Shown here piece after piece: positions 1-64,000 of a stretch of 64,000 nucleotides of DNA. The translations under genes were made by a program, and so were the position numbers. Source of the DNA: an uncultured Mollicutes bacterium (GTDB taxonomy: Bacteria; Bacillota_I; Bacilli_A; ML615J-28; CAG-313); assembly GCA_900538885.1 (NCBI GenBank), contig UQAI01000001.1:25862-89861 (forward strand), given 5' to 3'. The notes below the pieces were generated by a model that saw nothing but the letters and a program-made list of their open reading frames with translations, made no database searches and was not told the origin of the DNA. Numbering within the stretch: position 1 is the stretch's first letter; every line of letters starts with the position of its first letter.

Positions 1-1774
1 AGGATGCAATATAAAAATTCCTAAAGAAAATTTTGATAATTTTACAAATAACATTTTTAAGACAATTATTGGAAATGATGAATTTACCTCAAACTTCTTG
101 TTTAATGATCCTACAGCGTTTGGACTTGAACGATATGAACCATCACTTCCAACTCCAGGTAAAACTCAAGCCTTAGGAGTATTGATCATTAATTTATATT
201 TTGGTCAGGTAAAAAATTTTGATTATGATGAATTAAATGAAGACCAACAAATGACTTATGATGTTATTGTAGATTTGTTAGATAATATCAATGCGAAAAC
301 TTCAGAAATGAGTTATTTAAGCAATAATTATTTAGGTTCATACCTAGGCTATCAAGCTCAACTTCCCTTACTTCTTGTTGAATATCATTTTAAAGATAAA
401 CTAGATGTTGATAATTACTTTAAGTATTTAGACTTAGTACCTGAAACTTTTAAGAAGTATGTAGACTTTGAAATTGAAAAAGCTGATAACGGGTATGGCA
501 TGCCTGACTTTGTCATTGATAAAGTAGTTGAGCAATGTGTTAACTTTATTGGTAAGGCAAGTGAAGAAGATCATTTTATGATAAAAGTAGTAAATGACAA
601 AATCGATAAACTAGAATTCTTAAGTGAGGAAGAAAAAGAAACGTATAAAGAATTAAATAAAGAAAAAGTAAAAGGCCCATTAATTGAGGGATATGCATAT
701 GTTCGTGATCATTTACCACTATTAAAGGGTAAAGCAACAAATAACATGGGACTTGCCCATTATTATACAACAAATGAAGATACAAATGAAAAAATAAATA
801 TTGGTCAAAAATATTATGAACTTTCATTTCAAAAAGCTGTTGGTTATAATATTAGTGTGGAAGAAGCCATTGCTTATGTAGAATCAAAATTAAATACTTA
901 TACAAAAGAACTTGAAACATTTAGAAAACTCGCGAAAGATGACTCAACTTTCCTTACAAGAGTGTCAGAAACCAAGTTTATGAGTCAAACTCCTGAAGAG
1001 CAACTTGCGTTATATCAAAGAATTATTTATAGTGATTTTCCAACACTTAATTTAGAAAATGATTTAAATGTTGAGATTAAGTATATTGATAAAGCAATGG
1101 AAGAAAACTTTAGCCCTGCTGCCTATATGACTTCACCAATTGATGAGTTTAAAAATGAATATATTTATTTAAATAATAAATCAATTTTAATAGATCAAGA
1201 AGATAGTGAAGGTAATGTTACAAAAGTTTATGATTATAATTATTTGTTTACAACCCTTGCTCATGAAGGCTATCCAGGACATTTATATCAAAACGTATAT
1301 TTCAAAAACAAACAAACAAATGTTTTAAGAAAAGTGCTTAAAAGTTCTGGATATATGGAAGGTTGGGCAACTTATGTTGAAAACTATATGTATAATTTTT
1401 TAGAAGGTTTTGATCAAGATATAATTGATTACTATCTTTTCCAAGAAAACTACCAAGCCGCAATCTATTCTCGTCTTGATATGGGAATCCATTATAATGG
1501 TTGGACACTAGAGGAAACATATGATTATTTATCAAAATATTATAATGTAACTCTAGAAAGTACAAAATCCATTTATGAAAGATTAATTGAAGTTCCTAAT
1601 AACTGTCAGTATTATTACTTTACTTACTTTAAACTTTGTGATATGTATGATAAAGTAAAAACAGCATTAGGCAATAAGTTTGATCCAGTTGAATATCATA
1701 AGCGAATTCTTGACTGTGGACCACTTCCACTAAGATTTGTGGAAAAAAGAGTTTTAGCTTCATACGGATTATAA
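1..1774 (+). CDS. DUF885-family protein (HEGYPGH motif), 5' end truncated by window edge
   Basis: ORF open to position 1 in same frame as 98..1774; HEGYPGHLYQ motif typical of DUF885 peptidase-like proteins. Confidence 0.55.
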   Translation, partial: GCNIKIPKENFDNFTNNIFKTIIGNDEFTSNFLFNDPTAFGLERYEPSLPTPGKTQALGVLIINLYFGQVKNFDYDELNEDQQMTYDVIVDLLDNINAKTSEMSYLSNNYLGSYLGYQAQLPLLLVEYHFKDKLDVDNYFKYLDLVPETFKKYVDFEIEKADNGYGMPDFVIDKVVEQCVNFIGKASEEDHFMIKVVNDKIDKLEFLSEEEKETYKELNKEKVKGPLIEGYAYVRDHLPLLKGKATNNMGLAHYYTTNEDTNEKINIGQKYYELSFQKAVGYNISVEEAIAYVESKLNTYTKELETFRKLAKDDSTFLTRVSETKFMSQTPEEQLALYQRIIYSDFPTLNLENDLNVEIKYIDKAMEENFSPAAYMTSPIDEFKNEYIYLNNKSILIDQEDSEGNVTKVYDYNYLFTTLAHEGYPGHLYQNVYFKNKQTNVLRKVLKSSGYMEGWATYVENYMYNFLEGFDQDIIDYYLFQENYQAAIYSRLDMGIHYNGWTLEETYDYLSKYYNVTLESTKSIYERLIEVPNNCQYYYFTYFKLCDMYDKVKTALGNKFDPVEYHKRILDCGPLPLRFVEKRVLASYGL

Positions 1775-1845
1775 AAGCAAAATGAAAGCAATAATTTAGA
1801 TAATTTGATATAATATGTAAGATTAGTAAAGGAGAATTTATTCAT

Positions 1846-3165
1846 ATGAGTGAATCAAAAGTAAAAGTAGAAAATATTTCAAATAGTAAAGTTAAATTAA
1901 CAATTAAAGTAAGTGCTGAAGAATTTGATAAAGCCCTAGATATGGCTTTTGAAAAGGTAATTAAAAAAGTAAAAATTGATGGTTTTAGAGAAGGTAAAGC
2001 TCCTAAAAACGTATTTATTAACCACTATGGTTGGGAAAGCTTATATCAAGATGGTATTGAGTATGCATTACAACTTACTTACTATCCAGCTGTTCAAAAA
2101 GCGAGTGTTGTTCCAGTAAGTGATCCTAAAATTGATTTAGATTTCTCTAAAATTAAAAAAGGCAGTGGTTTCACTTATACTGCTGAAATTGAAATTTGGC
2201 CAACACCAGAACTTGGACAATATAAGGGTTTAACAGTTAAAGCTAAATCAACAAGAGTAACTAAAAAGATGGTTGAAGAATATATTAAAGAACAACTAAA
2301 GAATAAAGCTGAAATCGTTGTAAAAGATACTCCTGCTGCTTTAGGTGATACTGTTGTAATCGACTTTGAAGGCTTTGTAAATGGTGAAGCATTTGAAGGT
2401 GGAAAAGCTGAAAATTATCCATTAGAGCTTGGCTCTCATGCTTTTGTTCCAGGATTTGAAGATCAACTAGTAGGAACTAAAACTGGTGATGAACTAGATG
2501 TTAACGTTATTTTCCCTGAAAATTATCATGAATCATTAGCTTCAAAACCTGCAACATTTAAAGTTAAAGTTCATGAAGTAAAAGGCCGTGAAGAAGCCGA
2601 ATTAAACGATGATTTAGTTGCTGAAATGGAAATTGAAGGCGTTAAAACTGTAAAAGAATATAATGAATATGTTAAAAAACTTTTACAAAATCAAAAAGAA
2701 CAAGAAAACGAAAACTACATTATGGATACGCTAATGAAGAAAATTGAAAAAGATTCTAAAATAGTTGTTCCACAAACTGTAATTGACGAAGAATTAAATA
2801 AACAAGTTGAAAGAATTGAAAACCAAGCTAAACAATATAAAGTACCAACTGAAGTTTTATTACAATATAGTGGATACGCTAATATGGAAGCTTACAAAAA
2901 GGCTGGAGCAGAATACATTAAACGTCAAATTACTGAAGAAGTAATCATTGAAGAAATTGTAAAAGCTGAAAAGTTTGAAGTTTCAAAAGAAGAAATTGAA
3001 GCAGAATATGCAAAACTTTGTGGTGATAAACCTGAAGAAACAGAAACTGACAAAGCTAAGAGATTAGAAGACATTAAAAAGAGATACAGTGCAGAACAAG
3101 TAGAACATCATCTAAAGATGACAAAAGCTGTCAACTTAATTAAAGATAGTGCTGTAATTCAATAA
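1846..3165 (+). CDS. tig: trigger factor (ribosome-associated chaperone, PPIase)
   Basis: 439 aa; N-terminal ribosome-binding and FKBP-like region; conserved tig-clpX-lon gene order; RBS AAGGAG upstream. Confidence 0.9.
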   Translation: MSESKVKVENISNSKVKLTIKVSAEEFDKALDMAFEKVIKKVKIDGFREGKAPKNVFINHYGWESLYQDGIEYALQLTYYPAVQKASVVPVSDPKIDLDFSKIKKGSGFTYTAEIEIWPTPELGQYKGLTVKAKSTRVTKKMVEEYIKEQLKNKAEIVVKDTPAALGDTVVIDFEGFVNGEAFEGGKAENYPLELGSHAFVPGFEDQLVGTKTGDELDVNVIFPENYHESLASKPATFKVKVHEVKGREEAELNDDLVAEMEIEGVKTVKEYNEYVKKLLQNQKEQENENYIMDTLMKKIEKDSKIVVPQTVIDEELNKQVERIENQAKQYKVPTEVLLQYSGYANMEAYKKAGAEYIKRQITEEVIIEEIVKAEKFEVSKEEIEAEYAKLCGDKPEETETDKAKRLEDIKKRYSAEQVEHHLKMTKAVNLIKDSAVIQ

Positions 3166-3189
3166 TTATTTTGATTAAATTAATAAATT

Positions 3190-3212
3190 CGCTCCATAAT
3201 AAATATGGAGCG
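3190..3212 (+). terminator. perfect 9-bp stem-loop between tig and clpX (cgctccata-N6-tatggagcg), weak T tail; possible attenuator/terminator overlapping clpX RBS
   Basis: inverted repeat seen directly in sequence. Confidence 0.35.
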
Positions 3213-3220
3213 TGATTATT

Positions 3221-4399
3221 ATGGAAAAAGTGTATTGTTCGTTTTGTGGTAAAGAAATAACCTGGGATAACCTAGGTGTTGAAGGAAATAAAGCTTGGAT
3301 TTGTCAAGACTGCCTAAAAATATACTATGATATATTAAATATTGAACAAAAAGAATTGTTTAATAAACAATTTATCAAAAACTTTAAGGATGAAGTTATA
3401 AGTCCTAAAGTAATATATGATAAGCTTGATGAATGTGTTATAAGCCAAAAACAAGCAAAAAAAGTCTTATCGGTAGCGTTATATCAACATTACAAAAGAA
3501 TAACTTGTCCGGATTTAAAAGATTTAGAAAAGCCTAATATTTTAATGATTGGCCCAACGGGGGTTGGCAAAACATTACTTGCGAAAACCATGGCATCAAT
3601 CTTGAATTTGCCACTAGCTATTTGTGATGCGACAGTATATACTCAAGCAGGATATGTTGGCGAAGATGTTGAAAATATCTTATTAAAACTTCTTCAAAAT
3701 GCTGATTATGATTTAGAACTTGCCGAAAAAGGCATTGTGTTCATCGATGAATTTGATAAACTTGCCCGTAAAAGCGAGAATGTTTCAATCACAAGAGATG
3801 TCTCCGGAGAAGGTGTTCAAAACTCTTTATTAAAAATAATTGAAGGAAATATTATTAATGTACCTCCACAAGGTGGAAGAAAGCATCCATATCAAGAGTA
3901 CATTAAATTTGATACATCAAAAGTCTTATTTATTTGTGCAGGAAGTTTTGAAGGACTCGATGATAATAAAACTAAGCCAATGGGATTTGAAAATAAAAAA
4001 GTGGAAGACATATTACTAGATACTAAAAAACTTCAAAAATTTGGAATCATTCCAGAAATTTTAGGTAGACTTCCCGTAACAGTTAGACTTGAAAGACTAA
4101 CCCTTGAAGATCTAGAAAAAATCCTAACAGTTCCTAAAAAAGCCATAATCAAAGAATATCAAAAATTATTTAATAGCGACAAAATTGAACTAATATTTAA
4201 TAAAGAAACAATCAAGATGATTGCGAGAAAAGCATATGACGAAGGAACGGGGGCGAGAGCTTTACGTAAGATTCTTGAAGAAAGAATGCTTGATTTGATG
4301 TTTAAACTTCCATATGATGAAAGTGTTAGATCAATTGAAGTAAATGAAAATGAAGAAATATACAATGAAAAAAGTGAGGAAGTAATTCCTAGTGCTTAG
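3221..4399 (+). CDS. clpX: ATP-dependent Clp protease ATP-binding subunit ClpX
   Basis: N-terminal C4 zinc-binding CSFCGK...CQDC, Walker A GPTGVGKT, ClpX-type AAA+ body; ATG 3221 preferred over GTG 3212 (GGAG 11 nt upstream). Confidence 0.85.
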   Translation: MEKVYCSFCGKEITWDNLGVEGNKAWICQDCLKIYYDILNIEQKELFNKQFIKNFKDEVISPKVIYDKLDECVISQKQAKKVLSVALYQHYKRITCPDLKDLEKPNILMIGPTGVGKTLLAKTMASILNLPLAICDATVYTQAGYVGEDVENILLKLLQNADYDLELAEKGIVFIDEFDKLARKSENVSITRDVSGEGVQNSLLKIIEGNIINVPPQGGRKHPYQEYIKFDTSKVLFICAGSFEGLDDNKTKPMGFENKKVEDILLDTKKLQKFGIIPEILGRLPVTVRLERLTLEDLEKILTVPKKAIIKEYQKLFNSDKIELIFNKETIKMIARKAYDEGTGARALRKILEERMLDLMFKLPYDESVRSIEVNENEEIYNEKSEEVIPSA

Positions 4400-4411
4400 A
4401 AAGGAGTAAAT

Positions 4412-6739
4412 ATGTTTGAGTTAAATGAACAGGTAACAGAACAATTACCAGCAATAGTTGTAAGTGACATTGTACCGCTTCCAAATAATGAAATTAGAGT
4501 AGAAATAAATAGACCTGAAGATATTAAGGCTTTAAAAAGTGCTGAGCAATATCGAAACTATATATTTTTAATGTTACCATCAAAAAACGATACTCAAAAT
4601 GAGGTTATTGACAACTATTATAAAAGGGGAGTAGTAGCGAAAATTGTCTTAAATATGACCAATCCTAACGGGTCTAGAAGAGTTAAATTACAAACTATTG
4701 TACGTGCTGATGTAGAAGAGTTTGTATTAACCAGTCCCCATTTACTAGTAAAATTTACAACCCAACCATCAATTAGTAGTGATAGTGATAAAGAAATCGC
4801 AACTTTAGAATTAATTAAGCAAGAATTAGTATCAAATAATAAAATGATGCCAGTTCTAGAAAATAAAGATGCTATTCTTAATAGTTTAAGAAAAGGTATC
4901 TCATCAGCTGAATTTTCTGATGTTATCGCTATTAATATTATAGGTGATTTTAAATCACATCTTAAGTATTTATTTGAACTTGATATTACTAAACGTTTAC
5001 TTATGATTTTAGAAGACTTAAGAAAACAAAAGTATTTTGCAAGTCTTGAAAGTAAAATCGATGAAGAAGTAAAACGTAGCATTAATGAAGCTCAAAAAGA
5101 GTACTACCTAAGAGAAAAAATGAAAGCCATCCAGGATGAACTTGGTGATAAGGCTAAAAAAGAAACAGACATTGATGTATTAAGAAAGAAAATTAAAGAA
5201 GCAAAAATGCCAAAAACAGTAGAAGAAAAAGCTTATAATGAATTAAACCGTTATATGTCAACACCAAGCACTTCGCCTGAATCTGGTATTATAAGAACAT
5301 ATCTAGATTTTCTTATTGCATTACCATGGAACACACAATCAGTTGATTCTGATGACATTAAGAAAGCTAAAAAAATTCTTGATGAAGATCACTATGGACT
5401 TGATAAAGTTAAAGAAAGAATTCTTGAATATCTTGCTGTAAAAATTATGACACAAAAGAATCCACAAGCCATTCTATGTCTTGTTGGTCCTCCAGGTGTT
5501 GGTAAAACTTCACTTGCAAAGTCAATCGCAAGAGCTCTTAATAAGAAGTTTGTTAAACTTTCTTTAGGTGGTGTCAAAGATGAATCGGAAATTAGAGGCC
5601 ATCGTCGTACTTATCTTGGAGCTCTACCTGGTAGAATTCTTCAAAATTTAAAACGCGCAGGCACAAATAATCCAGTATTCCTACTTGACGAAATTGATAA
5701 GATGAGTAGTGATTATAAGGGAGACCCTACAAGTGCAATGCTTGAAGTATTAGATGGTGAACAAAATCAATTTTTCAGTGATAATTATTTAGAAGAACCA
5801 TTTGATTTATCCCATGTTTTCTTTATCGCAACTGCCAATTATTTAGGTAATATTCCTGAACCATTACGTGACCGTATTGAAATAGTTGAAGTGTCAAGTT
5901 ATACTGAATATGAAAAATTCGAAATTGCTACACACCACTTACTAAAAAAACAACTTTTAGCAAATGGACTTGATGAGTCCCAATTTAGTATTAGTGATCA
6001 AGCAATTTACTCAATTATTCAAAACTACACACGTGAAGCCGGTGTGCGTGAATTAGAAAGATTGTTAAGTTCAATTATTCGTAAAGCCATTAAAAATATT
6101 TTATTAAATGGTGCATCAAAAATTGAAATTACTGTTGATAATTTAGAAGAATATTTAGGAAAACCTAAATTTACTAATAACAAAACCGAAGAAAATGATT
6201 TAGTAGGAATTGTTACTGGACTTGCTTATACACAGTTTGGCGGAGATACTTTATCAATTGAGGCAACTCACTATAAAGGTGAGGGGAAACTTCTACTTAC
6301 TGGTCAATTAGGCGATGTAATGAAAGAATCGGCTCAAGCAGCTTTCAGTTATGTTAAAAGCAATGTAGAAAAATTCAACATTAATATTAAGGATATCAAA
6401 GAATCTGATGTTCACATCCATGTTCCTGAAGGGGCAATTCCAAAAGATGGACCTTCAGCAGGTGTTACAATTACAACAGCCTTAATATCAACATTTACTA
6501 ATCGCCCAGTTCATCATGAAATTGGTATGACTGGAGAAGTTACATTACGTGGTCAAGTTCTTCCAATTGGTGGATTAAGAGAAAAATCAATTGCTGCTCA
6601 TCGTAGCGGACTTAAGAAAATTATTATTCCATATGATAATTTAAAAGATATTGATGAGATTCCTGAAAGCGTGAAAAACAGTCTTGAAATTATTCCAGTT
6701 AAATCAGTAGAAGAGATTGTTGATATAGTCCTTAAGTAA
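4412..6739 (+). CDS. lon: Lon protease (endopeptidase La)
   Basis: 775 aa; LON N-domain, AAA+ GPPGVGKTS, C-terminal protease with PKDGPSAG catalytic serine motif. Confidence 0.92.
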   Translation: MFELNEQVTEQLPAIVVSDIVPLPNNEIRVEINRPEDIKALKSAEQYRNYIFLMLPSKNDTQNEVIDNYYKRGVVAKIVLNMTNPNGSRRVKLQTIVRADVEEFVLTSPHLLVKFTTQPSISSDSDKEIATLELIKQELVSNNKMMPVLENKDAILNSLRKGISSAEFSDVIAINIIGDFKSHLKYLFELDITKRLLMILEDLRKQKYFASLESKIDEEVKRSINEAQKEYYLREKMKAIQDELGDKAKKETDIDVLRKKIKEAKMPKTVEEKAYNELNRYMSTPSTSPESGIIRTYLDFLIALPWNTQSVDSDDIKKAKKILDEDHYGLDKVKERILEYLAVKIMTQKNPQAILCLVGPPGVGKTSLAKSIARALNKKFVKLSLGGVKDESEIRGHRRTYLGALPGRILQNLKRAGTNNPVFLLDEIDKMSSDYKGDPTSAMLEVLDGEQNQFFSDNYLEEPFDLSHVFFIATANYLGNIPEPLRDRIEIVEVSSYTEYEKFEIATHHLLKKQLLANGLDESQFSISDQAIYSIIQNYTREAGVRELERLLSSIIRKAIKNILLNGASKIEITVDNLEEYLGKPKFTNNKTEENDLVGIVTGLAYTQFGGDTLSIEATHYKGEGKLLLTGQLGDVMKESAQAAFSYVKSNVEKFNINIKDIKESDVHIHVPEGAIPKDGPSAGVTITTALISTFTNRPVHHEIGMTGEVTLRGQVLPIGGLREKSIAAHRSGLKKIIIPYDNLKDIDEIPESVKNSLEIIPVKSVEEIVDIVLK

Positions 6740-6753
6740 AACATTTGCAATAA

Positions 6754-6782
6754 ATCTCGTTATATGATATAATTATAACGTT
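6754..6782 (+). promoter_or_regulatory. sigma-A type promoter TTGCAA-17bp-TATAAT upstream of secG
   Basis: near-consensus -35/-10 hexamers with 17-bp spacer, seen in sequence. Confidence 0.5.
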
Positions 6783-6813
6783 ATAGTATCAAAATATAAA
6801 TTAGGAGGCCCAT

Positions 6814-7053
6814 ATGAGTGCTTTAAGTTGGTATGATTATATATTATTAGTCGTTTCAATTATTATGATTTTAATAGTAGTGTTACAATCATCTAAAGAA
6901 GATGGTATGAGTGCATTTACTGGTGAAAAGTCAGATCTTTTCGCAAATCAAAAACAAAGAGGTTTAGAAAAAGCTATTAATACTACAACAACAGTATTAT
7001 CAGTAGTATTTTTCGTATTAACAATCTTAGCGGCTGTATTACCAAGATATTAA
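6814..7053 (+). CDS. secG: preprotein translocase subunit SecG
   Basis: 79 aa, two TM helices; conserved position upstream of rnr-smpB. Confidence 0.75.
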   Translation: MSALSWYDYILLVVSIIMILIVVLQSSKEDGMSAFTGEKSDLFANQKQRGLEKAINTTTTVLSVVFFVLTILAAVLPRY

Positions 7054-7057
7054 AAAT

Positions 7058-7085
7058 TAGGGCTTAAATGCCCTTTTTTCATATT
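7058..7085 (+). terminator. rho-independent terminator (agggc-ttaaat-gccct + T7)
   Basis: GC stem plus T run immediately after secG stop. Confidence 0.7.
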
Positions 7086-7100
7086 TTAATGGAGGGGAAA

Positions 7101-9233
7101 ATGAAAGAACAAATAGTCAAATTATTAAATACGCCTAAACATCAATTATTAAAAGCTGATGAAATATATAAAGAATTAGGCCTTACGACTGAAGAAGAAT
7201 ACGATATATTAGGAAATGCTTTAGAGGAATTAGAAAATGAATTTATAATTACGCATAATAAACAAAATGCTTTCGCCTTACTACCTTATTTTCAAATGCT
7301 AAAAGGCGTGATAAATATTAAAGAGGGTGGATATGGTTTTGTTGATGGTGATGATTTTAGTGTACATGTTGAAGAAGGAAAAACCGGAACCGCTATTTCT
7401 GGTGATACGGTTATTGTAAAGTTTGCAAAATTAAAAAAAGCAAGTTATGAAGGGGAAGTAACAAGAATAGTAAAAAGATGCACTGAAACCATTGTTGGTC
7501 CATTAATTAAAAGAAAAGGACGTTATTTTGTAAAAGCAACTATTAATAAGAACACTATCTGGTGTGTGATCCGTGACCATAAAAACGCGAAAACTCATAA
7601 TGTTGTAAAAGTAAAAATCACAAAATATTATGCTTTCAACCAAGTTGAAGGTAATGTAATCGAGGTATATGGTGATGAATCAGAAGTAGGTATGGATATT
7701 ACTATGCAAGTTCTTGCAAGTGGCATAAAATATCAATTTGATAAGGAAACTTGTGATGAAGCTGCATCTTTACCTCAAGTGGTTGACTTAACCAAATATA
7801 AAAAACGTAAAAATTTAAGTGACGAATTAATTATAACAATAGATGGTGATGATGCGAAAGACTTTGATGATGGTGTTAACGTAAAAAAACTTAAAAATGG
7901 TAATTATCTCTTAACTGTATGTATAGCTGATGTTAGTGAGTACGTTAAAGAAAATAGTTATTTAGATCTTGAAGCATATATGAGAGGAACTAGTGTTTAT
8001 TTGCCAGATCGTGTAATTCCAATGTTGCCGTTTGAACTTTCCAATGGTATATGTTCACTAAATGAAGGAGAGTATCGTCTCGTAATGGTTGCGGAAATGG
8101 AATTTGATCATCTTGGCAATTTAGTAAATAGTGATCACTATGAAGGAATTATCAAAAGTGCTCACCGTATGACATATCAAAATGTAAACAAAATACTAGA
8201 AGAAAAAGATAAAAAATTAATTAGCCAATATCAAGATATTTATGAAATGCTTATTGACATGCAAGACCTTGCTAAAATATTATATGATAAGCGAATTAAA
8301 CGAGGTTCATTTGATTTTGAGACAAGTGAGGCCAAATTAAATTTAAACCCAGATGGTACTGTTAAAAGTATTGAATTAAGGGAAAGACGTACTGCTGAAA
8401 AATTAATTGAAGAGTTTATGCTTGTTGCCAATGAAAGTGTTGCTGAAAAAATGTCATGGCTTGATGTACCATTTTTATACCGCGTTCACGATGAACCAGA
8501 TGAAGCAAGATTAAATCTATTTATGAATCGTTTAAAAACATTGAAACAAGAGTTTTCATACAAAAATAAAACTGCTCTACCCAAAGCTTTACAGCAATTC
8601 TTATTAGATACCAATGCAGAAGAAAATACGCTCGAAAAAACTACCAAAAGTGTTATTAGTAATACCCTACTTAGAACCATGGCAAAAGCAAAGTACCAGG
8701 AGATTAACATTGGCCACTATGGCTTAGCTAGTAAGTGTTATACGCACTTCACTTCACCAATCAGAAGATATCCAGATTTGCTTGTTCATAGATTAATGAA
8801 ACAATTTTTATTTAACCATCAAGAAACAACCGAAGTTGACCCTGTAGGTTACTTTACAATTAAAGTTCATGAAACTGGCCTTTCCTCAAGTGCTAGTGAA
8901 AAAACGGCAGAAAATTTGGAGCGTAGTACTGTTGATATGAAAAAATGTGAATATATGGAAAAGTATATTGGAAATGTATTTACAGGCATGATTTCATCAG
9001 TGGTAAACTGGGGATTATATGTTACATTAGATAATACTGTTGAAGGATTAGTTAGATTTGATGATTTACCACATGATTACTATGAAGTTGATGAAACTGC
9101 CGGTATAATTTATGGATCTAATAAGAGTCATATCTTTAAATTAGGTGATATTGTACGTGTAAAATTAGTTGATGTAAACCAAAGCAAAAAACAAATCACA
9201 TTTAGAATGATGAGGAAATTAGAAAATGAATAA
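7101..9233 (+). CDS. rnr: ribonuclease R (RNB-family 3'-5' exoribonuclease with C-terminal S1 domain)
   Basis: RNB catalytic region, C-terminal S1; start moved to ATG 7101 behind GGAGGGG RBS (ORF-track start 7068 lies inside secG terminator). Confidence 0.88.
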   Translation: MKEQIVKLLNTPKHQLLKADEIYKELGLTTEEEYDILGNALEELENEFIITHNKQNAFALLPYFQMLKGVINIKEGGYGFVDGDDFSVHVEEGKTGTAISGDTVIVKFAKLKKASYEGEVTRIVKRCTETIVGPLIKRKGRYFVKATINKNTIWCVIRDHKNAKTHNVVKVKITKYYAFNQVEGNVIEVYGDESEVGMDITMQVLASGIKYQFDKETCDEAASLPQVVDLTKYKKRKNLSDELIITIDGDDAKDFDDGVNVKKLKNGNYLLTVCIADVSEYVKENSYLDLEAYMRGTSVYLPDRVIPMLPFELSNGICSLNEGEYRLVMVAEMEFDHLGNLVNSDHYEGIIKSAHRMTYQNVNKILEEKDKKLISQYQDIYEMLIDMQDLAKILYDKRIKRGSFDFETSEAKLNLNPDGTVKSIELRERRTAEKLIEEFMLVANESVAEKMSWLDVPFLYRVHDEPDEARLNLFMNRLKTLKQEFSYKNKTALPKALQQFLLDTNAEENTLEKTTKSVISNTLLRTMAKAKYQEINIGHYGLASKCYTHFTSPIRRYPDLLVHRLMKQFLFNHQETTEVDPVGYFTIKVHETGLSSSASEKTAENLERSTVDMKKCEYMEKYIGNVFTGMISSVVNWGLYVTLDNTVEGLVRFDDLPHDYYEVDETAGIIYGSNKSHIFKLGDIVRVKLVDVNQSKKQITFRMMRKLENE

Positions 9234-9690
9234 TGAAAAAATAGTTTGTCAAAACAAAAGAGCATATCATGATTATTTTATCGAAGAAGAACTAGAAGCA
9301 GGTCTTGTGTTAACAGGCACAGAAATCAAATCAATTAGAATGGGAAAAGCTAGTATTCAAGAAGCTTATTGTGATATTAAAGAAGGTGAACTTTTTGTAG
9401 TGGGAATGAGCATTTCACCATATGAAAAAGGAAATATCTTTAATCACCAAGAAAAAAGTAACCGTAAACTTTTAGTTCACAAAAAAGAAATCTTAAAATT
9501 AAGTAATAAAGTAATGCGTGAAGGTTACACAATTATTCCTTTAAGAATTGTACTAAGAAATGGAATTGCGAAAATGGATATTGCCATTGCGAAAGGTAAA
9601 AAATTGTATGATAAAAGAGAAGACATGAAAAAGTCAAGCGATTTAGAGTACATAAAGAAAACAACAAAGGAGTCAAGATATGCTGACTAA
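9226..9690 (+). CDS. smpB: SsrA-binding protein SmpB
   Basis: 154 aa, full-length SmpB fold; follows rnr as in Bacillota. Confidence 0.92.
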   Translation: MNNEKIVCQNKRAYHDYFIEEELEAGLVLTGTEIKSIRMGKASIQEAYCDIKEGELFVVGMSISPYEKGNIFNHQEKSNRKLLVHKKEILKLSNKVMREGYTIIPLRIVLRNGIAKMDIAIAKGKKLYDKREDMKKSSDLEYIKKTTKESRYAD

Positions 9691-11587
9691 ACACATGGAA
9701 GCTATAGATACCCTTAAAAATGGAGAATATGAAGAAGCATATAAAAAATTCTCTAGAATATATGAGAATGATAAAAATGACTATTTGGCTTTATTTTACC
9801 GAGCAGTAACAGCATTTACGCATTTTCCAAGTAAGATAGAACAAACTATTAATGACTTTGAAAGATTAATTGCGATTAATTCTCCTTTTAAATATCAATC
9901 AATGGCATATTTAGTAATGATTTATTGCAATAATGAAGCAGAAAAAGCAATTAAGTATGCAGATGAAGCAATCAAGCACAATCCTGAATTATATATAGAC
10001 TTAAATTTTGCACTATCAAGAGCATATTTTGAATATGGTGATGATGCATCATTACGTAAATCACTTGAGTATATTGATAAGTGTATCGAAAAAGATGAAG
10101 GAGAAACTTCGGACTTTTACATCTGTAAAGTAGAAATTCTGATAACACTTGGTAAATTTGAACAAGCAGAAGAAATTCTTGATCTTGTTTATACAAAATT
10201 TGGTGGTTCTCTTAATTACTATTATTTAACCGCAAAACTTAAGATTGCAATCTACAATAAAATAAATGATGCTAGTTTCCTTGATCAAGCTCTTTCTGAT
10301 TTAGCGCTTGCTAACCAATATGAAGAAAATAATTGTAGCGTTGTTTTACTAAAGGTAGAAATTTATGCATTAAAAAAAGAAAAAGAAAAAGCTTTAAAAG
10401 AACTTGAAAAAGCAAAAGAATTTTTTGATGATGATTCTTACCTAGTTGAACAATTCAAAATATATGAAGAGTTAGGTGAAGATGACATCATAGTTAAAAT
10501 AGCTTATGAGTATTTGAAAGAACATGAGTCATGGCGTATTTACTATTCACTAGGATTCTTTCTTGCGAAAACGGCAAAAAGTCTGATTGAAATAGAAGAA
10601 TTAAAATCAGTATACTTAAAAGCATACAACTTAAACAAAGAAATATTTATTTTTGATGAAATCTATCGTCTTAATTTTATCTTATCATGTGATTATGAAA
10701 ATTTAGAATTACTAGAAGATTTAATAAAACTTCATCCTGAAGATGGTCGTTTGCGTTTTCTTTTAGGTGAAACTAAGCACCGCTTAAATTATAATTATGA
10801 TGATGTCTTAAATGAGTTTAATGCTTCATATGAACTTAAGTATTTAGATGAGTTTAAATACTTAACCTTGATAATGCCATTAACAATAGAACCTAAAAAA
10901 ACAGCAAAAAAACTAAAAAAATACCAGAAAAAGGATTTCCATCCATCTGATATTTGGCTATTACGTAAACTTGGAATAATGTATCTATATGGTGAAGATG
11001 GCTTTAAGCAAATGCCTAATTTTGCTGAATCAATTCTTGAATACTGCAATAACATAGTTACTGAAGAAGCTTGCATGAAAACTGCCCTTGGTAGAGCACA
11101 TGAACTTAATCACTCAAGTATGGCTGCCTTTAAATGTTATGAAGAAGCTTATCAGGCAGAACTTGCTGAAGCATTACCTGTTTGTAATTGTGCAAATGGT
11201 TATTTAGCTCATGCTTACATAAATGGTATTGGAACTAATGTTGATGAAGAAAAGGCTAAAAAATTAATACTTGAAGGAATATCTTTCCTAAAAGAAAAGT
11301 CTAGTAATATCGTAATATACCTTTATGCATATTTTGCCTTAAAAGGAGATAAACGATTTAGCTTAAGTACTGCACTTTCTTATTTAGAGACAAAATATCC
11401 ATTTTATCGTTATGAAATATCAAGAGCAATAATGATTAATATTATTCGTAAAAAACTTAGTTTATCAACTAAAAATAGTCAAGAATATATCAAACAATGT
11501 TTAAAACAAGGCAATAAAACAGCAAAACTTTATTATAAAGAAAATAAAAATAAAGAGTTAATTTATCCATTATTTAATAACTACTAA
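9680..11587 (+). CDS. tetratricopeptide-repeat (TPR/Sel1-like) protein
   Basis: 635 aa alpha-helical repeat protein with repeated A/Y/L-rich helical pairs; no catalytic motif. Confidence 0.55.
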   Translation: MLTKHMEAIDTLKNGEYEEAYKKFSRIYENDKNDYLALFYRAVTAFTHFPSKIEQTINDFERLIAINSPFKYQSMAYLVMIYCNNEAEKAIKYADEAIKHNPELYIDLNFALSRAYFEYGDDASLRKSLEYIDKCIEKDEGETSDFYICKVEILITLGKFEQAEEILDLVYTKFGGSLNYYYLTAKLKIAIYNKINDASFLDQALSDLALANQYEENNCSVVLLKVEIYALKKEKEKALKELEKAKEFFDDDSYLVEQFKIYEELGEDDIIVKIAYEYLKEHESWRIYYSLGFFLAKTAKSLIEIEELKSVYLKAYNLNKEIFIFDEIYRLNFILSCDYENLELLEDLIKLHPEDGRLRFLLGETKHRLNYNYDDVLNEFNASYELKYLDEFKYLTLIMPLTIEPKKTAKKLKKYQKKDFHPSDIWLLRKLGIMYLYGEDGFKQMPNFAESILEYCNNIVTEEACMKTALGRAHELNHSSMAAFKCYEEAYQAELAEALPVCNCANGYLAHAYINGIGTNVDEEKAKKLILEGISFLKEKSSNIVIYLYAYFALKGDKRFSLSTALSYLETKYPFYRYEISRAIMINIIRKKLSLSTKNSQEYIKQCLKQGNKTAKLYYKENKNKELIYPLFNNY

Positions 11588-11874
11588 AATCTTTGATTAT
11601 TCTTTCGCATTAATTCATTAATCTGTTGTTGTAGATTGTTAATATCTTGATAAGTTGGTCGCTTAATTTGCCCACTACCCTGAGCGTTGAAGGTTAAAAT
11701 TAATTGTCCAACTAGCTCAAGCCAATTTCCGAGTGAATTTTGTTGACTTATGGTTAGGTTACATGATAAAATATATCCGATGATCACACCTAGAGTCGCA
11801 AACTCAAAGGGGGTTAATGTCATTAGCCAATCCGCGAATGATCCGATATCTTGACAAGAATCTTGATAATTCAT
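11584..11874 (-). CDS. small hypothetical membrane protein
   Basis: 96 aa with one hydrophobic helix; convergent with TPR gene; weak support. Confidence 0.35.
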   Translation of the reverse strand: MNYQDSCQDIGSFADWLMTLTPFEFATLGVIIGYILSCNLTISQQNSLGNWLELVGQLILTFNAQGSGQIKRPTYQDINNLQQQINELMRKNNQRF

Positions 11875-11952
11875 ATGATTTCCCCCTTATATAATAATAC
11901 TAACTAAATATCAAAATAATTCATAAAACAAAAAGGTTTTAAAAGGTGTAGT

Positions 11953-12444
11953 ATGAAAGTATTAAAAAAACAATATAATAGTAAAATGTGCATTATATGT
12001 GGAATGAACAATGAAGCAGGTCTTAAGGCTCCATTTTATGAAATGGAAAATAATACAGTCGTAACCATTGTGACTTTTCGTCAAATTCATCAAAGTTATC
12101 CCGAAAGAACCCATGGGGGAATGATTTCAACATTACTTGATGAAATAATTGGTCGTGCCATTTGGATTGAAGAACCAACTTCTTGGGGTGTAACCATGGA
12201 CATTCATGTTAAATTTAGAAAACCAGTTCCTCTAGATACACAAGTAATGGCATATGGTAAGATAACGAGAAATACTTCCAAATTCTTTACAGGAGTTGGA
12301 GCCATTATGACAATGGATGGTGAAATACTTGCAGAAGGAACCGCAAACTATATTAAGTTAAAAACAAATCAAATTGCAACTACAGACATTCACGATGATG
12401 TAAATGTTTATGTTGAAGATAATGTTACCGAGATAAATATCTAG
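11953..12444 (+). CDS. PaaI/hotdog-fold acyl-CoA thioesterase
   Basis: 163 aa; hotdog-fold thioesterase pattern with HGG motif. Confidence 0.7.
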   Translation: MKVLKKQYNSKMCIICGMNNEAGLKAPFYEMENNTVVTIVTFRQIHQSYPERTHGGMISTLLDEIIGRAIWIEEPTSWGVTMDIHVKFRKPVPLDTQVMAYGKITRNTSKFFTGVGAIMTMDGEILAEGTANYIKLKTNQIATTDIHDDVNVYVEDNVTEINI

Positions 12445-12453
12445 GTAACTCTT

Positions 12454-12539
12454 GCAGCAATGGCGGAATGGTAGACGCGCTACTTTGAGGGGGTAGTATA
12501 CGAACGTATGTGTGAGTTCAAATCTCATTTGCTGCACCA
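12454..12539 (+). tRNA. tRNA-Leu (anticodon GAG), class II with long variable arm
   Basis: manual cloverleaf: acceptor GCAGCAA/TTGCTGC, 3-bp D stem, anticodon stem CTACT/GGTAG, loop TTGAGGG, variable-arm hairpin ATACG/CGTAT, T loop TTCAAAT, discriminator A + CCA. Confidence 0.85.
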
Positions 12540-12552
12540 TATTAGTAGAATA

Positions 12553-12583
12553 GGTTTGATACAATGTTATCAAGCCTTTTTTT
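12553..12583 (+). terminator. tRNA-Leu rho-independent terminator hairpin (GGTTTGATACAATGTTATCAAGCC + T7); also candidate attL core
   Basis: 9-bp imperfect palindrome plus T7; near-identical copy without T tail at 62709-62731. Confidence 0.7.
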
Positions 12584-12687
12584 GTAGTTAGAATAGGTGC
12601 GAACTCAGAAAATAAGGTTATTCTGGGTTCTTTTTTCATTTATATATAGATAGTTATTATAAGGGTATTTAGAAGCTCATAGTCATA

Positions 12688-12766
12688 CTTACACGATTAC
12701 ATCAAAGGGTGCTAAAAATTTTACACGATTTGAAGTAGGGGTGCTAACGGTTTACACGATTTGCTA
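12688..12766. repeat. about 2.5 tandem copies of a ~30-bp repeat (TTACACGATT-N8-GGGTGCTAAAAATT), repeat set A
   Basis: direct tandem repetition seen in sequence; same family at 62594-62680 and partial inverted copy at 22645-22670. Confidence 0.8.
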
Positions 12767-12850
12767 CAGAGCATACTTCGTATCAATAGACAAAATGAGA
12801 AAAAAGTGTTATAATTATTGCATAATTTATTCGTTTTCGGAGGGCATAAT

Positions 12851-13042
12851 ATGGATTACGCATCTGCTATAAAGAAATTAAGAAATAAAATGATTCTTAC
12901 ACAGACTGAATTTGCAAAAGAACTCGGTGTTTCTTTTGGAGCTGTTAATAGATGGGAGTCAGGGAAATTTAAACCTACCACTAAAACGAAAAGAAAAATA
13001 GCTGAACTATTTAAGAAATACAATATAGAAGTGGAGGATTAA
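12851..13042 (+). CDS. XRE-family helix-turn-helix transcriptional regulator (possible controller of the R-M operon)
   Basis: HTH_3 pattern TQTEFAKELGVSFGAVNRWESG; start at ATG 12851 behind GGAGGG RBS. Confidence 0.6.
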   Translation: MDYASAIKKLRNKMILTQTEFAKELGVSFGAVNRWESGKFKPTTKTKRKIAELFKKYNIEVED

Positions 13043-13045
13043 TTT

Positions 13046-16000
13046 ATGGCAAGTGGTTTTAATGAAGCAACTAGAGTTCAAATGCCTGCTCTAGTTCATT
13101 TACAAAGATTAGGCTATACATACGTCGGAAAAATAACCGAAGATCAAGCTGGTGTTGTTTATGATCCTGACACCAATATTTTAATCAAAGTCTTTAAAGA
13201 ACAATTTTGTAAGTTGAATCCTGGTCATGAAGGTGAAGCAGAACAAGTACTGAAAGATATTAGAATAGAATTGGATAATGATGATCTAGGTCGTTCATTC
13301 TTTAAAAGAATGCAAATGGTATCACCAGTAAAAATCATAGATTTTGATAATATTCAAAATAACGTATTCCACTATACTGCTGAATTTACATGCAAAAGAG
13401 ATCAAGATGAATTTAGACCTGATATTACATTATTTGTTAATGGATTACCTTTATGTTTTATAGAAGTTAAAAAGCCAAACAATAAAGGTGGATTGATCGC
13501 TGAAAGTAATAGAATGAACAATCAGAGATTTCCAAATAAGAAATTTAGAAGATTCATTAACATTACCCAACTTATGATTTTCTCGAATAATATGGAATAT
13601 GATACTCTTGGAGGAATTGTACCAGTTCAAGGTGCTTTTTATTGTACTGCTTCAAGAAATAAGTCTTTTTTCAGTTGCTTTAGAGAAGAGAATCCTGGCA
13701 ATGCCTCAGTTGCGCCATACAATAAAAATTATCCTTATGAAGAGATTGATGCTGTTGTAGAAAAGAAGATTTTATCTGATTTCAATTGCCAAGTAATTCA
13801 TACATCTCCAGAATATCAAACAAACCTAAATATCAATACACCTACAAATAGAATTTTAACTTCTATGTGCAGTAAAGAACGTCTTATGTTCTTGCTAAAA
13901 TATGGAATCGCATATGTTAAAAGTGAACGTGAAGTTGATGGTAAAATTGAGAGTACAGACCAAAAACATATTATGCGTTATCAACAGATGTTTGCTGCTT
14001 TGGCCATTAGAGAAAAATTAGATAAAGGATTGACAAGCGGTGTTGTTTGGCATACTCAAGGTAGTGGAAAAACCGCACTATCTTATCATCTTAACCATGT
14101 ATTAACTGATTACTTTGCAAAGCAAAATAAAGTAGCAAAATTTTATTTTATCGTTGATAGACTTGATTTATTAGAACAAGCTTCTCAGGAATTTGAAGCC
14201 AGAGGATTGGTTGTAAAAACTGCGAACAGTAGATCAGAATTGATGGCGCAATTTAGAACTAACCAGTCTTTAGAGGGTAATAGTGGTGCCAATGAAGTAA
14301 CTGTTGTTAATATCCAAAGGTTCGAAGAAGATAAAGAGAAAGTTACACTTCCTGATTATGCTACGAATTTACAAAGAATTTTTATAATTGACGAAGCTCA
14401 CAGAGGATATAAGCCAGAGGGTAGTTTTTTAGCTAATCTATTCGATGCTGATCCTAATTCTGTCAAAATCGCATTAACAGGTACACCTTTATTGAAGGAA
14501 GAACGTTCATCTTGGAAAGTATTCGGTACATATTACCATACATATTACTATGATAAATCGATTCAAGATGGATATACATTAAAGGTATTAAGAGAGCCTG
14601 TTGAAACATCATATAAAGAAAAATTATCTGAAATATATGAAAAATTAGAAACACTAGTTCAAAAGAAGGATGTCCAAAGAACACAAATAATTGAGCATGA
14701 TGTTTATGTTAAAGAACTTTTGAGATATATCATTTCAGATTTAAAACAGTTTAGACAAATCCAAGGTGACGATACTCTTGGAGGCATGATCATTTGTGAA
14801 ACAAGTGAGCAAGCAAGAAAATTATTCGCTTTCTTTGATAGCATTCAAAAAGAACTAAATGAGAATGCGTCGTTAAAGAGTTATTTTAAGGCTGGATTAA
14901 TATTGCATGACAGCGATGATAAAGAAACTAGAAAAAAGACTGTTACAAATTTCAAGAAGAACATGACAATCGATATTTTAATCGTATTTAATATGCTATT
15001 AACAGGCTTTGATGCTCCAAGACTTAAGAGATTATATTTTGGCAGAAAATTAAAAGATCACAATTTATTACAAGCTATTACGCGTGTGAATAGACCATAT
15101 AAAGAAAATAGATATGGTTATGTAGTTGATTTTGCTGATATTAAGAAAAATTTCGATGAGACTAACGAAGCTTATATGAAGGAATTAAACCGATTCAATG
15201 ATCCTGGCGAAGTTGGCGAAGGAAACGAGACTGACACATTCAAACAAGTTATAGAAGATAAAGACGCATTGATTCAACAGATGCAAGAGGTAAAGCAAAT
15301 TTTATTTGCTTATACAACGGATAATGCAGAGGAGTTTAGTTCTGAAATCTCTACGATTGAGGATAAAGAAGAACTTTTGAAATTGAAAAAAGCACTGGTA
15401 TCAGCTAGAGATTGTTGCAACATTGTAAGAACATTTGGTGATGATGAATTAAAAGCTAAATTTGCAGCAATGGAGATTACTAAACTTCCTTCATTAATAT
15501 CAGAAGTGCAACATCACATTGACAGCATAAATCAAAAAGAAGCATTAGCTGAAAGTGACTCAACAAAGCAATTAATTAATGAAGCAATGCAAGATATTAC
15601 TTTCAAGTTTCAAATGTTGACAGAAGAAGAAATGAAAATTATTTCAGGAGGCCAGGAGTTAGAAGATAAGTGGAAGAAGACAATTCGTTCATTTACTGAA
15701 AACGAGGACCAAGAAGATCCAGAATACATTACTTTACGTCAAGCATTTATTGAAAGATTCAAAGAACATGGTTTTGTTGTTGAAAGTGTAAGCCAATTTG
15801 AAAATTATACAAAGGAGCTAGATGAAATATTAAAGAAGCTAGCTGAATTGCAAAAGAAGAATAGTGCACTGTTGAAAAAGTACAATGGTGATGCTAAGTA
15901 TGCGCGTGTCCATAAGAGAATTAAAGAAGAAAACGAAAGCAGAAAAGCTAAAGGTGAGAAGCCACTAATTTCTGAATATGATGTCGATATTATGAATGCG

Positions 16001-16213
16001 CTAAAAATTATTAAAGATGAGATAGACCAAAAAGTTTACGATAGGCATGATATCTTGAGAAAAGATGTTTACTTTGAGCAAACAGTTATGGTACATATCA
16101 ATAATGGTATTGATAGATTAGGCTTTGAAAATACTAGGGAAGATAGATTGTTTATTCAATCAAGACTAAGCACCCAGTATTTAAATCAATACCATAATAC
16201 ATATGCAGCATAA
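13046..16213 (+). CDS. hsdR: Type I restriction enzyme R subunit (HsdR)
   Basis: HsdR N-terminal nuclease domain, SF2 helicase motifs TQGSGKT and IIDEAHRG, 1055 aa. Confidence 0.9.
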   Translation: MASGFNEATRVQMPALVHLQRLGYTYVGKITEDQAGVVYDPDTNILIKVFKEQFCKLNPGHEGEAEQVLKDIRIELDNDDLGRSFFKRMQMVSPVKIIDFDNIQNNVFHYTAEFTCKRDQDEFRPDITLFVNGLPLCFIEVKKPNNKGGLIAESNRMNNQRFPNKKFRRFINITQLMIFSNNMEYDTLGGIVPVQGAFYCTASRNKSFFSCFREENPGNASVAPYNKNYPYEEIDAVVEKKILSDFNCQVIHTSPEYQTNLNINTPTNRILTSMCSKERLMFLLKYGIAYVKSEREVDGKIESTDQKHIMRYQQMFAALAIREKLDKGLTSGVVWHTQGSGKTALSYHLNHVLTDYFAKQNKVAKFYFIVDRLDLLEQASQEFEARGLVVKTANSRSELMAQFRTNQSLEGNSGANEVTVVNIQRFEEDKEKVTLPDYATNLQRIFIIDEAHRGYKPEGSFLANLFDADPNSVKIALTGTPLLKEERSSWKVFGTYYHTYYYDKSIQDGYTLKVLREPVETSYKEKLSEIYEKLETLVQKKDVQRTQIIEHDVYVKELLRYIISDLKQFRQIQGDDTLGGMIICETSEQARKLFAFFDSIQKELNENASLKSYFKAGLILHDSDDKETRKKTVTNFKKNMTIDILIVFNMLLTGFDAPRLKRLYFGRKLKDHNLLQAITRVNRPYKENRYGYVVDFADIKKNFDETNEAYMKELNRFNDPGEVGEGNETDTFKQVIEDKDALIQQMQEVKQILFAYTTDNAEEFSSEISTIEDKEELLKLKKALVSARDCCNIVRTFGDDELKAKFAAMEITKLPSLISEVQHHIDSINQKEALAESDSTKQLINEAMQDITFKFQMLTEEEMKIISGGQELEDKWKKTIRSFTENEDQEDPEYITLRQAFIERFKEHGFVVESVSQFENYTKELDEILKKLAELQKKNSALLKKYNGDAKYARVHKRIKEENESRKAKGEKPLISEYDVDIMNALKIIKDEIDQKVYDRHDILRKDVYFEQTVMVHINNGIDRLGFENTREDRLFIQSRLSTQYLNQYHNTYAA

Positions 16214-16225
16214 GGAGAGAAATAT

Positions 16226-17848
16226 ATGAATATTAAACAAAAAACAATTGACTTAATTGATGCATTGAAAGCCACTTGTCAAACATACGGAATGGGTAAT
16301 GATGGAAATGAATATAAAATTATTACACAAGTATTTTTGTATAAGTTTTTAAATGATAAATTTGGACATGAGATTAAAGAAAAGTCAGTAAAAATTGCTA
16401 AAGCAGCTAAATGGGAAGAAGAATATGAAAGCATGAGTAATGAAGAAAGGTTGGATTTATTTGATAAGCTTTCTCCTGATATTCCTCGATTATATCCTGA
16501 ACACCTTATATCGTTTTTATGGAATCAACAAAGTAAAGGTGAATTTGACTTAATTTTCGATAGCACAATGATAGATATAGCTGAGAAGAACATTGATATC
16601 TTCTCGACTATGACAGATGAAAAAACTAGAATTCCTTTATTTGAAAAATTAACCGTATTTGTTACTGATGAAGCTAAAAGAGCGCCATTTGCACGTGCTT
16701 TAGTTGATAAATTAGCAAACTTCTCTTTTGAAGAGGCGTTTTCAGAACACTATGACTTTTTTGCAACAATTTTTGAATATTTGATTAAGGATTACAATAC
16801 AGCAGGCGGTGGAAAGTATGCTGAATATTATACTCCACACTCAATTGCTACAATTATGGCTAGACTATTAGTTGGAGAAACTGATAATTTGCATGACATA
16901 GAAGTATATGATCCATCTGCTGGCACAGGAACATTATTGATGGCTCTTGCACATAAAGTTGGTGAAGATAAGTGCACCATTTATTCTCAAGACATTTCAC
17001 AAAGAAGTAATAAGATGTTGAAATTAAATTTAATATTAAATAATTTAGTTTCATCACTTGATCATGCTATTCAAGGTGATACTTTGGTTTCACCATTTCA
17101 TAAAAATGATGATGGCACTGAGTTAAAACAATTTGACTTTGTTGTTTCTAATCCACCATTCAATATGGATTTTTCTGACACCAGAGATATAATCGCAGCA
17201 AAGACAACTAGATTCTGGGCAGGCGTTCCAAATATTCCAAAGAAAAAACTTGATGGTATGCCAATATATACATGTTTTATACAACATGTTGTTAATTCTT
17301 TAAAGAAAACTGGAAAGGCAGCTATCGTTGTACCTACGGGTTTTTTATCATCTAAAAGTGGTGTTGAAGGTACCGTTTTATCAAAATTAGTGGAAGAGAA
17401 GATAGTATATGGATGTATAAGCATGCCTTCAAACGTTTTTGCTAACACCGGAACTAATGTGTCAGTTTTATTTTTAGATGGTTCTAAATCAAGTACAGAT
17501 GTTATGCTTATAGATGCTTCAAAATTAGGTGAAGAATATAAGGAAGGAAAGAATCAAAAGAGAAGATTAAGAGATTTTGAAATTAATCAGATAGTTGATT
17601 CATTTATTAATAAAGTATCAAATGACGGCTTTTCTATTAACGTTAGTTTGGATAAGGTAAAAGAAAAGAAAAATTCATTATCAGCTGGAATGTATTTTAA
17701 AGTCAAAACTGATAATCCAACTATATCTACCTCAAAATATAATGAAATCGTCTGTGATTATATTACAGCATTGGATGAATACAAGCTAAATGCAGATAAT
17801 TTTGTTGAGTGGGCGAAAGATAGTTTATTAAAGAAGAATGATAAATAG
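16226..17848 (+). CDS. hsdM: Type I restriction-modification N6-adenine DNA methyltransferase subunit (HsdM)
   Basis: HsdM N-terminal domain, SAM motif DPSAGTGTLL, catalytic NPPF motif (VVSNPPFNMDF). Confidence 0.9.
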   Translation: MNIKQKTIDLIDALKATCQTYGMGNDGNEYKIITQVFLYKFLNDKFGHEIKEKSVKIAKAAKWEEEYESMSNEERLDLFDKLSPDIPRLYPEHLISFLWNQQSKGEFDLIFDSTMIDIAEKNIDIFSTMTDEKTRIPLFEKLTVFVTDEAKRAPFARALVDKLANFSFEEAFSEHYDFFATIFEYLIKDYNTAGGGKYAEYYTPHSIATIMARLLVGETDNLHDIEVYDPSAGTGTLLMALAHKVGEDKCTIYSQDISQRSNKMLKLNLILNNLVSSLDHAIQGDTLVSPFHKNDDGTELKQFDFVVSNPPFNMDFSDTRDIIAAKTTRFWAGVPNIPKKKLDGMPIYTCFIQHVVNSLKKTGKAAIVVPTGFLSSKSGVEGTVLSKLVEEKIVYGCISMPSNVFANTGTNVSVLFLDGSKSSTDVMLIDASKLGEEYKEGKNQKRRLRDFEINQIVDSFINKVSNDGFSINVSLDKVKEKKNSLSAGMYFKVKTDNPTISTSKYNEIVCDYITALDEYKLNADNFVEWAKDSLLKKNDK

Positions 17849-17859
17849 GAGCTGTAAAT

Positions 17860-19116
17860 ATGAAACTAAGAAATATATGTAAAATAGTTACAGACTCAAT
17901 TAATCCAAAAAAACAAAAAAATAAGCTTTTCGAGCTATATAGTTTGCCCGCTTTCGATGATTTCAAAAGGCCTGAAAATGTATATGGCTCAGATATCGAG
18001 AGCAATAAGTATTTGGTTCCAGAAAAAACAATATTGTTTAATAAATTAAATGTTAGATTCAAACGTATATGGAGGATCACCAACAATAACCAGGATAATA
18101 AAATATGCTCAACTGAGTTTCTACCAATAATTGTTGATGAAAAAATAGCCGATTTTGATTATGTTTATTTTTTATTGATGTCAGATCAAGTCACAGAATA
18201 CTTATGTGCACCAACAACTAATACTTCTGGAAGTCATAAGAGAATAGATCCAGATTTTCTACTTGATATGGAAATATCCTTGCCTGAATTAGACGAGCAA
18301 GTTCGCGTTGCAAGAAAACTAAAAACGCTAGATGATGAGGTTCAGTGTTGTTTTGATTTTGAAACTAAATCATTTAAATTTTTAAAAGATACATATGATT
18401 ACTGGTTTGTTTCTTATAACTTTCCTAACAATAATGGTGATGCATATAGTGAAAATGGTGGAACATTTGTAGAGGACAAAGAAACAGGTATTAATTATCC
18501 AACAAAATGGAGTTTTAATAAGATCGGACAGTATTTTAATGTTGTGAGAGGTGTAAGTTATAAGCCTGAAGATACTTCGGAAATAGAAACCGATATTCAT
18601 ATGCCGTTATTAAGATCAAATAATATTTACGACGAGAGATTAATACATGAAGATATAGTGTTTGTTGATAAAAAAAGGGTAAGTGAAGAACAAATATTAC
18701 ATGCAAATGATGTGTTTATTTGTATGTCTAATGGCAGTAAAAATTTAATTGGTAAAAATACAATTATTCCATATGATACAGAATATGCCTTTGGAGCTTT
18801 TTGTGCTAAAATTAAGAATATAGATTGCGATTATTTAGGCTTTATAAACTTATTCTTTAAGAGTAATTATTATAAAGCTTATATCGCACAAATATGTGCA
18901 AACACTAGTATAAATAATATCGGAAATGAAATGTTAACTGACTTAAAATATCCATTACCTCCGCTAAATATCGCTAAAAAGTTTAATGAAATATATTTAA
19001 AAGTAATGTCTGAAGTCGGGAATGCGCATAAATTTATGTTATCGACAAGAACATTATTAGAAAAACATATATTTATGGACATGAATGGAGTACTCATAAA
19101 TAGTTCAGAAGATTAA
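17860..19116 (+). CDS. hsdS: Type I restriction-modification specificity subunit (HsdS), two target-recognition domains
   Basis: 418 aa, duplicated TRD/conserved-helix architecture, immediately downstream of hsdM. Confidence 0.85.
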   Translation: MKLRNICKIVTDSINPKKQKNKLFELYSLPAFDDFKRPENVYGSDIESNKYLVPEKTILFNKLNVRFKRIWRITNNNQDNKICSTEFLPIIVDEKIADFDYVYFLLMSDQVTEYLCAPTTNTSGSHKRIDPDFLLDMEISLPELDEQVRVARKLKTLDDEVQCCFDFETKSFKFLKDTYDYWFVSYNFPNNNGDAYSENGGTFVEDKETGINYPTKWSFNKIGQYFNVVRGVSYKPEDTSEIETDIHMPLLRSNNIYDERLIHEDIVFVDKKRVSEEQILHANDVFICMSNGSKNLIGKNTIIPYDTEYAFGAFCAKIKNIDCDYLGFINLFFKSNYYKAYIAQICANTSINNIGNEMLTDLKYPLPPLNIAKKFNEIYLKVMSEVGNAHKFMLSTRTLLEKHIFMDMNGVLINSSED

Positions 19117-19156
19117 AAAAGCGACTTAGCTCAATTACGAGTTAAGTCGCTATTTT

Positions 19157-19357
19157 TTATTCTGGAATATATTCCATTATATCTTTGAAGTCACAACTAA
19201 GTGTCTTGCAAATTTTGCAAAGCACATCAGTAGTTACATTTTGACCTTTGGTCATTTTAGCAATTGAAGAGGAACTAACACCAGAGAGCTTAATAAGCTC
19301 TTTTTTGTTTAGGTTCTTATCGATTAATAATTTCCATAATTTGTTATAACTTATCAT
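19157..19357 (-). CDS. XRE/Cro-family HTH protein, last gene of the minus-strand three-component operon
   Basis: 66 aa HTH_3 (ELIKLSGVSSSSIAKMTKGQNVTTDVLCKICKTL); 1-bp gap to upstream ATPase gene. Confidence 0.55.
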   Translation of the reverse strand: MISYNKLWKLLIDKNLNKKELIKLSGVSSSSIAKMTKGQNVTTDVLCKICKTLSCDFKDIMEYIPE

Positions 19358-19358
19358 T

Positions 19359-21188
19359 TTATGCTTTCCTTACATTCTTTAAGAAGCCGTATCTACCTTT
19401 GTTTTCTTTTTGAGTGAACTTGTAGATAACAACATCATCGTTAATTTCTAATTCAGGCAATTCGCTGTATTTTGTGTTTTCAATTATAACGATCTGGTCT
19501 GCTGTTTCAAGATTTATTAAATAATCAAAGAATCCTTTTCTAACGTTATCTGAATCCTCATCTTTATCTTCAGGAACTGATAATCCCTTAAGTGGTGAAT
19601 CTAAGAACCAGAAGCAGCCTTTGTTGGCACTTTTTTCTTCTATGTACTTCCTTAAAAGAAGAATAAGCATGGAGTTGGTGAACGCTTTATATCCTTTACC
19701 ACGTCTGATCTTATTCTTATTGTTAACTATTAAATCTAACTTGGTTTCAGTAAAGTCAATAGTACTGATATTTGGGTATTTAACGTCAGTAAAGATTTGA
19801 ACACCGTTATCAATTACATATTGACCTATGATTGAGAATAGAATTTTCTTTGCTTCAAATTTTAGTTTAGGTACATCATCACCTTTTTGGTATTTCTTTA
19901 AGTCTTCTTCAAGATCAACGTCATTTGCTCCTAGTTCATCAATCGCAGACTTAAGTCGAATATACTCTTCATAACTTTGAATTTTTTTCGCAAGTTCTGT
20001 TCTCTTAGGAGTAAGGACTTCATTGATTTTTGTTTTGTTGATTTCTATTGTTTCTTTATAGACAGCAATTAGATCCCCATCATCATCCAATGTATCTTTT
20101 AGCATTGCTGATGTCTCATCTAGTTCATTAAGATTGTTAACAACATTTCTTAGTTCGACTTTTGCAGCTTCGATATAAGAAGTAGGGTTTTTTGGAGTCA
20201 TTTCATGGTCACAGTAAGGGCATTTAGATTTTGTTGTCTTGTGGCCTATAGAGACTTCATTATTAACGATAAATGTTAATCTATTAATTTCCTTTTGATA
20301 GTCACTTTTTAATTCTTCATATTTAGAGAATATTAATTCATTTTTTTGTTGTTTCTTTTGAAGAGTCATTAAGTTAAATGATGTAGTGGTATTTTCAGAT
20401 GTTAAGCGTTCAATCTCATCGTTTAACTTTATAAGACTCTCATTTAGTTCTTGAATAACAGTTTCTAATGAAGCTAGGTCAATGCCTGATTGCTTTAGTT
20501 TATCTTCTAAAACTTCCTTCTTTTTAGACATAGCTATTCTATGTTCTGAAATGTAGGCGATTACTGCATTTCTTTTTGCTTTTTTGATTTCGTCAGATTC
20601 ATCTTTTTTTAGATAGTCTTCTAGCGTATTTCCAGTAAGGAAATATATTAATGCAGCAAGATATGTGGTCTCTCCATTTTGTTGAAGAAGTACGGATTTA
20701 GGCTTGTCAGCTTTATCTTCATCAATTAGGAATGTTTTTTTAATCGTTCTCCAAGAAAATCTTTCTGGATCGCCATCAATATTAGAAGGAATCTTAAGGT
20801 CATCCTTTAATCCTAATATCTTAAGCATCAATTTATCTATCGTTTTATTATTTTTTTTACCTTCCTTAAGAACATATTCGCCGCTTTCAATTTCAGGATT
20901 GTCACAAGAAACTGTGGTTTTAGAAGTGCCTTGTACTCTGGTTAGTGTGATGTCACCGTATTGAGTTTCAATTATTAGGGTGATGGTATCAAACCCATCT
21001 GACTCATCGAATGGAGCATGATCGTCATCGTTTTTAGCACCAAGTACATAATCAACGCATTTATAAATACAGGATTTACCAGTATCAGAAGGTCCAGCGA
21101 TAATGGTTAGTTTATTTCCGAATTCAATTTCTGATGGTTCAGCATTTGGTCCGGTAGCAATAAGCTTTTTAAGTTTAATAAAACCCAT
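19359..21188 (-). CDS. Rad50/SMC-like ABC ATPase with central coiled coil and CxxC zinc-hook (LmuB / ABC-3C ATPase-like)
   Basis: Walker A GPSDTGKS at N-terminus, ~250-aa heptad-rich coiled coil with CPYC at its midpoint, C-terminal Walker B/D-loop FWFLDSPLKGLS. Confidence 0.6.
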   Translation of the reverse strand: MGFIKLKKLIATGPNAEPSEIEFGNKLTIIAGPSDTGKSCIYKCVDYVLGAKNDDDHAPFDESDGFDTITLIIETQYGDITLTRVQGTSKTTVSCDNPEIESGEYVLKEGKKNNKTIDKLMLKILGLKDDLKIPSNIDGDPERFSWRTIKKTFLIDEDKADKPKSVLLQQNGETTYLAALIYFLTGNTLEDYLKKDESDEIKKAKRNAVIAYISEHRIAMSKKKEVLEDKLKQSGIDLASLETVIQELNESLIKLNDEIERLTSENTTTSFNLMTLQKKQQKNELIFSKYEELKSDYQKEINRLTFIVNNEVSIGHKTTKSKCPYCDHEMTPKNPTSYIEAAKVELRNVVNNLNELDETSAMLKDTLDDDGDLIAVYKETIEINKTKINEVLTPKRTELAKKIQSYEEYIRLKSAIDELGANDVDLEEDLKKYQKGDDVPKLKFEAKKILFSIIGQYVIDNGVQIFTDVKYPNISTIDFTETKLDLIVNNKNKIRRGKGYKAFTNSMLILLLRKYIEEKSANKGCFWFLDSPLKGLSVPEDKDEDSDNVRKGFFDYLINLETADQIVIIENTKYSELPELEINDDVVIYKFTQKENKGRYGFLKNVRKA

Positions 21189-21190
21189 AA

Positions 21191-21628
21191 TTATTTCTTA
21201 ACTCCTTTCGTTCTATCTTTTAATTTTTGTATCGTAATAGGCTTCATTTCATCTATGATGTTAGAAGCGAATTTTTTATATTCTATAGAGTAATCATCGT
21301 TCATTTCTGACACATATGCCTTACCAGAATCGGTAATTGCGTATATAAAACCTCTATCTGGATTGTTCGTTACAGTAGCAAGACCTCTGAATAATAGTTC
21401 TTTTAGCGAGTTCTTTATAAGCTTGCGCTGTATTGTGAACTCGTTAAGTGGAAATGAGCAGACACCGTTTAAGTTTGATTCACCAAATCCATAATGTTCA
21501 GCATATATGGCAAAGAAGTCCAGACGCGCTATTTCATCTTCGTTTAGATAACTTTGTTTATCTAAAATCATAAGAAGGCGCATAGAAACTTCAAATTCAG
21601 TATTAAAAAGCTTTGTCATTATAGCCAC
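21191..21628 (-). CDS. small alpha-helical middle component (LmuC-like) of the three-gene ATPase system
   Basis: 145 aa, overlaps upstream gene by 10 nt and sits 2 nt from ATPase gene; size and position match the middle component of ABC three-component systems. Confidence 0.4.
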   Translation of the reverse strand: MAIMTKLFNTEFEVSMRLLMILDKQSYLNEDEIARLDFFAIYAEHYGFGESNLNGVCSFPLNEFTIQRKLIKNSLKELLFRGLATVTNNPDRGFIYAITDSGKAYVSEMNDDYSIEYKKFASNIIDEMKPITIQKLKDRTKGVKK

Positions 21629-22581
21629 CTTACCTTTCCGTCATTAACAAGCATGTGGACCATGCCCATTTTCTCTTCAGTTCCTACCATACCATTGCCA
21701 GCAGTAGTGAAATAACTTTTTGAAAAGGTAATAACCATCACTTTATCCATTGTCTTATTTAATTTTTCATAAGCATCAGGAACCATTGAATTTGTATAAA
21801 GTCTTATTGCTTTATAAATCTCGTCTTTCATAGATGAAAATTCCTGTTCACCATCGTAGAAGAAATTTCTAACTTGTCTTAGCACCGTTTCAGCACTATA
21901 AAAGGCTTCACGATGTATTTGTAATTCCATTTGATAAACTGGATGACCATCCAAATCACCTATCGATGATATTGATTCACCAGTCTTTTGCGAGTAAACA
22001 GATAATAGTGCAGTTACATATTCACTTTCCATATCGTCGGGATTATCTGGGACAGTAAGTGCTGGTGGTAGAGTGTATTCAGTTCCACCAATTCTAACTT
22101 TATTGCCTGGAAGGAACACAGCTTTTTTAATAGATGTTTTTCTATTCTTCTCTGAACGCTCTTGAAGTAAATCTGCAAAGACATTAGCTAATTCTTCAGG
22201 TAAGTCAATACCTGCAAGAGTGACTCCTTTCTTAGCAAAGTTATCAATAAGTAAGCCTATGGCTTCATCAGTCAATTCAGCTGCATCATATACATCTTGA
22301 AAGTACTCTGATGTTATTTTACTTTTTAAATATCTGGCATCCTTAATTGGCATGTCGGTGTCATTTGTTTCATTAAGCAATTTTTCACAGTAGTTTTCAG
22401 ACTTCATTGTTATGTCATTAAGAATTTTATTATCGATTAATGAAATATCTGTAAACCAAGTTATTACATCTTGGTAAATAAGACGTGCACTTAATCTATG
22501 TGTTTCAGGATCGACTTGTATTTGGCTGGCAAATGCATTCTTAATTAAGTTTATAAACTCGTATATTTTCATTATTATCAC
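21619..22581 (-). CDS. first gene of the three-gene operon; candidate sensor/effector (LmuA-like position) with no recognisable catalytic motif
   Basis: 320 aa, translationally coupled to the next gene; no nuclease/TIR/Sir2/protease signature visible by eye. Confidence 0.4.
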   Translation of the reverse strand: MIIMKIYEFINLIKNAFASQIQVDPETHRLSARLIYQDVITWFTDISLIDNKILNDITMKSENYCEKLLNETNDTDMPIKDARYLKSKITSEYFQDVYDAAELTDEAIGLLIDNFAKKGVTLAGIDLPEELANVFADLLQERSEKNRKTSIKKAVFLPGNKVRIGGTEYTLPPALTVPDNPDDMESEYVTALLSVYSQKTGESISSIGDLDGHPVYQMELQIHREAFYSAETVLRQVRNFFYDGEQEFSSMKDEIYKAIRLYTNSMVPDAYEKLNKTMDKVMVITFSKSYFTTAGNGMVGTEEKMGMVHMLVNDGKVRWL

Positions 22582-22644
22582 TTCCTTTAGAATCGGACTA
22601 AATGGGTTAGTCCGAGTACGACCGAGTCAAAAATATGACATTTT

Positions 22645-22670
22645 ATATAATGTAATCGTCAAATCGTGTA
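22645..22670. repeat. single inverted partial copy of the TTACACGATT repeat family (repeat set B), at the junction between defence island and prophage
   Basis: reverse complement CCTTACACGATTTGACGATTACAT matches the left end of repeat set A. Confidence 0.6.
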
Positions 22671-22974
22671 AGGCAATTAGCAGCGCAGCTAACGCCATTA
22701 TTCCTTTTGATAATTATACCAAATTCCAGGCATTTTTGCAAACCAAACAAGCTGCAAACTATGGCTGGTCTCAAATTAAAAGTTTGTGATGAGTATATTT
22801 CTTATCGTGTTAAGTAAGTTGACATAGCAGAAGATATCGCTGCGTCCCACATGTCACTTATGATACACACAATATCTGCAGAAAACTGTGGGAGTGGACT
22901 GCAACATCGAAACGGAAGTTCTAGTTTAGGACTGCCTATCTTTTGTTGCACCCAAAATTCGGTTAGCTCTGCAT

Positions 22975-23012
22975 GAAGGACCTCCGTTTCGCTAAAGAAA
23001 TTTAACATTCGG
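22975..23012 (+). terminator. terminator-like hairpin (cctccg...cggagg + T6) whose 3' arm is the GGAGG Shine-Dalgarno of the downstream gene; candidate attenuator
   Basis: inverted repeat and T run seen in sequence; ATG at 23023. Confidence 0.4.
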
Positions 23013-23022
23013 AGGTTTTTTA

Positions 23023-23682
23023 ATGAGATTACTTAAGACGCCTGCAAACAAGAGATTCAGGCAAGAAGAAGATGGTACTAAGACACCAATATTCACTATC
23101 TATTTTGATAACGGTGACAAGGTCATCTACGAGCCAGGTAAGGCTACCACAGTTTATGCCAAAGGTGGTAGCTGGGTTCAAATCGAAGAAGGCATAACAG
23201 AACTAACAATCAAGCAACTCTACAACGATGAAGACAATGAGATTAAACAAAACATAAGGGATTCACATTGTGAAACTGCTGGTATGGAAAAAGAAAGACA
23301 AGCTAAAAGAGCAGAATGGGCTAAGGCGCATCCTGATGCTGATGACAGCGAAAATCCATACAACGCTACTCATAAGCTAGTCAGCTTGGACTACCAACCA
23401 TCTGAAGATTTCGATTCAGATCATTCAGAGCTAGAGCTTGAAATAGCCAAGAAGCAACAAGACGAAGAGGATAGTGGCGATGATGAAAGAGATCAATACA
23501 TAGAAATGATACGCGCATACGTAGCCACATTGCCTAAGAGTCAACAAGAGCTATATCAACTTTATTACATAGAAGGCTTAAGCCAAACGCAAATCTGTGA
23601 AAAGTTGCATCTATCGAAAAGCACCGTATCAGAACGCTGCAAGACGCTAGAACAAAAACTTTTCAAAAAATTTAAGAAATAA
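23023..23682 (+). CDS. prophage regulator with C-terminal sigma-70 region 4 HTH (ECF-sigma-like early activator)
   Basis: C-terminal LPKSQQELYQLYYIEGLSQTQICEKLHLSKSTVSERCKTLEQKL matches sigma70_r4 pattern; acidic central region. Confidence 0.5.
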   Translation: MRLLKTPANKRFRQEEDGTKTPIFTIYFDNGDKVIYEPGKATTVYAKGGSWVQIEEGITELTIKQLYNDEDNEIKQNIRDSHCETAGMEKERQAKRAEWAKAHPDADDSENPYNATHKLVSLDYQPSEDFDSDHSELELEIAKKQQDEEDSGDDERDQYIEMIRAYVATLPKSQQELYQLYYIEGLSQTQICEKLHLSKSTVSERCKTLEQKLFKKFKK

Positions 23683-23690
23683 AAATAAAA

Positions 23691-23732
23691 CCCCGAACTT
23701 TTGGTGCAGAAGTCGGTCCTAAGACTTGAGGA
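23691..23732 (+). promoter_or_regulatory. ECF-sigma-type promoter-like element CCGAACTT-N16-TCCTAAGACTTGAGGA (copy 1)
   Basis: GAACTT -35-like and TCCTAA -10-like with 16-nt spacer; near-identical copy at 57340-57380. Confidence 0.4.
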
Positions 23733-23769
23733 AGTAAAGATCCTCGAAAATCAATAGGAGGTAACGCTT

Positions 23770-23979
23770 ATGTTAAACAAACACAAAGTTCGCATCAACA
23801 TAGCGAACAGCAGTGGCGTTAATGCCCAGGTGCTTGAAAGCGTAACAGAGTGTATCCCTAAGAAACTATTCAATAAATGGTTCGGTGATAAGAAGCGAAA
23901 AGTCCTAATCATCGCACCTGCTGAGTCAGTGGCTGAAGTGGAAATACATGAAGTTAAAGCCGATAAGCAAGGAGGGTAG
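23770..23979 (+). CDS. hypothetical small prophage protein
   Basis: 69 aa ORF with GGAGG RBS; no homology recognised. Confidence 0.3.
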   Translation: MLNKHKVRINIANSSGVNAQVLESVTECIPKKLFNKWFGDKKRKVLIIAPAESVAEVEIHEVKADKQGG

Positions 23980-23982
23980 AAC

Positions 23983-24729
23983 ATGCCACCATCATTACAT
24001 TGTTTACTAACGGCTAGTGGTAGCAAGGTCTGGTTGTATGAATGTAAGGCCATGCCAAACCTATGCAGAGGTTTACCGAGTGAAACATCAGAAGCTGCTG
24101 AAATGGGTTCTGAATGCCACTTATACAGTGAATCTCTAATAAGGGAAGCATTGCACATCATTGATTATGACGAGCCTATAAGAAGCCCGGCCGAAGTAAA
24201 GAAGACATTAAAGTACTACAGCCCAGAGCTAGTAGCCATAGCACAAGAGTACGTTAACAAGATCATCGAGGTTGTTAATTACGAAACCAAGAGAACTGGT
24301 AATAAACCTCTAGTGCTATTAGAGCAGCGACTTGAAATGGACTACGCTCCCGATAGCTTTGGAACCCTTGACTTTGGCTGCATCTCATCTGATGGGATGA
24401 ACCTTACGATTGGAGACCTAAAAGCGGGAAGGATGTCCGTAAGTAAAGATACGCCTCAAACCAAAATTTATGCTCTTACGGCTTACAAACTTTACTCAAA
24501 AGTGTATCCGATAAGATTCATTAGAATCTTTATCTGTCAGCCAAGAGCAGGTGGCATAAAGGAGCTTGTCCTAACACCTGAAGAGTTACTTACCTTTGAA
24601 AGGGAAGTATTGATACCAGGAGCTAAGGCTGCACTGGAAGCCACAGAAGATGATGCTACACCATGCGATTACTGCAAGTGGTGCTTAGCTGCCAAATACG
24701 GCAAATGTAAAAAATACAAAGGAGAATAA
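23983..24729 (+). CDS. Cas4/RecB-like PD-(D/E)XK nuclease with C-terminal cysteine cluster (DUF2800-like phage exonuclease)
   Basis: D..D.K motif LDFGCISSDGMNLTIGDLKAG and C-terminal CDYCKWC...C. Confidence 0.45.
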   Translation: MPPSLHCLLTASGSKVWLYECKAMPNLCRGLPSETSEAAEMGSECHLYSESLIREALHIIDYDEPIRSPAEVKKTLKYYSPELVAIAQEYVNKIIEVVNYETKRTGNKPLVLLEQRLEMDYAPDSFGTLDFGCISSDGMNLTIGDLKAGRMSVSKDTPQTKIYALTAYKLYSKVYPIRFIRIFICQPRAGGIKELVLTPEELLTFEREVLIPGAKAALEATEDDATPCDYCKWCLAAKYGKCKKYKGE

Positions 24730-24731
24730 AA

Positions 24732-25697
24732 ATGTTAAATATCAGTGAAGGTGTTAAGAAGACACCACTTAAAGTAGTAATTTACGGTCCCGAATCAATC
24801 GGTAAGACCACATTAGCATCTCAATTTCCATACGCATTAATCGTGGATGTTGAGAACGGTAGTAATTCACTAAACGTTAGACGTATCCGCTGCGATAAGT
24901 CGTGGGAAGAGTTACTTGAAACATTAAAGGAAATCGTAGCTACACCAAATGTGTGTAAGACAGTGGTAGTTGATACTGCTGACTGGGCTGAATACCTATG
25001 TTCCAAGTATGTCTGTGAGAAGTTCAAGAAACAAAACATAGACGACTTTGGCTATGGCAAGGGATACACATACCTAACAGAAGAGTTCAAGAAGCTTCTT
25101 GATGTGTTAGATGAAGCAATCGACGCAGGAATCAATGTTGTTGTTACAGCACACGCTAAGCCTCGTAAGTTCGAGTTACCTGAAGAGATGGGTGCATTCG
25201 ATAGATATGAGCTTAAGCTAACCAAGAACACAGCACCAATCGTTAAGGAATGGTGTGATGCATTGCTATTCTGTAACTTCAAGACTTATGTCATCACAGA
25301 TGAAGCAAATAAGAAGAAGGCTCAAGGCTCTAGAAGAACTATCTATACGACTCACAGCGCTGTCTATGACGCAAAGAATAGACACAACCTTCCAGAAGAA
25401 ATGGATATGACATTCGATAACCTTAAACCATTATTCGAAGAAGTAAAGACTGCAGCACCAGCTGAAGCAGCACCTGCTCCTATCAATGAAAAGAGAGCGA
25501 TGATCGTCAATTTAGAGAAGATGATTGCTGAAGCAGGTATCACAACCGATGAACTTCAAGAAGTAGTAGCCTCACGTGGCCACTATGGAAAAGAAGTGGA
25601 AATTGCAGCTTATTCAGATGATTTCATTGCACGTTGGGTAATGCCTAACTGGAGCAAGATCGTAGCAACAATCAATAAGACAAAGGCAGGTAATTAA
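24732..25697 (+). CDS. Sak4-like RecA-fold recombination ATPase
   Basis: Walker A YGPESIGKTTLA near N-terminus, Walker B VVVDTAD; typical phage position before an SSB-like gene and helicase. Confidence 0.55.
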   Translation: MLNISEGVKKTPLKVVIYGPESIGKTTLASQFPYALIVDVENGSNSLNVRRIRCDKSWEELLETLKEIVATPNVCKTVVVDTADWAEYLCSKYVCEKFKKQNIDDFGYGKGYTYLTEEFKKLLDVLDEAIDAGINVVVTAHAKPRKFELPEEMGAFDRYELKLTKNTAPIVKEWCDALLFCNFKTYVITDEANKKKAQGSRRTIYTTHSAVYDAKNRHNLPEEMDMTFDNLKPLFEEVKTAAPAEAAPAPINEKRAMIVNLEKMIAEAGITTDELQEVVASRGHYGKEVEIAAYSDDFIARWVMPNWSKIVATINKTKAGN

Positions 25698-25698
25698 T

Positions 25699-26154
25699 AT
25701 GGAATACAACAACAATAATGAGACTTTCTCATTTGATTCAGTAATTGAAAATGAAGGTGACTCTTTTGTTATCTTACCAGAAGGTGACTACATGTTCGTG
25801 GTTAAGGACTTCCAACGTGGTAACTTTCCAGGTAGTAACAAGATACCACCTTGCCTAAAGGCAATGATTACAGTTGAGGTAATAACTGAAGCTGGCAAGG
25901 CAACAGTTAAGTTTGACCTTATGCTAGCGAAGATCATGGAATGGAAGCTATGCGCATTCTTCCGTTCAATCGGACAAAAGAAGCATGGTGAGCCATTAAA
26001 GCCTAACTGGGCTAAAGTAGTAGGTTCTATTGGTAAAGCCCACTTCAAGCAAAGAGAATGGACTAATGACAAGGGCGAAACAAAGGTAGCTAATGACTTA
26101 GATTACTTCATTGACTTCAACCCTGTCGATGATGATCCAGATCTTCCTTTCTAA
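25699..26154 (+). CDS. DUF669-like phage protein ending in an SSB-type acidic tail (DDDPDLPF)
   Basis: C-terminus mimics the SSB DDDIPF tail; conserved position after the Sak4-like ATPase. Confidence 0.4.
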   Translation: MEYNNNNETFSFDSVIENEGDSFVILPEGDYMFVVKDFQRGNFPGSNKIPPCLKAMITVEVITEAGKATVKFDLMLAKIMEWKLCAFFRSIGQKKHGEPLKPNWAKVVGSIGKAHFKQREWTNDKGETKVANDLDYFIDFNPVDDDPDLPF

Positions 26155-26166
26155 GAGGTGAGCATC

Positions 26167-27744
26167 ATGGAACTAAGACCATATCAAACAGAAGCTGTTA
26201 GTTCCATCCTTTCAACATGGGAAAGTGGAGTCGATAAGGCTCTACTTTCTGTGTTCACAGGAGGAGGCAAGACTATCATCTTCGCTAAAGTCATTGAGAA
26301 CAGAATAGCTGATGGTTCACACACATTGGTGCTAGCCCACAGAGAGGAATTACTATCACAAGCCAGCGACAAGATCAACTTCGTCACAGGATTAGATACA
26401 GCACTAGAGAAGGCTGAATCAACAGCAGTAGGCAGCGGTAAGAATATCGTTGTCGCATCAGTTCAAACATTATCCAACGATAAGAGATTAAGCAAGTATC
26501 CACGTGATTACTTCTCAACAATCATCATAGATGAAGCTCATCACACACTTGCTGACTCATACATGAAAATCCTTAAGTATTTCGATTGCGCTAAGGTGCT
26601 AGGCGTAACTGCGACAATCGATAGAGGTGATAAGAGAAACCTTTCTGAATATTACGAAACAATCGCATATGAAATCAATATGCGTAGAGGTATTAAAGAA
26701 GGGTATCTTGTACCAATCAAGGCTCAAATGATCCCGCTTGAATTAGATATCTCCAATGTATCTATCTCAAAAGGTGATTATGCGTTAGGCGAAGTAGGAA
26801 ATGCGCTAGAGCCATACCTTAACCAAATAGCACTTGAAATGGTGAAATACTGCAAGGGCAGAAAGACAGTGGTGTTCCTACCTTTGGTTAAGATCTCACA
26901 AGACTTCTGCGAGCTATTGAACCTTCATGGATTAAATGCCGTAGAGGTGAATGGCAACTCCAAAGACAGAGAGAAGATTCTAAAGCAATTTCACGATGGG
27001 GAATACGATGTGTTATGTAACTCAATGCTCTTGACTGAGGGTTGGGATGAGCCAGCAGTCGATTGCATCGTTGTACTAAGACCTACTAAGGTTCGTGGTC
27101 TTTATCAACAAATGGTTGGAAGAGGCACCCGCCTTTGTGAAGGTAAGAAGGACCTATTATTACTAGATTTCCTATGGATGACGCAAAAGCATGACCTTTG
27201 CCACCCATCAAGCTTAATATGCGAGTCAGACAACCTAGCAGATAGAGTGCTAGAGAAGATAACAAACACAGCTGGCGAAGTGGATATCCTTGAAGCTGAA
27301 GACGACGCTAAACGCGACGTAATCAAAGAAAAAGAAGAAGCTTTAAAACGAGAACTTGAAGAAAACAAGAAGAAGGCACGTAAGATGGTTGATCCAATTG
27401 AATACGGCTTATCAATCAATGATGAAGATTTAGTCGATTATGAGCCAACTATGTTATGGGAACAAGCTCCAGCATCTCAAAAGCAATTAGAAGCCTTAGA
27501 GAAGTGGGGTATCGATACATCAGGCATTACTTGTGCTGGTTTAGCTTCAACTATTCTTGACCGCTTATTCAGCAGAAAGAATCTAGGTTTAGCTACACCT
27601 AAGCAAATAAGAGCATTAGAGAAGTATGGTTTCTATCACGTTGGTGAATGGAGCTTTGATGCTGCTAGCAAGATGATAAACCTTATAGCTGGCAACAACT
27701 GGAAGACACCATATTGGATTGACGTTAAATCATACAGACCATAG
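26167..27744 (+). CDS. SF2 DEAD/DEAH-box helicase
   Basis: motif I TGGGKT, motif II IIIDEAHH, helicase C domain; duplicated C-terminal repeats. Confidence 0.75.
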   Translation: MELRPYQTEAVSSILSTWESGVDKALLSVFTGGGKTIIFAKVIENRIADGSHTLVLAHREELLSQASDKINFVTGLDTALEKAESTAVGSGKNIVVASVQTLSNDKRLSKYPRDYFSTIIIDEAHHTLADSYMKILKYFDCAKVLGVTATIDRGDKRNLSEYYETIAYEINMRRGIKEGYLVPIKAQMIPLELDISNVSISKGDYALGEVGNALEPYLNQIALEMVKYCKGRKTVVFLPLVKISQDFCELLNLHGLNAVEVNGNSKDREKILKQFHDGEYDVLCNSMLLTEGWDEPAVDCIVVLRPTKVRGLYQQMVGRGTRLCEGKKDLLLLDFLWMTQKHDLCHPSSLICESDNLADRVLEKITNTAGEVDILEAEDDAKRDVIKEKEEALKRELEENKKKARKMVDPIEYGLSINDEDLVDYEPTMLWEQAPASQKQLEALEKWGIDTSGITCAGLASTILDRLFSRKNLGLATPKQIRALEKYGFYHVGEWSFDAASKMINLIAGNNWKTPYWIDVKSYRP

Positions 27745-27755
27745 GAGGATTGCCA

Positions 27756-29795
27756 ATGGAACTAATATTAGAAGCTTTAAATTACATAAACGCTGCTGAC
27801 TGCACCTACCAAGAATGGGTGCAGGTTGGCATGGCTTTAAAAGAAGAAGGCTATCCTGTATCGGTATGGGATAGCTGGTCCCGTAATGACACCAGATATC
27901 ATGAAGGCGAATGCAACAGCAAATGGGCTACATTCGGCGGTGGAGACATTAAAGGTGGAACCATCGTTCAAATGGCAAAAGACAGAGGCTTTGCAGTAAC
28001 TTCAGCTAAATCTGGTGTATTTGACTTTGATTACGAGATCAATGAAGCGGATAAATCATTACTAGCAGGTACAAACTCAGCTGGAATGTCTGGCATCAAT
28101 CAATTAATCAAATACCTAGAGACCTTATTCAAGCCAGATGAGTATGTTGGCTACGTGACAGATGATGTTTACCAAGATTCAGAAGGCAAGTTCAAACCTA
28201 GATACGGTATGTACAAATTCAAGCAAAAGGACATCATCGATAACCTTAAGTCGGCATTCGATATCCAAGATGCGGTAGGCGATTACAAACCAGAATGCGG
28301 TGCCTGGATTAGATATAATCCACTTGACGGTACAGGCATTAAGAATGAGAACGTCACCAGATTCGATTATGCGTTGGTTGAATGTGACGAGATACCAGTA
28401 GAAGACCAATATAAGGCTTATAAGAAGTTTAATCTTCCTATAGCTGCACTTGTCTCAAGCGGTGGTAAGTCGCTACATGCAATAGTTAAGGTCAATGCTC
28501 CTGATTACGATGAATACAAGAAACGTGTAGGCATACTTTATAACTATTTGACTGCTGGCGGATTGAAGCTAGATGTTGCAAATAAAAACCCATCAAGATT
28601 GTCACGAATGCCAGGTGTAACACGTAATGGTGTAGAACAAAAATTGCTAGCTACGAACATAGGTGCTGCTGACTGGAATGAGTGGCTATCTTATATGGAA
28701 GATCTAAACGATGAGCTATGCGACTTTGAATACATCAGTGATTTAATGGCTGATATGCCACCTTTGTCTCCAGAGCTTATTGGTGGCTTATTAAGAAGAG
28801 GTCACAAGATGATTGTATCAGGCGCATCTAAGGCAGGTAAGTCATTCTTCCTTTTGGAGCTAGCTATTGCGTTATCTGAAGGGCGTGAATTCTTAGGATT
28901 CAAGTGCCAAAAGAGCAATGTCCTTTATGTTAACTTTGAAATCGATAGAGCTTCATGCGCTGACCGTATTAAGAAGATATATGAAGCTTTAGGCATAGCA
29001 ACACCAACTCCGCATGCATTCTCAATCTGGAATCTTCGTGGTCATGCCATGCCACTAGATAAATTGGTCCCTAGATTAATCAAGCGTTGCAAGGACAAGG
29101 GCTTTGACTGCATTATCCTAGATCCGATTTATAAGATCATAACCGGCGATGAGAACAATGCTTCAGAAATGGGCTATTTCTGCAACCAATTTGACTTTAT
29201 TTGCGACGGAACAGGAGCATCGGTAATTTATGCCCATCACCATTCAAAAGGCGCACAGGGCGGAAAAACGGCCCAAGACAGGGCTTCTGGAAGCGGTGTG
29301 TTCGCTCGTGATCCTGATGCAATCATAGATATAGTTGAATTGGAGCTTGACGATGAAATCAAGAACACAGTGTTGGACAGCCCATTAGACACAGGCTGGC
29401 AATTGGAGTTCATCACTCGTGATTTCGCAGAGCCTAAACCACGCAAGATTTGGTTTAAGTATCCAATCCACGTAATCGATGATAAGGGCATATTGAATAA
29501 ATCATTCTCTAGAGGCGATCCTAAGGGCAACCTTAAGCAATATAAGGATGGTTCAGCATTGACCGATGAAGAGAAGCTACAAATGCTAAATGAAGCCCTA
29601 GACATAGTTGGAATGGGCACTCGTGAAGCTAAAGTAACTGAAATCGTTAAATACCTAGAAGATGATCCTGCTAAGCAAGAGAACCGTCGCAAGAAGATTT
29701 ATGAATGGGTTAAGAAGATATTCCCTGGAAAATTCGTGATTGATAGAGGCGTTCTAAAGGACTTCAAAGCCGATGATTCAGGAGGTGAAGATTAG
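27756..29795 (+). CDS. phage DNA primase/helicase (PriCT_2 + primase-polymerase + RecA-fold AAA_25 ATPase)
   Basis: N-terminal PriCT-2-like W..VG.AL...GY..W..WS region, Walker A GASKAGKS; AGGAGG RBS before ATG 27756. Confidence 0.7.
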   Translation: MELILEALNYINAADCTYQEWVQVGMALKEEGYPVSVWDSWSRNDTRYHEGECNSKWATFGGGDIKGGTIVQMAKDRGFAVTSAKSGVFDFDYEINEADKSLLAGTNSAGMSGINQLIKYLETLFKPDEYVGYVTDDVYQDSEGKFKPRYGMYKFKQKDIIDNLKSAFDIQDAVGDYKPECGAWIRYNPLDGTGIKNENVTRFDYALVECDEIPVEDQYKAYKKFNLPIAALVSSGGKSLHAIVKVNAPDYDEYKKRVGILYNYLTAGGLKLDVANKNPSRLSRMPGVTRNGVEQKLLATNIGAADWNEWLSYMEDLNDELCDFEYISDLMADMPPLSPELIGGLLRRGHKMIVSGASKAGKSFFLLELAIALSEGREFLGFKCQKSNVLYVNFEIDRASCADRIKKIYEALGIATPTPHAFSIWNLRGHAMPLDKLVPRLIKRCKDKGFDCIILDPIYKIITGDENNASEMGYFCNQFDFICDGTGASVIYAHHHSKGAQGGKTAQDRASGSGVFARDPDAIIDIVELELDDEIKNTVLDSPLDTGWQLEFITRDFAEPKPRKIWFKYPIHVIDDKGILNKSFSRGDPKGNLKQYKDGSALTDEEKLQMLNEALDIVGMGTREAKVTEIVKYLEDDPAKQENRRKKIYEWVKKIFPGKFVIDRGVLKDFKADDSGGED

Positions 29796-29799
29796 CATT

Positions 29800-29975
29800 T
29801 GTCTTCCCGTCCCGCCCGCCTATATATAGAAAAAGACAAGACAAAAAAATAGGACAAGGTAAAACGGCATATGCTCATAGCACTCCTGGCTTAAAACAGC
29901 CTGGAGTTGCTTATGACGCATAGCCTACTTTACCAGAAGCGAAAAGACAAAGAAAAAAAGATGCTAAGACAAATA
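29800..29975. repeat. intergenic region with GC-rich run (CCCGTCCCGCCCGCC) and AGACAA iteron-like repeats; candidate replication origin
   Basis: several AAGACAA/GGACAAGG copies and an imperfect hairpin seen in sequence. Confidence 0.3.
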
Positions 29976-30394
29976 TGAAAATATTCTTATTACTAGATCC
30001 ACCTACAGCAACGGCACAAATGAAGAAAATTGGAATAGCACATGGTAAGCCTTATGTGTATACACCTGAAAATGTGCAAGCCGCTAAAGATGAAATAATA
30101 AAGCACCTTAGACCATTCAAACCTTCAACACCATTTACTGGACCAGTTGAGTTGCATGTCATATGGAGATTTCCTAAGGGCAAACGTCACAAACATTACG
30201 AGTGGCGAATAACCAAGCCGGATACTGATAACTTGGAAAAGCTCCTAAAGGACTGCATGACATATCTCGGATTCTGGGAAGATGACGCACAGGTCGTTAA
30301 AGAAATAGCAGAGAAGATATGGTCTGATGAACCAACAGGAATATCCATTGAAATAAACGTATTAGACAAGTTCTATAAGGAGGAATCAACATGA
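29975..30394 (+). CDS. rusA: RusA-family Holliday junction resolvase
   Basis: 139 aa; KPDTDNLEKLLKDCMTYLGFWEDDAQV matches the RusA catalytic Asp region. Confidence 0.7.
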   Translation: MKIFLLLDPPTATAQMKKIGIAHGKPYVYTPENVQAAKDEIIKHLRPFKPSTPFTGPVELHVIWRFPKGKRHKHYEWRITKPDTDNLEKLLKDCMTYLGFWEDDAQVVKEIAEKIWSDEPTGISIEINVLDKFYKEEST

Positions 30395-30816
30395 CAGCTA
30401 AAGAATATCTAGAGCAAGTCGGAAAGCTTGAATATAAAATTAATGCCATGAAGCTTCGCTCTGATTACTATGAACAAATGAGCCATTCAATCCCTGGTCA
30501 GGATTTCACTAGGGAAAGAGTGCAAACGACTCCAAACTATGAAGCACCATTCGTTAAGTGGCTAATCAAGAAGGATGAAATTGATCGTGAGATTAAAAGA
30601 AAAGAGGAAAAACTAGCTAACCTTAAAGCTGAGATACTACTTCAAATAGAATCATGGGATAACGAAGACTATAAGAATGTCATTGTGATGAGATACTTAA
30701 AACGCTGGGGTTGGTCTAAGGTAGCTAAGCAATGTTTCTGCTCAATTGCATCCATTTACCGTTGGCATGATGCTGCTTTGGAATTAATCGTTGTACCTTC
30801 AAAAAATGATAGTTAA
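30391..30816 (+). CDS. phage late-gene transcriptional activator (ArpU/RinA/DUF1492-like, sigma-70 region 4-like)
   Basis: 141 aa, positioned just before HNH-TerS-TerL; C-terminal HTH-like YLKRWGWSKVAKQ. Confidence 0.45.
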   Translation: MTAKEYLEQVGKLEYKINAMKLRSDYYEQMSHSIPGQDFTRERVQTTPNYEAPFVKWLIKKDEIDREIKRKEEKLANLKAEILLQIESWDNEDYKNVIVMRYLKRWGWSKVAKQCFCSIASIYRWHDAALELIVVPSKNDS

Positions 30817-30956
30817 TGATAGTTCGTGATAGTAGCAGATAGTTTGAAAAATCGTCAAGGGTATGATATCATTATAATAGGCGAAAGCTTTAGAAAATCA
30901 GGTCAACAGAGTAACATCTGCTGGCCTTTTTTCATGCTCAAAAAGGAGGAGCAATT

Positions 30957-31307
30957 ATGCCAACAAAACCAAAGAAACCATGCGCATATCCTGGCTGTCC
31001 TAACCTAACCTTTGATGTTTATTGTGAAGAGCACGCTGCCTTAAGAAGAAAGCAGTACGACAAGTACAACAGGTCTCCAAACCACGATAAGAAGTATGGT
31101 AACAACTGGAGACGTATTAGAGGGCTTTATGTTAAGAAGCATCCGCTTTGTGAACGCTGCTTGGAAGAAGGAAGAATCACACCTGTTGAAGAGGTTCATC
31201 ATATCATACCTCTTTCTCGTGGAGGAACTAATCAGTTCAGTAATCTTATGTCGTTGTGTCAGAGTTGTCATACGAAGATTCATTACGAACTTGGCGATAG
31301 GAAATAG
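30957..31307 (+). CDS. HNH homing endonuclease (terminase-associated)
   Basis: CERC...HHIIPLSRGG...CQSCH HNH motif; adjacent to small terminase as in cos-type siphoviruses. Confidence 0.8.
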   Translation: MPTKPKKPCAYPGCPNLTFDVYCEEHAALRRKQYDKYNRSPNHDKKYGNNWRRIRGLYVKKHPLCERCLEEGRITPVEEVHHIIPLSRGGTNQFSNLMSLCQSCHTKIHYELGDRK

Positions 31308-31448
31308 GGGTAGGGGAGTCAAAATCTCTACAACTAAAAATAAGAAGACCGAGCCTGGGGTTTCGTGTGCAAAAATTGGAGTTCAAACGGGGTAATAGCC
31401 AAATGAACTCTTTTTAATTATTCAAAATTGAAAAAGGAGGATGATGTA

Positions 31449-31994
31449 ATGGCAAAAGATGGAACGATGCGTGGTGGTCCTAGACCAAATACAGGGCCAA
31501 AAAAGAAAGCCTTAGCTGATAAATTGCTCGAAGGAAAAGCAGAACTAGACAATGGCGCTGTGGTACTTCCTGAGCCAGTCGAAATTGAAGGTGTGGATAT
31601 GCCACCAATCAAGGACTTTTTAAAAGCAAAACAGAAAAACGGAAAAGATATGTGCGCTGAGGAAGTTTATAAAAGTACATACCTTTGGTTAAAAAAGAGA
31701 CATTGCGAAAAGCTGGTATCAACTCAGCTGCTAGAACAATATGCGATGTCAGTTTCTCGTTGGGTTCAATGTGAAGAAGCAATATCAGAATTTGGATTTT
31801 TAGCAAAGCATCCTACAACTGGAAATGCCATGCAAAGTCCATACGTGGCGATGAGCCAAAATTATATGAAACAGGTCAATCAGGTCTGGTTTCAAATTTA
31901 TCAAGTTGTGAAGGATAACTGCTCTTCTGATATAAGCGGTGCTAATCCTCAAGATGACTTGATGGAAAGATTGCTACAAGCAAGAAAGAGGTAA
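31449..31994 (+). CDS. phage terminase small subunit (P27-family-like)
   Basis: basic N-terminus GGPRPNTGPKKK, ~180 aa, upstream of the large terminase; start at ATG 31449 behind AAGGAGGA RBS. Confidence 0.6.
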   Translation: MAKDGTMRGGPRPNTGPKKKALADKLLEGKAELDNGAVVLPEPVEIEGVDMPPIKDFLKAKQKNGKDMCAEEVYKSTYLWLKKRHCEKLVSTQLLEQYAMSVSRWVQCEEAISEFGFLAKHPTTGNAMQSPYVAMSQNYMKQVNQVWFQIYQVVKDNCSSDISGANPQDDLMERLLQARKR

Positions 31995-32000
31995 TTAAAT

Positions 32001-32783
32001 ATGTTTGAAAAAGTAAATCCATGTCACCCAGATAAGGTGGCTGATAGAATTGCTGGTGCTTTAGTCGACTTAGCATACAAGCAAGAAGAAAACCCAAGAA
32101 TTGCAGTTGAAGTTTTAATTGGTCATGGCAAGTGTCATATCATTGCAGAAACTTCCGCATTCCTTGATATAAATGATATTTCAAAAGCGGTTCATAGAAT
32201 TGCTGGAGATATTCAAGTTGACTGTGTAATTGTGCCTCAAGATAGACACTTATCTGATAACCAAGAGGGCGCAATTAGATGTGGTGATAATGGTATCTTC
32301 AAAGGAGTACCATTAACAAAAGAACAAAAAGAACTAACACAAATTGCACATAAAATATTTGCTGCTTATTCTTGTGATGGAAAATATATCTTAAATGGCG
32401 ATAGGTTAATCATCTGCCAAAGTAATGCTACAACTGAAGAATTAAAGAAAGAGTATCCAAATTCAGAGATTAATCCATTAGGTTATTGGACAGGAGGAAC
32501 TGATGTCGATACTGGTGCAACCAATAGAAAACTAGGTTCTGATATGGCTGATTCAGTAACTGGTGGTGGACTTCATGGAAAAGATCTATCCAAAGCAGAT
32601 GTCAGTGTAAATATCTACGCTTGGTTAAAAGCTCAAGAGACAGGGGTTCCAGTTGAACTTTGCTGTGCTATTGGTGATGAGTACATTGACAATAGGCCAT
32701 ATGAAGAAATCGTAGCTATTGCACGTGAGTTTATCTTTGACTTAGGAGGATTTGAAAAATTCGCTGAATGGGGGTTGGTATAA
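32001..32783 (+). CDS. minimised S-adenosylmethionine synthetase (MetK) homologue, 260 aa
   Basis: N-terminal CHPDKVADRIAGALVD (MetK GHPDKIADQISDAVLD), GDNGIF (MetK GDQGLMFGY), GGGLHGKDLSKADVS (MetK GGGAFSGKDPSKVDRS); about 120 aa shorter than bacterial MetK. Confidence 0.6.
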   Translation: MFEKVNPCHPDKVADRIAGALVDLAYKQEENPRIAVEVLIGHGKCHIIAETSAFLDINDISKAVHRIAGDIQVDCVIVPQDRHLSDNQEGAIRCGDNGIFKGVPLTKEQKELTQIAHKIFAAYSCDGKYILNGDRLIICQSNATTEELKKEYPNSEINPLGYWTGGTDVDTGATNRKLGSDMADSVTGGGLHGKDLSKADVSVNIYAWLKAQETGVPVELCCAIGDEYIDNRPYEEIVAIAREFIFDLGGFEKFAEWGLV

Positions 32784-34072
32784 TGAAGACTACAACTGAA
32801 ATGACTTTGATTTCTATTGATAAGCTCATCCCTTATATAAACAATGCACGCACACATAGTCCTGAGCAAATAACAAAACTAAGGTCATCTCTTCGTGAGT
32901 TTGGATTTGTAAATCCTGTATTAATTGATAGGAACTATAATATCATCGCTGGTCATGGAAGATATGAAGCTGCTAAAGCAGAAGGCTATAGTGAGGTTCC
33001 ATGTGTATATGTAGACCATTTATCTGAAGCTCAAAAGAAAGCATACATCATTGCTGATAACCGAATGGCAATGGATGCTGGATGGGATGAAGAATTATTA
33101 AAAGTTGAATTAGAGGCTCTCGAAGGAGAGTCTTTTGATTTATCTCTTACTGGTTTTGATGAAGACGAACTTGCAGATCTTTTTAAATCCGATGAAGCAC
33201 CTATTGAAGATGATGATTACGATTTAACTGAAGCATTAGAAAAGGCAGCATTCGTTGAAAGAGGCGATCGTTGGATAGTAGGAAGACACGTTCTTTATTG
33301 TGGTGATGCTACAAATAAAGATGATGTTGATAAATTAATGGATGGTAAAAGAGCAAACCTAGTTCTTACCGATCCACCCTACGGTGTTTCATTTAAGTCA
33401 AGTTCTGGCTTAACTATTAAAAATGACTCAATGAAGAATGATGAGTTCTACAACTTCTTAAAATCTGCCTTTGATAATATGGTGGCTCACTGTGAGAAAG
33501 GGGCTGCTGGATATGTATTCCACGCTGATACAGAAGGCTTGAACTTTAGAAAAGCATTCATTGATTCTGGTTTTCATCTTGCAGGATGTTGCATCTGGGT
33601 TAAAGATAGCTTGGTTTTAGGACGTTCAGATTATCAATGGCAACATGAACCTGTGCTTTATGGATTTTTACAAAACGGAAAACATAACTGGTATTCAGAT
33701 AGAAAACAAACAACTATCTGGAACTTCAAAAAGCCAAAGAGAAATGAAAATCATCCTACTTCAAAACCTCTAGACCTTTTATCTTATCCTCTTCAAAACA
33801 GCACAAGAGAGAATGCTATTGTTATTGATACATTTGGTGGTTCTGGTTCAACTCTTATGGCTTGCGAACTATCAAATAGAATCTGCTACACAATGGAACT
33901 TGATGAAAAGTACGCATCAGTAATCCTTAGACGTTACGTTGATAATGGAGGAGATCCTTCAGAAGTTTACTGTTTTAGAAATGGTGAAAAAGTAATGTAC
34001 GCTGATGTAGCTAAGGAAGTTGAAAAAAGAGATGGGAACCTTGAAGAAACACCATCAAATGACTTGATATAA
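32783..34072 (+). CDS. ParB-like nuclease domain fused to N6/N4 DNA methyltransferase (orphan phage methylase)
   Basis: N-terminal ParB/Srx GHGRYEAA region; methylase motif IV LTDPPYG and motif I FGGSGST. Confidence 0.8.
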   Translation: MKTTTEMTLISIDKLIPYINNARTHSPEQITKLRSSLREFGFVNPVLIDRNYNIIAGHGRYEAAKAEGYSEVPCVYVDHLSEAQKKAYIIADNRMAMDAGWDEELLKVELEALEGESFDLSLTGFDEDELADLFKSDEAPIEDDDYDLTEALEKAAFVERGDRWIVGRHVLYCGDATNKDDVDKLMDGKRANLVLTDPPYGVSFKSSSGLTIKNDSMKNDEFYNFLKSAFDNMVAHCEKGAAGYVFHADTEGLNFRKAFIDSGFHLAGCCIWVKDSLVLGRSDYQWQHEPVLYGFLQNGKHNWYSDRKQTTIWNFKKPKRNENHPTSKPLDLLSYPLQNSTRENAIVIDTFGGSGSTLMACELSNRICYTMELDEKYASVILRRYVDNGGDPSEVYCFRNGEKVMYADVAKEVEKRDGNLEETPSNDLI

Positions 34073-34120
34073 ATCGCCTTTAGAGTGATATATACATAGC
34101 ACAGAAGGAGGTTTATAAAT

Positions 34121-34330
34121 ATGACGAAAGTTGAATCATTAAGACTTGAACTTGAAAGAATTTGTAATGAAACTCAAACCAGATTATCTGGAATGCAAAA
34201 GCTAGTGGAGTACTACATCAGCTCACTTGGTTGGTCTGAAGAAAAAGCACTCCAATATGCACTTGCATTATTTCATAATGGCACAGTTACACAAATCAAA
34301 TTATTAGGAAAAGATGGTGAGGAACTATGA
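34121..34330 (+). CDS. hypothetical small protein
   Basis: 69 aa ORF, translationally coupled to the next ORF. Confidence 0.35.
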   Translation: MTKVESLRLELERICNETQTRLSGMQKLVEYYISSLGWSEEKALQYALALFHNGTVTQIKLLGKDGEEL

Positions 34331-34542
34331 GAAAAGCTGAACTTGAATCATTGAGAGTCCAATATCCAAAAGGTACTCGAGTAGAATTAGTGAAGATGGA
34401 TGATGTCCAAGCACCACCTGTTGGAACTAAAGGAACAGTAATTGGAGTTGATGACATTGGATCAATTATGGTTAATTGGGATAATGGAAGTTCACTCAAT
34501 GTTGTTTATGGTGAAGATGTTGTGAAGGTTCTAAAAGACTAG
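34327..34542 (+). CDS. hypothetical small protein (DUF4314-like)
   Basis: 71 aa beta-rich ORF. Confidence 0.35.
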   Translation: MRKAELESLRVQYPKGTRVELVKMDDVQAPPVGTKGTVIGVDDIGSIMVNWDNGSSLNVVYGEDVVKVLKD

Positions 34543-34669
34543 AGTTTATATATCAAAGATATATAAAAATAGTTAAAAAATATACACAAAATGACTTGCT
34601 ATTATGTCCTTTTAGAGTGATATATATACACGACGAAGGGAAGAAAAAACCTTCAAGGAGGACAAAGAA

Positions 34670-35629
34670 ATGAAGAACACAGAAAACCAAATCAACAATA
34701 TGAAACAACAAACCATCGGAGTAGAAATTGAAATGAATTCAATTACAAGACAAAAGGCAGCAAGATTAGTTGCTGAGCACTTCGGAACAACAGCCTGGAA
34801 CGCAGCAAGTGAATACGGATATTGCAGTTGGGCTTGCAAGGACCAACAAGGTAGAGTTTGGAAATTTCAAAAGGATGTATCAATTGCAGGACCAGACGAT
34901 GAAAAATGCGAACTTGTAACACCAATCCTTACTTACAGCGACATTGAAGATTTACAAGAGATTGTTAGAATCCTTAGAAAAGCAGGAGCAAAAAGCGATG
35001 CTTCAAGAATGTGTGGAGTTCACATTCACATTGGTGCAAAAGGACATACACCAAAAACAATGAGAAACCTTACAAACATTATGGCAAGCCACGAAGACCT
35101 TCTTGCAGAAGCCTTGGATTTAGATAGAAACAGAATTTCAAGATACTGCAGAACAGTTGATCCAAGATTCCTTAAGGAAGTCAACAAGAAGAAACCTCAA
35201 ACAATGAGCCAATTTGCAGACGTTTGGTACAAAAGCCAAGGCGAAGATTATGCAAGAAGCCACCATTACAATGGTTCAAGATACCACATGCTTAACTTCC
35301 ACGCTACCTTCACAAAAGGAACAATTGAATTCAGATTATTCCAATTTGATGAACCAAAGGATGGAAAAGCAAACGGACTTCACGCAGGACAACTTAAGAG
35401 CTACATTCAATTATGCTTAGCCCTTAGCCAACTTGCAAAGGATGCAAAAAGCGCATCAGCAAAACCTCAACAACATGAAAATCCAAAATACGCAATGAGA
35501 ACTTGGTTATTAAGATTAGGTTTCATTGGCGAGGAATTCAAGACAGCAAGAGACTTCTTAACAAGAAGACTTAGCGGTGACTGCAGTTTCAGAAGTGGGG
35601 TAAGACCTGCTTCTCAAGCAGCAATGTAG
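34670..35629 (+). CDS. amidoligase (glutamine-synthetase-like fold, Amidoligase_2 family)
   Basis: N-terminal IGVEIEM acidic strand and CGVHIHIG histidine motif characteristic of phage amidoligases. Confidence 0.55.
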   Translation: MKNTENQINNMKQQTIGVEIEMNSITRQKAARLVAEHFGTTAWNAASEYGYCSWACKDQQGRVWKFQKDVSIAGPDDEKCELVTPILTYSDIEDLQEIVRILRKAGAKSDASRMCGVHIHIGAKGHTPKTMRNLTNIMASHEDLLAEALDLDRNRISRYCRTVDPRFLKEVNKKKPQTMSQFADVWYKSQGEDYARSHHYNGSRYHMLNFHATFTKGTIEFRLFQFDEPKDGKANGLHAGQLKSYIQLCLALSQLAKDAKSASAKPQQHENPKYAMRTWLLRLGFIGEEFKTARDFLTRRLSGDCSFRSGVRPASQAAM

Positions 35630-35639
35630 GGAGGTGAGA

Positions 35640-36116
35640 ATGATGAGCAAATATTATTTAGCATATGGAAGTAACCTTAACATTAGACAAATGGCTTATA
35701 GATGCCCAACCGCCATTCCAGTAGGCATAGCAGTAATAAAGAACTATCGCTTGAAATTTAAAGGTAGCAAAACTGGTTCATACCTAACAATCGAAAAAGC
35801 AAAAGGGTATGAAGTTCCTGTAGCTGTATGGAAAGTTGAAGATGATGATGAACTTCATCTAGATTGCTATGAGGGTTATCCTACCTTTTACTACAAGAAG
35901 GAAATCGAGATAGATTTCATTAGCATCAAAAGAAAATTACCGCATCACGCTAAAGCATTTGTATACATAATGCATGAAGATAGAAAACTAGGAATACCAA
36001 CAAAGCGTTATATTGATGTTTGTTTAGAAGGATATAAAGCATTTGGTTTTAACCCAGTAAGATTATTTGAAGCCATTAATTTATCAAAGGAGGATGTCAA
36101 AAATGGAAACAACTAA
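35640..36116 (+). CDS. gamma-glutamyl cyclotransferase (GGCT/AIG2-like)
   Basis: YLAYGSNL N-terminal signature of GGCT/AIG2 proteins; GGGAGG RBS. Confidence 0.6.
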   Translation: MMSKYYLAYGSNLNIRQMAYRCPTAIPVGIAVIKNYRLKFKGSKTGSYLTIEKAKGYEVPVAVWKVEDDDELHLDCYEGYPTFYYKKEIEIDFISIKRKLPHHAKAFVYIMHEDRKLGIPTKRYIDVCLEGYKAFGFNPVRLFEAINLSKEDVKNGNN

Positions 36117-36291
36117 GATTTGTCCTAAATGTGGAAAAACTTATCGAGGACACCCTGCAATATCAAGGGTAGATAACGAAACGCCAATATGCCCAGAATG
36201 CGGAACAAGAGAGGCTCTTGAAGGACTAGGAATACCGCCTGAGGAAATTGAAAATATCATTCATACAATTCCAAAAGTTGAAGATAAATAA
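36103..36291 (+). CDS. small zinc-ribbon protein (two CxxC pairs)
   Basis: CPKCGK...CPECG; AAGGAGG RBS 8 nt upstream of ATG 36103. Confidence 0.4.
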   Translation: METTKICPKCGKTYRGHPAISRVDNETPICPECGTREALEGLGIPPEEIENIIHTIPKVEDK

Positions 36292-36344
36292 AATGTTGAA
36301 GTCGGCTACGGTCGGCTTTTTCTTATGACAAGGAGGAGGAATTT

Positions 36345-37946
36345 GTGAGAAAACTAAAAAAATATGTTCCAACAAAGTTCAAAGCAAAAGACTCCACTTA
36401 CGATAAAGAAGCAGCTGATTTTGCAGTGAACTTCATTGAATGTTTATGTCATACAAAAGGAACGTGGGCTGGTGAGCCTTTTGAATTAATCGACTGGCAA
36501 GAACAAATAATAAGAGATCTCTTTGGAATTCTAAAACCAAATGGATATAGACAATTCAATACTGCTTATATTGAGATTCCAAAGAAACAAGGTAAGTCAG
36601 AACTTGCTGCAGCAGTAGCTTTACTCCTTACCTGTGGTGATGGTGAGGAAAGAGCTGAAGTTTATGGCTGTGCAGCCGATAGACAACAAGCATCAATCGT
36701 ATTTGAAGTTGCAGCGGATATGATAAGGATGTGTCCAGCTCTTAATAAAAGATGCAAAATACTAGCTGCAACAAAGAGAATAGTGTATTTACCTACAAAT
36801 AGTTTTTATCAGGTTTTGTCAGCTGAAGCATACTCGAAACATGGATTTAATATTCATGGTGTTGTCTTTGATGAGCTTCACACTCAACCAAATAGAAAAT
36901 TATTTGATGTTATGACTAAAGGTTCAGGCGACGCACGTATGCAACCTTTATATTTTTTAATAACAACTGCAGGAACTGATACTAAATCAATATGCTATGA
37001 AACACACCAAAAGGCAAAAGATATCATTGAAGGTAGAAAAAAGGACCCGACTTTCTATCCAGTAATATATGGAGCAGAGGTTGATGATGATTGGACTGAT
37101 CCTAAGGTTTGGAAGAAGGCAAATCCTAGTCTAGGAATAACAGTAGGTATTGATAAAGTTAAAGCTGCATGTGAGTCGGCAAAACAGAATCCAGCAGAAG
37201 AGAATTCATTCAGACAGCTTCGTCTAAACCAATGGGTAAAGCAAGCAGTCAGGTGGATGCCTATGGAAAAATGGGATGCTTGCTGCTTTGATTTTAATCC
37301 AGATGATTTAAAAGGTAGAGTTTGTTATGGCGGATTAGACTTATCATCAACAACCGATATTACAGCCTTTGTCTTAGTCTTTCCACCGACTGAAGAAGAT
37401 GAGCATTATTATGTCTTACCTTATTTCTGGATACCTGAGGATAATATGGATTTGAGAGTTGCAAAAGACCATGTTCCTTATGACTTATGGAATACACAAG
37501 GTTTCATTGAAACAACTGAAGGAAACGTAATTCATTATGCTTATATCGAACATTTCATTGAAGAATTAGGTCTTAAGTACAACATTAAAGAGATAGCTTT
37601 CGATAGATGGGGTGCTACAATGCTCGTTCAAAATCTAGAAGGTTTAGGATTTACTGTTGTTCCATTCGGTCAGGGCTTCAAAGATATGAGTCCACCAACG
37701 AAGGAACTAATGAATTTAGTTTTATCAAAAGAACTAAGACATAATGGTCAACCAGTCTTAAGGTGGATGATGGACAATGTGTGTGTAAGAACTGATCCTG
37801 CAGGAAATATCAAAATGGACAAGTCGAAGTCCACAGAAAAAATCGATGGTGCTGTGGCAACAGTTATGGCTCTAGATAGAGCAATAAGAAATAAAAATGG
37901 GACTTCTGATTCGGTATACGATTCAAGAGGTCTTTTATTTATCTAG
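36345..37946 (+). CDS. phage terminase large subunit
   Basis: 533 aa; ATPase Walker A/B (VFDELH) and C-terminal RNaseH-like nuclease; followed by the portal gene. Confidence 0.9.
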   Translation: MRKLKKYVPTKFKAKDSTYDKEAADFAVNFIECLCHTKGTWAGEPFELIDWQEQIIRDLFGILKPNGYRQFNTAYIEIPKKQGKSELAAAVALLLTCGDGEERAEVYGCAADRQQASIVFEVAADMIRMCPALNKRCKILAATKRIVYLPTNSFYQVLSAEAYSKHGFNIHGVVFDELHTQPNRKLFDVMTKGSGDARMQPLYFLITTAGTDTKSICYETHQKAKDIIEGRKKDPTFYPVIYGAEVDDDWTDPKVWKKANPSLGITVGIDKVKAACESAKQNPAEENSFRQLRLNQWVKQAVRWMPMEKWDACCFDFNPDDLKGRVCYGGLDLSSTTDITAFVLVFPPTEEDEHYYVLPYFWIPEDNMDLRVAKDHVPYDLWNTQGFIETTEGNVIHYAYIEHFIEELGLKYNIKEIAFDRWGATMLVQNLEGLGFTVVPFGQGFKDMSPPTKELMNLVLSKELRHNGQPVLRWMMDNVCVRTDPAGNIKMDKSKSTEKIDGAVATVMALDRAIRNKNGTSDSVYDSRGLLFI

Positions 37947-37956
37947 GAGGTAGCAA

Positions 37957-39273
37957 ATGGGATTATTTAAAAATCGATTTAAAGCAAGAGATCATCCTAA
38001 CGTAGAAAATAAAACAGTTGGAAGCTCCTATTCATTTTATATGGGTGGTTCAACTGCTGGTAAAAGCGTGAATGAACGAAGTGCAATGCAAATGACTGCT
38101 GTGTATGCTTGCGTGAGAATACTTTCTGAGGCAGTAGCAGGACTTCCATTACATTTATACCGCTACAAAGAAGATGGCGGAAAAGAAAAAGTAATCAATC
38201 ATTGTTTGTATCATCTTTTACATGATGAACCAAATAAAGAAATGAGTTCATTTATCTTTAGAGAAACATTAATGACTCACTTGCTTTTATGGGGTAATGC
38301 TTATGCACAAATCATCAGAAATGGAAAAGGTGAGATTATAGCTCTTTATCCGCTAATGCCAAATAAGATGAAAGTTGATAGAGGTGAAGATGGTGAACTT
38401 TACTATATTTATTCAAGAAGTACTGATGAAGCAAATGCCAAAGAAGATTCAACCGTTGTTTTAACTCCTCGTGAAGTATTGCACATTCCAGGACTTGGCT
38501 TTGATGGACTAGTTGGTTATTCACCAATTGCAATGGCTAAAAATGCAATAGGACTTGCAATTGCCACTGAAGAGTATGGTGCAAAATTCTTTGCAAATGG
38601 TGCAGCACCAAGTGGTGTACTAGAACATCCTGGAACCATAAAAGATCCTGCAAGATTAAGAGAAAATTGGAACTCCACCTTCGGTGGTTCTGCAAATTCT
38701 GGTAAGGTTGCAGTGCTTGAAGAAGGAATGAAATATACACCGATTTCTATATCTCCAGAACAAGCTCAGTTCTTGGAAACTAGAAAATTTCAAATAAACG
38801 AGATAGCTCGAATTTTTAGGATACCACCTCATATGGTTGGTGACCTTGAGAAGTCGAGCTTTTCTAATATAGAACAACAGTCTTTGGAGTTTGTGAAATA
38901 TACATTAGATCCTTGGATTATTCGTTGGGAACAAAGCCTATCTAGGTCTTTATTAACCCCAGATGAAAAGAAGACATACTTTTTCAAGTTCAATCTAGAA
39001 GGCTTGCTTCGTGGTGATTATGCATCTCGTATGAATGGATATGCAACCGCAAGACAAAATGGATGGATGTCAGCAAATGACATAAGAGAACTTGAGAACT
39101 TAGATAAGATTCCTGCTGAACTAGGTGGGGATTTATACCTAATTAACGGCAATATGCTTCCGCTTAATAACGCAGGAGCTTATGCAAATACAAATAAGGA
39201 GGAGGAAGCCGATGAAGAAGTTTTGGAATTGGAAAAATCAAGCGGAAACAGGCGAAAGAGTACTCGAACTTAA
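37957..39273 (+). CDS. phage portal protein (HK97/SPP1-like)
   Basis: 438 aa, position between TerL and prohead protease; portal-like conserved core. Confidence 0.85.
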   Translation: MGLFKNRFKARDHPNVENKTVGSSYSFYMGGSTAGKSVNERSAMQMTAVYACVRILSEAVAGLPLHLYRYKEDGGKEKVINHCLYHLLHDEPNKEMSSFIFRETLMTHLLLWGNAYAQIIRNGKGEIIALYPLMPNKMKVDRGEDGELYYIYSRSTDEANAKEDSTVVLTPREVLHIPGLGFDGLVGYSPIAMAKNAIGLAIATEEYGAKFFANGAAPSGVLEHPGTIKDPARLRENWNSTFGGSANSGKVAVLEEGMKYTPISISPEQAQFLETRKFQINEIARIFRIPPHMVGDLEKSSFSNIEQQSLEFVKYTLDPWIIRWEQSLSRSLLTPDEKKTYFFKFNLEGLLRGDYASRMNGYATARQNGWMSANDIRELENLDKIPAELGGDLYLINGNMLPLNNAGAYANTNKEEEADEEVLELEKSSGNRRKSTRT

Positions 39274-39916
39274 TGGAACGATAGCGGAGGAGTCATGGTT
39301 TGATGATGATATTACTCCACGAATGTTCAAAGAGGAACTCTTGTCAGGAAGTGGCCCAGTAACAATCTGGATTAATAGTCCTGGCGGAGACTGTATTGCT
39401 GCTTCACAGATTTATTCAATGCTAATGGATTATAAGGGTGAGATTACTGTCAAGATTGATGGTATTGCTGCAAGTGCTGCATCAGTAATTGCTATGGCAG
39501 GAACGAAAGTCATAATGGCACCTACTGCACTCTTAATGATTCACAATCCATCTACCACAGCTATGGGAGACCACAGAGATATGCAAAAGGCAATTGAGCT
39601 ATTAGATCAAGTAAAAGAATCAATCATCAATGCCTATGAAATCAAGACTGGAATGTCAAGAATTACCCTTAGTCACTTAATGGATGCGGAAACGTGGATG
39701 AATGCAAACAAAGCCATCGAGCTTAAATTTGCAGATGAAATTTTAGAGGACGATAAGAAGAAATCCTCTGATGTTAGTTTTGCATTTTCAGCTCATGAGT
39801 TTGCTACAAACTTGCTAAATAAAATCGCAAGTAAGGAAAGTACAGAGCCTATAAAGACTGGCAGAAAAGTCAGTGAGCTTAAAAACGAGCTTGCAAAAAT
39901 CAAAAAATTAATTTAA
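39212..39916 (+). CDS. ClpP-family prohead protease
   Basis: INSPGGDCIAASQIY...AASAASVIAMAG ClpP motifs; start ATG 39212 behind AAGGAGGAGG RBS. Confidence 0.8.
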   Translation: MKKFWNWKNQAETGERVLELNGTIAEESWFDDDITPRMFKEELLSGSGPVTIWINSPGGDCIAASQIYSMLMDYKGEITVKIDGIAASAASVIAMAGTKVIMAPTALLMIHNPSTTAMGDHRDMQKAIELLDQVKESIINAYEIKTGMSRITLSHLMDAETWMNANKAIELKFADEILEDDKKKSSDVSFAFSAHEFATNLLNKIASKESTEPIKTGRKVSELKNELAKIKKLI

Positions 39917-39931
39917 TGGAGGATAACGAAG

Positions 39932-41137
39932 ATGACTTTAAATGAAATGTTAGAGAAAAGAAAAAATCTCTTAAACACAATGGATGGGTTCTTAGAAACT
40001 CATAAAAACTCAAATGGTGCTTTATCTGTTGAGGATGATGCAACCTACTCAAAAATGGAAAAGGAATTCGATGAATTAACTGCTTCCATCACTCGTGCTC
40101 AAAGACGTGCAAATATGGAAATGGAAATGAACAAACCAGTAAATGCACCTATTACAGCAAAGCCTATGGTAATGACTGAACCAGAAGATAGTACAGGTAG
40201 AGCTTCAAAAGGCTATAAAAAGAACTTCTGGAATGCAATGAGAAGAAAACAAATGACACCAGAAATGGTAAATGCTCTTCAAATTGGAACTGATTCAGAA
40301 GGTGGATATCTTGTCCCTGATGAATATGAAAAGACTTTAGTTGAAGCATTGGAAGAAGAAAATATCTTCAGAAAATTAGCACACGTTATTAGTACTTCAT
40401 CTGGTGACCGTAAGATTCCAGTTGTTGCTTCTAAAGGTAGTGCTTCTTGGGTTGATGAAGAAGGAACAATTCCAGATAGCGATGATGCATTCAATCAAGT
40501 ATCTATTGGTGCGTATAAGCTTGGTACATTAATCAAAGTTTCAAATGAACTTTTGAACGACTCTGTATTTAATTTAGAATCATACATTTCAAAGGAATTT
40601 GCTAGACGTATTGGTTCTAAAGAAGAGGATGCATTCTTCAATGGTAATGGTACAGGAAAACCTGTAGGTATCTTCAACGCTACTGGTGGTGCTGAAGTTG
40701 GTGTTACAGCAGCAAGTGCTACAGCAATCACAGCAGATGAGATTATCGATTTATTCTATTCATTAAGAGCACCATATAGAAAGAATGCCGTATGGATTTT
40801 AAATGATGCAACTATCAAGGCGATTAGAAAACTTAAAGATAATAATGGTAACTACTTATGGCAACCATCATTAACTGCTGGTACACCAGATACTATTTTA
40901 GGTAGACCAGTTTATACTTCAAGCTATGTTCCAACTATAGCTGCTGGTGCAAAGACTATTGCTTTTGGTGATTTCTCATATTATTGGATTGCAGATAGAG
41001 CAGGTAGAAACTTCAAGAAATTAACTGAACTTTATGCAGCAAATGATCAAACTGGATTTGTTGCAACACAAAGAGTTGATGGTAAGTTAATCCTTCCTGA
41101 AGCAATCAAAGTTTTAAAGATGAAGGCAACTGCCTAA
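39932..41137 (+). CDS. major capsid protein (HK97 fold)
   Basis: 401 aa after the prohead protease; HK97-family MCP-like. Confidence 0.8.
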   Translation: MTLNEMLEKRKNLLNTMDGFLETHKNSNGALSVEDDATYSKMEKEFDELTASITRAQRRANMEMEMNKPVNAPITAKPMVMTEPEDSTGRASKGYKKNFWNAMRRKQMTPEMVNALQIGTDSEGGYLVPDEYEKTLVEALEEENIFRKLAHVISTSSGDRKIPVVASKGSASWVDEEGTIPDSDDAFNQVSIGAYKLGTLIKVSNELLNDSVFNLESYISKEFARRIGSKEEDAFFNGNGTGKPVGIFNATGGAEVGVTAASATAITADEIIDLFYSLRAPYRKNAVWILNDATIKAIRKLKDNNGNYLWQPSLTAGTPDTILGRPVYTSSYVPTIAAGAKTIAFGDFSYYWIADRAGRNFKKLTELYAANDQTGFVATQRVDGKLILPEAIKVLKMKATA

Positions 41138-41144
41138 TTAGTAA

Positions 41145-41477
41145 GTGGAGGTAGCAGTTATGACTGAAAATGAATTATTACAACAGGTGAAGGATAACTT
41201 AATCATTACATTCAACGACGATGACAGTCTGATTCAAAAGTTCATAGCTGCTGCCATCACCTATGCAGAGGAATATCAGCATAAAGACTCAGGTTATTAT
41301 AAGGAAAATGAAATGAGTGAAACTACTAGACAAGCAATCATTATGCTTGCAAGTCATTTTTATGAAAGTAGAGATGGTTCAACTGGTGGTTTCTTTGCCG
41401 ATAATACTAATGCAGCAAACAATGTATGGTTAACAGTCAATAGATTACTACTTTTGAATAAGGAGTGGAGGGTATGA
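41145..41477 (+). CDS. head-tail connector (gp6-like)
   Basis: 110 aa, conserved position after the capsid gene. Confidence 0.55.
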   Translation: MEVAVMTENELLQQVKDNLIITFNDDDSLIQKFIAAAITYAEEYQHKDSGYYKENEMSETTRQAIIMLASHFYESRDGSTGGFFADNTNAANNVWLTVNRLLLLNKEWRV

Positions 41478-41808
41478 GTTTAGGATTAATGAACAAGCCT
41501 GCAAAACTCTATGAGAAGGTTCCTAATATCGATTCTGAGGGCTTTTCTGGGCGCACTGTGGCCTTTGTTTCTGATATTCGAGTGTTTTTGAAGGAAGGCA
41601 TGGAAGCGAACGTTGGGCGAATTTAGCGGCTTTCTCGGAAGCAACTGAACTCTTTAGATTTAGAGCAATTCCAGGAGTTGAAGTTACTACTAAACATTTC
41701 ATCCTTTATGGAGGTAATGAATACAACATTCTATCTGTTGAAAATGTAAAAGGTAGGAATATGTATGTTGAAGTTTTAGCAAAAAGGGTGGTGGCATCCA
41801 ATGGCTAA
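41474..41808 (+). pseudogene. head-tail adaptor / head-closure protein (Phage_H_T_join-like) split by a frameshift
   Basis: 51-aa fragment stops at 41624-41626; a second fragment in another frame reads through to the stop at 41806-41808 and carries the conserved WA...RFR...YNILSVEN family motifs. Confidence 0.45.
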
Positions 41809-42214
41809 GTGTATTTGTAAGATGCCAGAAGATCTTTTGAAAAAACTATCAAGGCTTGGAAACAAGATGGATTCTATAACTGAAGAGGTTCTTCAAGTGG
41901 GCGGTGAGGTTGTCTTGGATAAAGTCAAATCTAATCTCGAAGGAGTGCTAAGCGGTGAATCAACTGGTGAACTTGCTTCATCATTAGGTCTATCAAAAGT
42001 ACTTATCGGTAAAGATGGTAATGCCAATATTAAAGTTGGTTTTGTTGAGCCAAGAAGTGACGGAAAGTCCAATGCAATGATAGCCAACATCATCGAATAT
42101 GGAAAAGCAGGACAACCTGCTAAGCCGTTTTTAAAGCCTGCGAAAACATCATCAAAAAAGCCATGCATTGATGCAATGACTAAAAAACTAGAGGAGGAAA
42201 TAAAGAAGGCATGA
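41801..42214 (+). CDS. tail-component protein (HK97 gp10-like)
   Basis: 137 aa in the head-tail joining module. Confidence 0.45.
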   Translation: MAKCICKMPEDLLKKLSRLGNKMDSITEEVLQVGGEVVLDKVKSNLEGVLSGESTGELASSLGLSKVLIGKDGNANIKVGFVEPRSDGKSNAMIANIIEYGKAGQPAKPFLKPAKTSSKKPCIDAMTKKLEEEIKKA

Positions 42215-42561
42215 ACATATTAGCTCAAGTTAACTTACTCTTATCTAGATTAAGCATTCCTGTAGAAACAGGATCAATGAAACAGGCTACAAGTGACAAA
42301 TATATTGTGCTTGTACCTTTAGCTGATTCTTACCCAGTTTCTGCTGATAATTTACCTATCGCAGATGTGCAAGAATTAAGAATCACGATTTTCTCTAAAG
42401 AGAATTATATAAAACTTAAAAACCAGATTATTTCAATACTTCTAAGCAATGATTTTTGCATAACGGAGAGAAAATACAATGGTTATGATGCTGATACAGG
42501 CTACTATCAGTACACAATAGACGTAGCCAAAAATTATGAAATTGAGGAGGATATTTACTAA
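42211..42561 (+). CDS. tail completion / tail terminator-like protein
   Basis: 116 aa, immediately upstream of the major tail gene. Confidence 0.4.
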   Translation: MNILAQVNLLLSRLSIPVETGSMKQATSDKYIVLVPLADSYPVSADNLPIADVQELRITIFSKENYIKLKNQIISILLSNDFCITERKYNGYDADTGYYQYTIDVAKNYEIEEDIY

Positions 42562-43151
42562 TGGCAACAATTGGTTTAGACAAATTATTTTATGCTTCCA
42601 TCACTGAAGATAAGGATGGAAACGAAACATACGGTACTCCAGTTCAACTTGCAAAGGCTATCTCTGCTGATTTAAGTGTTGAACTTAATGAAGCAACTTT
42701 ATTTGCTGATGATGGCCAAGCTGAAGCTGTAAAAGAGTTCAAGAGCGGTACTTTATCATTAGGAGTTGATGATATTGGTACTGAGGCTGCTGCAGGATTA
42801 GTTGGCGCAACAGTCGATAAAAATGGTGTATTAGTCTCTGGGGGAGAGGATGCAGCAAAGCCTGTAGCTATTGGTTTCAGAGCAAAAAAATCAAATGGAA
42901 AATATAAGTACTATTGGCTTTATAAAGTCTTGTTTGGTGTTCCTGCTACAAACCTTGCTACTAAAGGTGATTCCATTACTTTTTCAACTCCAACAATTGA
43001 AGGAACAATCTTCAGAAGAAATAAGGTTGATGGTAAGAATAATCATCCTTGGAAAGCAGAGGTCACTGAATCCGACACTAATCAAAGTGTAATCAGCAAA
43101 TGGTACACAGAAGTTTATGAACCTGTTTATACGGACGGAGGTAGCATCTAA
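42561..43151 (+). CDS. major tail protein
   Basis: 196 aa, followed by the chaperone pair and tape measure gene (canonical order). Confidence 0.65.
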   Translation: MATIGLDKLFYASITEDKDGNETYGTPVQLAKAISADLSVELNEATLFADDGQAEAVKEFKSGTLSLGVDDIGTEAAAGLVGATVDKNGVLVSGGEDAAKPVAIGFRAKKSNGKYKYYWLYKVLFGVPATNLATKGDSITFSTPTIEGTIFRRNKVDGKNNHPWKAEVTESDTNQSVISKWYTEVYEPVYTDGGSI

Positions 43152-43531
43152 TGGCTGATGAAAGAAGTGCAGTTATCAAAATTGGTGATAATGAATATGA
43201 GTTGCTTTTAACCACTAAGGCAACAAAAGAGATTGCTAAAAAGTATGGTGGTCTTGCAGATTTAGGTGATAAGCTCATCAAAAATGAAAAATATGAGGAT
43301 GCAATTAATGAAATTGTATGGCTTATTGTAACTTTAGCTAATCAACCAATACTAATTCATAACTTCAAAAATAAAGACGATATAAAACCACTTTTAACAG
43401 AGGATGAAGTTGAACTATTAACTACACCTACCGATTTGGCTCTATATAAAAATGCGATCACAGAAGCACTTTATAAAGGCACAAAAAGGAATGTTGAGAG
43501 TGAAGAAACAAAAAACGCAGTGGGCGAGTAA
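43151..43531 (+). CDS. tail assembly chaperone (G-like)
   Basis: 126 aa between major tail and tape measure genes. Confidence 0.6.
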   Translation: MADERSAVIKIGDNEYELLLTTKATKEIAKKYGGLADLGDKLIKNEKYEDAINEIVWLIVTLANQPILIHNFKNKDDIKPLLTEDEVELLTTPTDLALYKNAITEALYKGTKRNVESEETKNAVGE

Positions 43532-43719
43532 GTGACGAAGAGTTGTTTACTCGTCTTTTATATTACGGCTTGAGTCAACTTCATTTATCGCAAGATGAGA
43601 TTTGGTTCATGCCTTTTGGTCTGCTTTTAGATTTATGGGAATGCCATAAACAATATAACGGTATTTCAAAACCTAAAGTAGAACATTTTATTGATGATGT
43701 TATACCAGATGGAATTTAA
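43151..43719 (+). CDS. tail assembly chaperone frameshift product (G-T-like) via programmed -1 frameshift at A_AAA_AAC (43510-43516)
   Basis: slippery heptamer in the zero frame 15 nt before the stop; the -1 frame stays open for 62 more codons to TAA 43717-43719. Confidence 0.55.
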
Positions 43720-43734
43720 AAGGAGGTGAACGCA

Positions 43735-46338
43735 ATGGCAGATAATTTTGGATTGAAAATCGGTCTTGAAGGTGAAAAGGAGTTCAAGGCTTCACTTGCT
43801 CAAATCAACCAGTCTTTCAAAGTTCTAGGTTCAGAAATGAAACTTGTCGATTCTCAATTTGATAAAAACGACACCTCAGTTCAAGCACTTACTGCTAGAA
43901 ATGGTGTACTTGAAAAATCAATAGAATCACAAAAAGCAAAAATAGATGTATTGCGTTCAGCTTTAAATAATGCAGCTGAGTCATTTGGTGAGAATGACAA
44001 AAGAACTCAAAACTGGCAAATTCAACTAAATAACGCTCAAGCAGAACTTAACAAAATGGAAAAAGAACTCAAAGAGAATAAATCGGCTCTTGAGTCGACT
44101 GGTGATGAAATGGATAAAACCAAGAAATCAGCAGATAAAATGGGCGATGAAATTGAAGATGCTGGGGAACAAGCAGATGATTCATCTTCAAAAATGGAAG
44201 CGTTAGGCTCTGTTTGTAAGGCAGCGAGTGTTGCTATGGCTGCGGCATTTGCGGCGGTTACAGCGGCTGCTGTGGCGGCAGGGAAGGCCTTAGTTGATAT
44301 GACTAAAGAAGGCGCAACTTATGCTGATTCAGTTTTAACTCAAAGTACAGTTACAGGTATTTCAACTGAGAAACTGCAAGAATATATGTATGCAGCAGAA
44401 CTTGTGGATGTCTCTGTAGAAACTCTTACAGGTTCGATGAAGAAAAATATCAACGCTATGAAAAAAGCTCAAGAAGGCTCATCTACTTATGTTGAAGCCT
44501 ATGAGAAACTTGGCGTTGAGGTAATGAATGCTGATGGAACTTTACGCGATAGTGAAGAAGTCTACTGGGAGATTATTGAAGCATTAGGAAAAGTTGAAAA
44601 CGAAACTGAACGTGATGCGCTTGCTATGGCTCTTCTTGGAAAGTCTGCGACTGACCTTAATCCATTGATTGAGGCTGGCTCAGAAAAGATGGAAGAGTTA
44701 GCTGATAAAGCACATGATGCAGGATACGTAATGAGTGATGAGATGTTATCAGCTTATGGAAAATTAGATGATCAGCTTCAATATTTAAGTGTTGGAACCA
44801 CAGCTATGAAGAATGCACTAGGTACCATTTTGCTACCTATTCTTACTGATTTGGCAACTGATGGTGTATCTTTACTAGGTGAGTTTACCAATGGTATAAG
44901 AGAATGTAATGGCGATATTTCAAAGATGTCAGGTGTCATCAGTGAGGTTTTACCAAAATTTCTGAATATGATTTTACAATATATCCCTCAAATAATGGAC
45001 CTTGCTATGAGCATAGTCTCATCAATTGGAACAGCTATAATGGATAACCTTGATATCATAATTGACACTGCTTCAAAGATCGTTTTATCACTATTAAATG
45101 GATTGATTTCAGCTTTACCAAAAATAGCAGAAGGAGCATTAAAACTAGTACTTACTTTAGTAAAAGGACTGATTGCTAATCTTCCAAAAATACTTCAAGC
45201 AGCAGTTCAAGTAGTAGTAACTTTAGCAAAAGGAATAGCGGATGCTTTACCAGAACTAGTTCCAACTATTGTGAGTGTAGTTGTTGAACTATGTCAAACA
45301 TTGGTGGACAATCTTCCGCTTATTTTAGATGCAGCATTGCAACTTATTACAGGACTTGCTGAGGGATTATTAGAAGCAATACCAATATTATTAGAGGCTC
45401 TTCCTGAGCTGATTATTTCTATTGTGGATTTCTTAGTTGGTTCAATTCCTCAGATTATCGAAACTGGTATCACGCTATTTACAAGTATAATTGATGCTCT
45501 TCCTGAGATTATTCAAACAATCAATACAGCAATTCCTCAAATTATTAATGGAATAATAACTGCTATTGTTGAGAGTTTGCCACTTATCATTCAAGCTGGA
45601 ATGAATCTATTTACTTCTTTAATTCAAGCCTTACCAGAGATTATTGAAATGATACTAACTGCAATACCTACGATTATTAGTTCAATAATCAATGCATTAA
45701 TAAGCAATTTGCCACTTTTAATAAATGCTGGTATTCAACTTTTTACCTCATTAATAACTAACTTACCAACGATTATTATTGAAATAGTTAAGGCAGTACC
45801 ACAAATCTTATCTTCTATAATAAACGGCTTTGCTGCAGGCTTTTCTCAAATGGCTGATGTGGGTAAAAACCTCGTCAAAGGTCTATGGGAAGGTATCCAA
45901 AGTTTAGCAGGTTGGATATGGGATAAAGTTTCAAGTTGGGCTTCTGACTTATGGAGTGGAATTAAAAACTTCTTTGGTATTCACTCTCCTTCAAAGAAGA
46001 TGTCATGGATTGGTGACATGTTAATGGAAGGTTTAGCTGGAGGTATTGATGAAAGTGCATCAGATGTTATTGATTCAGCAAACGCAATGACAAAGGATCT
46101 TAATTCTGTTTTTAATGATTTATCAGCAGATATGAGTGGTGTTCCTACTAACTTCAATGTTTCAAGCACTACAGGAACAATAAGAGAAGGTTTGAATCAA
46201 GCATCAGGTGGTTTAACTTTGCAATTATCTATTGAGAATTTTAACAACTATTCTAGTGAGGATATTAATAGCCTTACAGAAGAAATAATGGAAACTGCAG
46301 CAAGTTTTACAAGAAGGAAAGGAGTGATATACGGATGA
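43735..46338 (+). CDS. tail tape measure protein
   Basis: ~870 aa, coiled-coil N-terminus, long A/I/L-rich repeats; AAGGAGG RBS. Confidence 0.85.
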   Translation: MADNFGLKIGLEGEKEFKASLAQINQSFKVLGSEMKLVDSQFDKNDTSVQALTARNGVLEKSIESQKAKIDVLRSALNNAAESFGENDKRTQNWQIQLNNAQAELNKMEKELKENKSALESTGDEMDKTKKSADKMGDEIEDAGEQADDSSSKMEALGSVCKAASVAMAAAFAAVTAAAVAAGKALVDMTKEGATYADSVLTQSTVTGISTEKLQEYMYAAELVDVSVETLTGSMKKNINAMKKAQEGSSTYVEAYEKLGVEVMNADGTLRDSEEVYWEIIEALGKVENETERDALAMALLGKSATDLNPLIEAGSEKMEELADKAHDAGYVMSDEMLSAYGKLDDQLQYLSVGTTAMKNALGTILLPILTDLATDGVSLLGEFTNGIRECNGDISKMSGVISEVLPKFLNMILQYIPQIMDLAMSIVSSIGTAIMDNLDIIIDTASKIVLSLLNGLISALPKIAEGALKLVLTLVKGLIANLPKILQAAVQVVVTLAKGIADALPELVPTIVSVVVELCQTLVDNLPLILDAALQLITGLAEGLLEAIPILLEALPELIISIVDFLVGSIPQIIETGITLFTSIIDALPEIIQTINTAIPQIINGIITAIVESLPLIIQAGMNLFTSLIQALPEIIEMILTAIPTIISSIINALISNLPLLINAGIQLFTSLITNLPTIIIEIVKAVPQILSSIINGFAAGFSQMADVGKNLVKGLWEGIQSLAGWIWDKVSSWASDLWSGIKNFFGIHSPSKKMSWIGDMLMEGLAGGIDESASDVIDSANAMTKDLNSVFNDLSADMSGVPTNFNVSSTTGTIREGLNQASGGLTLQLSIENFNNYSSEDINSLTEEIMETAASFTRRKGVIYG

Positions 46339-47063
46339 GCTACTTCATTTATAACGGAATAAAATCATCGGACTTGGGTGTATTTATTCAAAATAAAAAT
46401 ATATTTTCAAGTCCTAAATATGATGCAAGTTTTGTATCTATCCCAGGGAAAAATGGAGATTTGATTTCTTCAAATAGTAGGTATCTTAATTCATCTGTTT
46501 CCTATACTTGTTTTATTGCTGCAAAATCCATAGAAGAATTAGCTAATAAAGTTACTCTAGTGAAGAATTGGCTATATAAGGAGCCAGATAAATACCACGA
46601 TTTAAGAGATAGCTATGATGTAAGTTTCAAACGAAAAGCTGTCTTTAATAGTAAATTAGATATTTCTGATGAGGTGAATAAAATAGGAACATTTACTGTT
46701 GTTTTTTCTTGTAAACCTCAAAGATATCTTATTTCAACTCTTGAAAAAGAAACTTATACTGAAGAATTTGTTGTTAACAACCCATATTCGCTTAGTGCAA
46801 AACCATATTTGAAGATTTATGGTAGTGGAGACATTACTCTTACGATAAGCTCTCCTGGAATCAATAAGATCTGGATAATGAAAGATGTTGAAGACTTTAT
46901 TGAATGCGATTCTGAAACTATGAACTTTTATAAGGATACCGAACTACAAAATAGCAAAGTGACTGGTGATGATTTTCCAGAATTATATACTGGCGAAAAC
47001 TCCATAGCCTGGAAAGGTGAAGTAACTAAGGTTGAAATCATCAAAAGGCTGGTGAGCTTATGA
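46335..47063 (+). CDS. distal tail protein (Dit)
   Basis: 242 aa directly after the tape measure gene. Confidence 0.55.
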   Translation: MSYFIYNGIKSSDLGVFIQNKNIFSSPKYDASFVSIPGKNGDLISSNSRYLNSSVSYTCFIAAKSIEELANKVTLVKNWLYKEPDKYHDLRDSYDVSFKRKAVFNSKLDISDEVNKIGTFTVVFSCKPQRYLISTLEKETYTEEFVVNNPYSLSAKPYLKIYGSGDITLTISSPGINKIWIMKDVEDFIECDSETMNFYKDTELQNSKVTGDDFPELYTGENSIAWKGEVTKVEIIKRLVSL

Positions 47064-48886
47064 TACCTATTTTGTTTAATGAAACAGCGACTGATTTTAC
47101 TACATTTGGAATTGGTGTCTTAAGGGAATGTACAAGCTGTGAAGTAACTGAAGAAAGAAACGGATCATTTGAATTAACACTAAAATATCCAACTAGTGGT
47201 GACCTATTTTCATATTTAAAAAATGAAAGAATAATCGTCGCTAAACCAAATGATCTATCTAAAAACCAGGCTTTTAGAATCTATAAAGTAACCACTCCTT
47301 TGAGGGGTGAAGTTACTGTTTATGCACAACATATCTCTTATGATTTAGCAACAATTGGTGTAATGCCTTTTGATATAGAAAATGCTAGTCCAAAATATGC
47401 AATGGACCAAGTATTGCTTCATTCATCAATTCCTAATAATTTCTCGTTTCAATCGGATTATCTAACTGTAAAGCAATTCAAAGTATCTAAGCCTGTAAGC
47501 ATTAGAAGTTTGCTTGGAGGAAGTGAAGGCTCGATTCTTGATAGTTGGGGTGGTGAGTATGAATGGGACAATTTCAAAATCAAACACCACACCCATAGAG
47601 GCAGTGATAATGGCGTGGTTATTGCCTATGGAAAAAACCTAACCAAACTAGAACACGAGTCAGATATCACTGATATTTATACACATATCTTGCCTTATGG
47701 AGTAATTAAAGACGATAACGATAAGGAAACAGTAGTAACTCTTCCTGAATGTGTCTTGCCATTAACATCAACTATTCTTAAAAATGGAAAAGTTTATATT
47801 AGAGATTTCACTGATGATTTCAAAGAAGATGAAAGAATAACAGAATATGAGCTTAGAACAAAAGCAAATGTCTGGATTAAGAATCATCCGCTTGGAGTTG
47901 AAAATTCAAGTATTGAAGTATCTTTTGAACCCTTATGGAATCAAAGCGAATATGCTGCAATTCATGAAAGATTATCGCTATGTGATACGGTCACAGTAAA
48001 GCACTCTAATCTAGGCGTAACTGCAAAGATGAAGGTGGTAAAAACAGTATATGATTCATTGAAAGAAAAATATAAATCCATTACCTTAGGAACATTAAAA
48101 GCAAGTTTAACTTCAAAGATAAACGACCTAGAAAATGTTGTAACAGACACAAAAAAATCTGTGGATCGATTACCTAGCCTGCTTAATTCTGCAATCGATA
48201 GTGCTACAAAACAAATAACTGGTAATACTGGTGGTTCTGTAGTCCTTCATTCAAATTCAAATGGAACACCATACGAACTTTTGATAATGGATACAGAAGA
48301 TATTAATAGTGCGGTGAATGTGTGGAGATGGAACTTAGGTGGCTTAGGATTTTCAAGTCATGGCTATAATGGCCCATATGAAACTGCGGTTACTGGTGAT
48401 GGTGCAATCGTTGCGGATTTTATTACTGCTGGTTCACTAGTAGCAAATATCATAAAAGCAGGAACATTATCAAGTAACGATGGTAGTTCTTATTGGAATC
48501 TAGAAAGTGGCGAAGTAGTACTAAGGGCTTATGCTACAACAGCCTCAGTAGAAGAACAAACAAATAGAATTGATAACATAGAAGAACAAAAAATGTATCG
48601 CTTAGTTATCAGTTCTTCAAATGGTAATATCTTCAAAAATGGAAATATATCAACAATGCTTACTGCTACAGTTTTTTCTTGGGATAAGGATGTCACTGAT
48701 GAACTCGATGATAATCAGTTTATATGGACAAGAGTATCCTCAGATACTGAAGCAGATAAGGCTTGGAATTCAGCTCATTTTGGTGGAACAAAATCCATCA
48801 CAATCACAAATGATGATGTCAAGGTTAGAGCTACCTTTTATTGTGACCTCATCGATACATCAACAAGAGAAAGCCTACTAGGCTAA
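47060..48886 (+). CDS. tail-associated lysin / tail endopeptidase (Tal-like)
   Basis: 608 aa following Dit. Confidence 0.55.
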   Translation: MIPILFNETATDFTTFGIGVLRECTSCEVTEERNGSFELTLKYPTSGDLFSYLKNERIIVAKPNDLSKNQAFRIYKVTTPLRGEVTVYAQHISYDLATIGVMPFDIENASPKYAMDQVLLHSSIPNNFSFQSDYLTVKQFKVSKPVSIRSLLGGSEGSILDSWGGEYEWDNFKIKHHTHRGSDNGVVIAYGKNLTKLEHESDITDIYTHILPYGVIKDDNDKETVVTLPECVLPLTSTILKNGKVYIRDFTDDFKEDERITEYELRTKANVWIKNHPLGVENSSIEVSFEPLWNQSEYAAIHERLSLCDTVTVKHSNLGVTAKMKVVKTVYDSLKEKYKSITLGTLKASLTSKINDLENVVTDTKKSVDRLPSLLNSAIDSATKQITGNTGGSVVLHSNSNGTPYELLIMDTEDINSAVNVWRWNLGGLGFSSHGYNGPYETAVTGDGAIVADFITAGSLVANIIKAGTLSSNDGSSYWNLESGEVVLRAYATTASVEEQTNRIDNIEEQKMYRLVISSSNGNIFKNGNISTMLTATVFSWDKDVTDELDDNQFIWTRVSSDTEADKAWNSAHFGGTKSITITNDDVKVRATFYCDLIDTSTRESLLG

Positions 48887-48903
48887 AATAGGAGGAATGG
48901 AAC

Positions 48904-49983
48904 ATGTCTAAAGCTCAAGGACAATTTACAATTATTGATTATAATGATGCCTTAACCTTAACAGGTTATATAGGTTCAAATTTAGCAAAAACTCAGATGT
49001 TCAATCCAGATAATAGTACTTATTCACCTGATTGGTCATCAACGAATTTAGTATTAACTCCTAGTTTGTACGTAATAGGTACAACTACGGACCAAATCAC
49101 ATCTACCAATGTTCAATCAGTTAAATGGTATGTTGGTTCATCCACAACAGCTATTACAACTGGTGGTAATTACTCTTTATCTGGAACAAAAAATCATATC
49201 CTAACAGTTAAAGGAAATACAATGGCAGGACTTCCTGGAATTGATTATAGATGTGTTATCACTTATAAGGATTCATCTACTGGTCTTGAAATTACTCATC
49301 CACTTACGATTTCATTTTCAAGAGTAGTGAATGGTGGCGGTATTGTTGATTTACTTGTTACTACACCTTTAGGAAATGTATTCAAAAATTCTGAAGTAGC
49401 AACCTTAACAGCAAAAGGTGAACTATGGAGAGGTTCTAGTGTAGATACGACTAATGTCACATATAAATGGGCAATTATGGACTCTTCAGTTTCATCATCT
49501 TCATCAGCTGGATATGATGCAGACTTCGGTACTGGTTGGTATAAATTAGCAGATACAACTGGTAAATATACGGGAACTTCAACAGCGACAATCACCGTTT
49601 ATGCTTCAGCAGTTGAATCATATGCTGTATTTAAGTGTTGTTGTAAGGATACTGATTCAGCATCTGCAACTTATAATTCAAAATTTTATGATGTTGCAAC
49701 CTTCATCGATAATGCAGATCCTCTACAAGTACAAATAACATCAACTGGTGGAGATGTATTTAAAAATGGAGTGGGTAGCACTGTTTTAAAAGCAGTGGTT
49801 TATCAAGCAGGAGTTGAAGTAGATGCTGCTGGTTCAGGAACTTATACTTGGACGAAATATAACAAAGATGGTGCTATTGATACTAGCTGGGGAACAAGTG
49901 GAAAGAAGACAGGTAAAACATTATCTGTTTCAAGTTCTGATGTTGCAACAAAAGCTACTTTTATGGTTGAAGTAGTTATTTAA
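48904..49983 (+). CDS. tail fibre / receptor-binding-like structural protein
   Basis: N-terminus [11 protein letters not shown] resembles that of the next fibre gene ([11 protein letters not shown]); S/T-rich beta protein. Confidence 0.4.
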
Positions 49984-49996
49984 GGAGGAAGGTTCT

Positions 49997-52288
49997 ATGA
50001 AGTCACAGAATCAATTTACAATCTATTCATTGAATGATGTGGCGACTCAATCAACTGCTCCAGAAAATCCATATAAAGGTCAATTATGGGTGGATACTTC
50101 AAAAACTCCACCAGTAACAATGGTCTATAATGGCACAAAATGGGTTGAACAGAATGGAACTGATACTATTAGATCATCAGTAAAAACAGTTGAAGAAAAG
50201 CAAGCAGAGTTCAAGACAAATCTCGATGGATTAACAAGTACAGTGGGTACTCAAACTAAAACAATAGAGACCATTGAATCTAATATTGATGGAATACAAG
50301 AAGATGTGACTTCTATTGAAAGTGAAGTATCAACTCTAAAACAAACTGCGACTAACATTTCTGCAGAGGTATCAAAGAAAGCTGATAGCGCATATGGTAA
50401 CTCAAGCTCATCATTTGGATGGAAACTTGATAGTAGCAGTTTTGAACTTTATTCAAACAAGAAAACAGTAATGAAAGCCACCTCAACAGGGCTTGATGTG
50501 ACAGGTAAAATTACCTCAACTGAAGGTTCTATTGGTGGCTTTACTATTTCAGATAAAGGAATATATAAAGGCGTAACATCTTTTAGTGATACAAGCCATA
50601 ATGGTGTATATGTTGGAACAGATGGTATTAGAGTAGGTCCTAATTTTACAGTAGATCCTACAGGAACTGTCACTGCAGTAGGCCTAAAGATTAACCTAAC
50701 AGATACACAAAAGACTGAACTAAAAGGCGAAAAGGGCGATACTGGTGCAACTGGTAGTCAAGGTCCTAAAGGAGATAAAGGTGATACTGGTGCAACTGGT
50801 GCTACGGGCTCACAAGGACCAAAAGGCGATAAAGGGGACAAAGGAGCAACAGGAAGTCAGGGACCAAAAGGAGATACAGGATTAACTGGTCCACAAGGCC
50901 CAACTGGTGCAACAGGGCCACAGGGTCCTACTGGTCCACAAGGTCCAACTGGTGCTACAGGACCGCAAGGTCCAGCTGGTTCAGATGCAACTGTTAATTG
51001 GACTAATATTTGTAGTGCTTTAGCAGGTTCAAAAAACTCTGAAGGTGCATCAAGAGGCATATATACAAGTGGTGGATATGTGTATGTTTTGGCAGATGCT
51101 ATTGATGCTACATGGGTGAATTCAGGTATTCTTTCTGCTCTCCAAGGAAAAATTGGTGGTTTCACTATTGACTCAAATAGACTTTATGCAGGAACTCCTG
51201 GCTCAAGCAGTGGAATTGAGTTATCTTCAGTTGGCTTAATTGCATATAAGTCAAACAACCAAGGAGTAGCTTCGTCATATGCAGTAAGCAAAATAACAGT
51301 CAATAAAGCAACAAATCTTACTGTTTATATTCGTTCTTATGCTGAGTCTAGCTATGACTATACAATGATTTCAAATCCAAATGCTTCATCGTATCCTACT
51401 TCTTATTCAAGTAGTTATGTAAAAGCTCATACAAGATCAAATCAAAACAGTAGTTCAGCCTTAGCTGGTTATACAAAAGTTGAGTACTATGGTTTGAAAC
51501 AAAACGACTATATTTATATCGTTTATAGGAAAGATGGAAGTGCAGATTCTGGAACTGATACTGGCTATCTTTTGATTCCAGAAACAACAGATATCTCAAT
51601 TTCAAATGTTGGCGCTACTCATTATTTTGTAAGAGATTCGGCATTTGATATTAAAGGTGCATCAATTAAGGTAGGTGCAAATTTTAGCGTTGATAGTACT
51701 GGCGCAATTAAATCAACTAGTGGAACTATTGGAAATCTAAGCATTACAGGTAGCGGTTTAACTTACAACGGTTCTTGGGCGTCTCATTTTAGTATCGGTT
51801 CGGAATCATCTGATTCAAGAATGCCTACTTATGCAATATTTGCAAGAACGCAAAGAATCGATGACTGTATTATGGGATTTAAGAATACCTCTTATGGTGA
51901 AAACTTCTGGGTTGAATTCAAACCAGATGGATATTGCACATACATGTCTAGTGATGCTGAAGATGCAGTAATGACAGGTAAGATACCATATAACTATCTA
52001 GATAAAGTCTGTTGGTTGCATTCACCTCTTGGATCATCACATACTGGAAGCGATGCAACTTGCCCTCAAATAATCGTCTTTAATGCTTCTGTAAGTAATG
52101 GAAGTTATCAAACTTACGATTTATCTGCCTATGGAATACATGAGATTATTGGAGCTCAACTAACTGAAAGAGATACGCCATCAACTGGTTCAAATAACCA
52201 ATGGTTCTCAGTAAGTGGGACAAGCATTACTGTTAGAAATACCACTGGTGGTAAAAAGACATATTCATTATTAGTCATCGCAGTTTAG
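49997..52288 (+). CDS. tail fibre protein with collagen-like triple-helix repeats
   Basis: ~30 consecutive G-X-Y triplets ([25 protein letters not shown]...GPQGPAGS). Confidence 0.65.
50700..50990 (+). repeat. collagen-like GXY-coding tandem 9/27-bp repeats inside the tail fibre gene
   Basis: periodic ggt/gga-nnn-nnn codon structure visible in DNA. Confidence 0.8.
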
Positions 52289-52297
52289 GAGGTACGT

Positions 52298-52648
52298 ATG
52301 AAGAAAGTAAAAATAAACAAAGACGGCTTTTTAGAAAGCATATACATTAATGATGCCACCATTGAGATCGAGGTGGATGATGAACTTTATGAAACACTCA
52401 TGTGCTGTAAAATCGGCAAGAATTGGAAACAAGAAGACGGTGAGTTTCATATGGTAGAACTTTTAGATGAACAGGTTATTAGAGAAAGAAGAGAGGTTGA
52501 ATGCTTTAACTTAATCGATAATCGATCACCTCTTTGGTGGAGTCATTTATCTGAAGAAAGGCGAAAAGAGCTAGATGCTTGGTATGAGGCTTGGCTAGTT
52601 GCAACCAAAACTAAAATCATACCTGAAAAACCTACGTGGTTAAATTAG
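52298..52648 (+). CDS. hypothetical phage protein
   Basis: 116 aa, GGAGG RBS. Confidence 0.3.
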   Translation: MKKVKINKDGFLESIYINDATIEIEVDDELYETLMCCKIGKNWKQEDGEFHMVELLDEQVIRERREVECFNLIDNRSPLWWSHLSEERRKELDAWYEAWLVATKTKIIPEKPTWLN

Positions 52649-52656
52649 GAGGACTT

Positions 52657-52923
52657 ATGGATTTAGCACAAACAATTATTACTATTTCATCTGTTATAAC
52701 GGCTCTTGGAGTAATATTCGGAGTCGTTTTTACTATCTATAGATGGTATCTCAAAAACGAGAAACAAGATGATTCAATAAAAGAAATAAAGGCGGAACAA
52801 AGCATTCTTACAAAGGGTGTACTTGCATGCCTTAAAGGGCTTCATGAACAAGGGTGCAATGGACCTGTCACTCACGCAATTGAGGAAATTGAAGAACACA
52901 TAAATAAACAAGCTCATAAATAG
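52657..52923 (+). CDS. small membrane protein, possible holin-like
   Basis: single N-terminal TM helix followed by a charged C-terminus; located in the lysis region. Confidence 0.35.
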   Translation: MDLAQTIITISSVITALGVIFGVVFTIYRWYLKNEKQDDSIKEIKAEQSILTKGVLACLKGLHEQGCNGPVTHAIEEIEEHINKQAHK

Positions 52924-52935
52924 GAGGTATTCAAA

Positions 52936-53310
52936 ATGAATGAGATTTTACTTAATGTTTTATCGGTTTTACTAACTGCAGTTATTTTGCCTTTGATATC
53001 TATTGCAGGAACTCAACTTATAAAATTCATCAATTCAAAAATCAAGAATAATGAATTAGTTAAACAGCTAACAACAGCAACTACTATCGTGACAAATGCT
53101 GTAAGAGCGGTATTTCAAACTTATGTTGATAGCCTTAAGAAGAGTGGTAACTTTGGAAAAGAAGCTCAAATTGAGGCTCTAAACAAGGCTAAAGAGCTAA
53201 CACTTGCTCAGCTAAGTGAAGAGGTTAAAGAGTACATCACTAAGAACTATGGCGACATCAATACTTGGCTTACAACTCAGATTGAAGCAACAATTAACTT
53301 GATAAAATAA
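52936..53310 (+). CDS. holin (LL-H / phi-LC3-like family)
   Basis: 124 aa; N-terminal TM helix then long amphipathic hydrophilic tail; last gene before the terminator. Confidence 0.5.
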   Translation: MNEILLNVLSVLLTAVILPLISIAGTQLIKFINSKIKNNELVKQLTTATTIVTNAVRAVFQTYVDSLKKSGNFGKEAQIEALNKAKELTLAQLSEEVKEYITKNYGDINTWLTTQIEATINLIK

Positions 53311-53319
53311 ACAAATTAA

Positions 53320-53356
53320 TCCCTGATTTCCTTTTTGGAGTCAGGGACTTTTTTTG
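53320..53356 (+). terminator. rho-independent terminator (tccctga-N14-tcaggga + T8)
   Basis: seen in sequence after the holin gene. Confidence 0.75.
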
Positions 53357-53432
53357 TTTGCAGATTTATTTTTGGACTGCTAAGTAGTATAATATAGGTG
53401 AAAGATAAATTAGAATTTGTGAGGATGATAAG

Positions 53433-53927
53433 ATGGTCAATATAACAGATGTAAGACAGATTCTTCAATTCGCAATAGATGCGGAGATTAAAGTCTTTCT
53501 TGATGGCGGCTGGGGTGTAGATGCACTTCTTGGATATCAGTCAAGAAGCCATAACGATATTGATATTTTTGTAGAAAAGAAAGATTATCAGAATTTTATA
53601 GAGATAATACAAGCTAATGGATTTTATGAAATTAAGATGGAATATACAACATTGAATCATACTGTATGGGAAGATGCGAAAAACAGAATTATTGATTTGC
53701 ATTGTTTTGAATATACAGGCAAAGGTGAAATTCTTTATGAGGGGGATTGCTTTCCGTTAGAAATTTTTTCAGGTAAAGGAAAAATTGAGGAGATAGAGGT
53801 TTCCTGTATTGAACCATATAGTCAAGTAATGTTCCATCTCGGATACGAGTTTGATGAAAATGATGTACATGATGTGAAGTTATTGTGTGAGACATTTCAT
53901 ATCGAAGTTCCAAATGAGTATAGATAA
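53433..53927 (+). CDS. Lnu(A)/ANT(2'')-family nucleotidyltransferase (candidate lincosamide/aminoglycoside nucleotidyltransferase)
   Basis: FLDGGWGVDALLGYQSRSHNDIDIF matches Lnu(A) WLDGGWGVDVLTGKQQREHRDIDIDF and AadB GGGWAIDARLG...HDDIDL; C-terminal FHLGYEFDENDVHDVKLL matches Lnu(A) FHSGYDLTETDHFDIKNL; 164 aa. Confidence 0.6.
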   Translation: MVNITDVRQILQFAIDAEIKVFLDGGWGVDALLGYQSRSHNDIDIFVEKKDYQNFIEIIQANGFYEIKMEYTTLNHTVWEDAKNRIIDLHCFEYTGKGEILYEGDCFPLEIFSGKGKIEEIEVSCIEPYSQVMFHLGYEFDENDVHDVKLLCETFHIEVPNEYR

Positions 53928-53957
53928 CGACAAATTCCTATTTAACGAGCAGTTATT

Positions 53958-53992
53958 CCCTCAATCCTTAATTGGAAAGAGGGGTCTTTTTT
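53958..53992 (+). terminator. rho-independent terminator (CCCTC-AATCCTTAATTGGAAA-GAGGGG + T6), copy 1 of an identical pair
   Basis: 27-bp core identical to 56802-56828. Confidence 0.75.
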
Positions 53993-54105
53993 ATTTATCT
54001 CCAATATTATTGGATTATTGGATTTTTTGGATAATTTGTGATATAATGATTTAACTAAAACCGATTTTATGATTTTAGCTAATATAATAATTCGGAGGCA
54101 CGATT

Positions 54106-56784
54106 ATGAAAAAAATTGGTAGATTTATTGTTTTATCTATTTTTATGATGTCAGTTATCTTTATGACTGGTTGTAGCAACAACACTCCTTATATTGGAGA
54201 AAATGGAAACTGGTGGGTTGGCGAGTCTGACACTGGGGTTCCGGCACAAGGTGAAAAAGGTGATAGTGGCGAAAAAGGTGACAAAGGAGATAAGGGTGAC
54301 AAAGGAGATAAAGGTGACACTGGGGATTCAGTAACTGTTGTTTCAGTTAAAAAAACAGGAACTGAAGAAAACGTCGATACATATACAATCACTTTCTCTG
54401 ATGGAAATACTTCAACATTTACTGTTACAAATGGTGCTGATGGCGAATCAGTTAATGTTGAATCAGTAACTAAGATTGGTTCTGATGGATTAGTTGATAC
54501 TTATAAAATAATGTTTTCTGATGGTACTGAATATACTTTTACAGTAACTAACGGAGCTGATGGCGAGTGCATAACAATTGAATCAATTGAAAAAACTGGT
54601 TCAGATGAATTAGTTGATACTTACACAATTACATTATCTGACGGAAACAAATTCACATTTACCGTTACTAATGGAAAAGACGGATTAACTCCTTATATTG
54701 GTCCTAATGGCAACTGGTGGATTGGCGATGAAGATACTGGCGAATTCGCTTCTTATAACTATGAAACTAGAGATATTACTGATGGATTAACATTTACACC
54801 TATGACCATAAATGGAAAAGGTGGTTTTGTTGTTACTGGTTTTGATCCTGTTGTTGCATACGGCAGTGAAATTTATAATCTTTTAGATAACTATCCAGAA
54901 CAATACGCGTCAACTTATGGAATTATTAATATTCCTGATTATTTAGGTACAACTCCTGTTATTGGAATCAAAGCTGAAATGTTTAAAAACGTTGATTATA
55001 TCGGCAAAGTTTCACTTTCAAGAAATACAGTTTATCTTGGAGATAATGTTTTTAATACTTGCTCAAATTTACAAGAAATTGATTTTAATGGAGCACCATT
55101 AGAAAAACTTCCAGACTATGCTTTTTATAAAACAAAACTTCAAAGCATTGATTTACCTGAAACTTTAGAAACTTTAGGTGCATATTCTCTTGCAAATACT
55201 AAATTAAAATCTATTGAATTACCAAATTCATTAACGAGATTAGAAAGTCATGCTTTATATGGAAATACTATAAAAGATATTGATATTAATAATGTTACTT
55301 ATTTTGCAGATTATTCATTATATGGAATTCATGGTAATCCTATTTATTTAACGAATGATGTTGAATATGTTGGTAGTTACGCTTTTGCTGGAACTTATGT
55401 TTATATCGAACAGGAAACAATCCCTACAACTTGGGAAAGCAATATTGCAGGTACTAGTACGTATTATGGTGGAATTGTTACTCCTAATTGTTTAATTAAT
55501 GATGAGTATATTTACTCTAAGAACGGAAATGAAATAACAGTATTAAATTATATAGGAACTGATAAACGAATTGAAATTCCTAGTTTAATTGATTCTCTAC
55601 CAGTTACAAAAATTGGATACGGTTTCAACTCTGTTAGTGAAATTGGACTTAATGTTTATGATAATATTTATACTGAAGAAAGTGGCGAAAACTATTTCAG
55701 TTATATGGTAAGAGCAGAACAAGTAGTAATTCCAAATTCAGTAAAAGCAATTGATTTAGGAGCATTCAATAATTTATTTACTACAATTTATATTCCTTCA
55801 AGCGTAGAAAAAATAAGCACTTATGCTTTAATCATTGACAATGATGACTTGTCATCAAACTTTATGATTTTTGAAGCTAATTCATATCCTACATTGATTA
55901 AAGGTTGGGTAGATGGCGAAAATGAAGGCGAAATTGATGGTGCACTATGGTTTGATGACGAAAACTATATTTGCTATTATCGCAATATCAAAAATACAAA
56001 ATGGGAAGATGTTTATTTTAATGAAGAAACAAATTCATACTATATTAAAGATTTATTTGGTTATACTTTAATTGCTTATATGAACCATGAAGTTGGTAGT
56101 AAAATTGTAATCGAATCAACTTTCAATAACGAAACTGTTCATACTATTAGAAAAGGTGCTGTTTATGGATTCTTTAATCCTAAATCCTTAATCATAGAAG
56201 ATGGAATTAAAAAGATTCAAAAGTATGCGTTTATGATGTGTGCAGACTTCAATTATGCTTATATTCCTAGCAGTGTAACAACAATTAATGCCTATGGATT
56301 TGCTGATGTTTGTTATAGATTCTATACAAATCACACATCAAAACCAGATGAATGGGATACACAATGGGCTGGTTCTTCATCTAGTTATACAATTACTTAT
56401 AAAACTGAATTAGGTGAGATTCCTACAATATCTTTTGATGGAAAGTATGAATATGCAGTTCTTGATGATGGAACAGTAAGTCTAGTTAAGTATTTGGGTT
56501 CTTCATCAACATCTACAATTAAAGTTCCAAGAACAATTGATGGATATACAGTAACTGAAGTAAAGAGCAATTGTTATTCAATTTCATACTCTTCTACAGT
56601 TTACATTTATATTCCTAAATCAATTCTTGTGTTAGAAGAAAATGCATTTTATCGCTCTTACACTTATTATACAACTTATGTTTATTTTGAAGCTGAATCT
56701 GCTTTACCTGGCTATCACTCAAAATTCACCAATACATCTTCTAGCTATTTAACTAAATACTGGAATAGAAGTATCGGATACTAA
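54106..56784 (+). CDS. surface lipoprotein with collagen-like GDK repeats, three tandem ~45-aa repeats and a BspA/internalin-type leucine-rich-repeat domain
   Basis: signal peptide plus lipobox [30 protein letters not shown], repeated TYTITFSDGN.TFTVTNGADGE units, C-terminal LRR periodicity. Confidence 0.7.
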   Translation: MKKIGRFIVLSIFMMSVIFMTGCSNNTPYIGENGNWWVGESDTGVPAQGEKGDSGEKGDKGDKGDKGDKGDTGDSVTVVSVKKTGTEENVDTYTITFSDGNTSTFTVTNGADGESVNVESVTKIGSDGLVDTYKIMFSDGTEYTFTVTNGADGECITIESIEKTGSDELVDTYTITLSDGNKFTFTVTNGKDGLTPYIGPNGNWWIGDEDTGEFASYNYETRDITDGLTFTPMTINGKGGFVVTGFDPVVAYGSEIYNLLDNYPEQYASTYGIINIPDYLGTTPVIGIKAEMFKNVDYIGKVSLSRNTVYLGDNVFNTCSNLQEIDFNGAPLEKLPDYAFYKTKLQSIDLPETLETLGAYSLANTKLKSIELPNSLTRLESHALYGNTIKDIDINNVTYFADYSLYGIHGNPIYLTNDVEYVGSYAFAGTYVYIEQETIPTTWESNIAGTSTYYGGIVTPNCLINDEYIYSKNGNEITVLNYIGTDKRIEIPSLIDSLPVTKIGYGFNSVSEIGLNVYDNIYTEESGENYFSYMVRAEQVVIPNSVKAIDLGAFNNLFTTIYIPSSVEKISTYALIIDNDDLSSNFMIFEANSYPTLIKGWVDGENEGEIDGALWFDDENYICYYRNIKNTKWEDVYFNEETNSYYIKDLFGYTLIAYMNHEVGSKIVIESTFNNETVHTIRKGAVYGFFNPKSLIIEDGIKKIQKYAFMMCADFNYAYIPSSVTTINAYGFADVCYRFYTNHTSKPDEWDTQWAGSSSSYTITYKTELGEIPTISFDGKYEYAVLDDGTVSLVKYLGSSSTSTIKVPRTIDGYTVTEVKSNCYSISYSSTVYIYIPKSILVLEENAFYRSYTYYTTYVYFEAESALPGYHSKFTNTSSSYLTKYWNRSIGY
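54376..54705 (+). repeat. three tandem ~135-bp intragenic repeats in the lipoprotein gene
   Basis: near-identical protein units; DNA periodicity visible. Confidence 0.7.
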
Positions 56785-56802
56785 TTAAAATGTGGATCAA
56801 AC

Positions 56803-56836
56803 CCCTCAATCCTTAATTGGAAAGAGGGGCTTTTTT
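56803..56836 (+). terminator. rho-independent terminator, copy 2 of the identical pair
   Basis: CCCCTC-AATCCTTAATTGGAAA-GAGGGG + T6. Confidence 0.8.
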
Positions 56837-56986
56837 AATGATTAGCAAAAAAATAAAGAAAATGTTTTCATAGATGTTTTGCCTAGAGTTTGAGAAAAAT
56901 CAGCCTATTTTGGGATAGTATTACAGCTCTCAGGTTAACAGCTTTTTTCTTTTTTCTCAAAAAATGAAGTGCTCTTCAAGAGGTCG

Positions 56987-57016
56987 ATTTGACACCTAAA
57001 AATTAAGTGATATACT
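56987..57016 (+). promoter_or_regulatory. sigma-A-like promoter TTGACA-16-TATACT upstream of the 57071 gene
   Basis: consensus -35 and near-consensus -10 seen in sequence. Confidence 0.45.
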
Positions 57017-57070
57017 ACAGGTGTAATTACAAAAAAAGTAGGCTTACTTTAGAAAAGGAGCGTTGGAAAA

Positions 57071-57265
57071 ATGAAAACATTAAATCTTACTGAACAACAG
57101 GTTATTGATCTATTATCATTGGTTGAAGAAGAAATCAGATACCTTACAAATGAGGCTATTCCTTCATGTGATGATGATCCAGAAGATTTGGCCATTATTG
57201 ATAGAGAAGGATTCATTAAGTCATTAAAGGGTATGGAAGATATCAAGAAGCAACTTTCTGAATAA
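57071..57265 (+). CDS. hypothetical small acidic protein
   Basis: 64 aa, AAGGAG RBS; terminator hairpin 57291-57323 follows. Confidence 0.35.
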   Translation: MKTLNLTEQQVIDLLSLVEEEIRYLTNEAIPSCDDDPEDLAIIDREGFIKSLKGMEDIKKQLSE

Positions 57266-57339
57266 ATTAAGTAATAATTAATCATTTTATTAAGCTTTAG
57301 AGTGAAATCTAGAGCTTTTTTTATTTTCTGAATTCAAAT

Positions 57340-57380
57340 CCCGAACTTTTGACACGATTTTCGGTCCTTAGACTTGAGGA
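57340..57380 (+). promoter_or_regulatory. ECF-sigma-type promoter-like element CCGAACTT-N16-TCCTTAGACTTGAGGA (copy 2)
   Basis: about 35/42 identity to 23691-23732; spacer contains TTGACACGATTT also found in the junction repeat family. Confidence 0.4.
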
Positions 57381-57391
57381 GGTATGAACCT

Positions 57392-57634
57392 ATGAATTTA
57401 AAAGAACAAATAAGAACCTTAAGTCAAAAGGGTTATGGCTATAAGAAGATAGCTAAAGAATTGAACATTTCAATTGGATCAGTAAGAAACGCTTTAGTTG
57501 AGACACCAAGCGATGAGGTGTGCAAGAACTGCGGAAAGAAGCTAAAGTTTGTTGTTGGTAAGAAAAAGAAGACATTCTGCTGTGATAGCTGTAGATACGA
57601 TTACTGGAACAAACAAAGAAGGGGTGGCAAGTAA
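57392..57634 (+). CDS. small HTH plus C4 zinc-ribbon DNA-binding protein preceding the recombinase pair (possible regulator or directionality factor)
   Basis: YGYKKIAKELNISIGSVRNAL HTH and CKNCGKK...CCDSC; GGAGG RBS. Confidence 0.45.
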   Translation: MNLKEQIRTLSQKGYGYKKIAKELNISIGSVRNALVETPSDEVCKNCGKKLKFVVGKKKKTFCCDSCRYDYWNKQRRGGK

Positions 57635-57635
57635 T

Positions 57636-57851
57636 ATGACTCCTTTGGAAAGATATATGGCTTCAGTTAAGGTTCTTGAGAAGATGGTTAAGGAAGGCTT
57701 GATTGATGAAAAAGAGTACATGAAAGTCGAATCGTTCCTAGCTAAAAAACACTGTATCAAACCTGACAGCATTTACCGTTCAAATCACTTGCTATTTCAG
57801 AGAAATAGAGTGATAGATAGTAATGCAAAAAAGGAGGCAAATAATGGATAG
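57636..57851 (+). CDS. small protein with SHOCT-like C-terminal motif
   Basis: 72 aa; GLIDEKEYMKVESFLAKK resembles the SHOCT motif. Confidence 0.3.
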   Translation: MTPLERYMASVKVLEKMVKEGLIDEKEYMKVESFLAKKHCIKPDSIYRSNHLLFQRNRVIDSNAKKEANNG

Positions 57852-59187
57852 AAACATAATCAAAATTGATGCAGAAAAGCAATTGAAATCCAGAATTAGG
57901 GTTTGCGCTTATGCTCGTGTTTCAAGAGATAAGGATGCGATGTTTCAATCGCTGTCAGCTCAGGTTAGCCATTACAACAAGATGATTAACAGCAACCCAG
58001 AATGGCAGTTCAAGGGAGTCTATGCGGATTATGCATTTTCAGGAACAAAGGAAGATAGACCGGAATTCCAAAAGATGCTGGAAGCCTGCAAAGCTGGTGA
58101 GATTGATTTAATTATCACAAAATCAATTTCAAGGTTCGCCAGAAACACAGAAACAGTGCTTAAAGTAGTTAGGGAATTAAAGGCTAGGGATGTAGATGTT
58201 TACTTCGAGGAACAAAAGATCCATACGATATCATCGGATGGTGAGTTCATGCTTAGCGTGCTTGCTGCTTATTACCAAGAGGAAGCCAGGTCGGTTTCAG
58301 AAAATATGAAATGGCGAATTAAGAAAGATTTCAGTCAAGGCATCATGTGGGGTGGCAAAGATAACTACGGTTACAAATATGACATCGATAAGAAGACGTT
58401 CATTGTAGTTCCTGAAGAGGCTGCTGTAGTTAAGCGAATCTTCGAACTATACATTGCTGGAGCAGGATTTCAAAAGATATCCAGCATCCTGAACTTGGAA
58501 GGCATAAAACCAATGACTGCAAATGAGTGGAGCAAGAATAACGTGACAGCCGTCATAAGCAACTCAAACTACACAGGCGACCTAATCCTTCAGAAGACAT
58601 ACCGCAAGGATTACCTATCAAAGAAAAAATGCAAGAACAACGGTGAGCTTCAGAAATACCTTGTCGAAGAGAACCATGAGCCAATAATCACTAAAGAGAT
58701 GTTTGAAAAGGCACAGAAAATCAGAAATGAGAGAATTATGAAGTATGACATTAAAACCAGAAAGGCAAAGAATAACTACCCTTTCACAGGCATTCTTAGA
58801 TGCGGATGCTGCGGTGGAGCATATCATCACAAGACGACAAGGTACAACTTAATCTGGATTTGCAGAACCTACAACACCAAAGGGAAAGGCTTCTGCTCAA
58901 GAAGCAAGCAAATAGATGAACGCAAGCTTTATGATGCGATTAACCAATACTTCGGTTGGGATAAGTTCAAACAAGATAAGTTCCTAGAGAAGGTTGAGAA
59001 GATTATAGCTAATCCAGGGAATGAGCTAGAGATTCACCTTAAGGATGGAACGGTTGACAAAATCTATTGGAATGACAGAAGCCGAAGCGAGGCATGGACT
59101 GATGATATGAAATCTAAAGCTAGAGCTAAGGCATTTAAACAAAACGAATTAAGAGGAGGGAACAACAGATGGCAAAAGTCAAAGTAA
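57844..59187 (+). CDS. large serine recombinase (CcrA-like size)
   Basis: N-terminal resolvase domain with catalytic-serine region VCAYARVSRD, recombinase domain, C-terminal Cys-rich zinc ribbon; about 448 aa. Confidence 0.8.
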   Translation: MDRNIIKIDAEKQLKSRIRVCAYARVSRDKDAMFQSLSAQVSHYNKMINSNPEWQFKGVYADYAFSGTKEDRPEFQKMLEACKAGEIDLIITKSISRFARNTETVLKVVRELKARDVDVYFEEQKIHTISSDGEFMLSVLAAYYQEEARSVSENMKWRIKKDFSQGIMWGGKDNYGYKYDIDKKTFIVVPEEAAVVKRIFELYIAGAGFQKISSILNLEGIKPMTANEWSKNNVTAVISNSNYTGDLILQKTYRKDYLSKKKCKNNGELQKYLVEENHEPIITKEMFEKAQKIRNERIMKYDIKTRKAKNNYPFTGILRCGCCGGAYHHKTTRYNLIWICRTYNTKGKGFCSRSKQIDERKLYDAINQYFGWDKFKQDKFLEKVEKIIANPGNELEIHLKDGTVDKIYWNDRSRSEAWTDDMKSKARAKAFKQNELRGGNNRWQKSK

Positions 59188-60740
59188 TACCACAAACGAT
59201 AAATCCGATGACAATGTCAGTTATTGGCTCAACTCAAAAAAGAAAAGTTGCTGCTTATGCCAGAGTAAGCACCGAGAATGAAGAACAACAATCATCATAT
59301 GAAGCACAGGTCAAATACTACACTGAGCATATAGCAACCAGACCAGACTGGGAATTCGTGAAGGTGTATTCTGATGAAGGTATATCAGGAACCAACACAA
59401 AAAGAAGAGTTGGCTTTAGATCGATGATACAGGATGCAGTTGATGGGAAGATTGACCTAATTCTAACCAAATCAATATCGAGATTTGCCAGAAACACCTT
59501 AGACAGCATATCCTACATTAGACAATTGAAAGCTGCTGGAACTGAGGTCTATTTTGAAAAGGAAAATTTATGGACATTCGATTCAAAGTCTGAAATGGTG
59601 CTGTCTATGCTTAGTGCTATTGCTCAAGAGGAAAGCCGAAGCATCTCAGAGAACGTTAAGATGGGCAAGAGATGGCAAATGAAGGAAGGAAAGGTTACAA
59701 TTCCTTGTAAGGCGTTCTTAGGATACCAAAATATAGATGGTAAGATTACGATTGATAAGGATGAGGCAATCATCGTTAGAAGAATTTACTCAATGTTCTT
59801 AAAGGACGGTATGACAAGAAAGGCTATAGCAGATACTCTGAAGGCTGAGGGAATTCCTACTCCATCAAAGAAAGGCTGCAACTGGACCGTCAACAACATT
59901 CAGTCGATACTCACCAACGAGAAGTACAAAGGCGATGCATTGCTACAAAAGGTCTATTGCGACGATTATCTTGAGCACAAGGTAAAGAAGAACAACGGTG
60001 TGTTACCTCAATATTACGTTGAGAATTCGCATCCTGGAATCATCAACAAAGAAGAATGGACAATGGTTCAGGAGGAGCTTAAGAGAAGAGAAGGCATCAG
60101 ATACTCATACCAAACAAGCAATCCTTATTTAGCAAAGCTTAGATGCTCGGAATGCGGACACTTCTTCGGAATCAAGGTATGGCATTCCAACTCAATCCAC
60201 AGAAAAGAGGTATTGCAATGCAACGGCAAATACAAATGCGGATGCAAGTCACCTAATCTTAGCCAAGATGAAGTCAACAGGAAGTTCATAGAAGCCTACA
60301 ACCAAGTGATGGACAACAAGAAAGGCTTGATAGAAGACACCAAAGAGGTCATAGAAATGCTAACCTCAACTGAGAAAATAGACGCGAAGGTACAAGCATT
60401 AACGAATGAGATGGAGGAGGTTCAGCTATTGGTAGAGAACCTAATTCACGACAATGCCAGAAGGAACCAAGACCAAGAAGAGTACGAAAGACACTATCAA
60501 GAGTTGGTAAGTCAATTCAATGCAGCTAAAGCTAAAATGAAATCCTTGCTAGAGGAAAAACAATCCAAACTAGACAGGATTGAAATACTTAATGCTTTCA
60601 TTGTTTCCTTAGAAGATAAAGAAGCCGTCATAGATGAATTCTCAACTGATCTATGGAACTTAATGATTCAAGATGCATTAGTCAGCGAGGATGGAACAAT
60701 TAAGTTTGTATTCAAGAATGGAACAGAAATTACAATGTAA
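59169..60740 (+). CDS. large serine recombinase (CcrB-like size), overlapping the upstream recombinase gene by 19 nt
   Basis: AAYARVSTENEEQQSS catalytic region, recombinase domain, zinc ribbon CSECG...C, C-terminal coiled coil; 523 aa. Confidence 0.8.
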   Translation: MAKVKVIPQTINPMTMSVIGSTQKRKVAAYARVSTENEEQQSSYEAQVKYYTEHIATRPDWEFVKVYSDEGISGTNTKRRVGFRSMIQDAVDGKIDLILTKSISRFARNTLDSISYIRQLKAAGTEVYFEKENLWTFDSKSEMVLSMLSAIAQEESRSISENVKMGKRWQMKEGKVTIPCKAFLGYQNIDGKITIDKDEAIIVRRIYSMFLKDGMTRKAIADTLKAEGIPTPSKKGCNWTVNNIQSILTNEKYKGDALLQKVYCDDYLEHKVKKNNGVLPQYYVENSHPGIINKEEWTMVQEELKRREGIRYSYQTSNPYLAKLRCSECGHFFGIKVWHSNSIHRKEVLQCNGKYKCGCKSPNLSQDEVNRKFIEAYNQVMDNKKGLIEDTKEVIEMLTSTEKIDAKVQALTNEMEEVQLLVENLIHDNARRNQDQEEYERHYQELVSQFNAAKAKMKSLLEEKQSKLDRIEILNAFIVSLEDKEAVIDEFSTDLWNLMIQDALVSEDGTIKFVFKNGTEITM

Positions 60741-60745
60741 AAAAT

Positions 60746-60780
60746 AAAACCAGCCGCTTTATAAAATGGCTGGTTTTTTA
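60746..60780 (+). terminator. rho-independent terminator (ccagcc...ggctgg + T6) after the recombinase pair
   Basis: seen in sequence. Confidence 0.7.
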
Positions 60781-60787
60781 GTGCTAT

Positions 60788-60830
60788 ATCGTTAACATTT
60801 TATTAACGATGTGATATACTATTAACGATA
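60788..60830 (+). promoter_or_regulatory. promoter (TTAACA-17-TGaTATACT) overlapped by a perfect inverted repeat ATCGTTAA-N7-TTAACGAT plus a third TTAACGAT half-site; operator-like
   Basis: palindrome and hexamers seen directly upstream of the SymE-like gene. Confidence 0.45.
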
Positions 60831-60848
60831 TCCGGAGGACGTTAATAA

Positions 60849-61109
60849 ATGAATAGAAAGCTTAAAGTCTATGAACAATCTATGGGTGGGGGAAACTACA
60901 CTCAAGTTCCAACGATTTTATTAAAGGGAAAGTGGCTTGAAGAAGCTGGGTTTAAAGCCGGCGAGTACGTTGAGGTTGTTTGCGATGGTGACAAGATTAT
61001 TCTTACGAAAACTAGTGCACCAGAGCCAAGAAAGTCACTCGAAGATAGAATCAAGAATTTAAGCGAAAGTCAAAAAAAGAAACTGTCTGAGATGATTGAT
61101 AAATTATAG
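60849..61109 (+). CDS. SymE-like (AbrB/SpoVT-fold) toxin-family protein
   Basis: LKGKWLEEAGFKAGEYVEVVCDGDKIILTK matches the SymE core motif L.G.WL..AGF..G..V.V. Confidence 0.5.
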   Translation: MNRKLKVYEQSMGGGNYTQVPTILLKGKWLEEAGFKAGEYVEVVCDGDKIILTKTSAPEPRKSLEDRIKNLSESQKKKLSEMIDKL

Positions 61110-61123
61110 AAGGGAGTCCAAAT

Positions 61124-62095
61124 ATGAGCCAAAAAGAAGAAATTTTAAGACTTCTAAAAGAAAATAATTCAATGACTCAAGGTGACCTATCTATTGCAAT
61201 TTATGGTGATAATAAGCATATGCCAAATATCTACGGTGCTTTAATGTCACTTGTTGACGCTGGAGTTGTTGTAAGAACTGGTTCGCAGCCTTCTTATTAT
61301 TCATTAAGTGGTGTTGAACCTGCAATTCAAGTGCAAGAAGAAGCAAATATTAATGTACATCCAAAAATTAAATATGGTAGTCAATTACAACTTGACAATG
61401 TTCTTAATTCATTAGTTACTCGAAATAATATAGAAATGGATAGAACGAATAACCTTGTTAAATTAACAAAGTCTAATTCGAGAATTATTGAAGATTTAAT
61501 TAGAAATGATTATGGATATATTCCTTTTGCCAATATGATTTACAAACAATTATGCAGTGAAAATAGTGGCTCTTTTCCAAATACTACATATGCATGGTCT
61601 GCTTTGGTTAGAATAATTGACCTTGATAACTCCACCCAAGTTTGGAGATTCCATAGACCAGATTTTCATAAAATCATAGATTATATTGTTGATCCTTCTA
61701 ATAACTTCATCGATAGATTGTCACGAGGTGATGTGTCTCTAGTGGATGAGATTAAGAATAGTATGCAACCAGTCGATATCAAGAGTCTTCCAAGTAAGAT
61801 TTGTAAATATACATCAGAGTACATGAACTTCGGTGACAATTATTTTATAAATGATTATTACGTTAGAAGCATGCTTCCTTTTTACTTGGATTATTATCAT
61901 GTTGATTGTAGCAATATTTGTATTAGGAGTTGTTTTGAAACGAAGACACATAGAGAAGCATTGCCTTATCAAGTATTGTTCGATTTATTAGATGCTTTAT
62001 TAGTAAAAATTAATGAAACAGAGCAAGAACCACTAACTAAAAATGAGTTGGATCATATTATATGGTATTGCTATAAAAGTTACAGTAGGGATTAG
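61124..62095 (+). CDS. hypothetical protein with N-terminal winged-helix-like domain; first gene of an AT-rich two-gene cassette
   Basis: 323 aa; N-terminal LRLLKENNSMTQGDLSIAIYG...LVDAGVVVR wHTH-like; remainder unrecognised. Confidence 0.35.
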   Translation: MSQKEEILRLLKENNSMTQGDLSIAIYGDNKHMPNIYGALMSLVDAGVVVRTGSQPSYYSLSGVEPAIQVQEEANINVHPKIKYGSQLQLDNVLNSLVTRNNIEMDRTNNLVKLTKSNSRIIEDLIRNDYGYIPFANMIYKQLCSENSGSFPNTTYAWSALVRIIDLDNSTQVWRFHRPDFHKIIDYIVDPSNNFIDRLSRGDVSLVDEIKNSMQPVDIKSLPSKICKYTSEYMNFGDNYFINDYYVRSMLPFYLDYYHVDCSNICIRSCFETKTHREALPYQVLFDLLDALLVKINETEQEPLTKNELDHIIWYCYKSYSRD

Positions 62096-62593
62096 GTGAT
62101 TGCTATGGCTAATATGAATAATGAACAAAAATTAATAAATGATTTACTTAAAAAAAATGCAAGTTTATCACCTGCACCATTAAAAATATTGTCATCATGT
62201 GTAGCGGCTAAGAAAAATTGTGATGTGGAATTCACAGGAACAATTCCTGGTATGCTTGTTCAAAATCAATTTTGTTTGGAGGCTAAATCTGATAAAGCTA
62301 CTAATAAAAGTAATAATGTACTGCTTATCTTCGGTGATATATTAAAAGATAGAAAACTAAATGGATTGTCCAATGTTTCTTATGGTGCGTTGTTAGAGTA
62401 CCACTCATCTCAAGGAATGAAGAGTTTTTTTATAGATCAAATTCAAAAATACATCGATTCTGTTGACTGGGATAATTTTGGTTCAACTTATGGATGCGAT
62501 TATATTTTCTTCTATGACGATTCAACACATGAGTTATTCTATTCAGAATGGACAGGCTTCGTTACTGCAAAATCAATAAAAAAGTGGTTCTAG
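62096..62593 (+). CDS. hypothetical protein, second gene of the cassette
   Basis: 165 aa, starts at the stop of the upstream gene (coupled); no motif recognised. Confidence 0.3.
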   Translation: MIAMANMNNEQKLINDLLKKNASLSPAPLKILSSCVAAKKNCDVEFTGTIPGMLVQNQFCLEAKSDKATNKSNNVLLIFGDILKDRKLNGLSNVSYGALLEYHSSQGMKSFFIDQIQKYIDSVDWDNFGSTYGCDYIFFYDDSTHELFYSEWTGFVTAKSIKKWF

Positions 62594-62680
62594 GGGTGCT
62601 AAAAGTTGACACGATTTGAAGCAAGGGTGCTAAAAATTTTACACGATTTAAAAGTAGGGGTGCTAAAATTGTATTAAAAC
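62594..62680. repeat. about 2.5 tandem copies of the ~30-bp GGGGTGCTAAAA-TTGACACGATTTGAAG repeat (set C)
   Basis: same family and orientation as 12688-12766. Confidence 0.8.
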
Positions 62681-62708
62681 ATTTCTACTTTGACATAAGA
62701 AAAGCAAA

Positions 62709-62731
62709 GGTTTGATACAAGTATCAAGCCC
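62709..62731. mobile_element. attR-like duplicate of the tRNA-Leu terminator hairpin (GGTTTGATACAAGTATCAAGCCC), right boundary of the ~50-kb accessory segment
   Basis: 22/24 identity to 12553-12576; flanks diverge on both sides. Confidence 0.55.
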
Positions 62732-62793
62732 GTTAGGGATAAAATTCCCGTATAAAAATAGCGTAGTTACAAACAGGTTAATTCCTGAATGTG

Positions 62794-64000
62794 CTACGCT
62801 TTTTCATTTGGCAAGTCGACTTTGCCGATACCATTATAGAAGATATCGATTCTCATTTGTCTATGGCCATCAACTTTCTCAGCCTTATGAACGATAACCT
62901 TCTCTATGAATTCTCGTGCTATTTCATGAGTAAGCTCATCAATTCTTGTGTATTTTTGGACTAGTTCCATGAAATGGGAAGTAGATGCTGTTTGCTCATT
63001 AATGGCTTTGATTTTGCCTTCTAACTCAGCAATCTTTTCTTTTAGAGAAGTTTGCTCCTGCTCATAATTCTCATTCATCTTTTTGAATCTATCTTCAGAG
63101 ACAATACCTGATATTTTATCCTCATAAAGGTTTTGGATGATTGAATCAAGTTTCTCGATTCTGGCTTTTGATGCGTTTAGCTCCTTATTGAGAAGATTAA
63201 GTGATTTCGTGATATTCGCTGTCGACTCACTGGACACAAGCTTTATGAATTCATCCTCGTGTTCCTTTGCAAACTCAATATGACGCTTGATATCTTCAAG
63301 GACGATTTCATCGATAATCTTAATTCTTATTTGATGAGCTGAGCACAATCCTTGTCTCTTACGGTAAGTAGAACAACAATAATAATATGATTCTGGTTGA
63401 AGTGATTTAGTTCTGCAAACATATAGTTTCTTGCCACAGTCCGCACAATATATCATTCCAGATAGAACAGGCATTTCACCCATTGGTGTATTAGCCCTTT
63501 TTCTACCTTCCTTTAGCCTTTGCACTATGTCAAATGTCTCTTGATCGATAATAGCTTCATGAGTGTCCTTGATAATTACCCATTTTGAAGGTGGGTTAAT
63601 AAAGGACTTTTTGTTTTTGTAGGACTTTCTGCCAGTTTTGAAATTAACCGTATGGCCTAAGTATTCTTGCCTTGATAGGATATCTGAAACGACTGACCAA
63701 TCCCACCAATAAGGGTCTATGTTGTCCTTGCTATGGGTGTTAGGTATTCCTTTAGCATTCTTGTAAGAAGTAACATTAAGCACCTTTCTATCAGTTAAGA
63801 TTGTCGCAATCTTAGATGGCCCATTTCCTTGTACTGCTAAGCGGAATATCTCTTTAACAACCTCGGCAGCCTCTTCATCGATAAGCCAGTTGTATTTGTT
63901 GTTAGGGTCTTTCTTATAGCCGAACACTGGAATAGGAGCGGTAGGTTTTCCTGAATCACTCTTAGCTTTGATAACGGCTCTAATCTTCTTTGAGGTATCT
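62794..64000 (-). CDS. large serine recombinase, N-terminal part beyond window edge
   Basis: recombinase domain plus zinc-ribbon (CADCGKK...C) and C-terminal coiled coil; reading frame remains open to position 64000. Confidence 0.8.
   Translation of the reverse strand, partial: DTSKKIRAVIKAKSDSGKPTAPIPVFGYKKDPNNKYNWLIDEEAAEVVKEIFRLAVQGNGPSKIATILTDRKVLNVTSYKNAKGIPNTHSKDNIDPYWWDWSVVSDILSRQEYLGHTVNFKTGRKSYKNKKSFINPPSKWVIIKDTHEAIIDQETFDIVQRLKEGRKRANTPMGEMPVLSGMIYCADCGKKLYVCRTKSLQPESYYYCCSTYRKRQGLCSAHQIRIKIIDEIVLEDIKRHIEFAKEHEDEFIKLVSSESTANITKSLNLLNKELNASKARIEKLDSIIQNLYEDKISGIVSEDRFKKMNENYEQEQTSLKEKIAELEGKIKAINEQTASTSHFMELVQKYTRIDELTHEIAREFIEKVIVHKAEKVDGHRQMRIDIFYNGIGKVDLPNEKA

Follow-up and report, generated by a model that had tools for sequence, protein, structure and literature searches.

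Overlapping large serine recombinase genes as the probable integration and excision module of a temperate phage at tRNA-Leu(GAG) in an uncultured gut Mollicutes

Two overlapping genes for large serine recombinases lie side by side in the 64,000-nucleotide stretch of DNA analysed here (the window). Do they work as one system, and what do they move? A first-pass annotation took them for a CcrA/CcrB-like pair, atypical of phages, that serves as a prophage recombination module. Large serine recombinases are widely used for genome engineering, and how they achieve directionality is under active structural study. The integrases of A118, Bxb1, phiC31 and TP901-1 act as homodimers or homotetramers and have a separate directionality factor.

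The open reading frames and Pfam matches confirm the genes that had been proposed: two large serine recombinase genes with resolvase, recombinase and zinc-ribbon domains, here called Ser1 and Ser2, both on the plus strand, sharing 19 nt and preceded by a small HTH/zinc-ribbon gene and a SHOCT-like gene. The features of the module are as follows.

57352..57360, plus strand: ACACGATTT motif, about 40 nt 5' of the HTH gene, overlapping a TTGACA hexamer
57392..57634, plus strand: HTH/zinc-ribbon small gene, 80 aa, first in the module (86 aa from the alternative TTG start at 57374)
57636..57851, plus strand: SHOCT_2 (PF20612) small gene, 71 aa, its last 8 nt shared with the start of Ser1
57844..59187, plus strand: Ser1, short large serine recombinase, 447 aa (454 aa for the ORF from 57823), predicted to lack the coiled-coil motif
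59169..60740, plus strand: Ser2, canonical large serine recombinase, 523 aa, with a predicted coiled-coil motif
60750-60779, plus strand: hairpin (CCAGCC...GGCTGG) and T-run after Ser2, identified by inspection of the sequence

The four genes abut or overlap, with spacings of +1, -8 and -19 nt from HTH/zinc-ribbon to SHOCT_2 to Ser1 to Ser2, and the hairpin behind Ser2 is probably the terminator of a four-gene operon. Its long loop causes it to be missed by a simple terminator scan. The HTH gene product gives only sub-threshold Sigma70_r4_2 and HTH_7 matches in Pfam; a CxxC...CxxC motif is visible in its sequence, and it matches phrog_2308 (1.6e-15). The SHOCT_2 protein scores 27.6 bits against PF20612 (cut-off 24) and also matches phrog_2996. 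The ACACGATTT motif upstream of the module is kept at the same position in relatives L011-L014.

Both recombinases carry the domain series of the family: Resolvase (PF00239), Recombinase (PF07508) and Zn_ribbon_recom (PF13408), with E-values of 1.7e-29, 4e-26 and 3.9e-11 in Ser1 and 7.1e-33, 1.8e-23 and 1.4e-05 in Ser2. A Pfam search gave no match in either protein to DUF4368 (PF14287), the TnpX/TndX-type C-terminal domain. Both retain the catalytic residues: R25, S27, R97 and R100 of Ser1 and R32, S34, R105 and R108 of Ser2 show no variation among 42 homologues of each, and the YARVS and SRFARN motifs and the zinc-ribbon cysteine ligands are invariant in both families. The upstream gene is free of inactivating changes, which would have counted against the first-pass annotation. 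A Foldseek search with the AlphaFold2 model of Ser1 leads to serine integrase structures, the fold of Ser2 is likewise of the canonical serine integrase type, and both models end in C-terminal beta strands. The difference is predicted to lie behind the zinc ribbon, where Ser2 forms helices 402-431 and 436-482, a coiled-coil motif, and Ser1 has no long helical hairpin; both models, at pLDDT 75-78, are of moderate confidence. In A118 integrase, removal of the coiled-coil abolishes site selectivity and intermolecular integration (PMC3783163).

Ser1 and Ser2 are only 37% identical. In a neighbour-joining tree computed with one outgroup and without bootstrap they fall into separate clades, each of which also holds one of the two recombinases of streptococcal phage phi1207.3 (Orf56 with Ser1, Orf57 with Ser2); identity is 47% and 56% within the two clades and 35% across them. 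The distances of the partners are correlated (Mantel r = 0.59; none of 300 permutations as high). A full-length Ser2-like gene directly follows the Ser1-like gene in 65 of the 70 genome loci with room downstream, and since the arrangement is repeated so often the adjacency is not due to chance. SHOCT_2 stands 5' of Ser1 in 64/75 loci and an HTH/zinc-ribbon homologue in 53 of 69 genome loci. By these sequence comparisons the two are old paralogues that are inherited together, of a pair type conserved across Bacillota prophages. Ser1 is almost never found without Ser2.

The module would act upon a prophage lodged in an uncultured gut bacterium of the Mollicutes/Bacilli. This is a tailed phage, equipped with genes for terminase, portal, capsid and tail, and an empty site (L107) from the species of its host fixes its ends: it occupies 12540-62695 (50,156 bp), has its insertion point at the CA closing tRNA-Leu(GAG), and carries the recombinase genes about 2 kb inside its right end. 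The element boundary implied by the first-pass annotation is not supported. The features of the two ends are these.

12454..12539, plus strand: tRNA-Leu(GAG), integration target (ARAGORN), kept intact after insertion
12514..12564, plus strand: attL; B arm formed by the 3' part of tRNA-Leu, central CA 12538-12539, P' arm 12540-12564 (TATTAGTAGAATAGGTTTGATACAA)
12691..12762, plus strand: left-arm repeat array, three ACACGATT and two GGGTGCTAA (the right-arm motifs again), about 150 nt inside attL
62594..62667, plus strand: right-arm repeat array, three GGGTGCTAAA and two ACACGATTT, abutting the P arm
62669..62720, plus strand: attR; P arm 62669-62693 (TTGTATTAAAACATTTCTACTTTGA), central CA 62694-62695, B' arm 62696-62720

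attL is defined by L099, which has the same phage in another host and differs before CCA but is identical after it; attR is defined by the region 62669..62720, at which the homology of relatives stops, and its B' arm agrees with the empty site at 25/25 positions. attL, attR and the empty attB have only CATA in common at the junction. The two P arms and the CA give a deduced attP of 52 bp, TTGTATTAAAACATTTCTACTTTGA-CA-TATTAGTAGAATAGGTTTGATACAA, which is nearly palindromic and whose half-sites match at 18/25 positions. With the centre placed on the CA by symmetry, the crossover, and with it the putative cleavage position, would lie at the last two nucleotides of tRNA-Leu(GAG). One motif, TTGTATyAAAmC, recurs in an identical register in the P, P' and B' half-sites, the fourth half-site being the tRNA arm, and the phage provides a new terminator hairpin behind tRNA-Leu. 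Equivalents of the right-arm array are found in L011-L015 and in the deposited phage PV036447.1; the left-arm array recurs in L099 and, with its own motif variant, in PV036447.1.

Two other candidates for the att core were rejected. The palindrome GGTTTGATAC-AA-GTATCAAGCC at 62709-62730 is the native tRNA-Leu terminator hairpin, its 5' stem being the outer B' motif, and a GGG-N8-CCC motif after the hairpin is ruled out by the six junctions of L005-L010 and by the empty site. A scan of IMG/VR with the P-arm sequence returned a single, uninformative contig, and a scan with the phage's sigma-like protein gave no match. Look-ups of LmuB and of the sigma-like protein retrieved mostly the same lysogen, and one for an exact copy of the 320-aa LmuA gave no match, probably owing to a different start codon.

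These sites are short, have a 2-bp crossover and share no long direct repeat, as expected of a serine integrase. The window system resembles the canonical single-gene phage integrases (A118, Bxb1, phiC31, TP901-1) in domain order and fold and in an attP of about 50 bp with a 2-bp crossover; it differs in having two paralogues, one of them predicted to lack the coiled-coil, and in an outer half-site motif that keeps the same register in attP and attB.

We consider it probable, though well short of certain, that the HTH/zinc-ribbon, SHOCT_2, Ser1 and Ser2 operon is the integration and excision module of the 50,156-bp temperate phage, with Ser1 and Ser2 acting together by analogy with CcrA and CcrB; its role as the prophage recombination module, as first proposed, is supported. 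The coiled-coil predicted by AlphaFold in Ser2 and missing from Ser1 suggests a CcrAB-like heteromeric recombinase, in which the two proteins would cooperate. Because one motif is common to P, P' and B', with the tRNA arm as the fourth half-site, attB and attL would share one type of bound dimer, and attP and attR another. Integration and excision would then be chemically alike, and either expression or the small partners SHOCT_2 and HTH/zinc-ribbon would decide the direction, possibly via the repeat arrays beside attP.

The strongest competitor, which we hold to be unlikely yet in earnest contention, makes Ser2 the sole integrase and leaves Ser1 as an accessory whose task is separate or regulatory, such as that of a directionality partner, a resolvase of phage multimers or an invertase. 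A Ser2 homodimer might indeed suffice, since attP is nearly symmetric and the complete canonical architecture, including the predicted coiled-coil, is present in Ser2 alone. There is also a precedent: in the gin element GirC integrates alone, and no part in this has been shown for the paired girAB (PMC5595907). However, all catalytic residues and DNA-binding domains of Ser1 have been kept under long-term conservation, the gene is translationally coupled to Ser2 and hardly ever occurs apart from it, and no inverted-repeat or res-like target for Ser1 was found. Co-inheritance and translational coupling do not prove that the two proteins interact physically.

The cooperative reading can be sharpened into an obligate heteromer, a version that we regard as unlikely. 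Ser1 would read the tRNA half-site, a role assigned to it by pure inference, and Ser2 the three half-sites of TTGTAT type; a single reaction, between a Ser1/Ser2 site and a Ser2/Ser2 site, would serve for integration as well as for excision, and SHOCT_2 and HTH/zinc-ribbon would impose direction through the arrays flanking attP. The window pair is 49% and 46% identical to that of L105, which has the same attB, and the comparison shows no asymmetry and so does not help to assign the arms to the subunits.

It is quite improbable that the phage starts only near 22.6-22.9 kb and that the defence island at 12.5-22.9 kb is host DNA or a separate element. The cargo in question, and that of the right arm, is laid out as follows.

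12842..22581, no strand assigned to the whole: left-arm cargo; HTH_3 gene, type I restriction-modification (13046-19116), HTH gene, Lamassu LmuA/LmuC/LmuB (19359-22581, minus strand)
60849..62593, plus strand: right-arm cargo slot between Ser2 and attR; SymE-like gene and 323-aa and 165-aa genes of unknown function

A late start would fit the GC content, which goes up only at about 22 kb, and the variability of the island between lysogens (L099 has other defence genes in its place, with homology resuming only at 22890, and in L102 and L106 the island is absent). Against it, 22.6-22.9 kb holds no tRNA or att-like junction; the sequence directly behind CCA resembles phage DNA and recurs unchanged in another host; the attR B' arm of the window equals the empty site; L011 and PV036447.1 show hairpin, repeats and cargo in the same order, joined to a P arm; and L102 and L106 carry phage replication genes directly after the tRNA. 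A left end at about 22.6 kb, suggested by GC content and a hairpin at 22593-22615, was rejected on the basis of L099, L107 and PV036447.1. Both arms of the prophage bear defence cargo. On the right, the SymE-like gene matches SymE_toxin (7.7e-11); L013 and L014 have McrBC-like genes in the slot instead, and in L011 it is empty. PADLOC gave no match for the SymE-like, 323-aa and 165-aa cargo genes, nor for the HTH and SHOCT_2 proteins of the module.

How far does the likeness to CcrA/CcrB go? It holds for layout, a two-gene operon with a shorter and then a longer large serine recombinase (447 and 523 aa; the CcrA and CcrB profiles span 442 and 542 positions), and is a likely working analogy. 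For the SCCmec recombinases, AlphaFold2 models are reported in which beta strands follow the zinc-ribbon domain at the C-terminus, and the enzymes reportedly recombine many site pairings, with no strict directionality (PMC12286644). The suggested membership fails: judged by NCBIfam equivalog profile scores, taken as an approximation to phylogeny, Ser1 reaches 143 bits with CcrB, 81 with CcrA and 79 with CcrC, and Ser2 106, 92 and 67 with CcrB, CcrC and CcrA, against cut-offs of 700-900, and the best match of both proteins is CcrB. The target here is tRNA-Leu(GAG) and not rlmH (orfX), and the element is a tailed phage, whereas SCC is a non-phage cassette. We know of no SHOCT_2 or HTH partner in SCC. 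Orthology of the pair to CcrA/CcrB, with the region as an SCC-like cassette, is therefore refuted as far as membership goes and very improbable overall.

The window ends in a third recombinase gene, which had been taken as a sign of a composite or tandem hotspot.

62794..64000, minus strand: third recombinase remnant, TnpX-like with DUF4368, 5'-truncated, outside attR and not part of the module

Of the three recombinases only this one has DUF4368. Its Resolvase match spans only profile positions 48-144 of 145, a YxRxS motif looked for upstream was not found, and it adjoins the conjugative-element genes DUF6017, DUF3801, VirD4 and Maff2. The hotspot is real, with nine contexts after the same tRNA-Leu that diverge right behind CCA; for the gene, which lacks its catalytic N-terminus, membership of a tandem system is not supported. 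A recent local duplication, or a tandem fusion of two elements each with its own recombinase, might be suspected from three recombinase genes within 7 kb at such a hotspot, and is refuted and very improbable, given the low Ser1-Ser2 identity, the separate clades with correlated partner distances, the overlapping frames in one operon whose order is kept across Bacillota, and the remnant state of the third gene.

Nor are paired recombinases foreign to phages, as had been assumed: the window module belongs to a kind already noted in streptococcal phages. The Orf55-Orf56-Orf57 module of phi1207.3, found also in phi10394.4, phi-m46.1 and many Javan prophages, is the same module, with a full-length SHOCT_2 protein (Orf55, 71.8 bits) and overlapping short (412 aa) and long (521 aa) recombinases at the right end after the lysis genes, an order and position that the window repeats. 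It differs in that no HTH/zinc-ribbon gene was detected upstream, in that Orf56, about 34% identical to Ser1, lacks the conserved C-terminal SRSxSWTPEMKEKAR tail, and in the reported targets of phages of this type, comEC or rum and not a tRNA (PMC4260502). Iannelli et al. (2014) described the pair of phi1207.3 and phi-m46.1, proposed that the two recombinases cooperate and likened them to SCCmec (PMC4260502); a functional study of the two-protein module was not found in the literature searched. Also close is Anaeroplasmataceae phage NatCom_34063 (PV036447.1, Ca. Heliusvirales), which has all four genes in the same order at its right end (132, 69, 436 and 529 aa). It shares the attP geometry and the left-end order of tRNA end, hairpin, repeat array and cargo, starting at CACCA and the hairpin and ending at TTGTATTAAAA-N14-CA; it differs in its recombinase (about 48% identity to Ser1), its repeat motif (GGGGTGTCG / TAGAACGATTAC) and its genome of 63 kb. 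No mention of an integrase was found in the Heliusvirales paper.

The two-protein form is common, with thousands of metagenome relatives of each partner, and occurs in streptococcal resistance phages as well as in the deposited Heliusvirales gut phage. The locus is a clean test case for it, with attB, attP, attL and attR defined to the base and an empty site at hand. The tRNA-Leu site takes several different elements, and defence cargo is exchangeable on the phage arms, which bears on the movement of defence systems among gut Mollicutes. If the obligate heteromer were true, direction would be controlled in a way that has not been described for large serine recombinases and that would be widespread in the phages of gut Bacillota.

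The recombination module of the prophage is a four-gene operon in which two small genes precede two large serine recombinase genes, the shorter upstream (Ser1) and the longer downstream (Ser2):

57392-57634, upstream of Ser1: HTH protein with a CxxC...CxxC zinc ribbon (phrog_2308 match, 1.6e-15; Pfam HTH matches sub-threshold)
57636-57851, upstream of Ser1: SHOCT_2 protein (27.6 bits; cut-off 24)
57823/57844-59187, plus strand: Ser1, 447 aa from the ATG used by the gene callers
59169-60740, plus strand: Ser2, 523 aa
60750-60779, 3' of Ser2: hairpin followed by a T-run

The four genes are spaced by +1, -8 and -19 nt, the last being the 19-nt overlap of the Ser1 and Ser2 reading frames in the window, and both recombinases have Resolvase, Recombinase and Zn_ribbon_recom domains (Pfam E-values 1e-5 to 1e-33). 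The first-pass annotation had described such an overlapping pair behind an HTH/zinc-ribbon gene and a SHOCT-like gene; the reading frames and profile matches confirm this, and its assignment of the pair to the prophage is correct. Very probably the four genes are the phage's integration module at tRNA-Leu.

The limits of the prophage were deduced by comparing junctions between contigs. In the relatives L011-L014 the modules are 70-97% identical; homology is kept through Ser2, gives way to different genes and returns in a segment of about 130 bp corresponding to window 62591-62695. Six contexts (L005-L010) of a phage with a different pair split right after the equivalent of ...CTTTGACA, and the window sequence beyond that point equals the one behind the CCA end of tRNA-Leu(GAG) in L107, an uninserted contig of the same host species (25/25 bases: TAAGAAAAGCAAAGGTTTGATACAA). 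At the left end, the window has tRNA-Leu (12454-12539) and then TATTAGTAGAATAGGTTTGATACAA. The lysogen L099, from a different host, has a phage core 96% identical to that of the window; the acceptor stem and upstream flank of its tRNA differ from the window, yet 27/27 bases after the CCA are identical. Nine different contexts from the host species of the window share a common sequence up to ...GCACCA and diverge beyond. Together, these junctions give:

12538-12539: CA at the centre of attL
62694-62695: CA at the centre of attR
12540-62695: prophage, 50,156 bp

The deduced attP reads TTGTATTAAAACATTTCTACTTTGA-CA-TATTAGTAGAATAGGTTTGATACAA; its two arms, P and P', agree at 18/25 positions, a symmetry that places the centre on CA. 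Independent support for these limits comes from the ends of PV036447.1 (Anaeroplasmataceae phage NatCom_34063), which starts with CACCA, a hairpin and a T-run and finishes with TTGTATTAAAA-N14-CA, the spacing being equal to that in the window phage. L011 (49,673 bp), in which a P arm runs into a P'-like arm, is possibly a circular phage genome.

At 12540-12586 the P' arm places a new hairpin and T-run directly behind the intact tRNA-Leu; the native terminator that it replaces is displaced 50 kb to attR, and the 5' stem of the P' hairpin is also a putative outer recombinase-binding motif (TGATAC). To the left of the tRNA lie trigger factor, ClpX, Lon, RNase R and a 154-aa ORF labelled SmpB by the gene caller; close relatives of this RNase R carry the names Mollicutes or Bacilli bacterium. 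On both phage arms attP is flanked by arrays of the composite motif GGGTGCTAAA...ACACGATTT, with a spacing of about 32 bp, and single copies are found elsewhere:

12691-12762: left-arm array, about 150 nt inside attL
22662, minus strand: single copy
57352: single copy that overlaps a TTGACA hexamer, 40 nt before the HTH gene
62594-62667: right-arm array, abutting the P arm

ACACGATTT occurs six times, against 0.47 expected by chance. PV036447.1 has equivalent arrays in the same layout but with a different motif, so motif and binding protein may co-vary.

Beyond attR lies a third recombinase, TnpX-like and with DUF4368 (62794-64000, minus strand, continued in contig L003 at 13626-15176). Read past the window in L003, its Resolvase profile match begins only at position 48 of 145, leaving it without about the first 47 profile positions, catalytic serine included, and the YxRxS motif is absent from the reading frame upstream; it is thus a 5'-truncated remnant without nucleophile. 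A 129-aa ORF upstream of it has no family match. The genes that come after it (DUF6017, DUF3801, VirD4-type and Maff2) are those of a conjugative element; its insertion point lies about 25-35 bp past the tRNA, at which distance the window ceases to match the empty site. The truncated gene looks like what is left of an older element, cut by the conjugative one or next to it. The locus is an integration hotspot, as proposed earlier, but the third recombinase, truncated and outside attR, does not belong to the phage module. Contigs L105 and L109 (6587-12492) hold another, non-phage-looking element (DUF3987/PriCT primase) at the same tRNA-Leu; its own pair of 443/522-aa recombinases adjoins the tRNA and is transcribed towards it, the orientation opposite to that of the window phage.

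Ser1 and Ser2 are not recent duplicates: they are 37% identical across 362 residues, and a neighbour-joining tree puts the upstream partners in one clade and the downstream partners in another (47% and 56% identity within the two clades, 35% between them). Nor is Ser1 a decayed copy, since the nucleophile and catalytic arginines (R25, S27, R97 and R100; in Ser2, R32, S34, R105 and R108) are invariant in alignments of 42 homologues each, as are the zinc ligands of both. A scan of one genome per species yielded 80 loci with a Ser1-like gene in Clostridia, Bacilli, Mollicutes-like lineages and Negativicutes. A full-length Ser2-like gene lies directly downstream on the same strand in 65 of the 70 loci with downstream room, and Ser2 fragments in the other five; because loci were picked by Ser1 similarity, this shows that the Ser1 type comes with Ser2, not the converse. 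Partner distances correlate (Mantel r = 0.59; 0/300 permutations as high), and upstream of the Ser1-like gene there is a SHOCT_2 ORF in 64/75 loci and an HTH/zinc-ribbon ORF in 53/69. Phages sharing 92% identical tail/lysis-region DNA (window 52001-53295 against L005-L010) have Ser1 only about 55% identical, which indicates that the recombination module is exchanged as a block between phages.

The likeness to CcrA/CcrB proposed initially extends to layout, one operon with a shorter and a longer recombinase, but not to kinship: both proteins score 67-143 bits against the NCBIfam CcrA, CcrB and CcrC models, whose cut-offs are 700-900. CcrB is the best-scoring Ccr model for both, so by this measure Ser1 is no CcrA counterpart.

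AlphaFold models of Ser1 and Ser2 match cryo-EM structures of serine integrases, and both end in beta strands. In the Ser2 model, two long antiparallel helices (402-431 and 436-482) form the coiled-coil motif; this hairpin is absent from the Ser1 model, where two short helices lead from the zinc ribbon to a sheet of three strands, after which comes a conserved C-terminal helix. In A118 integrase, loss of the coiled-coil abolishes site selectivity and intermolecular integration (PMC3783163). The main rival to joint action is that Ser2 alone integrates the phage, with Ser1 in an accessory role. The SCCmec recombinases act about equally on many pairings of sites, and their extra C-terminal strands could block the directionality-factor binding site (PMC12286644). 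As read from the sequence, TTGTATyAAAmC is common to P, P' and the bacterial arm B' in one register, and B, the tRNA arm, has only T(C/T)AAA(T/A)C there. From the folds, this literature and the half-site motifs we infer a Ser1-Ser2 heteromer, which would work like CcrAB; expression, or else the SHOCT_2 and HTH/zinc-ribbon proteins, would set the direction. That Ser1 and Ser2 act together in one complex is, in our judgement, close to an even call.

Cargo on both phage arms is exchangeable. In the window, the left arm (12842-22581) carries type I restriction and Lamassu (LmuA/LmuC/LmuB, E-values down to 1e-151) systems along with an HTH_3 gene; on the right arm, the stretch from Ser2 to attR holds a SymE-like gene plus two genes of unassigned function. 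Elsewhere the left arm holds other defence genes (L099) or nothing (L102/L106), and the right arm McrBC-like genes in L013/L014 (L013 12990-18131) and none in L011. Defence cargo varies between otherwise near-identical phages: the L099 island (449-9594) includes a large methyltransferase and an AIPR protein. The same tRNA site is occupied by LlaJI-type restriction in L104 and by type I restriction with an hsdS shufflon in L103/L108, on elements that may or may not be phages; most of these defence islands open with a small HTH_3 gene, located immediately past the repeat array. The slot that separates the lysis region from the LRR gene encodes, in the window, a 164-aa protein with an aminoglycoside 2''-adenylyltransferase match (53433-53927; PF10706, 6.5e-24); in L013/L014 it holds a GNAT acetyltransferase. 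The LRR gene itself (54106-56784, 892 aa) is low in GC and encodes BspA-type leucine-rich repeats (LRR_5, 2.9e-41), a collagen-like GDKGDK stretch and an N-terminus resembling that of lipoproteins; it is missing in L013/L014 and probably specifies a lysogenic-conversion surface protein. Just before the packaging genes, at 32001-34072, sit genes for an S-adenosylmethionine synthetase N-domain protein (260 aa) and, after it, a ParB-N/N6_N4 methyltransferase fusion (434 aa).

Such pairs had been taken as atypical of prophages, which is wrong. In the phage collection, the nearest matches at the DNA level are NatCom_34063 (Ca. Heliusvirales), a deposited gut phage, and some sixty streptococcal phages. 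In Streptococcus phage phi1207.3, Orf55 (full-length SHOCT_2, 71.8 bits), Orf56 (412 aa) and Orf57 (521 aa) lie at the right end, after the lysis genes; in the neighbour-joining tree Orf56 falls in the Ser1 clade and Orf57 in the Ser2 clade. This tandem pair was described by Iannelli et al. 2014 (PMC4260502), who proposed cooperation of both proteins and pointed out the SCCmec and phi-m46.1 parallels. The searchable literature yielded no study that tests the function of such a phage recombinase pair. The pair type is already known and mechanistically unstudied; what did not turn up in the literature searched is the combination of exactly placed att sites plus an empty site, the coiled-coil contrast between partners, the conserved SHOCT_2/HTH partners and the repeat arrays beside attP.

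Follow-up and report, generated by a model that had tools for sequence, protein, structure and literature searches.

ORF A and ORF B, two adjacent genes in the 64,000-nucleotide stretch of DNA analysed here (the window), are probably anti-phage cargo of a prophage, a reading based on guilt by association and on the predicted nuclease character of ORF B. In its full form, to which we give a probability of about 0.4, the genes belong to a prophage operon with an anti-phage role in which ORF B would be the nuclease effector and ORF A a partner-independent sensor or regulator. The original prediction had proposed defence or addiction cargo. Its defence part agrees with the context, in which a predicted nuclease is encoded and relatives of ORF A (the A family) lie beside validated or candidate defence nucleases; a dedicated pair and addiction were not supported.

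Operon layout and the terminal cargo hotspot

Both reading frames were present exactly as first described, ORF A at 61124-62095 on the forward strand (323 aa, ATG start; ORF calls, sequence reading and AlphaFold2) and ORF B at 62096-62593 (165 aa) when initiated at GTG 62096. Initiation of ORF B at ATG 62105 is likelier (62105-62593, forward strand, 162 aa), with GGTGA read 5 nt upstream, and independent gene calls in identical or related contigs gave 165 aa in one and 162 aa in two. Because of these two starts, 0-9 nt separate the ORF A stop from the ORF B start, a gap that fits co-transcription and would possibly permit the translational coupling that had been asserted for the pair.

ORF A has a ribosome binding site (AAGGGAG) 7 nt 5' of its start, which lies 14 nt after the stop codon of the first operon gene, encoding an 86-aa SymE/AbrB-fold protein (60849-61109, forward strand; Pfam SymE_toxin 7.7e-11; NCBIfam SymE 9e-11, under the curated cut-off). 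Ahead of these genes a consensus scan identified a promoter-like site, TTAACA-17-TATACT with an extended TG (60792-60820, forward strand; 10 of 12 matches, a consensus match alone with no bearing on function), which is surrounded by TTAACGAT repeats in the sequence. Farther upstream, at about 60746-60782, the preceding recombinase gene is followed by a hairpin (CCAGCC...GGCTGG) and TTTTTT. Judged from this succession of hairpin and T-run, promoter-like site, gaps of 14 and 0-9 nt and ribosome binding sites, the SymE/AbrB-like gene, ORF A and ORF B are an operon with its own, predicted promoter. In related viral contigs (loci L064-L067) the SymE-like gene accompanies the recombinase pair, and for this reason it is counted as phage backbone and not as cargo.

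Two large serine recombinases are encoded upstream on the forward strand, one of 454 aa at 57823-59187 (Pfam Resolvase 1.7e-29, Recombinase 4e-26, Zn_ribbon_recom 3.9e-11) and one of 523 aa at 59169-60740 (Resolvase 7.1e-33, Recombinase 1.8e-23). Downstream lies block R (62591-62700, forward strand), a conserved terminal block of three direct repeats of TAGGGGTGCTAAAA(..TTACACGATTT) at a spacing of 31-33 bp (6 matches, 0.87 expected by chance). Its second copy (12690-12765, forward strand; 44 nt at 95% identity to 62623-66) is placed just inside the candidate left end, 5' of an XRE-type HTH gene and a type I R-M system (13046-19116) that is separate from the A/B cassette. Homology to related elements ends at about 62697-62703, just before an imperfect palindrome, GGTTTGATACAAGTATCAAGCC (62708-62730), which is the candidate right attachment-site core. 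A matching palindrome, GGTTTGATACAATGTTATCAAGCC (12552-12576), the candidate left core, directly follows tRNA-Leu(GAG) (12454-12539), which adjoins the candidate left end. The 13-nt identity of the right-end palindrome with 12552-12564 is not significant alone (E = 1.2), and it is the position of the two palindromes that makes it suggestive of attachment-site cores. A prophage of roughly 50 kb that integrates via its large serine recombinases beside tRNA-Leu is the best explanation of the element.

Between these flanks the genes vary. Locus L013 is 95.7% identical to the window at the DNA level up to 61306, after which identity is lost, so the part of ORF A that encodes its winged helix (61124-61306) belongs to the conserved flank on the left of the variable cassette. 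In place of the A/B cassette, L013 carries a wHTH-PDC-S26-like nuclease, a UzuA-like GIY-YIG protein and a 169-aa ORF, and L063 carries a helicase, a ClpB-like PDC-M37B/DolB-like ATPase, a radical-SAM protein and an RNase III-like protein. The 169-aa ORF of L013 resembled a uracil-DNA glycosylase by eye, a possible assignment that drew no Pfam, PADLOC or PDB match and is not relied on here. Since related elements share the flanks but differ in the genes between them, the sequence comparison indicates that the A/B cassette is genuine cargo in a terminal hotspot between the recombinase pair and the terminal repeats, as had been proposed. The cassette DNA had no match among 50,697 GenBank phages. 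Rfam searches of the repeat region gave sub-threshold matches alone, at the recombinase terminator, and RNA folding of the region gave a z-score of -1.64.

This arrangement could be taken to mean that ORF A, with or without ORF B, is a recombination accessory, such as a directionality factor or excision regulator of the serine recombinases, perhaps acting on the terminal repeats. Indeed, recombinase pairs are directly followed by genes with the ORF A winged helix at the ends of four contigs of phage type, namely the window, L013 and the IMG/VR contigs L075 and L076, the last two with wHTH-HI_0787_N genes, and repeat blocks are present at both candidate element ends. Such a role is nevertheless very improbable: none of 40 genome loci of the A family has a serine recombinase within 6 kb, the copies on Enterococcus faecium plasmids and the loci that pair an A-family gene with a nuclease are likewise free of recombinases, L013 has a nuclease in place of the ORF A C-terminal domain, and the repeats of L063 flank unrelated cargo.

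The pair had also been singled out for its base composition. Its contrast with the recombinase genes is real (GC 0.309 for ORF A plus ORF B, 0.401 and 0.394 for the recombinases), but the pair is no outlier within the window (mean GC 0.347, sd 0.039), in which 20% of 1470-bp windows are equal to or below it and AT content is just as high in the left flank (GC 0.301) and in the type I R-M genes (GC 0.31). Low GC as a sign of foreign origin was thus not borne out.

Predicted folds of ORF B and ORF A

The homology and PADLOC checks gave ORF A and ORF B no match to any Pfam, NCBIfam or PADLOC model that would assign a function, in agreement with the original prediction. None of the system models of PADLOC-DB v2.0.0 fits the operon, ORF B and the SymE-like protein having no match at all, and R-M membership found no support, as no methyltransferase domain was detected in ORF A or ORF B with Pfam.

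The family of ORF B, proteins of about 160 aa, is rare, with one locus in JGI metagenomes and no relatives in IMG/VR. The earlier statement that no catalytic motifs were recognisable was wrong for this protein, which has a canonical E...D...ExK nuclease signature (E7...D40...E59-x-K61): three of these residues (E7, E59 and K61) never vary among 35 family members, and D40 is kept in at least 90% of them. The best AlphaFold2 model (pLDDT 80.9, pTM 0.80) was one of five, the other four having pLDDT 42-49. In this one model the order is helix 6-20, strands 26-31, 41-46 and 53-61, helix 72-81 and strand 91-99, so that D40 falls at the beginning of the second strand and E59-x-K61 within the third, positions that agree with a PD-(D/E)XK catalytic site, in which the first helix often bears an E. 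The predicted core is thus alpha-beta-beta-beta-alpha-beta in one of five models and had no Foldseek match at E < 1e-3; the list, not significant, nevertheless had many restriction-fold nucleases in it, among them PaqCI, FokI (TMq 0.46), BsmI, the SPARDA nuclease domain, RecU/PrfA, I-Ssp6803I and 3ijm. Individual family members had weak Pfam matches to DUF6602, HSDR_N and TnsA_N, the latter two of which we take to be PD-(D/E)XK-type domains. Profile-profile comparison of the family with PDDEXK_4 gave no signal (probability 0.4%), and a PDB profile search with the family gave no match. On the invariant signature and the predicted core, ORF B is most likely a small stand-alone PD-(D/E)XK nuclease.

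ORF A was modelled with a mean pLDDT of 89.3. Its residues 1-61 (61124-61306, forward strand) are predicted to form helices and strands in the order H-b-H-H-b-b, the three-helix bundle with beta-hairpin wing of a winged helix, and every Foldseek match of this segment was a winged-helix protein (MarR, Fur, PadR, Z-alpha; probability 1.0), with target-normalised TM-scores up to 0.85 and, in the tighter matches, rmsd 1.7-2.7 A over about 62-69 aligned columns. The AlphaFold2 topology and the Foldseek matches uphold the N-terminal winged helix described earlier. Sequence searches over this domain gave a weak Pfam TrmB match (0.014), Csa3 as the sole match in PADLOC-DB v2.0.0 (E = 0.024) and just a weak Ren-like match in the PHROG scan. 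Z-alpha was close in fold (rmsd 1.7-1.9 A). A Z-alpha-type function is not claimed, the presumed Z-DNA-contacting Asn and Tyr not being conserved in a hand alignment.

The C-terminal domain (aa 92-317; 61397-62074, forward strand) is all-alpha, about 230 aa in length and confidently modelled, with distant homology to the uncharacterised Pfam family PF27257 (HI_0787_N). In the precomputed Pfam annotation, ORF A and its relatives at 53% identity or above lack a PF27257 assignment, which relatives at 29-34% identity do carry (phmmer E 1e-27 to 1e-18, over 98% of the query). The PF27257 members aligned with ORF A have the same N-terminal winged helix and all of the invariant residues; the ORF A domain exceeds theirs by about 40 residues and has insertions near aa 105-130 and 258-280. 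Fourteen columns (Y132, D166, N169, T171, S221, K225, C227, Y229, D244, L251, Y254, D310, H311 and W314), mostly polar or aromatic, are invariant across A-type, PF27257-type, phage and plasmid members. HI_0787 and PF27257 had no mention in the literature searched.

Foldseek found no structural relatives of the C-terminal domain in PDB or BFVD, winged-helix matches alone being returned for ORF A, PDB sequence and profile searches with the domain gave no match, and no known enzyme fold or motif was detected. The spacing of K225...D244 (19 residues) resembles that of helix-hairpin-helix (HhH-GPD) glycosylases, and a glycosylase of this type was rejected on finding no support from Pfam, NCBIfam, PDB profiles or Foldseek. 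In two Ruminococcus phages an A-like gene lies just 5' of terL, the position that raised the idea of a small terminase subunit.

Partner exchange in the A family

ORF B has relatives (41-64% identity) that occur on their own, in unrelated chromosomal settings and without an A-like gene nearby, in at least three distinct lineages for which there was enough flanking sequence to judge. DNA homology between the window and locus L005 is limited to ORF A (61124-62099, 81.5%), with recombination junctions exactly at its borders, and the L005 homologue is paired with an Uzume-type GIY-YIG nuclease, UzuA (2e-43), unrelated to ORF B. Uzume is listed among experimentally described defence systems.

A-family genes adjoin at least eight unrelated nuclease families, the pairs lying on the same strand with gaps of 1-63 bp. 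Besides UzuA in L005, the neighbours comprise PD-T4-3/CMoRE (1.6e-55) in L024, to which proteins of L025, L027 and L045 cluster as homologues by BLAST; a group with PDC-S26/PDDEXK_4 (3e-122) in L011, Pfam PDDEXK_4 proteins in L012 and L020, and clustered homologues in L023, L046 and L051; a GmrSD_N-HNH protein in L030 (REase_II model, 5e-131); a DUF2779/Cas4-like protein in L018; a DEDDh exonuclease with PDC-S48-like similarity on E. faecium plasmids (3 of 3 inspected, 98 with a match); and, three genes downstream, a SMEK_N/REase protein in L009. GmrSD, Eco57I-type methylase, nSTAND3, AAA_15/21 and RES proteins are further neighbours, and A-family loci occur within defence islands with R-M, GmrSD and nSTAND genes. 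Many loci have an A-family gene without any nuclease. Adjacency in defence islands is possible without functional coupling.

The solitary ORF B relatives, the 82%-identical A with its Uzume-type nuclease and the eight or more nuclease families beside A together indicate, at the level of sequence, that ORF A and ORF B are no obligate pair. The same solitary relatives and swapped partner speak against a dedicated, co-evolving two-gene system and disfavour addiction. In a toxin-antitoxin module that stabilised the prophage, ORF B would be the nuclease toxin and ORF A the winged-helix antitoxin and autorepressor. The architecture invites the comparison, with a DNA-binding-type gene first, a predicted nuclease second, tight coupling and a mobile element as host. 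In AbiEi/AbiEii type IV toxin-antitoxin systems, likewise, a gene for a winged helix plus C-terminal domain comes first and the effector gene follows. The gene order and the layout of ORF A resemble AbiEi/AbiEii; there is, however, no homology, ORF B is a predicted nuclease and not a nucleotidyltransferase, and the strict co-occurrence and co-variation of toxin and antitoxin were not found for A and B. As one family would also need to neutralise at least eight unrelated nuclease folds, and no shared operator was visible in a search by eye upstream of 26 A-family genes, we regard an addiction module as a slim prospect.

Another alternative is that the nucleases, ORF B included, are selfish homing-type genes that insert beside A genes, with A a conserved landing site or hitch-hiker and no part in defence. 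The partner folds GIY-YIG, HNH and PD-(D/E)XK are classical homing-endonuclease folds, PADLOC homing-endonuclease models match the partner proteins of L005 and E. faecium, and the recombination junctions coincide with the ORF A borders. Homing is nevertheless improbable in view of the experimentally described Uzume, the defence islands, and the ORF B relatives with no A-like target nearby. It also conflicts with PD-T4-3/CMoRE, a modification-dependent defence nuclease experimentally shown to protect against phage (PMC12923530, PMC12366544), CMoRE being a proven type IV enzyme (PMC12923530).

ORF A and ORF B might instead be independent single-gene cargo in a common hotspot and transcript, with ORF B restriction-like and ORF A a nucleic-acid effector enzyme in its own right, such as a glycosylase, nuclease or modifying enzyme of new fold, brought to DNA by its winged helix. 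The winged helix is fused directly to a PDC-S26-like nuclease in P0015 and P0022, as would suit a targeting domain, and in L021 and the E. faecium plasmids other N-terminal domains or a separate HTH gene take its place. The 14 invariant residues of ORF A resemble an active site, ORF B relatives occur without A, A-family genes occur in many loci without any nuclease, and the operator search was negative. We consider this alternative rather unlikely, as the very tight A-nuclease spacing in many unrelated loci suggests functional coupling, the fold and motif searches with ORF A disclosed no enzyme, and the glycosylase idea found no support.

PD-T4-3/CMoRE (GIY-YIG), UzuA, PDC-S26 (PDDEXK_4) and PDC-S48 (DEDDh), of which PDC-S26 and PDC-S48 are PADLOC candidates, are likewise single nuclease genes in the defence hotspots of mobile elements, and elsewhere they hold the exact position of ORF B, directly beside an A-family gene. 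ORF B differs from them in having no sequence similarity to them (no PADLOC or Pfam match; null PDDEXK_4 profile-profile comparison), in its much smaller size (162 aa) and in having no separate sensing domain.

A proposed role in nuclease immunity

In the favoured mechanism, the SymE-A-B operon is inferred to be expressed in the lysogen, where ORF B would act as the effector, a minimal stand-alone PD-(D/E)XK DNA endonuclease by prediction. ORF A would be a partner-independent module, not the cognate antitoxin of ORF B, that is tethered to nucleic acid by its winged helix. The all-alpha domain, with its pocket-like set of invariant polar and aromatic residues, would sense a signal of invasion in nucleic-acid or nucleotide form (DNA that is foreign, modified or damaged), and ORF A would then license the adjacent nuclease, transcriptionally or on DNA. 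The prophage would in this way guard the host cell from superinfection by phages and from other mobile DNA. The negative operator search, the several A-family members that lack a winged helix and the fusions in P0015 and P0022 weigh against ORF A as a transcription factor. Many HI_0787_N genes lie amid housekeeping genes and the A family is rare in IMG/VR (2 loci), observations that run against a defence reading.

Regulators of the BrxR/CapW type, which combine a winged helix with WYL and WCX domains, co-localise with diverse defence systems (PMC9122601, PMC11662680). By its sequence and predicted folds ORF A would also join a winged helix to a ligand-type domain and be partner independent, and the A family lies adjacent to diverse, unrelated defence genes. 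ORF A differs in having no WYL/WCX (no Pfam or PADLOC WYL match) and in its all-alpha C-terminal domain, a relative of HI_0787_N; the A family differs in its lack of a conserved operator and in its members without a winged helix. In McrBC, GmrSD and R-M systems with controller (C) proteins, a reader or DNA-binding part, or else a small regulator of HTH type, goes together with nucleases whose folds are interchangeable. By analogy, ORF A and ORF B may also pair a DNA-binding-type part with an interchangeable nuclease. They differ in that GTPase, DUF262 and methyltransferase domains are absent from ORF A, the search for a C-box-like operator was negative, and the ORF A domain is no known modification reader.

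On a wider and more tentative reading, which may well not hold, the A family would be an unrecognised, widespread and partner-independent part of nuclease immunity in Bacillota (Clostridia, Bacilli and Mollicutes) and candidate-phyla bacteria, either a new class of sensor or regulator by which at least eight unrelated stand-alone defence nucleases are licensed, or an enzyme of new fold that acts on foreign DNA, and ORF B would be a new minimal restriction-type nuclease. Single nucleases such as PD-T4-3/CMoRE, Uzume and the PDC-S candidates account for many of the defence genes described of late, which raises the question of how such enzymes are controlled and kept from self-damage. By its place beside eight unrelated nuclease families, its free exchange of partners and its lack of a structural relative in PDB or BFVD, the A family is a concrete candidate, open to test, for a general module of control or sensing in nuclease defence. 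The family is absent from PADLOC v2, so annotation with that tool would miss it. Should ORF A and ORF B prove ordinary, the locus would be one more uncharacterised prophage accessory operon, at small cost. The locus also defines a cargo hotspot in serine-recombinase prophages of gut Clostridia, bounded on one side by conserved terminal repeats, which could be mined for further systems.

Operon layout and predicted products

The recombinase 2 gene ends at 60740, with a hairpin and T-run after it. Between this hairpin and a gene of the SymE/AbrB fold (60849-61109, 86 aa; Pfam SymE_toxin, 7.7e-11) lies a promoter-like site, TTAACA-17-TATACT with a TG, which sits among TTAACGAT repeats; ORF A (61124-62095, 323 aa) starts 14 nt past the SymE-like gene, behind AAGGGAG. 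The locus is therefore a three-gene operon in the order SymE-like, A, B. ORF B occupies 62096-62593 (165 aa) if translated from GTG, with the ATG at 62105 (162 aa), preceded by GGTGA, being the more likely start. The coordinates and lengths of both ORFs in the original prediction were reproduced. The 86-aa SymE/AbrB-like gene accompanies the large serine recombinase pair in related viral contigs (L064-L067), and because of this constant companionship it looks like part of the recombination or lysogeny backbone, and not like a component of a type I toxin-antitoxin system. The GC content of A and B was 0.309 versus approximately 0.40 for the recombinases; this previously reported contrast is real but of little informative value, since one fifth of equal-size windows were as low (window average 0.347). 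The presumed host flank, at 0.301, was as AT-rich as the cassette.

The AlphaFold2 model of ORF A was confident (pLDDT 89.3) and comprised a winged helix (aa 1-61), bearing out the N-terminal domain first proposed by eye, followed by a disordered linker; aa 92-317 form an all-alpha domain with some 12 helices. By rmsd and TM-score the nearest structural neighbours of aa 1-61 were Z-alpha (Z-DNA-binding) domains (1qbj, 2acj and 3f22; rmsd 1.7-1.9 Å, 23-26% identity), and poxvirus E3L-type proteins were also among the BFVD matches. The domain is slightly acidic, and the Asn and Tyr through which Z-alpha contacts Z-DNA were not conserved in a hand alignment. Homologues formed three groups. The first holds close 323-aa relatives, together with 250-260-aa forms without the winged helix. 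Members of the second are some 276 aa long, have Pfam PF27257 (HI_0787_N), are 29-34% identical over the full length and possess a very similar winged helix. In the third, of 497 aa, that winged helix is joined to a PDDEXK_4 nuclease. The C-terminal-domain profile retrieved 832 clusters, all named ones labelled 'hypothetical protein'; this A family is widespread and absent from PADLOC v2. Fourteen positions (Y132, D166, N169, T171, S221, K225, C227, Y229, D244, L251, Y254, D310, H311 and W314) were invariant across A-type, PF27257-type, phage and plasmid members, a pattern that, judged from the alignment, is that of a putative active site or ligand pocket. No known motif fitted these residues, and a helix-hairpin-helix glycosylase identity was considered and found no support.

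ORF B matched no model in Pfam, NCBIfam or PADLOC. Six relatives came from a word-indexed search of 5.8 billion proteins. When a profile was run exhaustively against 1.84 billion cluster representatives, 57 were recovered, almost all of them stand-alone proteins 145-180 aa long. E7, E59, K61 and F125 were invariant in 35 relatives, with D40 and W149 nearly so. The best AlphaFold2 model (pLDDT 80.9, pTM 0.80; the other four of five were poor, pLDDT 42-49) predicted the order helix, three strands, helix, strand, the second strand opening with D40 and the third bearing E59-x-K61, a modelled layout that is the PD-(D/E)XK arrangement. Foldseek returned nothing below E = 1e-3; FokI, PaqCI, BsmI, RecU, I-Ssp6803I and the SPARDA nuclease domain were listed, all above that value. 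Profile comparison of the ORF B family with PDDEXK_4 was negative. Taken together, ORF B is probably a PD-(D/E)XK nuclease.

The cargo hotspot and the candidate ends of the element

Comparison locus L013 was approximately 96% identical to the window on the left over 59899-61306 (the end of recombinase 2, the SymE-like gene and the winged helix of A) and likewise on the right over the repeat block (62591-62703). The sequence enclosed by these flanks differs: in place of B and the C-terminal domain of A, the sister cassette of L013 (8001-10884) has genes for a 497-aa fusion of A's winged helix to a PDC-S26-like PD-(D/E)XK domain, a 282-aa UzuA-like GIY-YIG protein, and a 169-aa protein that had no database match and by eye resembles uracil-DNA glycosylase. 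Window 33411-59899 is absent from L013, so that it looks like a deletion derivative or satellite-like element. In the IMG/VR contig L063 the same repeat block (93%) follows a different gene set, comprising a helicase, a ClpB-like ATPase with a match to PDC-M37B/DolB, a radical-SAM protein, an RNase III-like protein and two proteins (726 and 372 aa) without a Pfam match. In IMG/VR L075 and L076 a wHTH-HI_0787_N gene directly follows a recombinase pair at the contig end.

The repeat block is a conserved array of direct repeats that recur every 31-33 bp (GGGTGCTAAAA..TTACACGATTT), present at 62591-62700 and 12690-12765 of the window, the left copy matching the right over 44 nt at 95% identity; further copies lie at L013 10882-10993, L003 about 9450-9552 and L063 6984-7089. 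The blocks, which had no Rfam match, sit just inside both element ends and flank unrelated cargo in other elements. They could be iterons or binding sites for an accessory recombination factor or regulator. A recombination-accessory role for the cassette itself is less likely than defence.

Homology to every relative ends at about 62697-62703. Just beyond this point and the right-hand repeats is a 22-nt imperfect palindrome (62708-62730), and a near-identical hairpin, GGTTTGATACAATGTTATCAAGCC, lies at 12552-12576, directly after tRNA-Leu(GAG) at 12454-12539. The similarity is suggestive of candidate right and left attachment sites, respectively, with a 13-nt identity that has E = 1.2 on its own. 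We read this as an element of approximately 50 kb integrated beside tRNA-Leu. Its right arm carries the recombinases and the cassette; its left arm, between tRNA-Leu and the phage genes, holds a defence island (12851-22581) of an XRE-type HTH gene (12851-13042), a complete type I restriction-modification system (HsdR 13046-16213, HsdM 16226-17848, HsdS 17860-19116) and, on the minus strand, the three genes of an ABC-3C system (19359-22581), which has MC2 and CTD6 domains. A gene at 54106-56784, with the phage structural genes on one side and the recombination module on the other, encodes a protein of 892 aa. The N-terminus of this protein is lipoprotein-like, and it has a collagen-like GD(K/T) repeat as well as BspA-type leucine-rich repeats (LRR_5, 2.9e-41). 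The gene is a possible accessory gene for surface functions or adhesion. An integrative conjugative element abuts the prophage on the right (62794-64000 and beyond; L001 11671-16878), with a DUF4368-type serine recombinase (minus strand) followed by DUF6017, DUF3801, VirD4/TraG and Maff2; it was read from ERZ914598, a 94-kb contig of a human gut metagenome that shows no difference from the window in the 4 kb compared (60001-64000).

Genes adjoining the A family and separability of A and B

Neighbourhoods were inspected at 40 species-representative genome loci and at metagenome, plasmid and viral loci. Directly adjoining same-strand genes, spaced by 1-63 bp, included those encoding PDDEXK_4 proteins (L011, PADLOC PDC-S26, 3e-122; L012 and L020 by Pfam; L023, L046 and L051 by BLAST clustering), a LEM-3-type GIY-YIG protein matching PD-T4-3 (L024, 1.6e-55) with clustered homologues in L025, L027 and L045 (all Mollicutes or Bacilli), UzuA (L005), a GmrSD_N-HNH protein (L030; type II REase model, 5e-131) and a DUF2779/Cas4-like protein (L018). 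Experiments have characterised PD-T4-3/CMoRE as a restriction enzyme that depends on DNA modification (PMC12923530, PMC12366544). In L009 a SMEK_N/REase protein is encoded three genes downstream, and GmrSD, Eco57I-type methylase, nSTAND3, AAA_15/21 and RES proteins also occurred nearby. A nuclease, assigned or BLAST-clustered, directly adjoined the A-family gene in 10 of the 40 genome loci, about a quarter; many of the remainder were truncated contigs or housekeeping contexts.

On Enterococcus faecium megaplasmids (L069, L073, L074) the neighbour is a DEDDh exonuclease of 600 aa that is similar to PDC-S48 and whose C-terminal region is homing-endonuclease-like. It forms an IS-flanked trio with an XRE-type HTH gene (73-76 aa) and a 280-aa A-like protein in all three plasmids inspected, the exonuclease gene being truncated in L069; 98 plasmid records had an A-like match. 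For the cassette, homing-endonuclease hitch-hiking is a less likely explanation.

AAA_14/DUF4143 ATPase genes lay within a few kb of A-type genes in three loci otherwise different from one another (L003 6511-7818, L005 10955-12226, L006 4987-7774). In two Heliusvirales phages, NatCom_3870 and NatCom_28775, an A-family gene is directly upstream of the large terminase subunit gene, a position that prompts one to ask whether it is linked to DNA packaging; the Ruminococcus phage NatCom_3870 copy (L070 4893-5702, 269 aa) has all invariant residues.

L003 and L004 also have A next to B (86% and 78% identical, respectively), there in chromosomal surroundings that are not those of a phage. The gene after an 82%-identical A in L005 encodes a GIY-YIG protein of 282 aa that matches UzuA (2e-43), and DNA homology to the window covers exactly ORF A (61124-62099). 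ORF B relatives (53-64% identity) in L015, L057-L061 and L062 have housekeeping genes around them and no A-like ORF in the vicinity; L071 and L072 (about 40% identity) were too short for the presence of A to be judged. This separability points to partner-independent modules and argues strongly against a cognate toxin-antitoxin pair. The original prediction is supported in part: addiction, one half of it, is the less likely function, and the other half, candidate defence cargo, is favoured in a nuclease-based form.

Putative function of the cassette

The best-supported reading, to which we tentatively assign a probability of roughly 0.4, is that the prophage carries this cassette as cargo for nuclease-based exclusion or defence, in which B would be the nuclease effector. 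We argue that A acts neither via a specific protein partner nor via a locus-specific operator, because the sequence of A does not follow its partner, which was swapped at 82% A identity, the winged helix is better conserved than the C-terminal domain across differing contexts, no shared operator was visible upstream of 26 A-family genes, and in L013 the sister cassette joins this winged helix directly to a nuclease. The invariant pocket suggests ligand sensing or catalysis. We favour A as a generic sensor or regulator that would license the adjoining nuclease, a functional analogue of BrxR/CapW (PMC9122601, PMC11662680) although the putative sensing domain of A is unrelated; the strongest competing view takes A for an autonomous, DNA-directed enzyme. 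On the favoured reading as defence cargo, the cassette is an uncharacterised variant of a nuclease-based type, its function putative. ORF A is the more interesting half, as a member of a widespread family that lies outside PADLOC v2 and is associated with many stand-alone defence nucleases.
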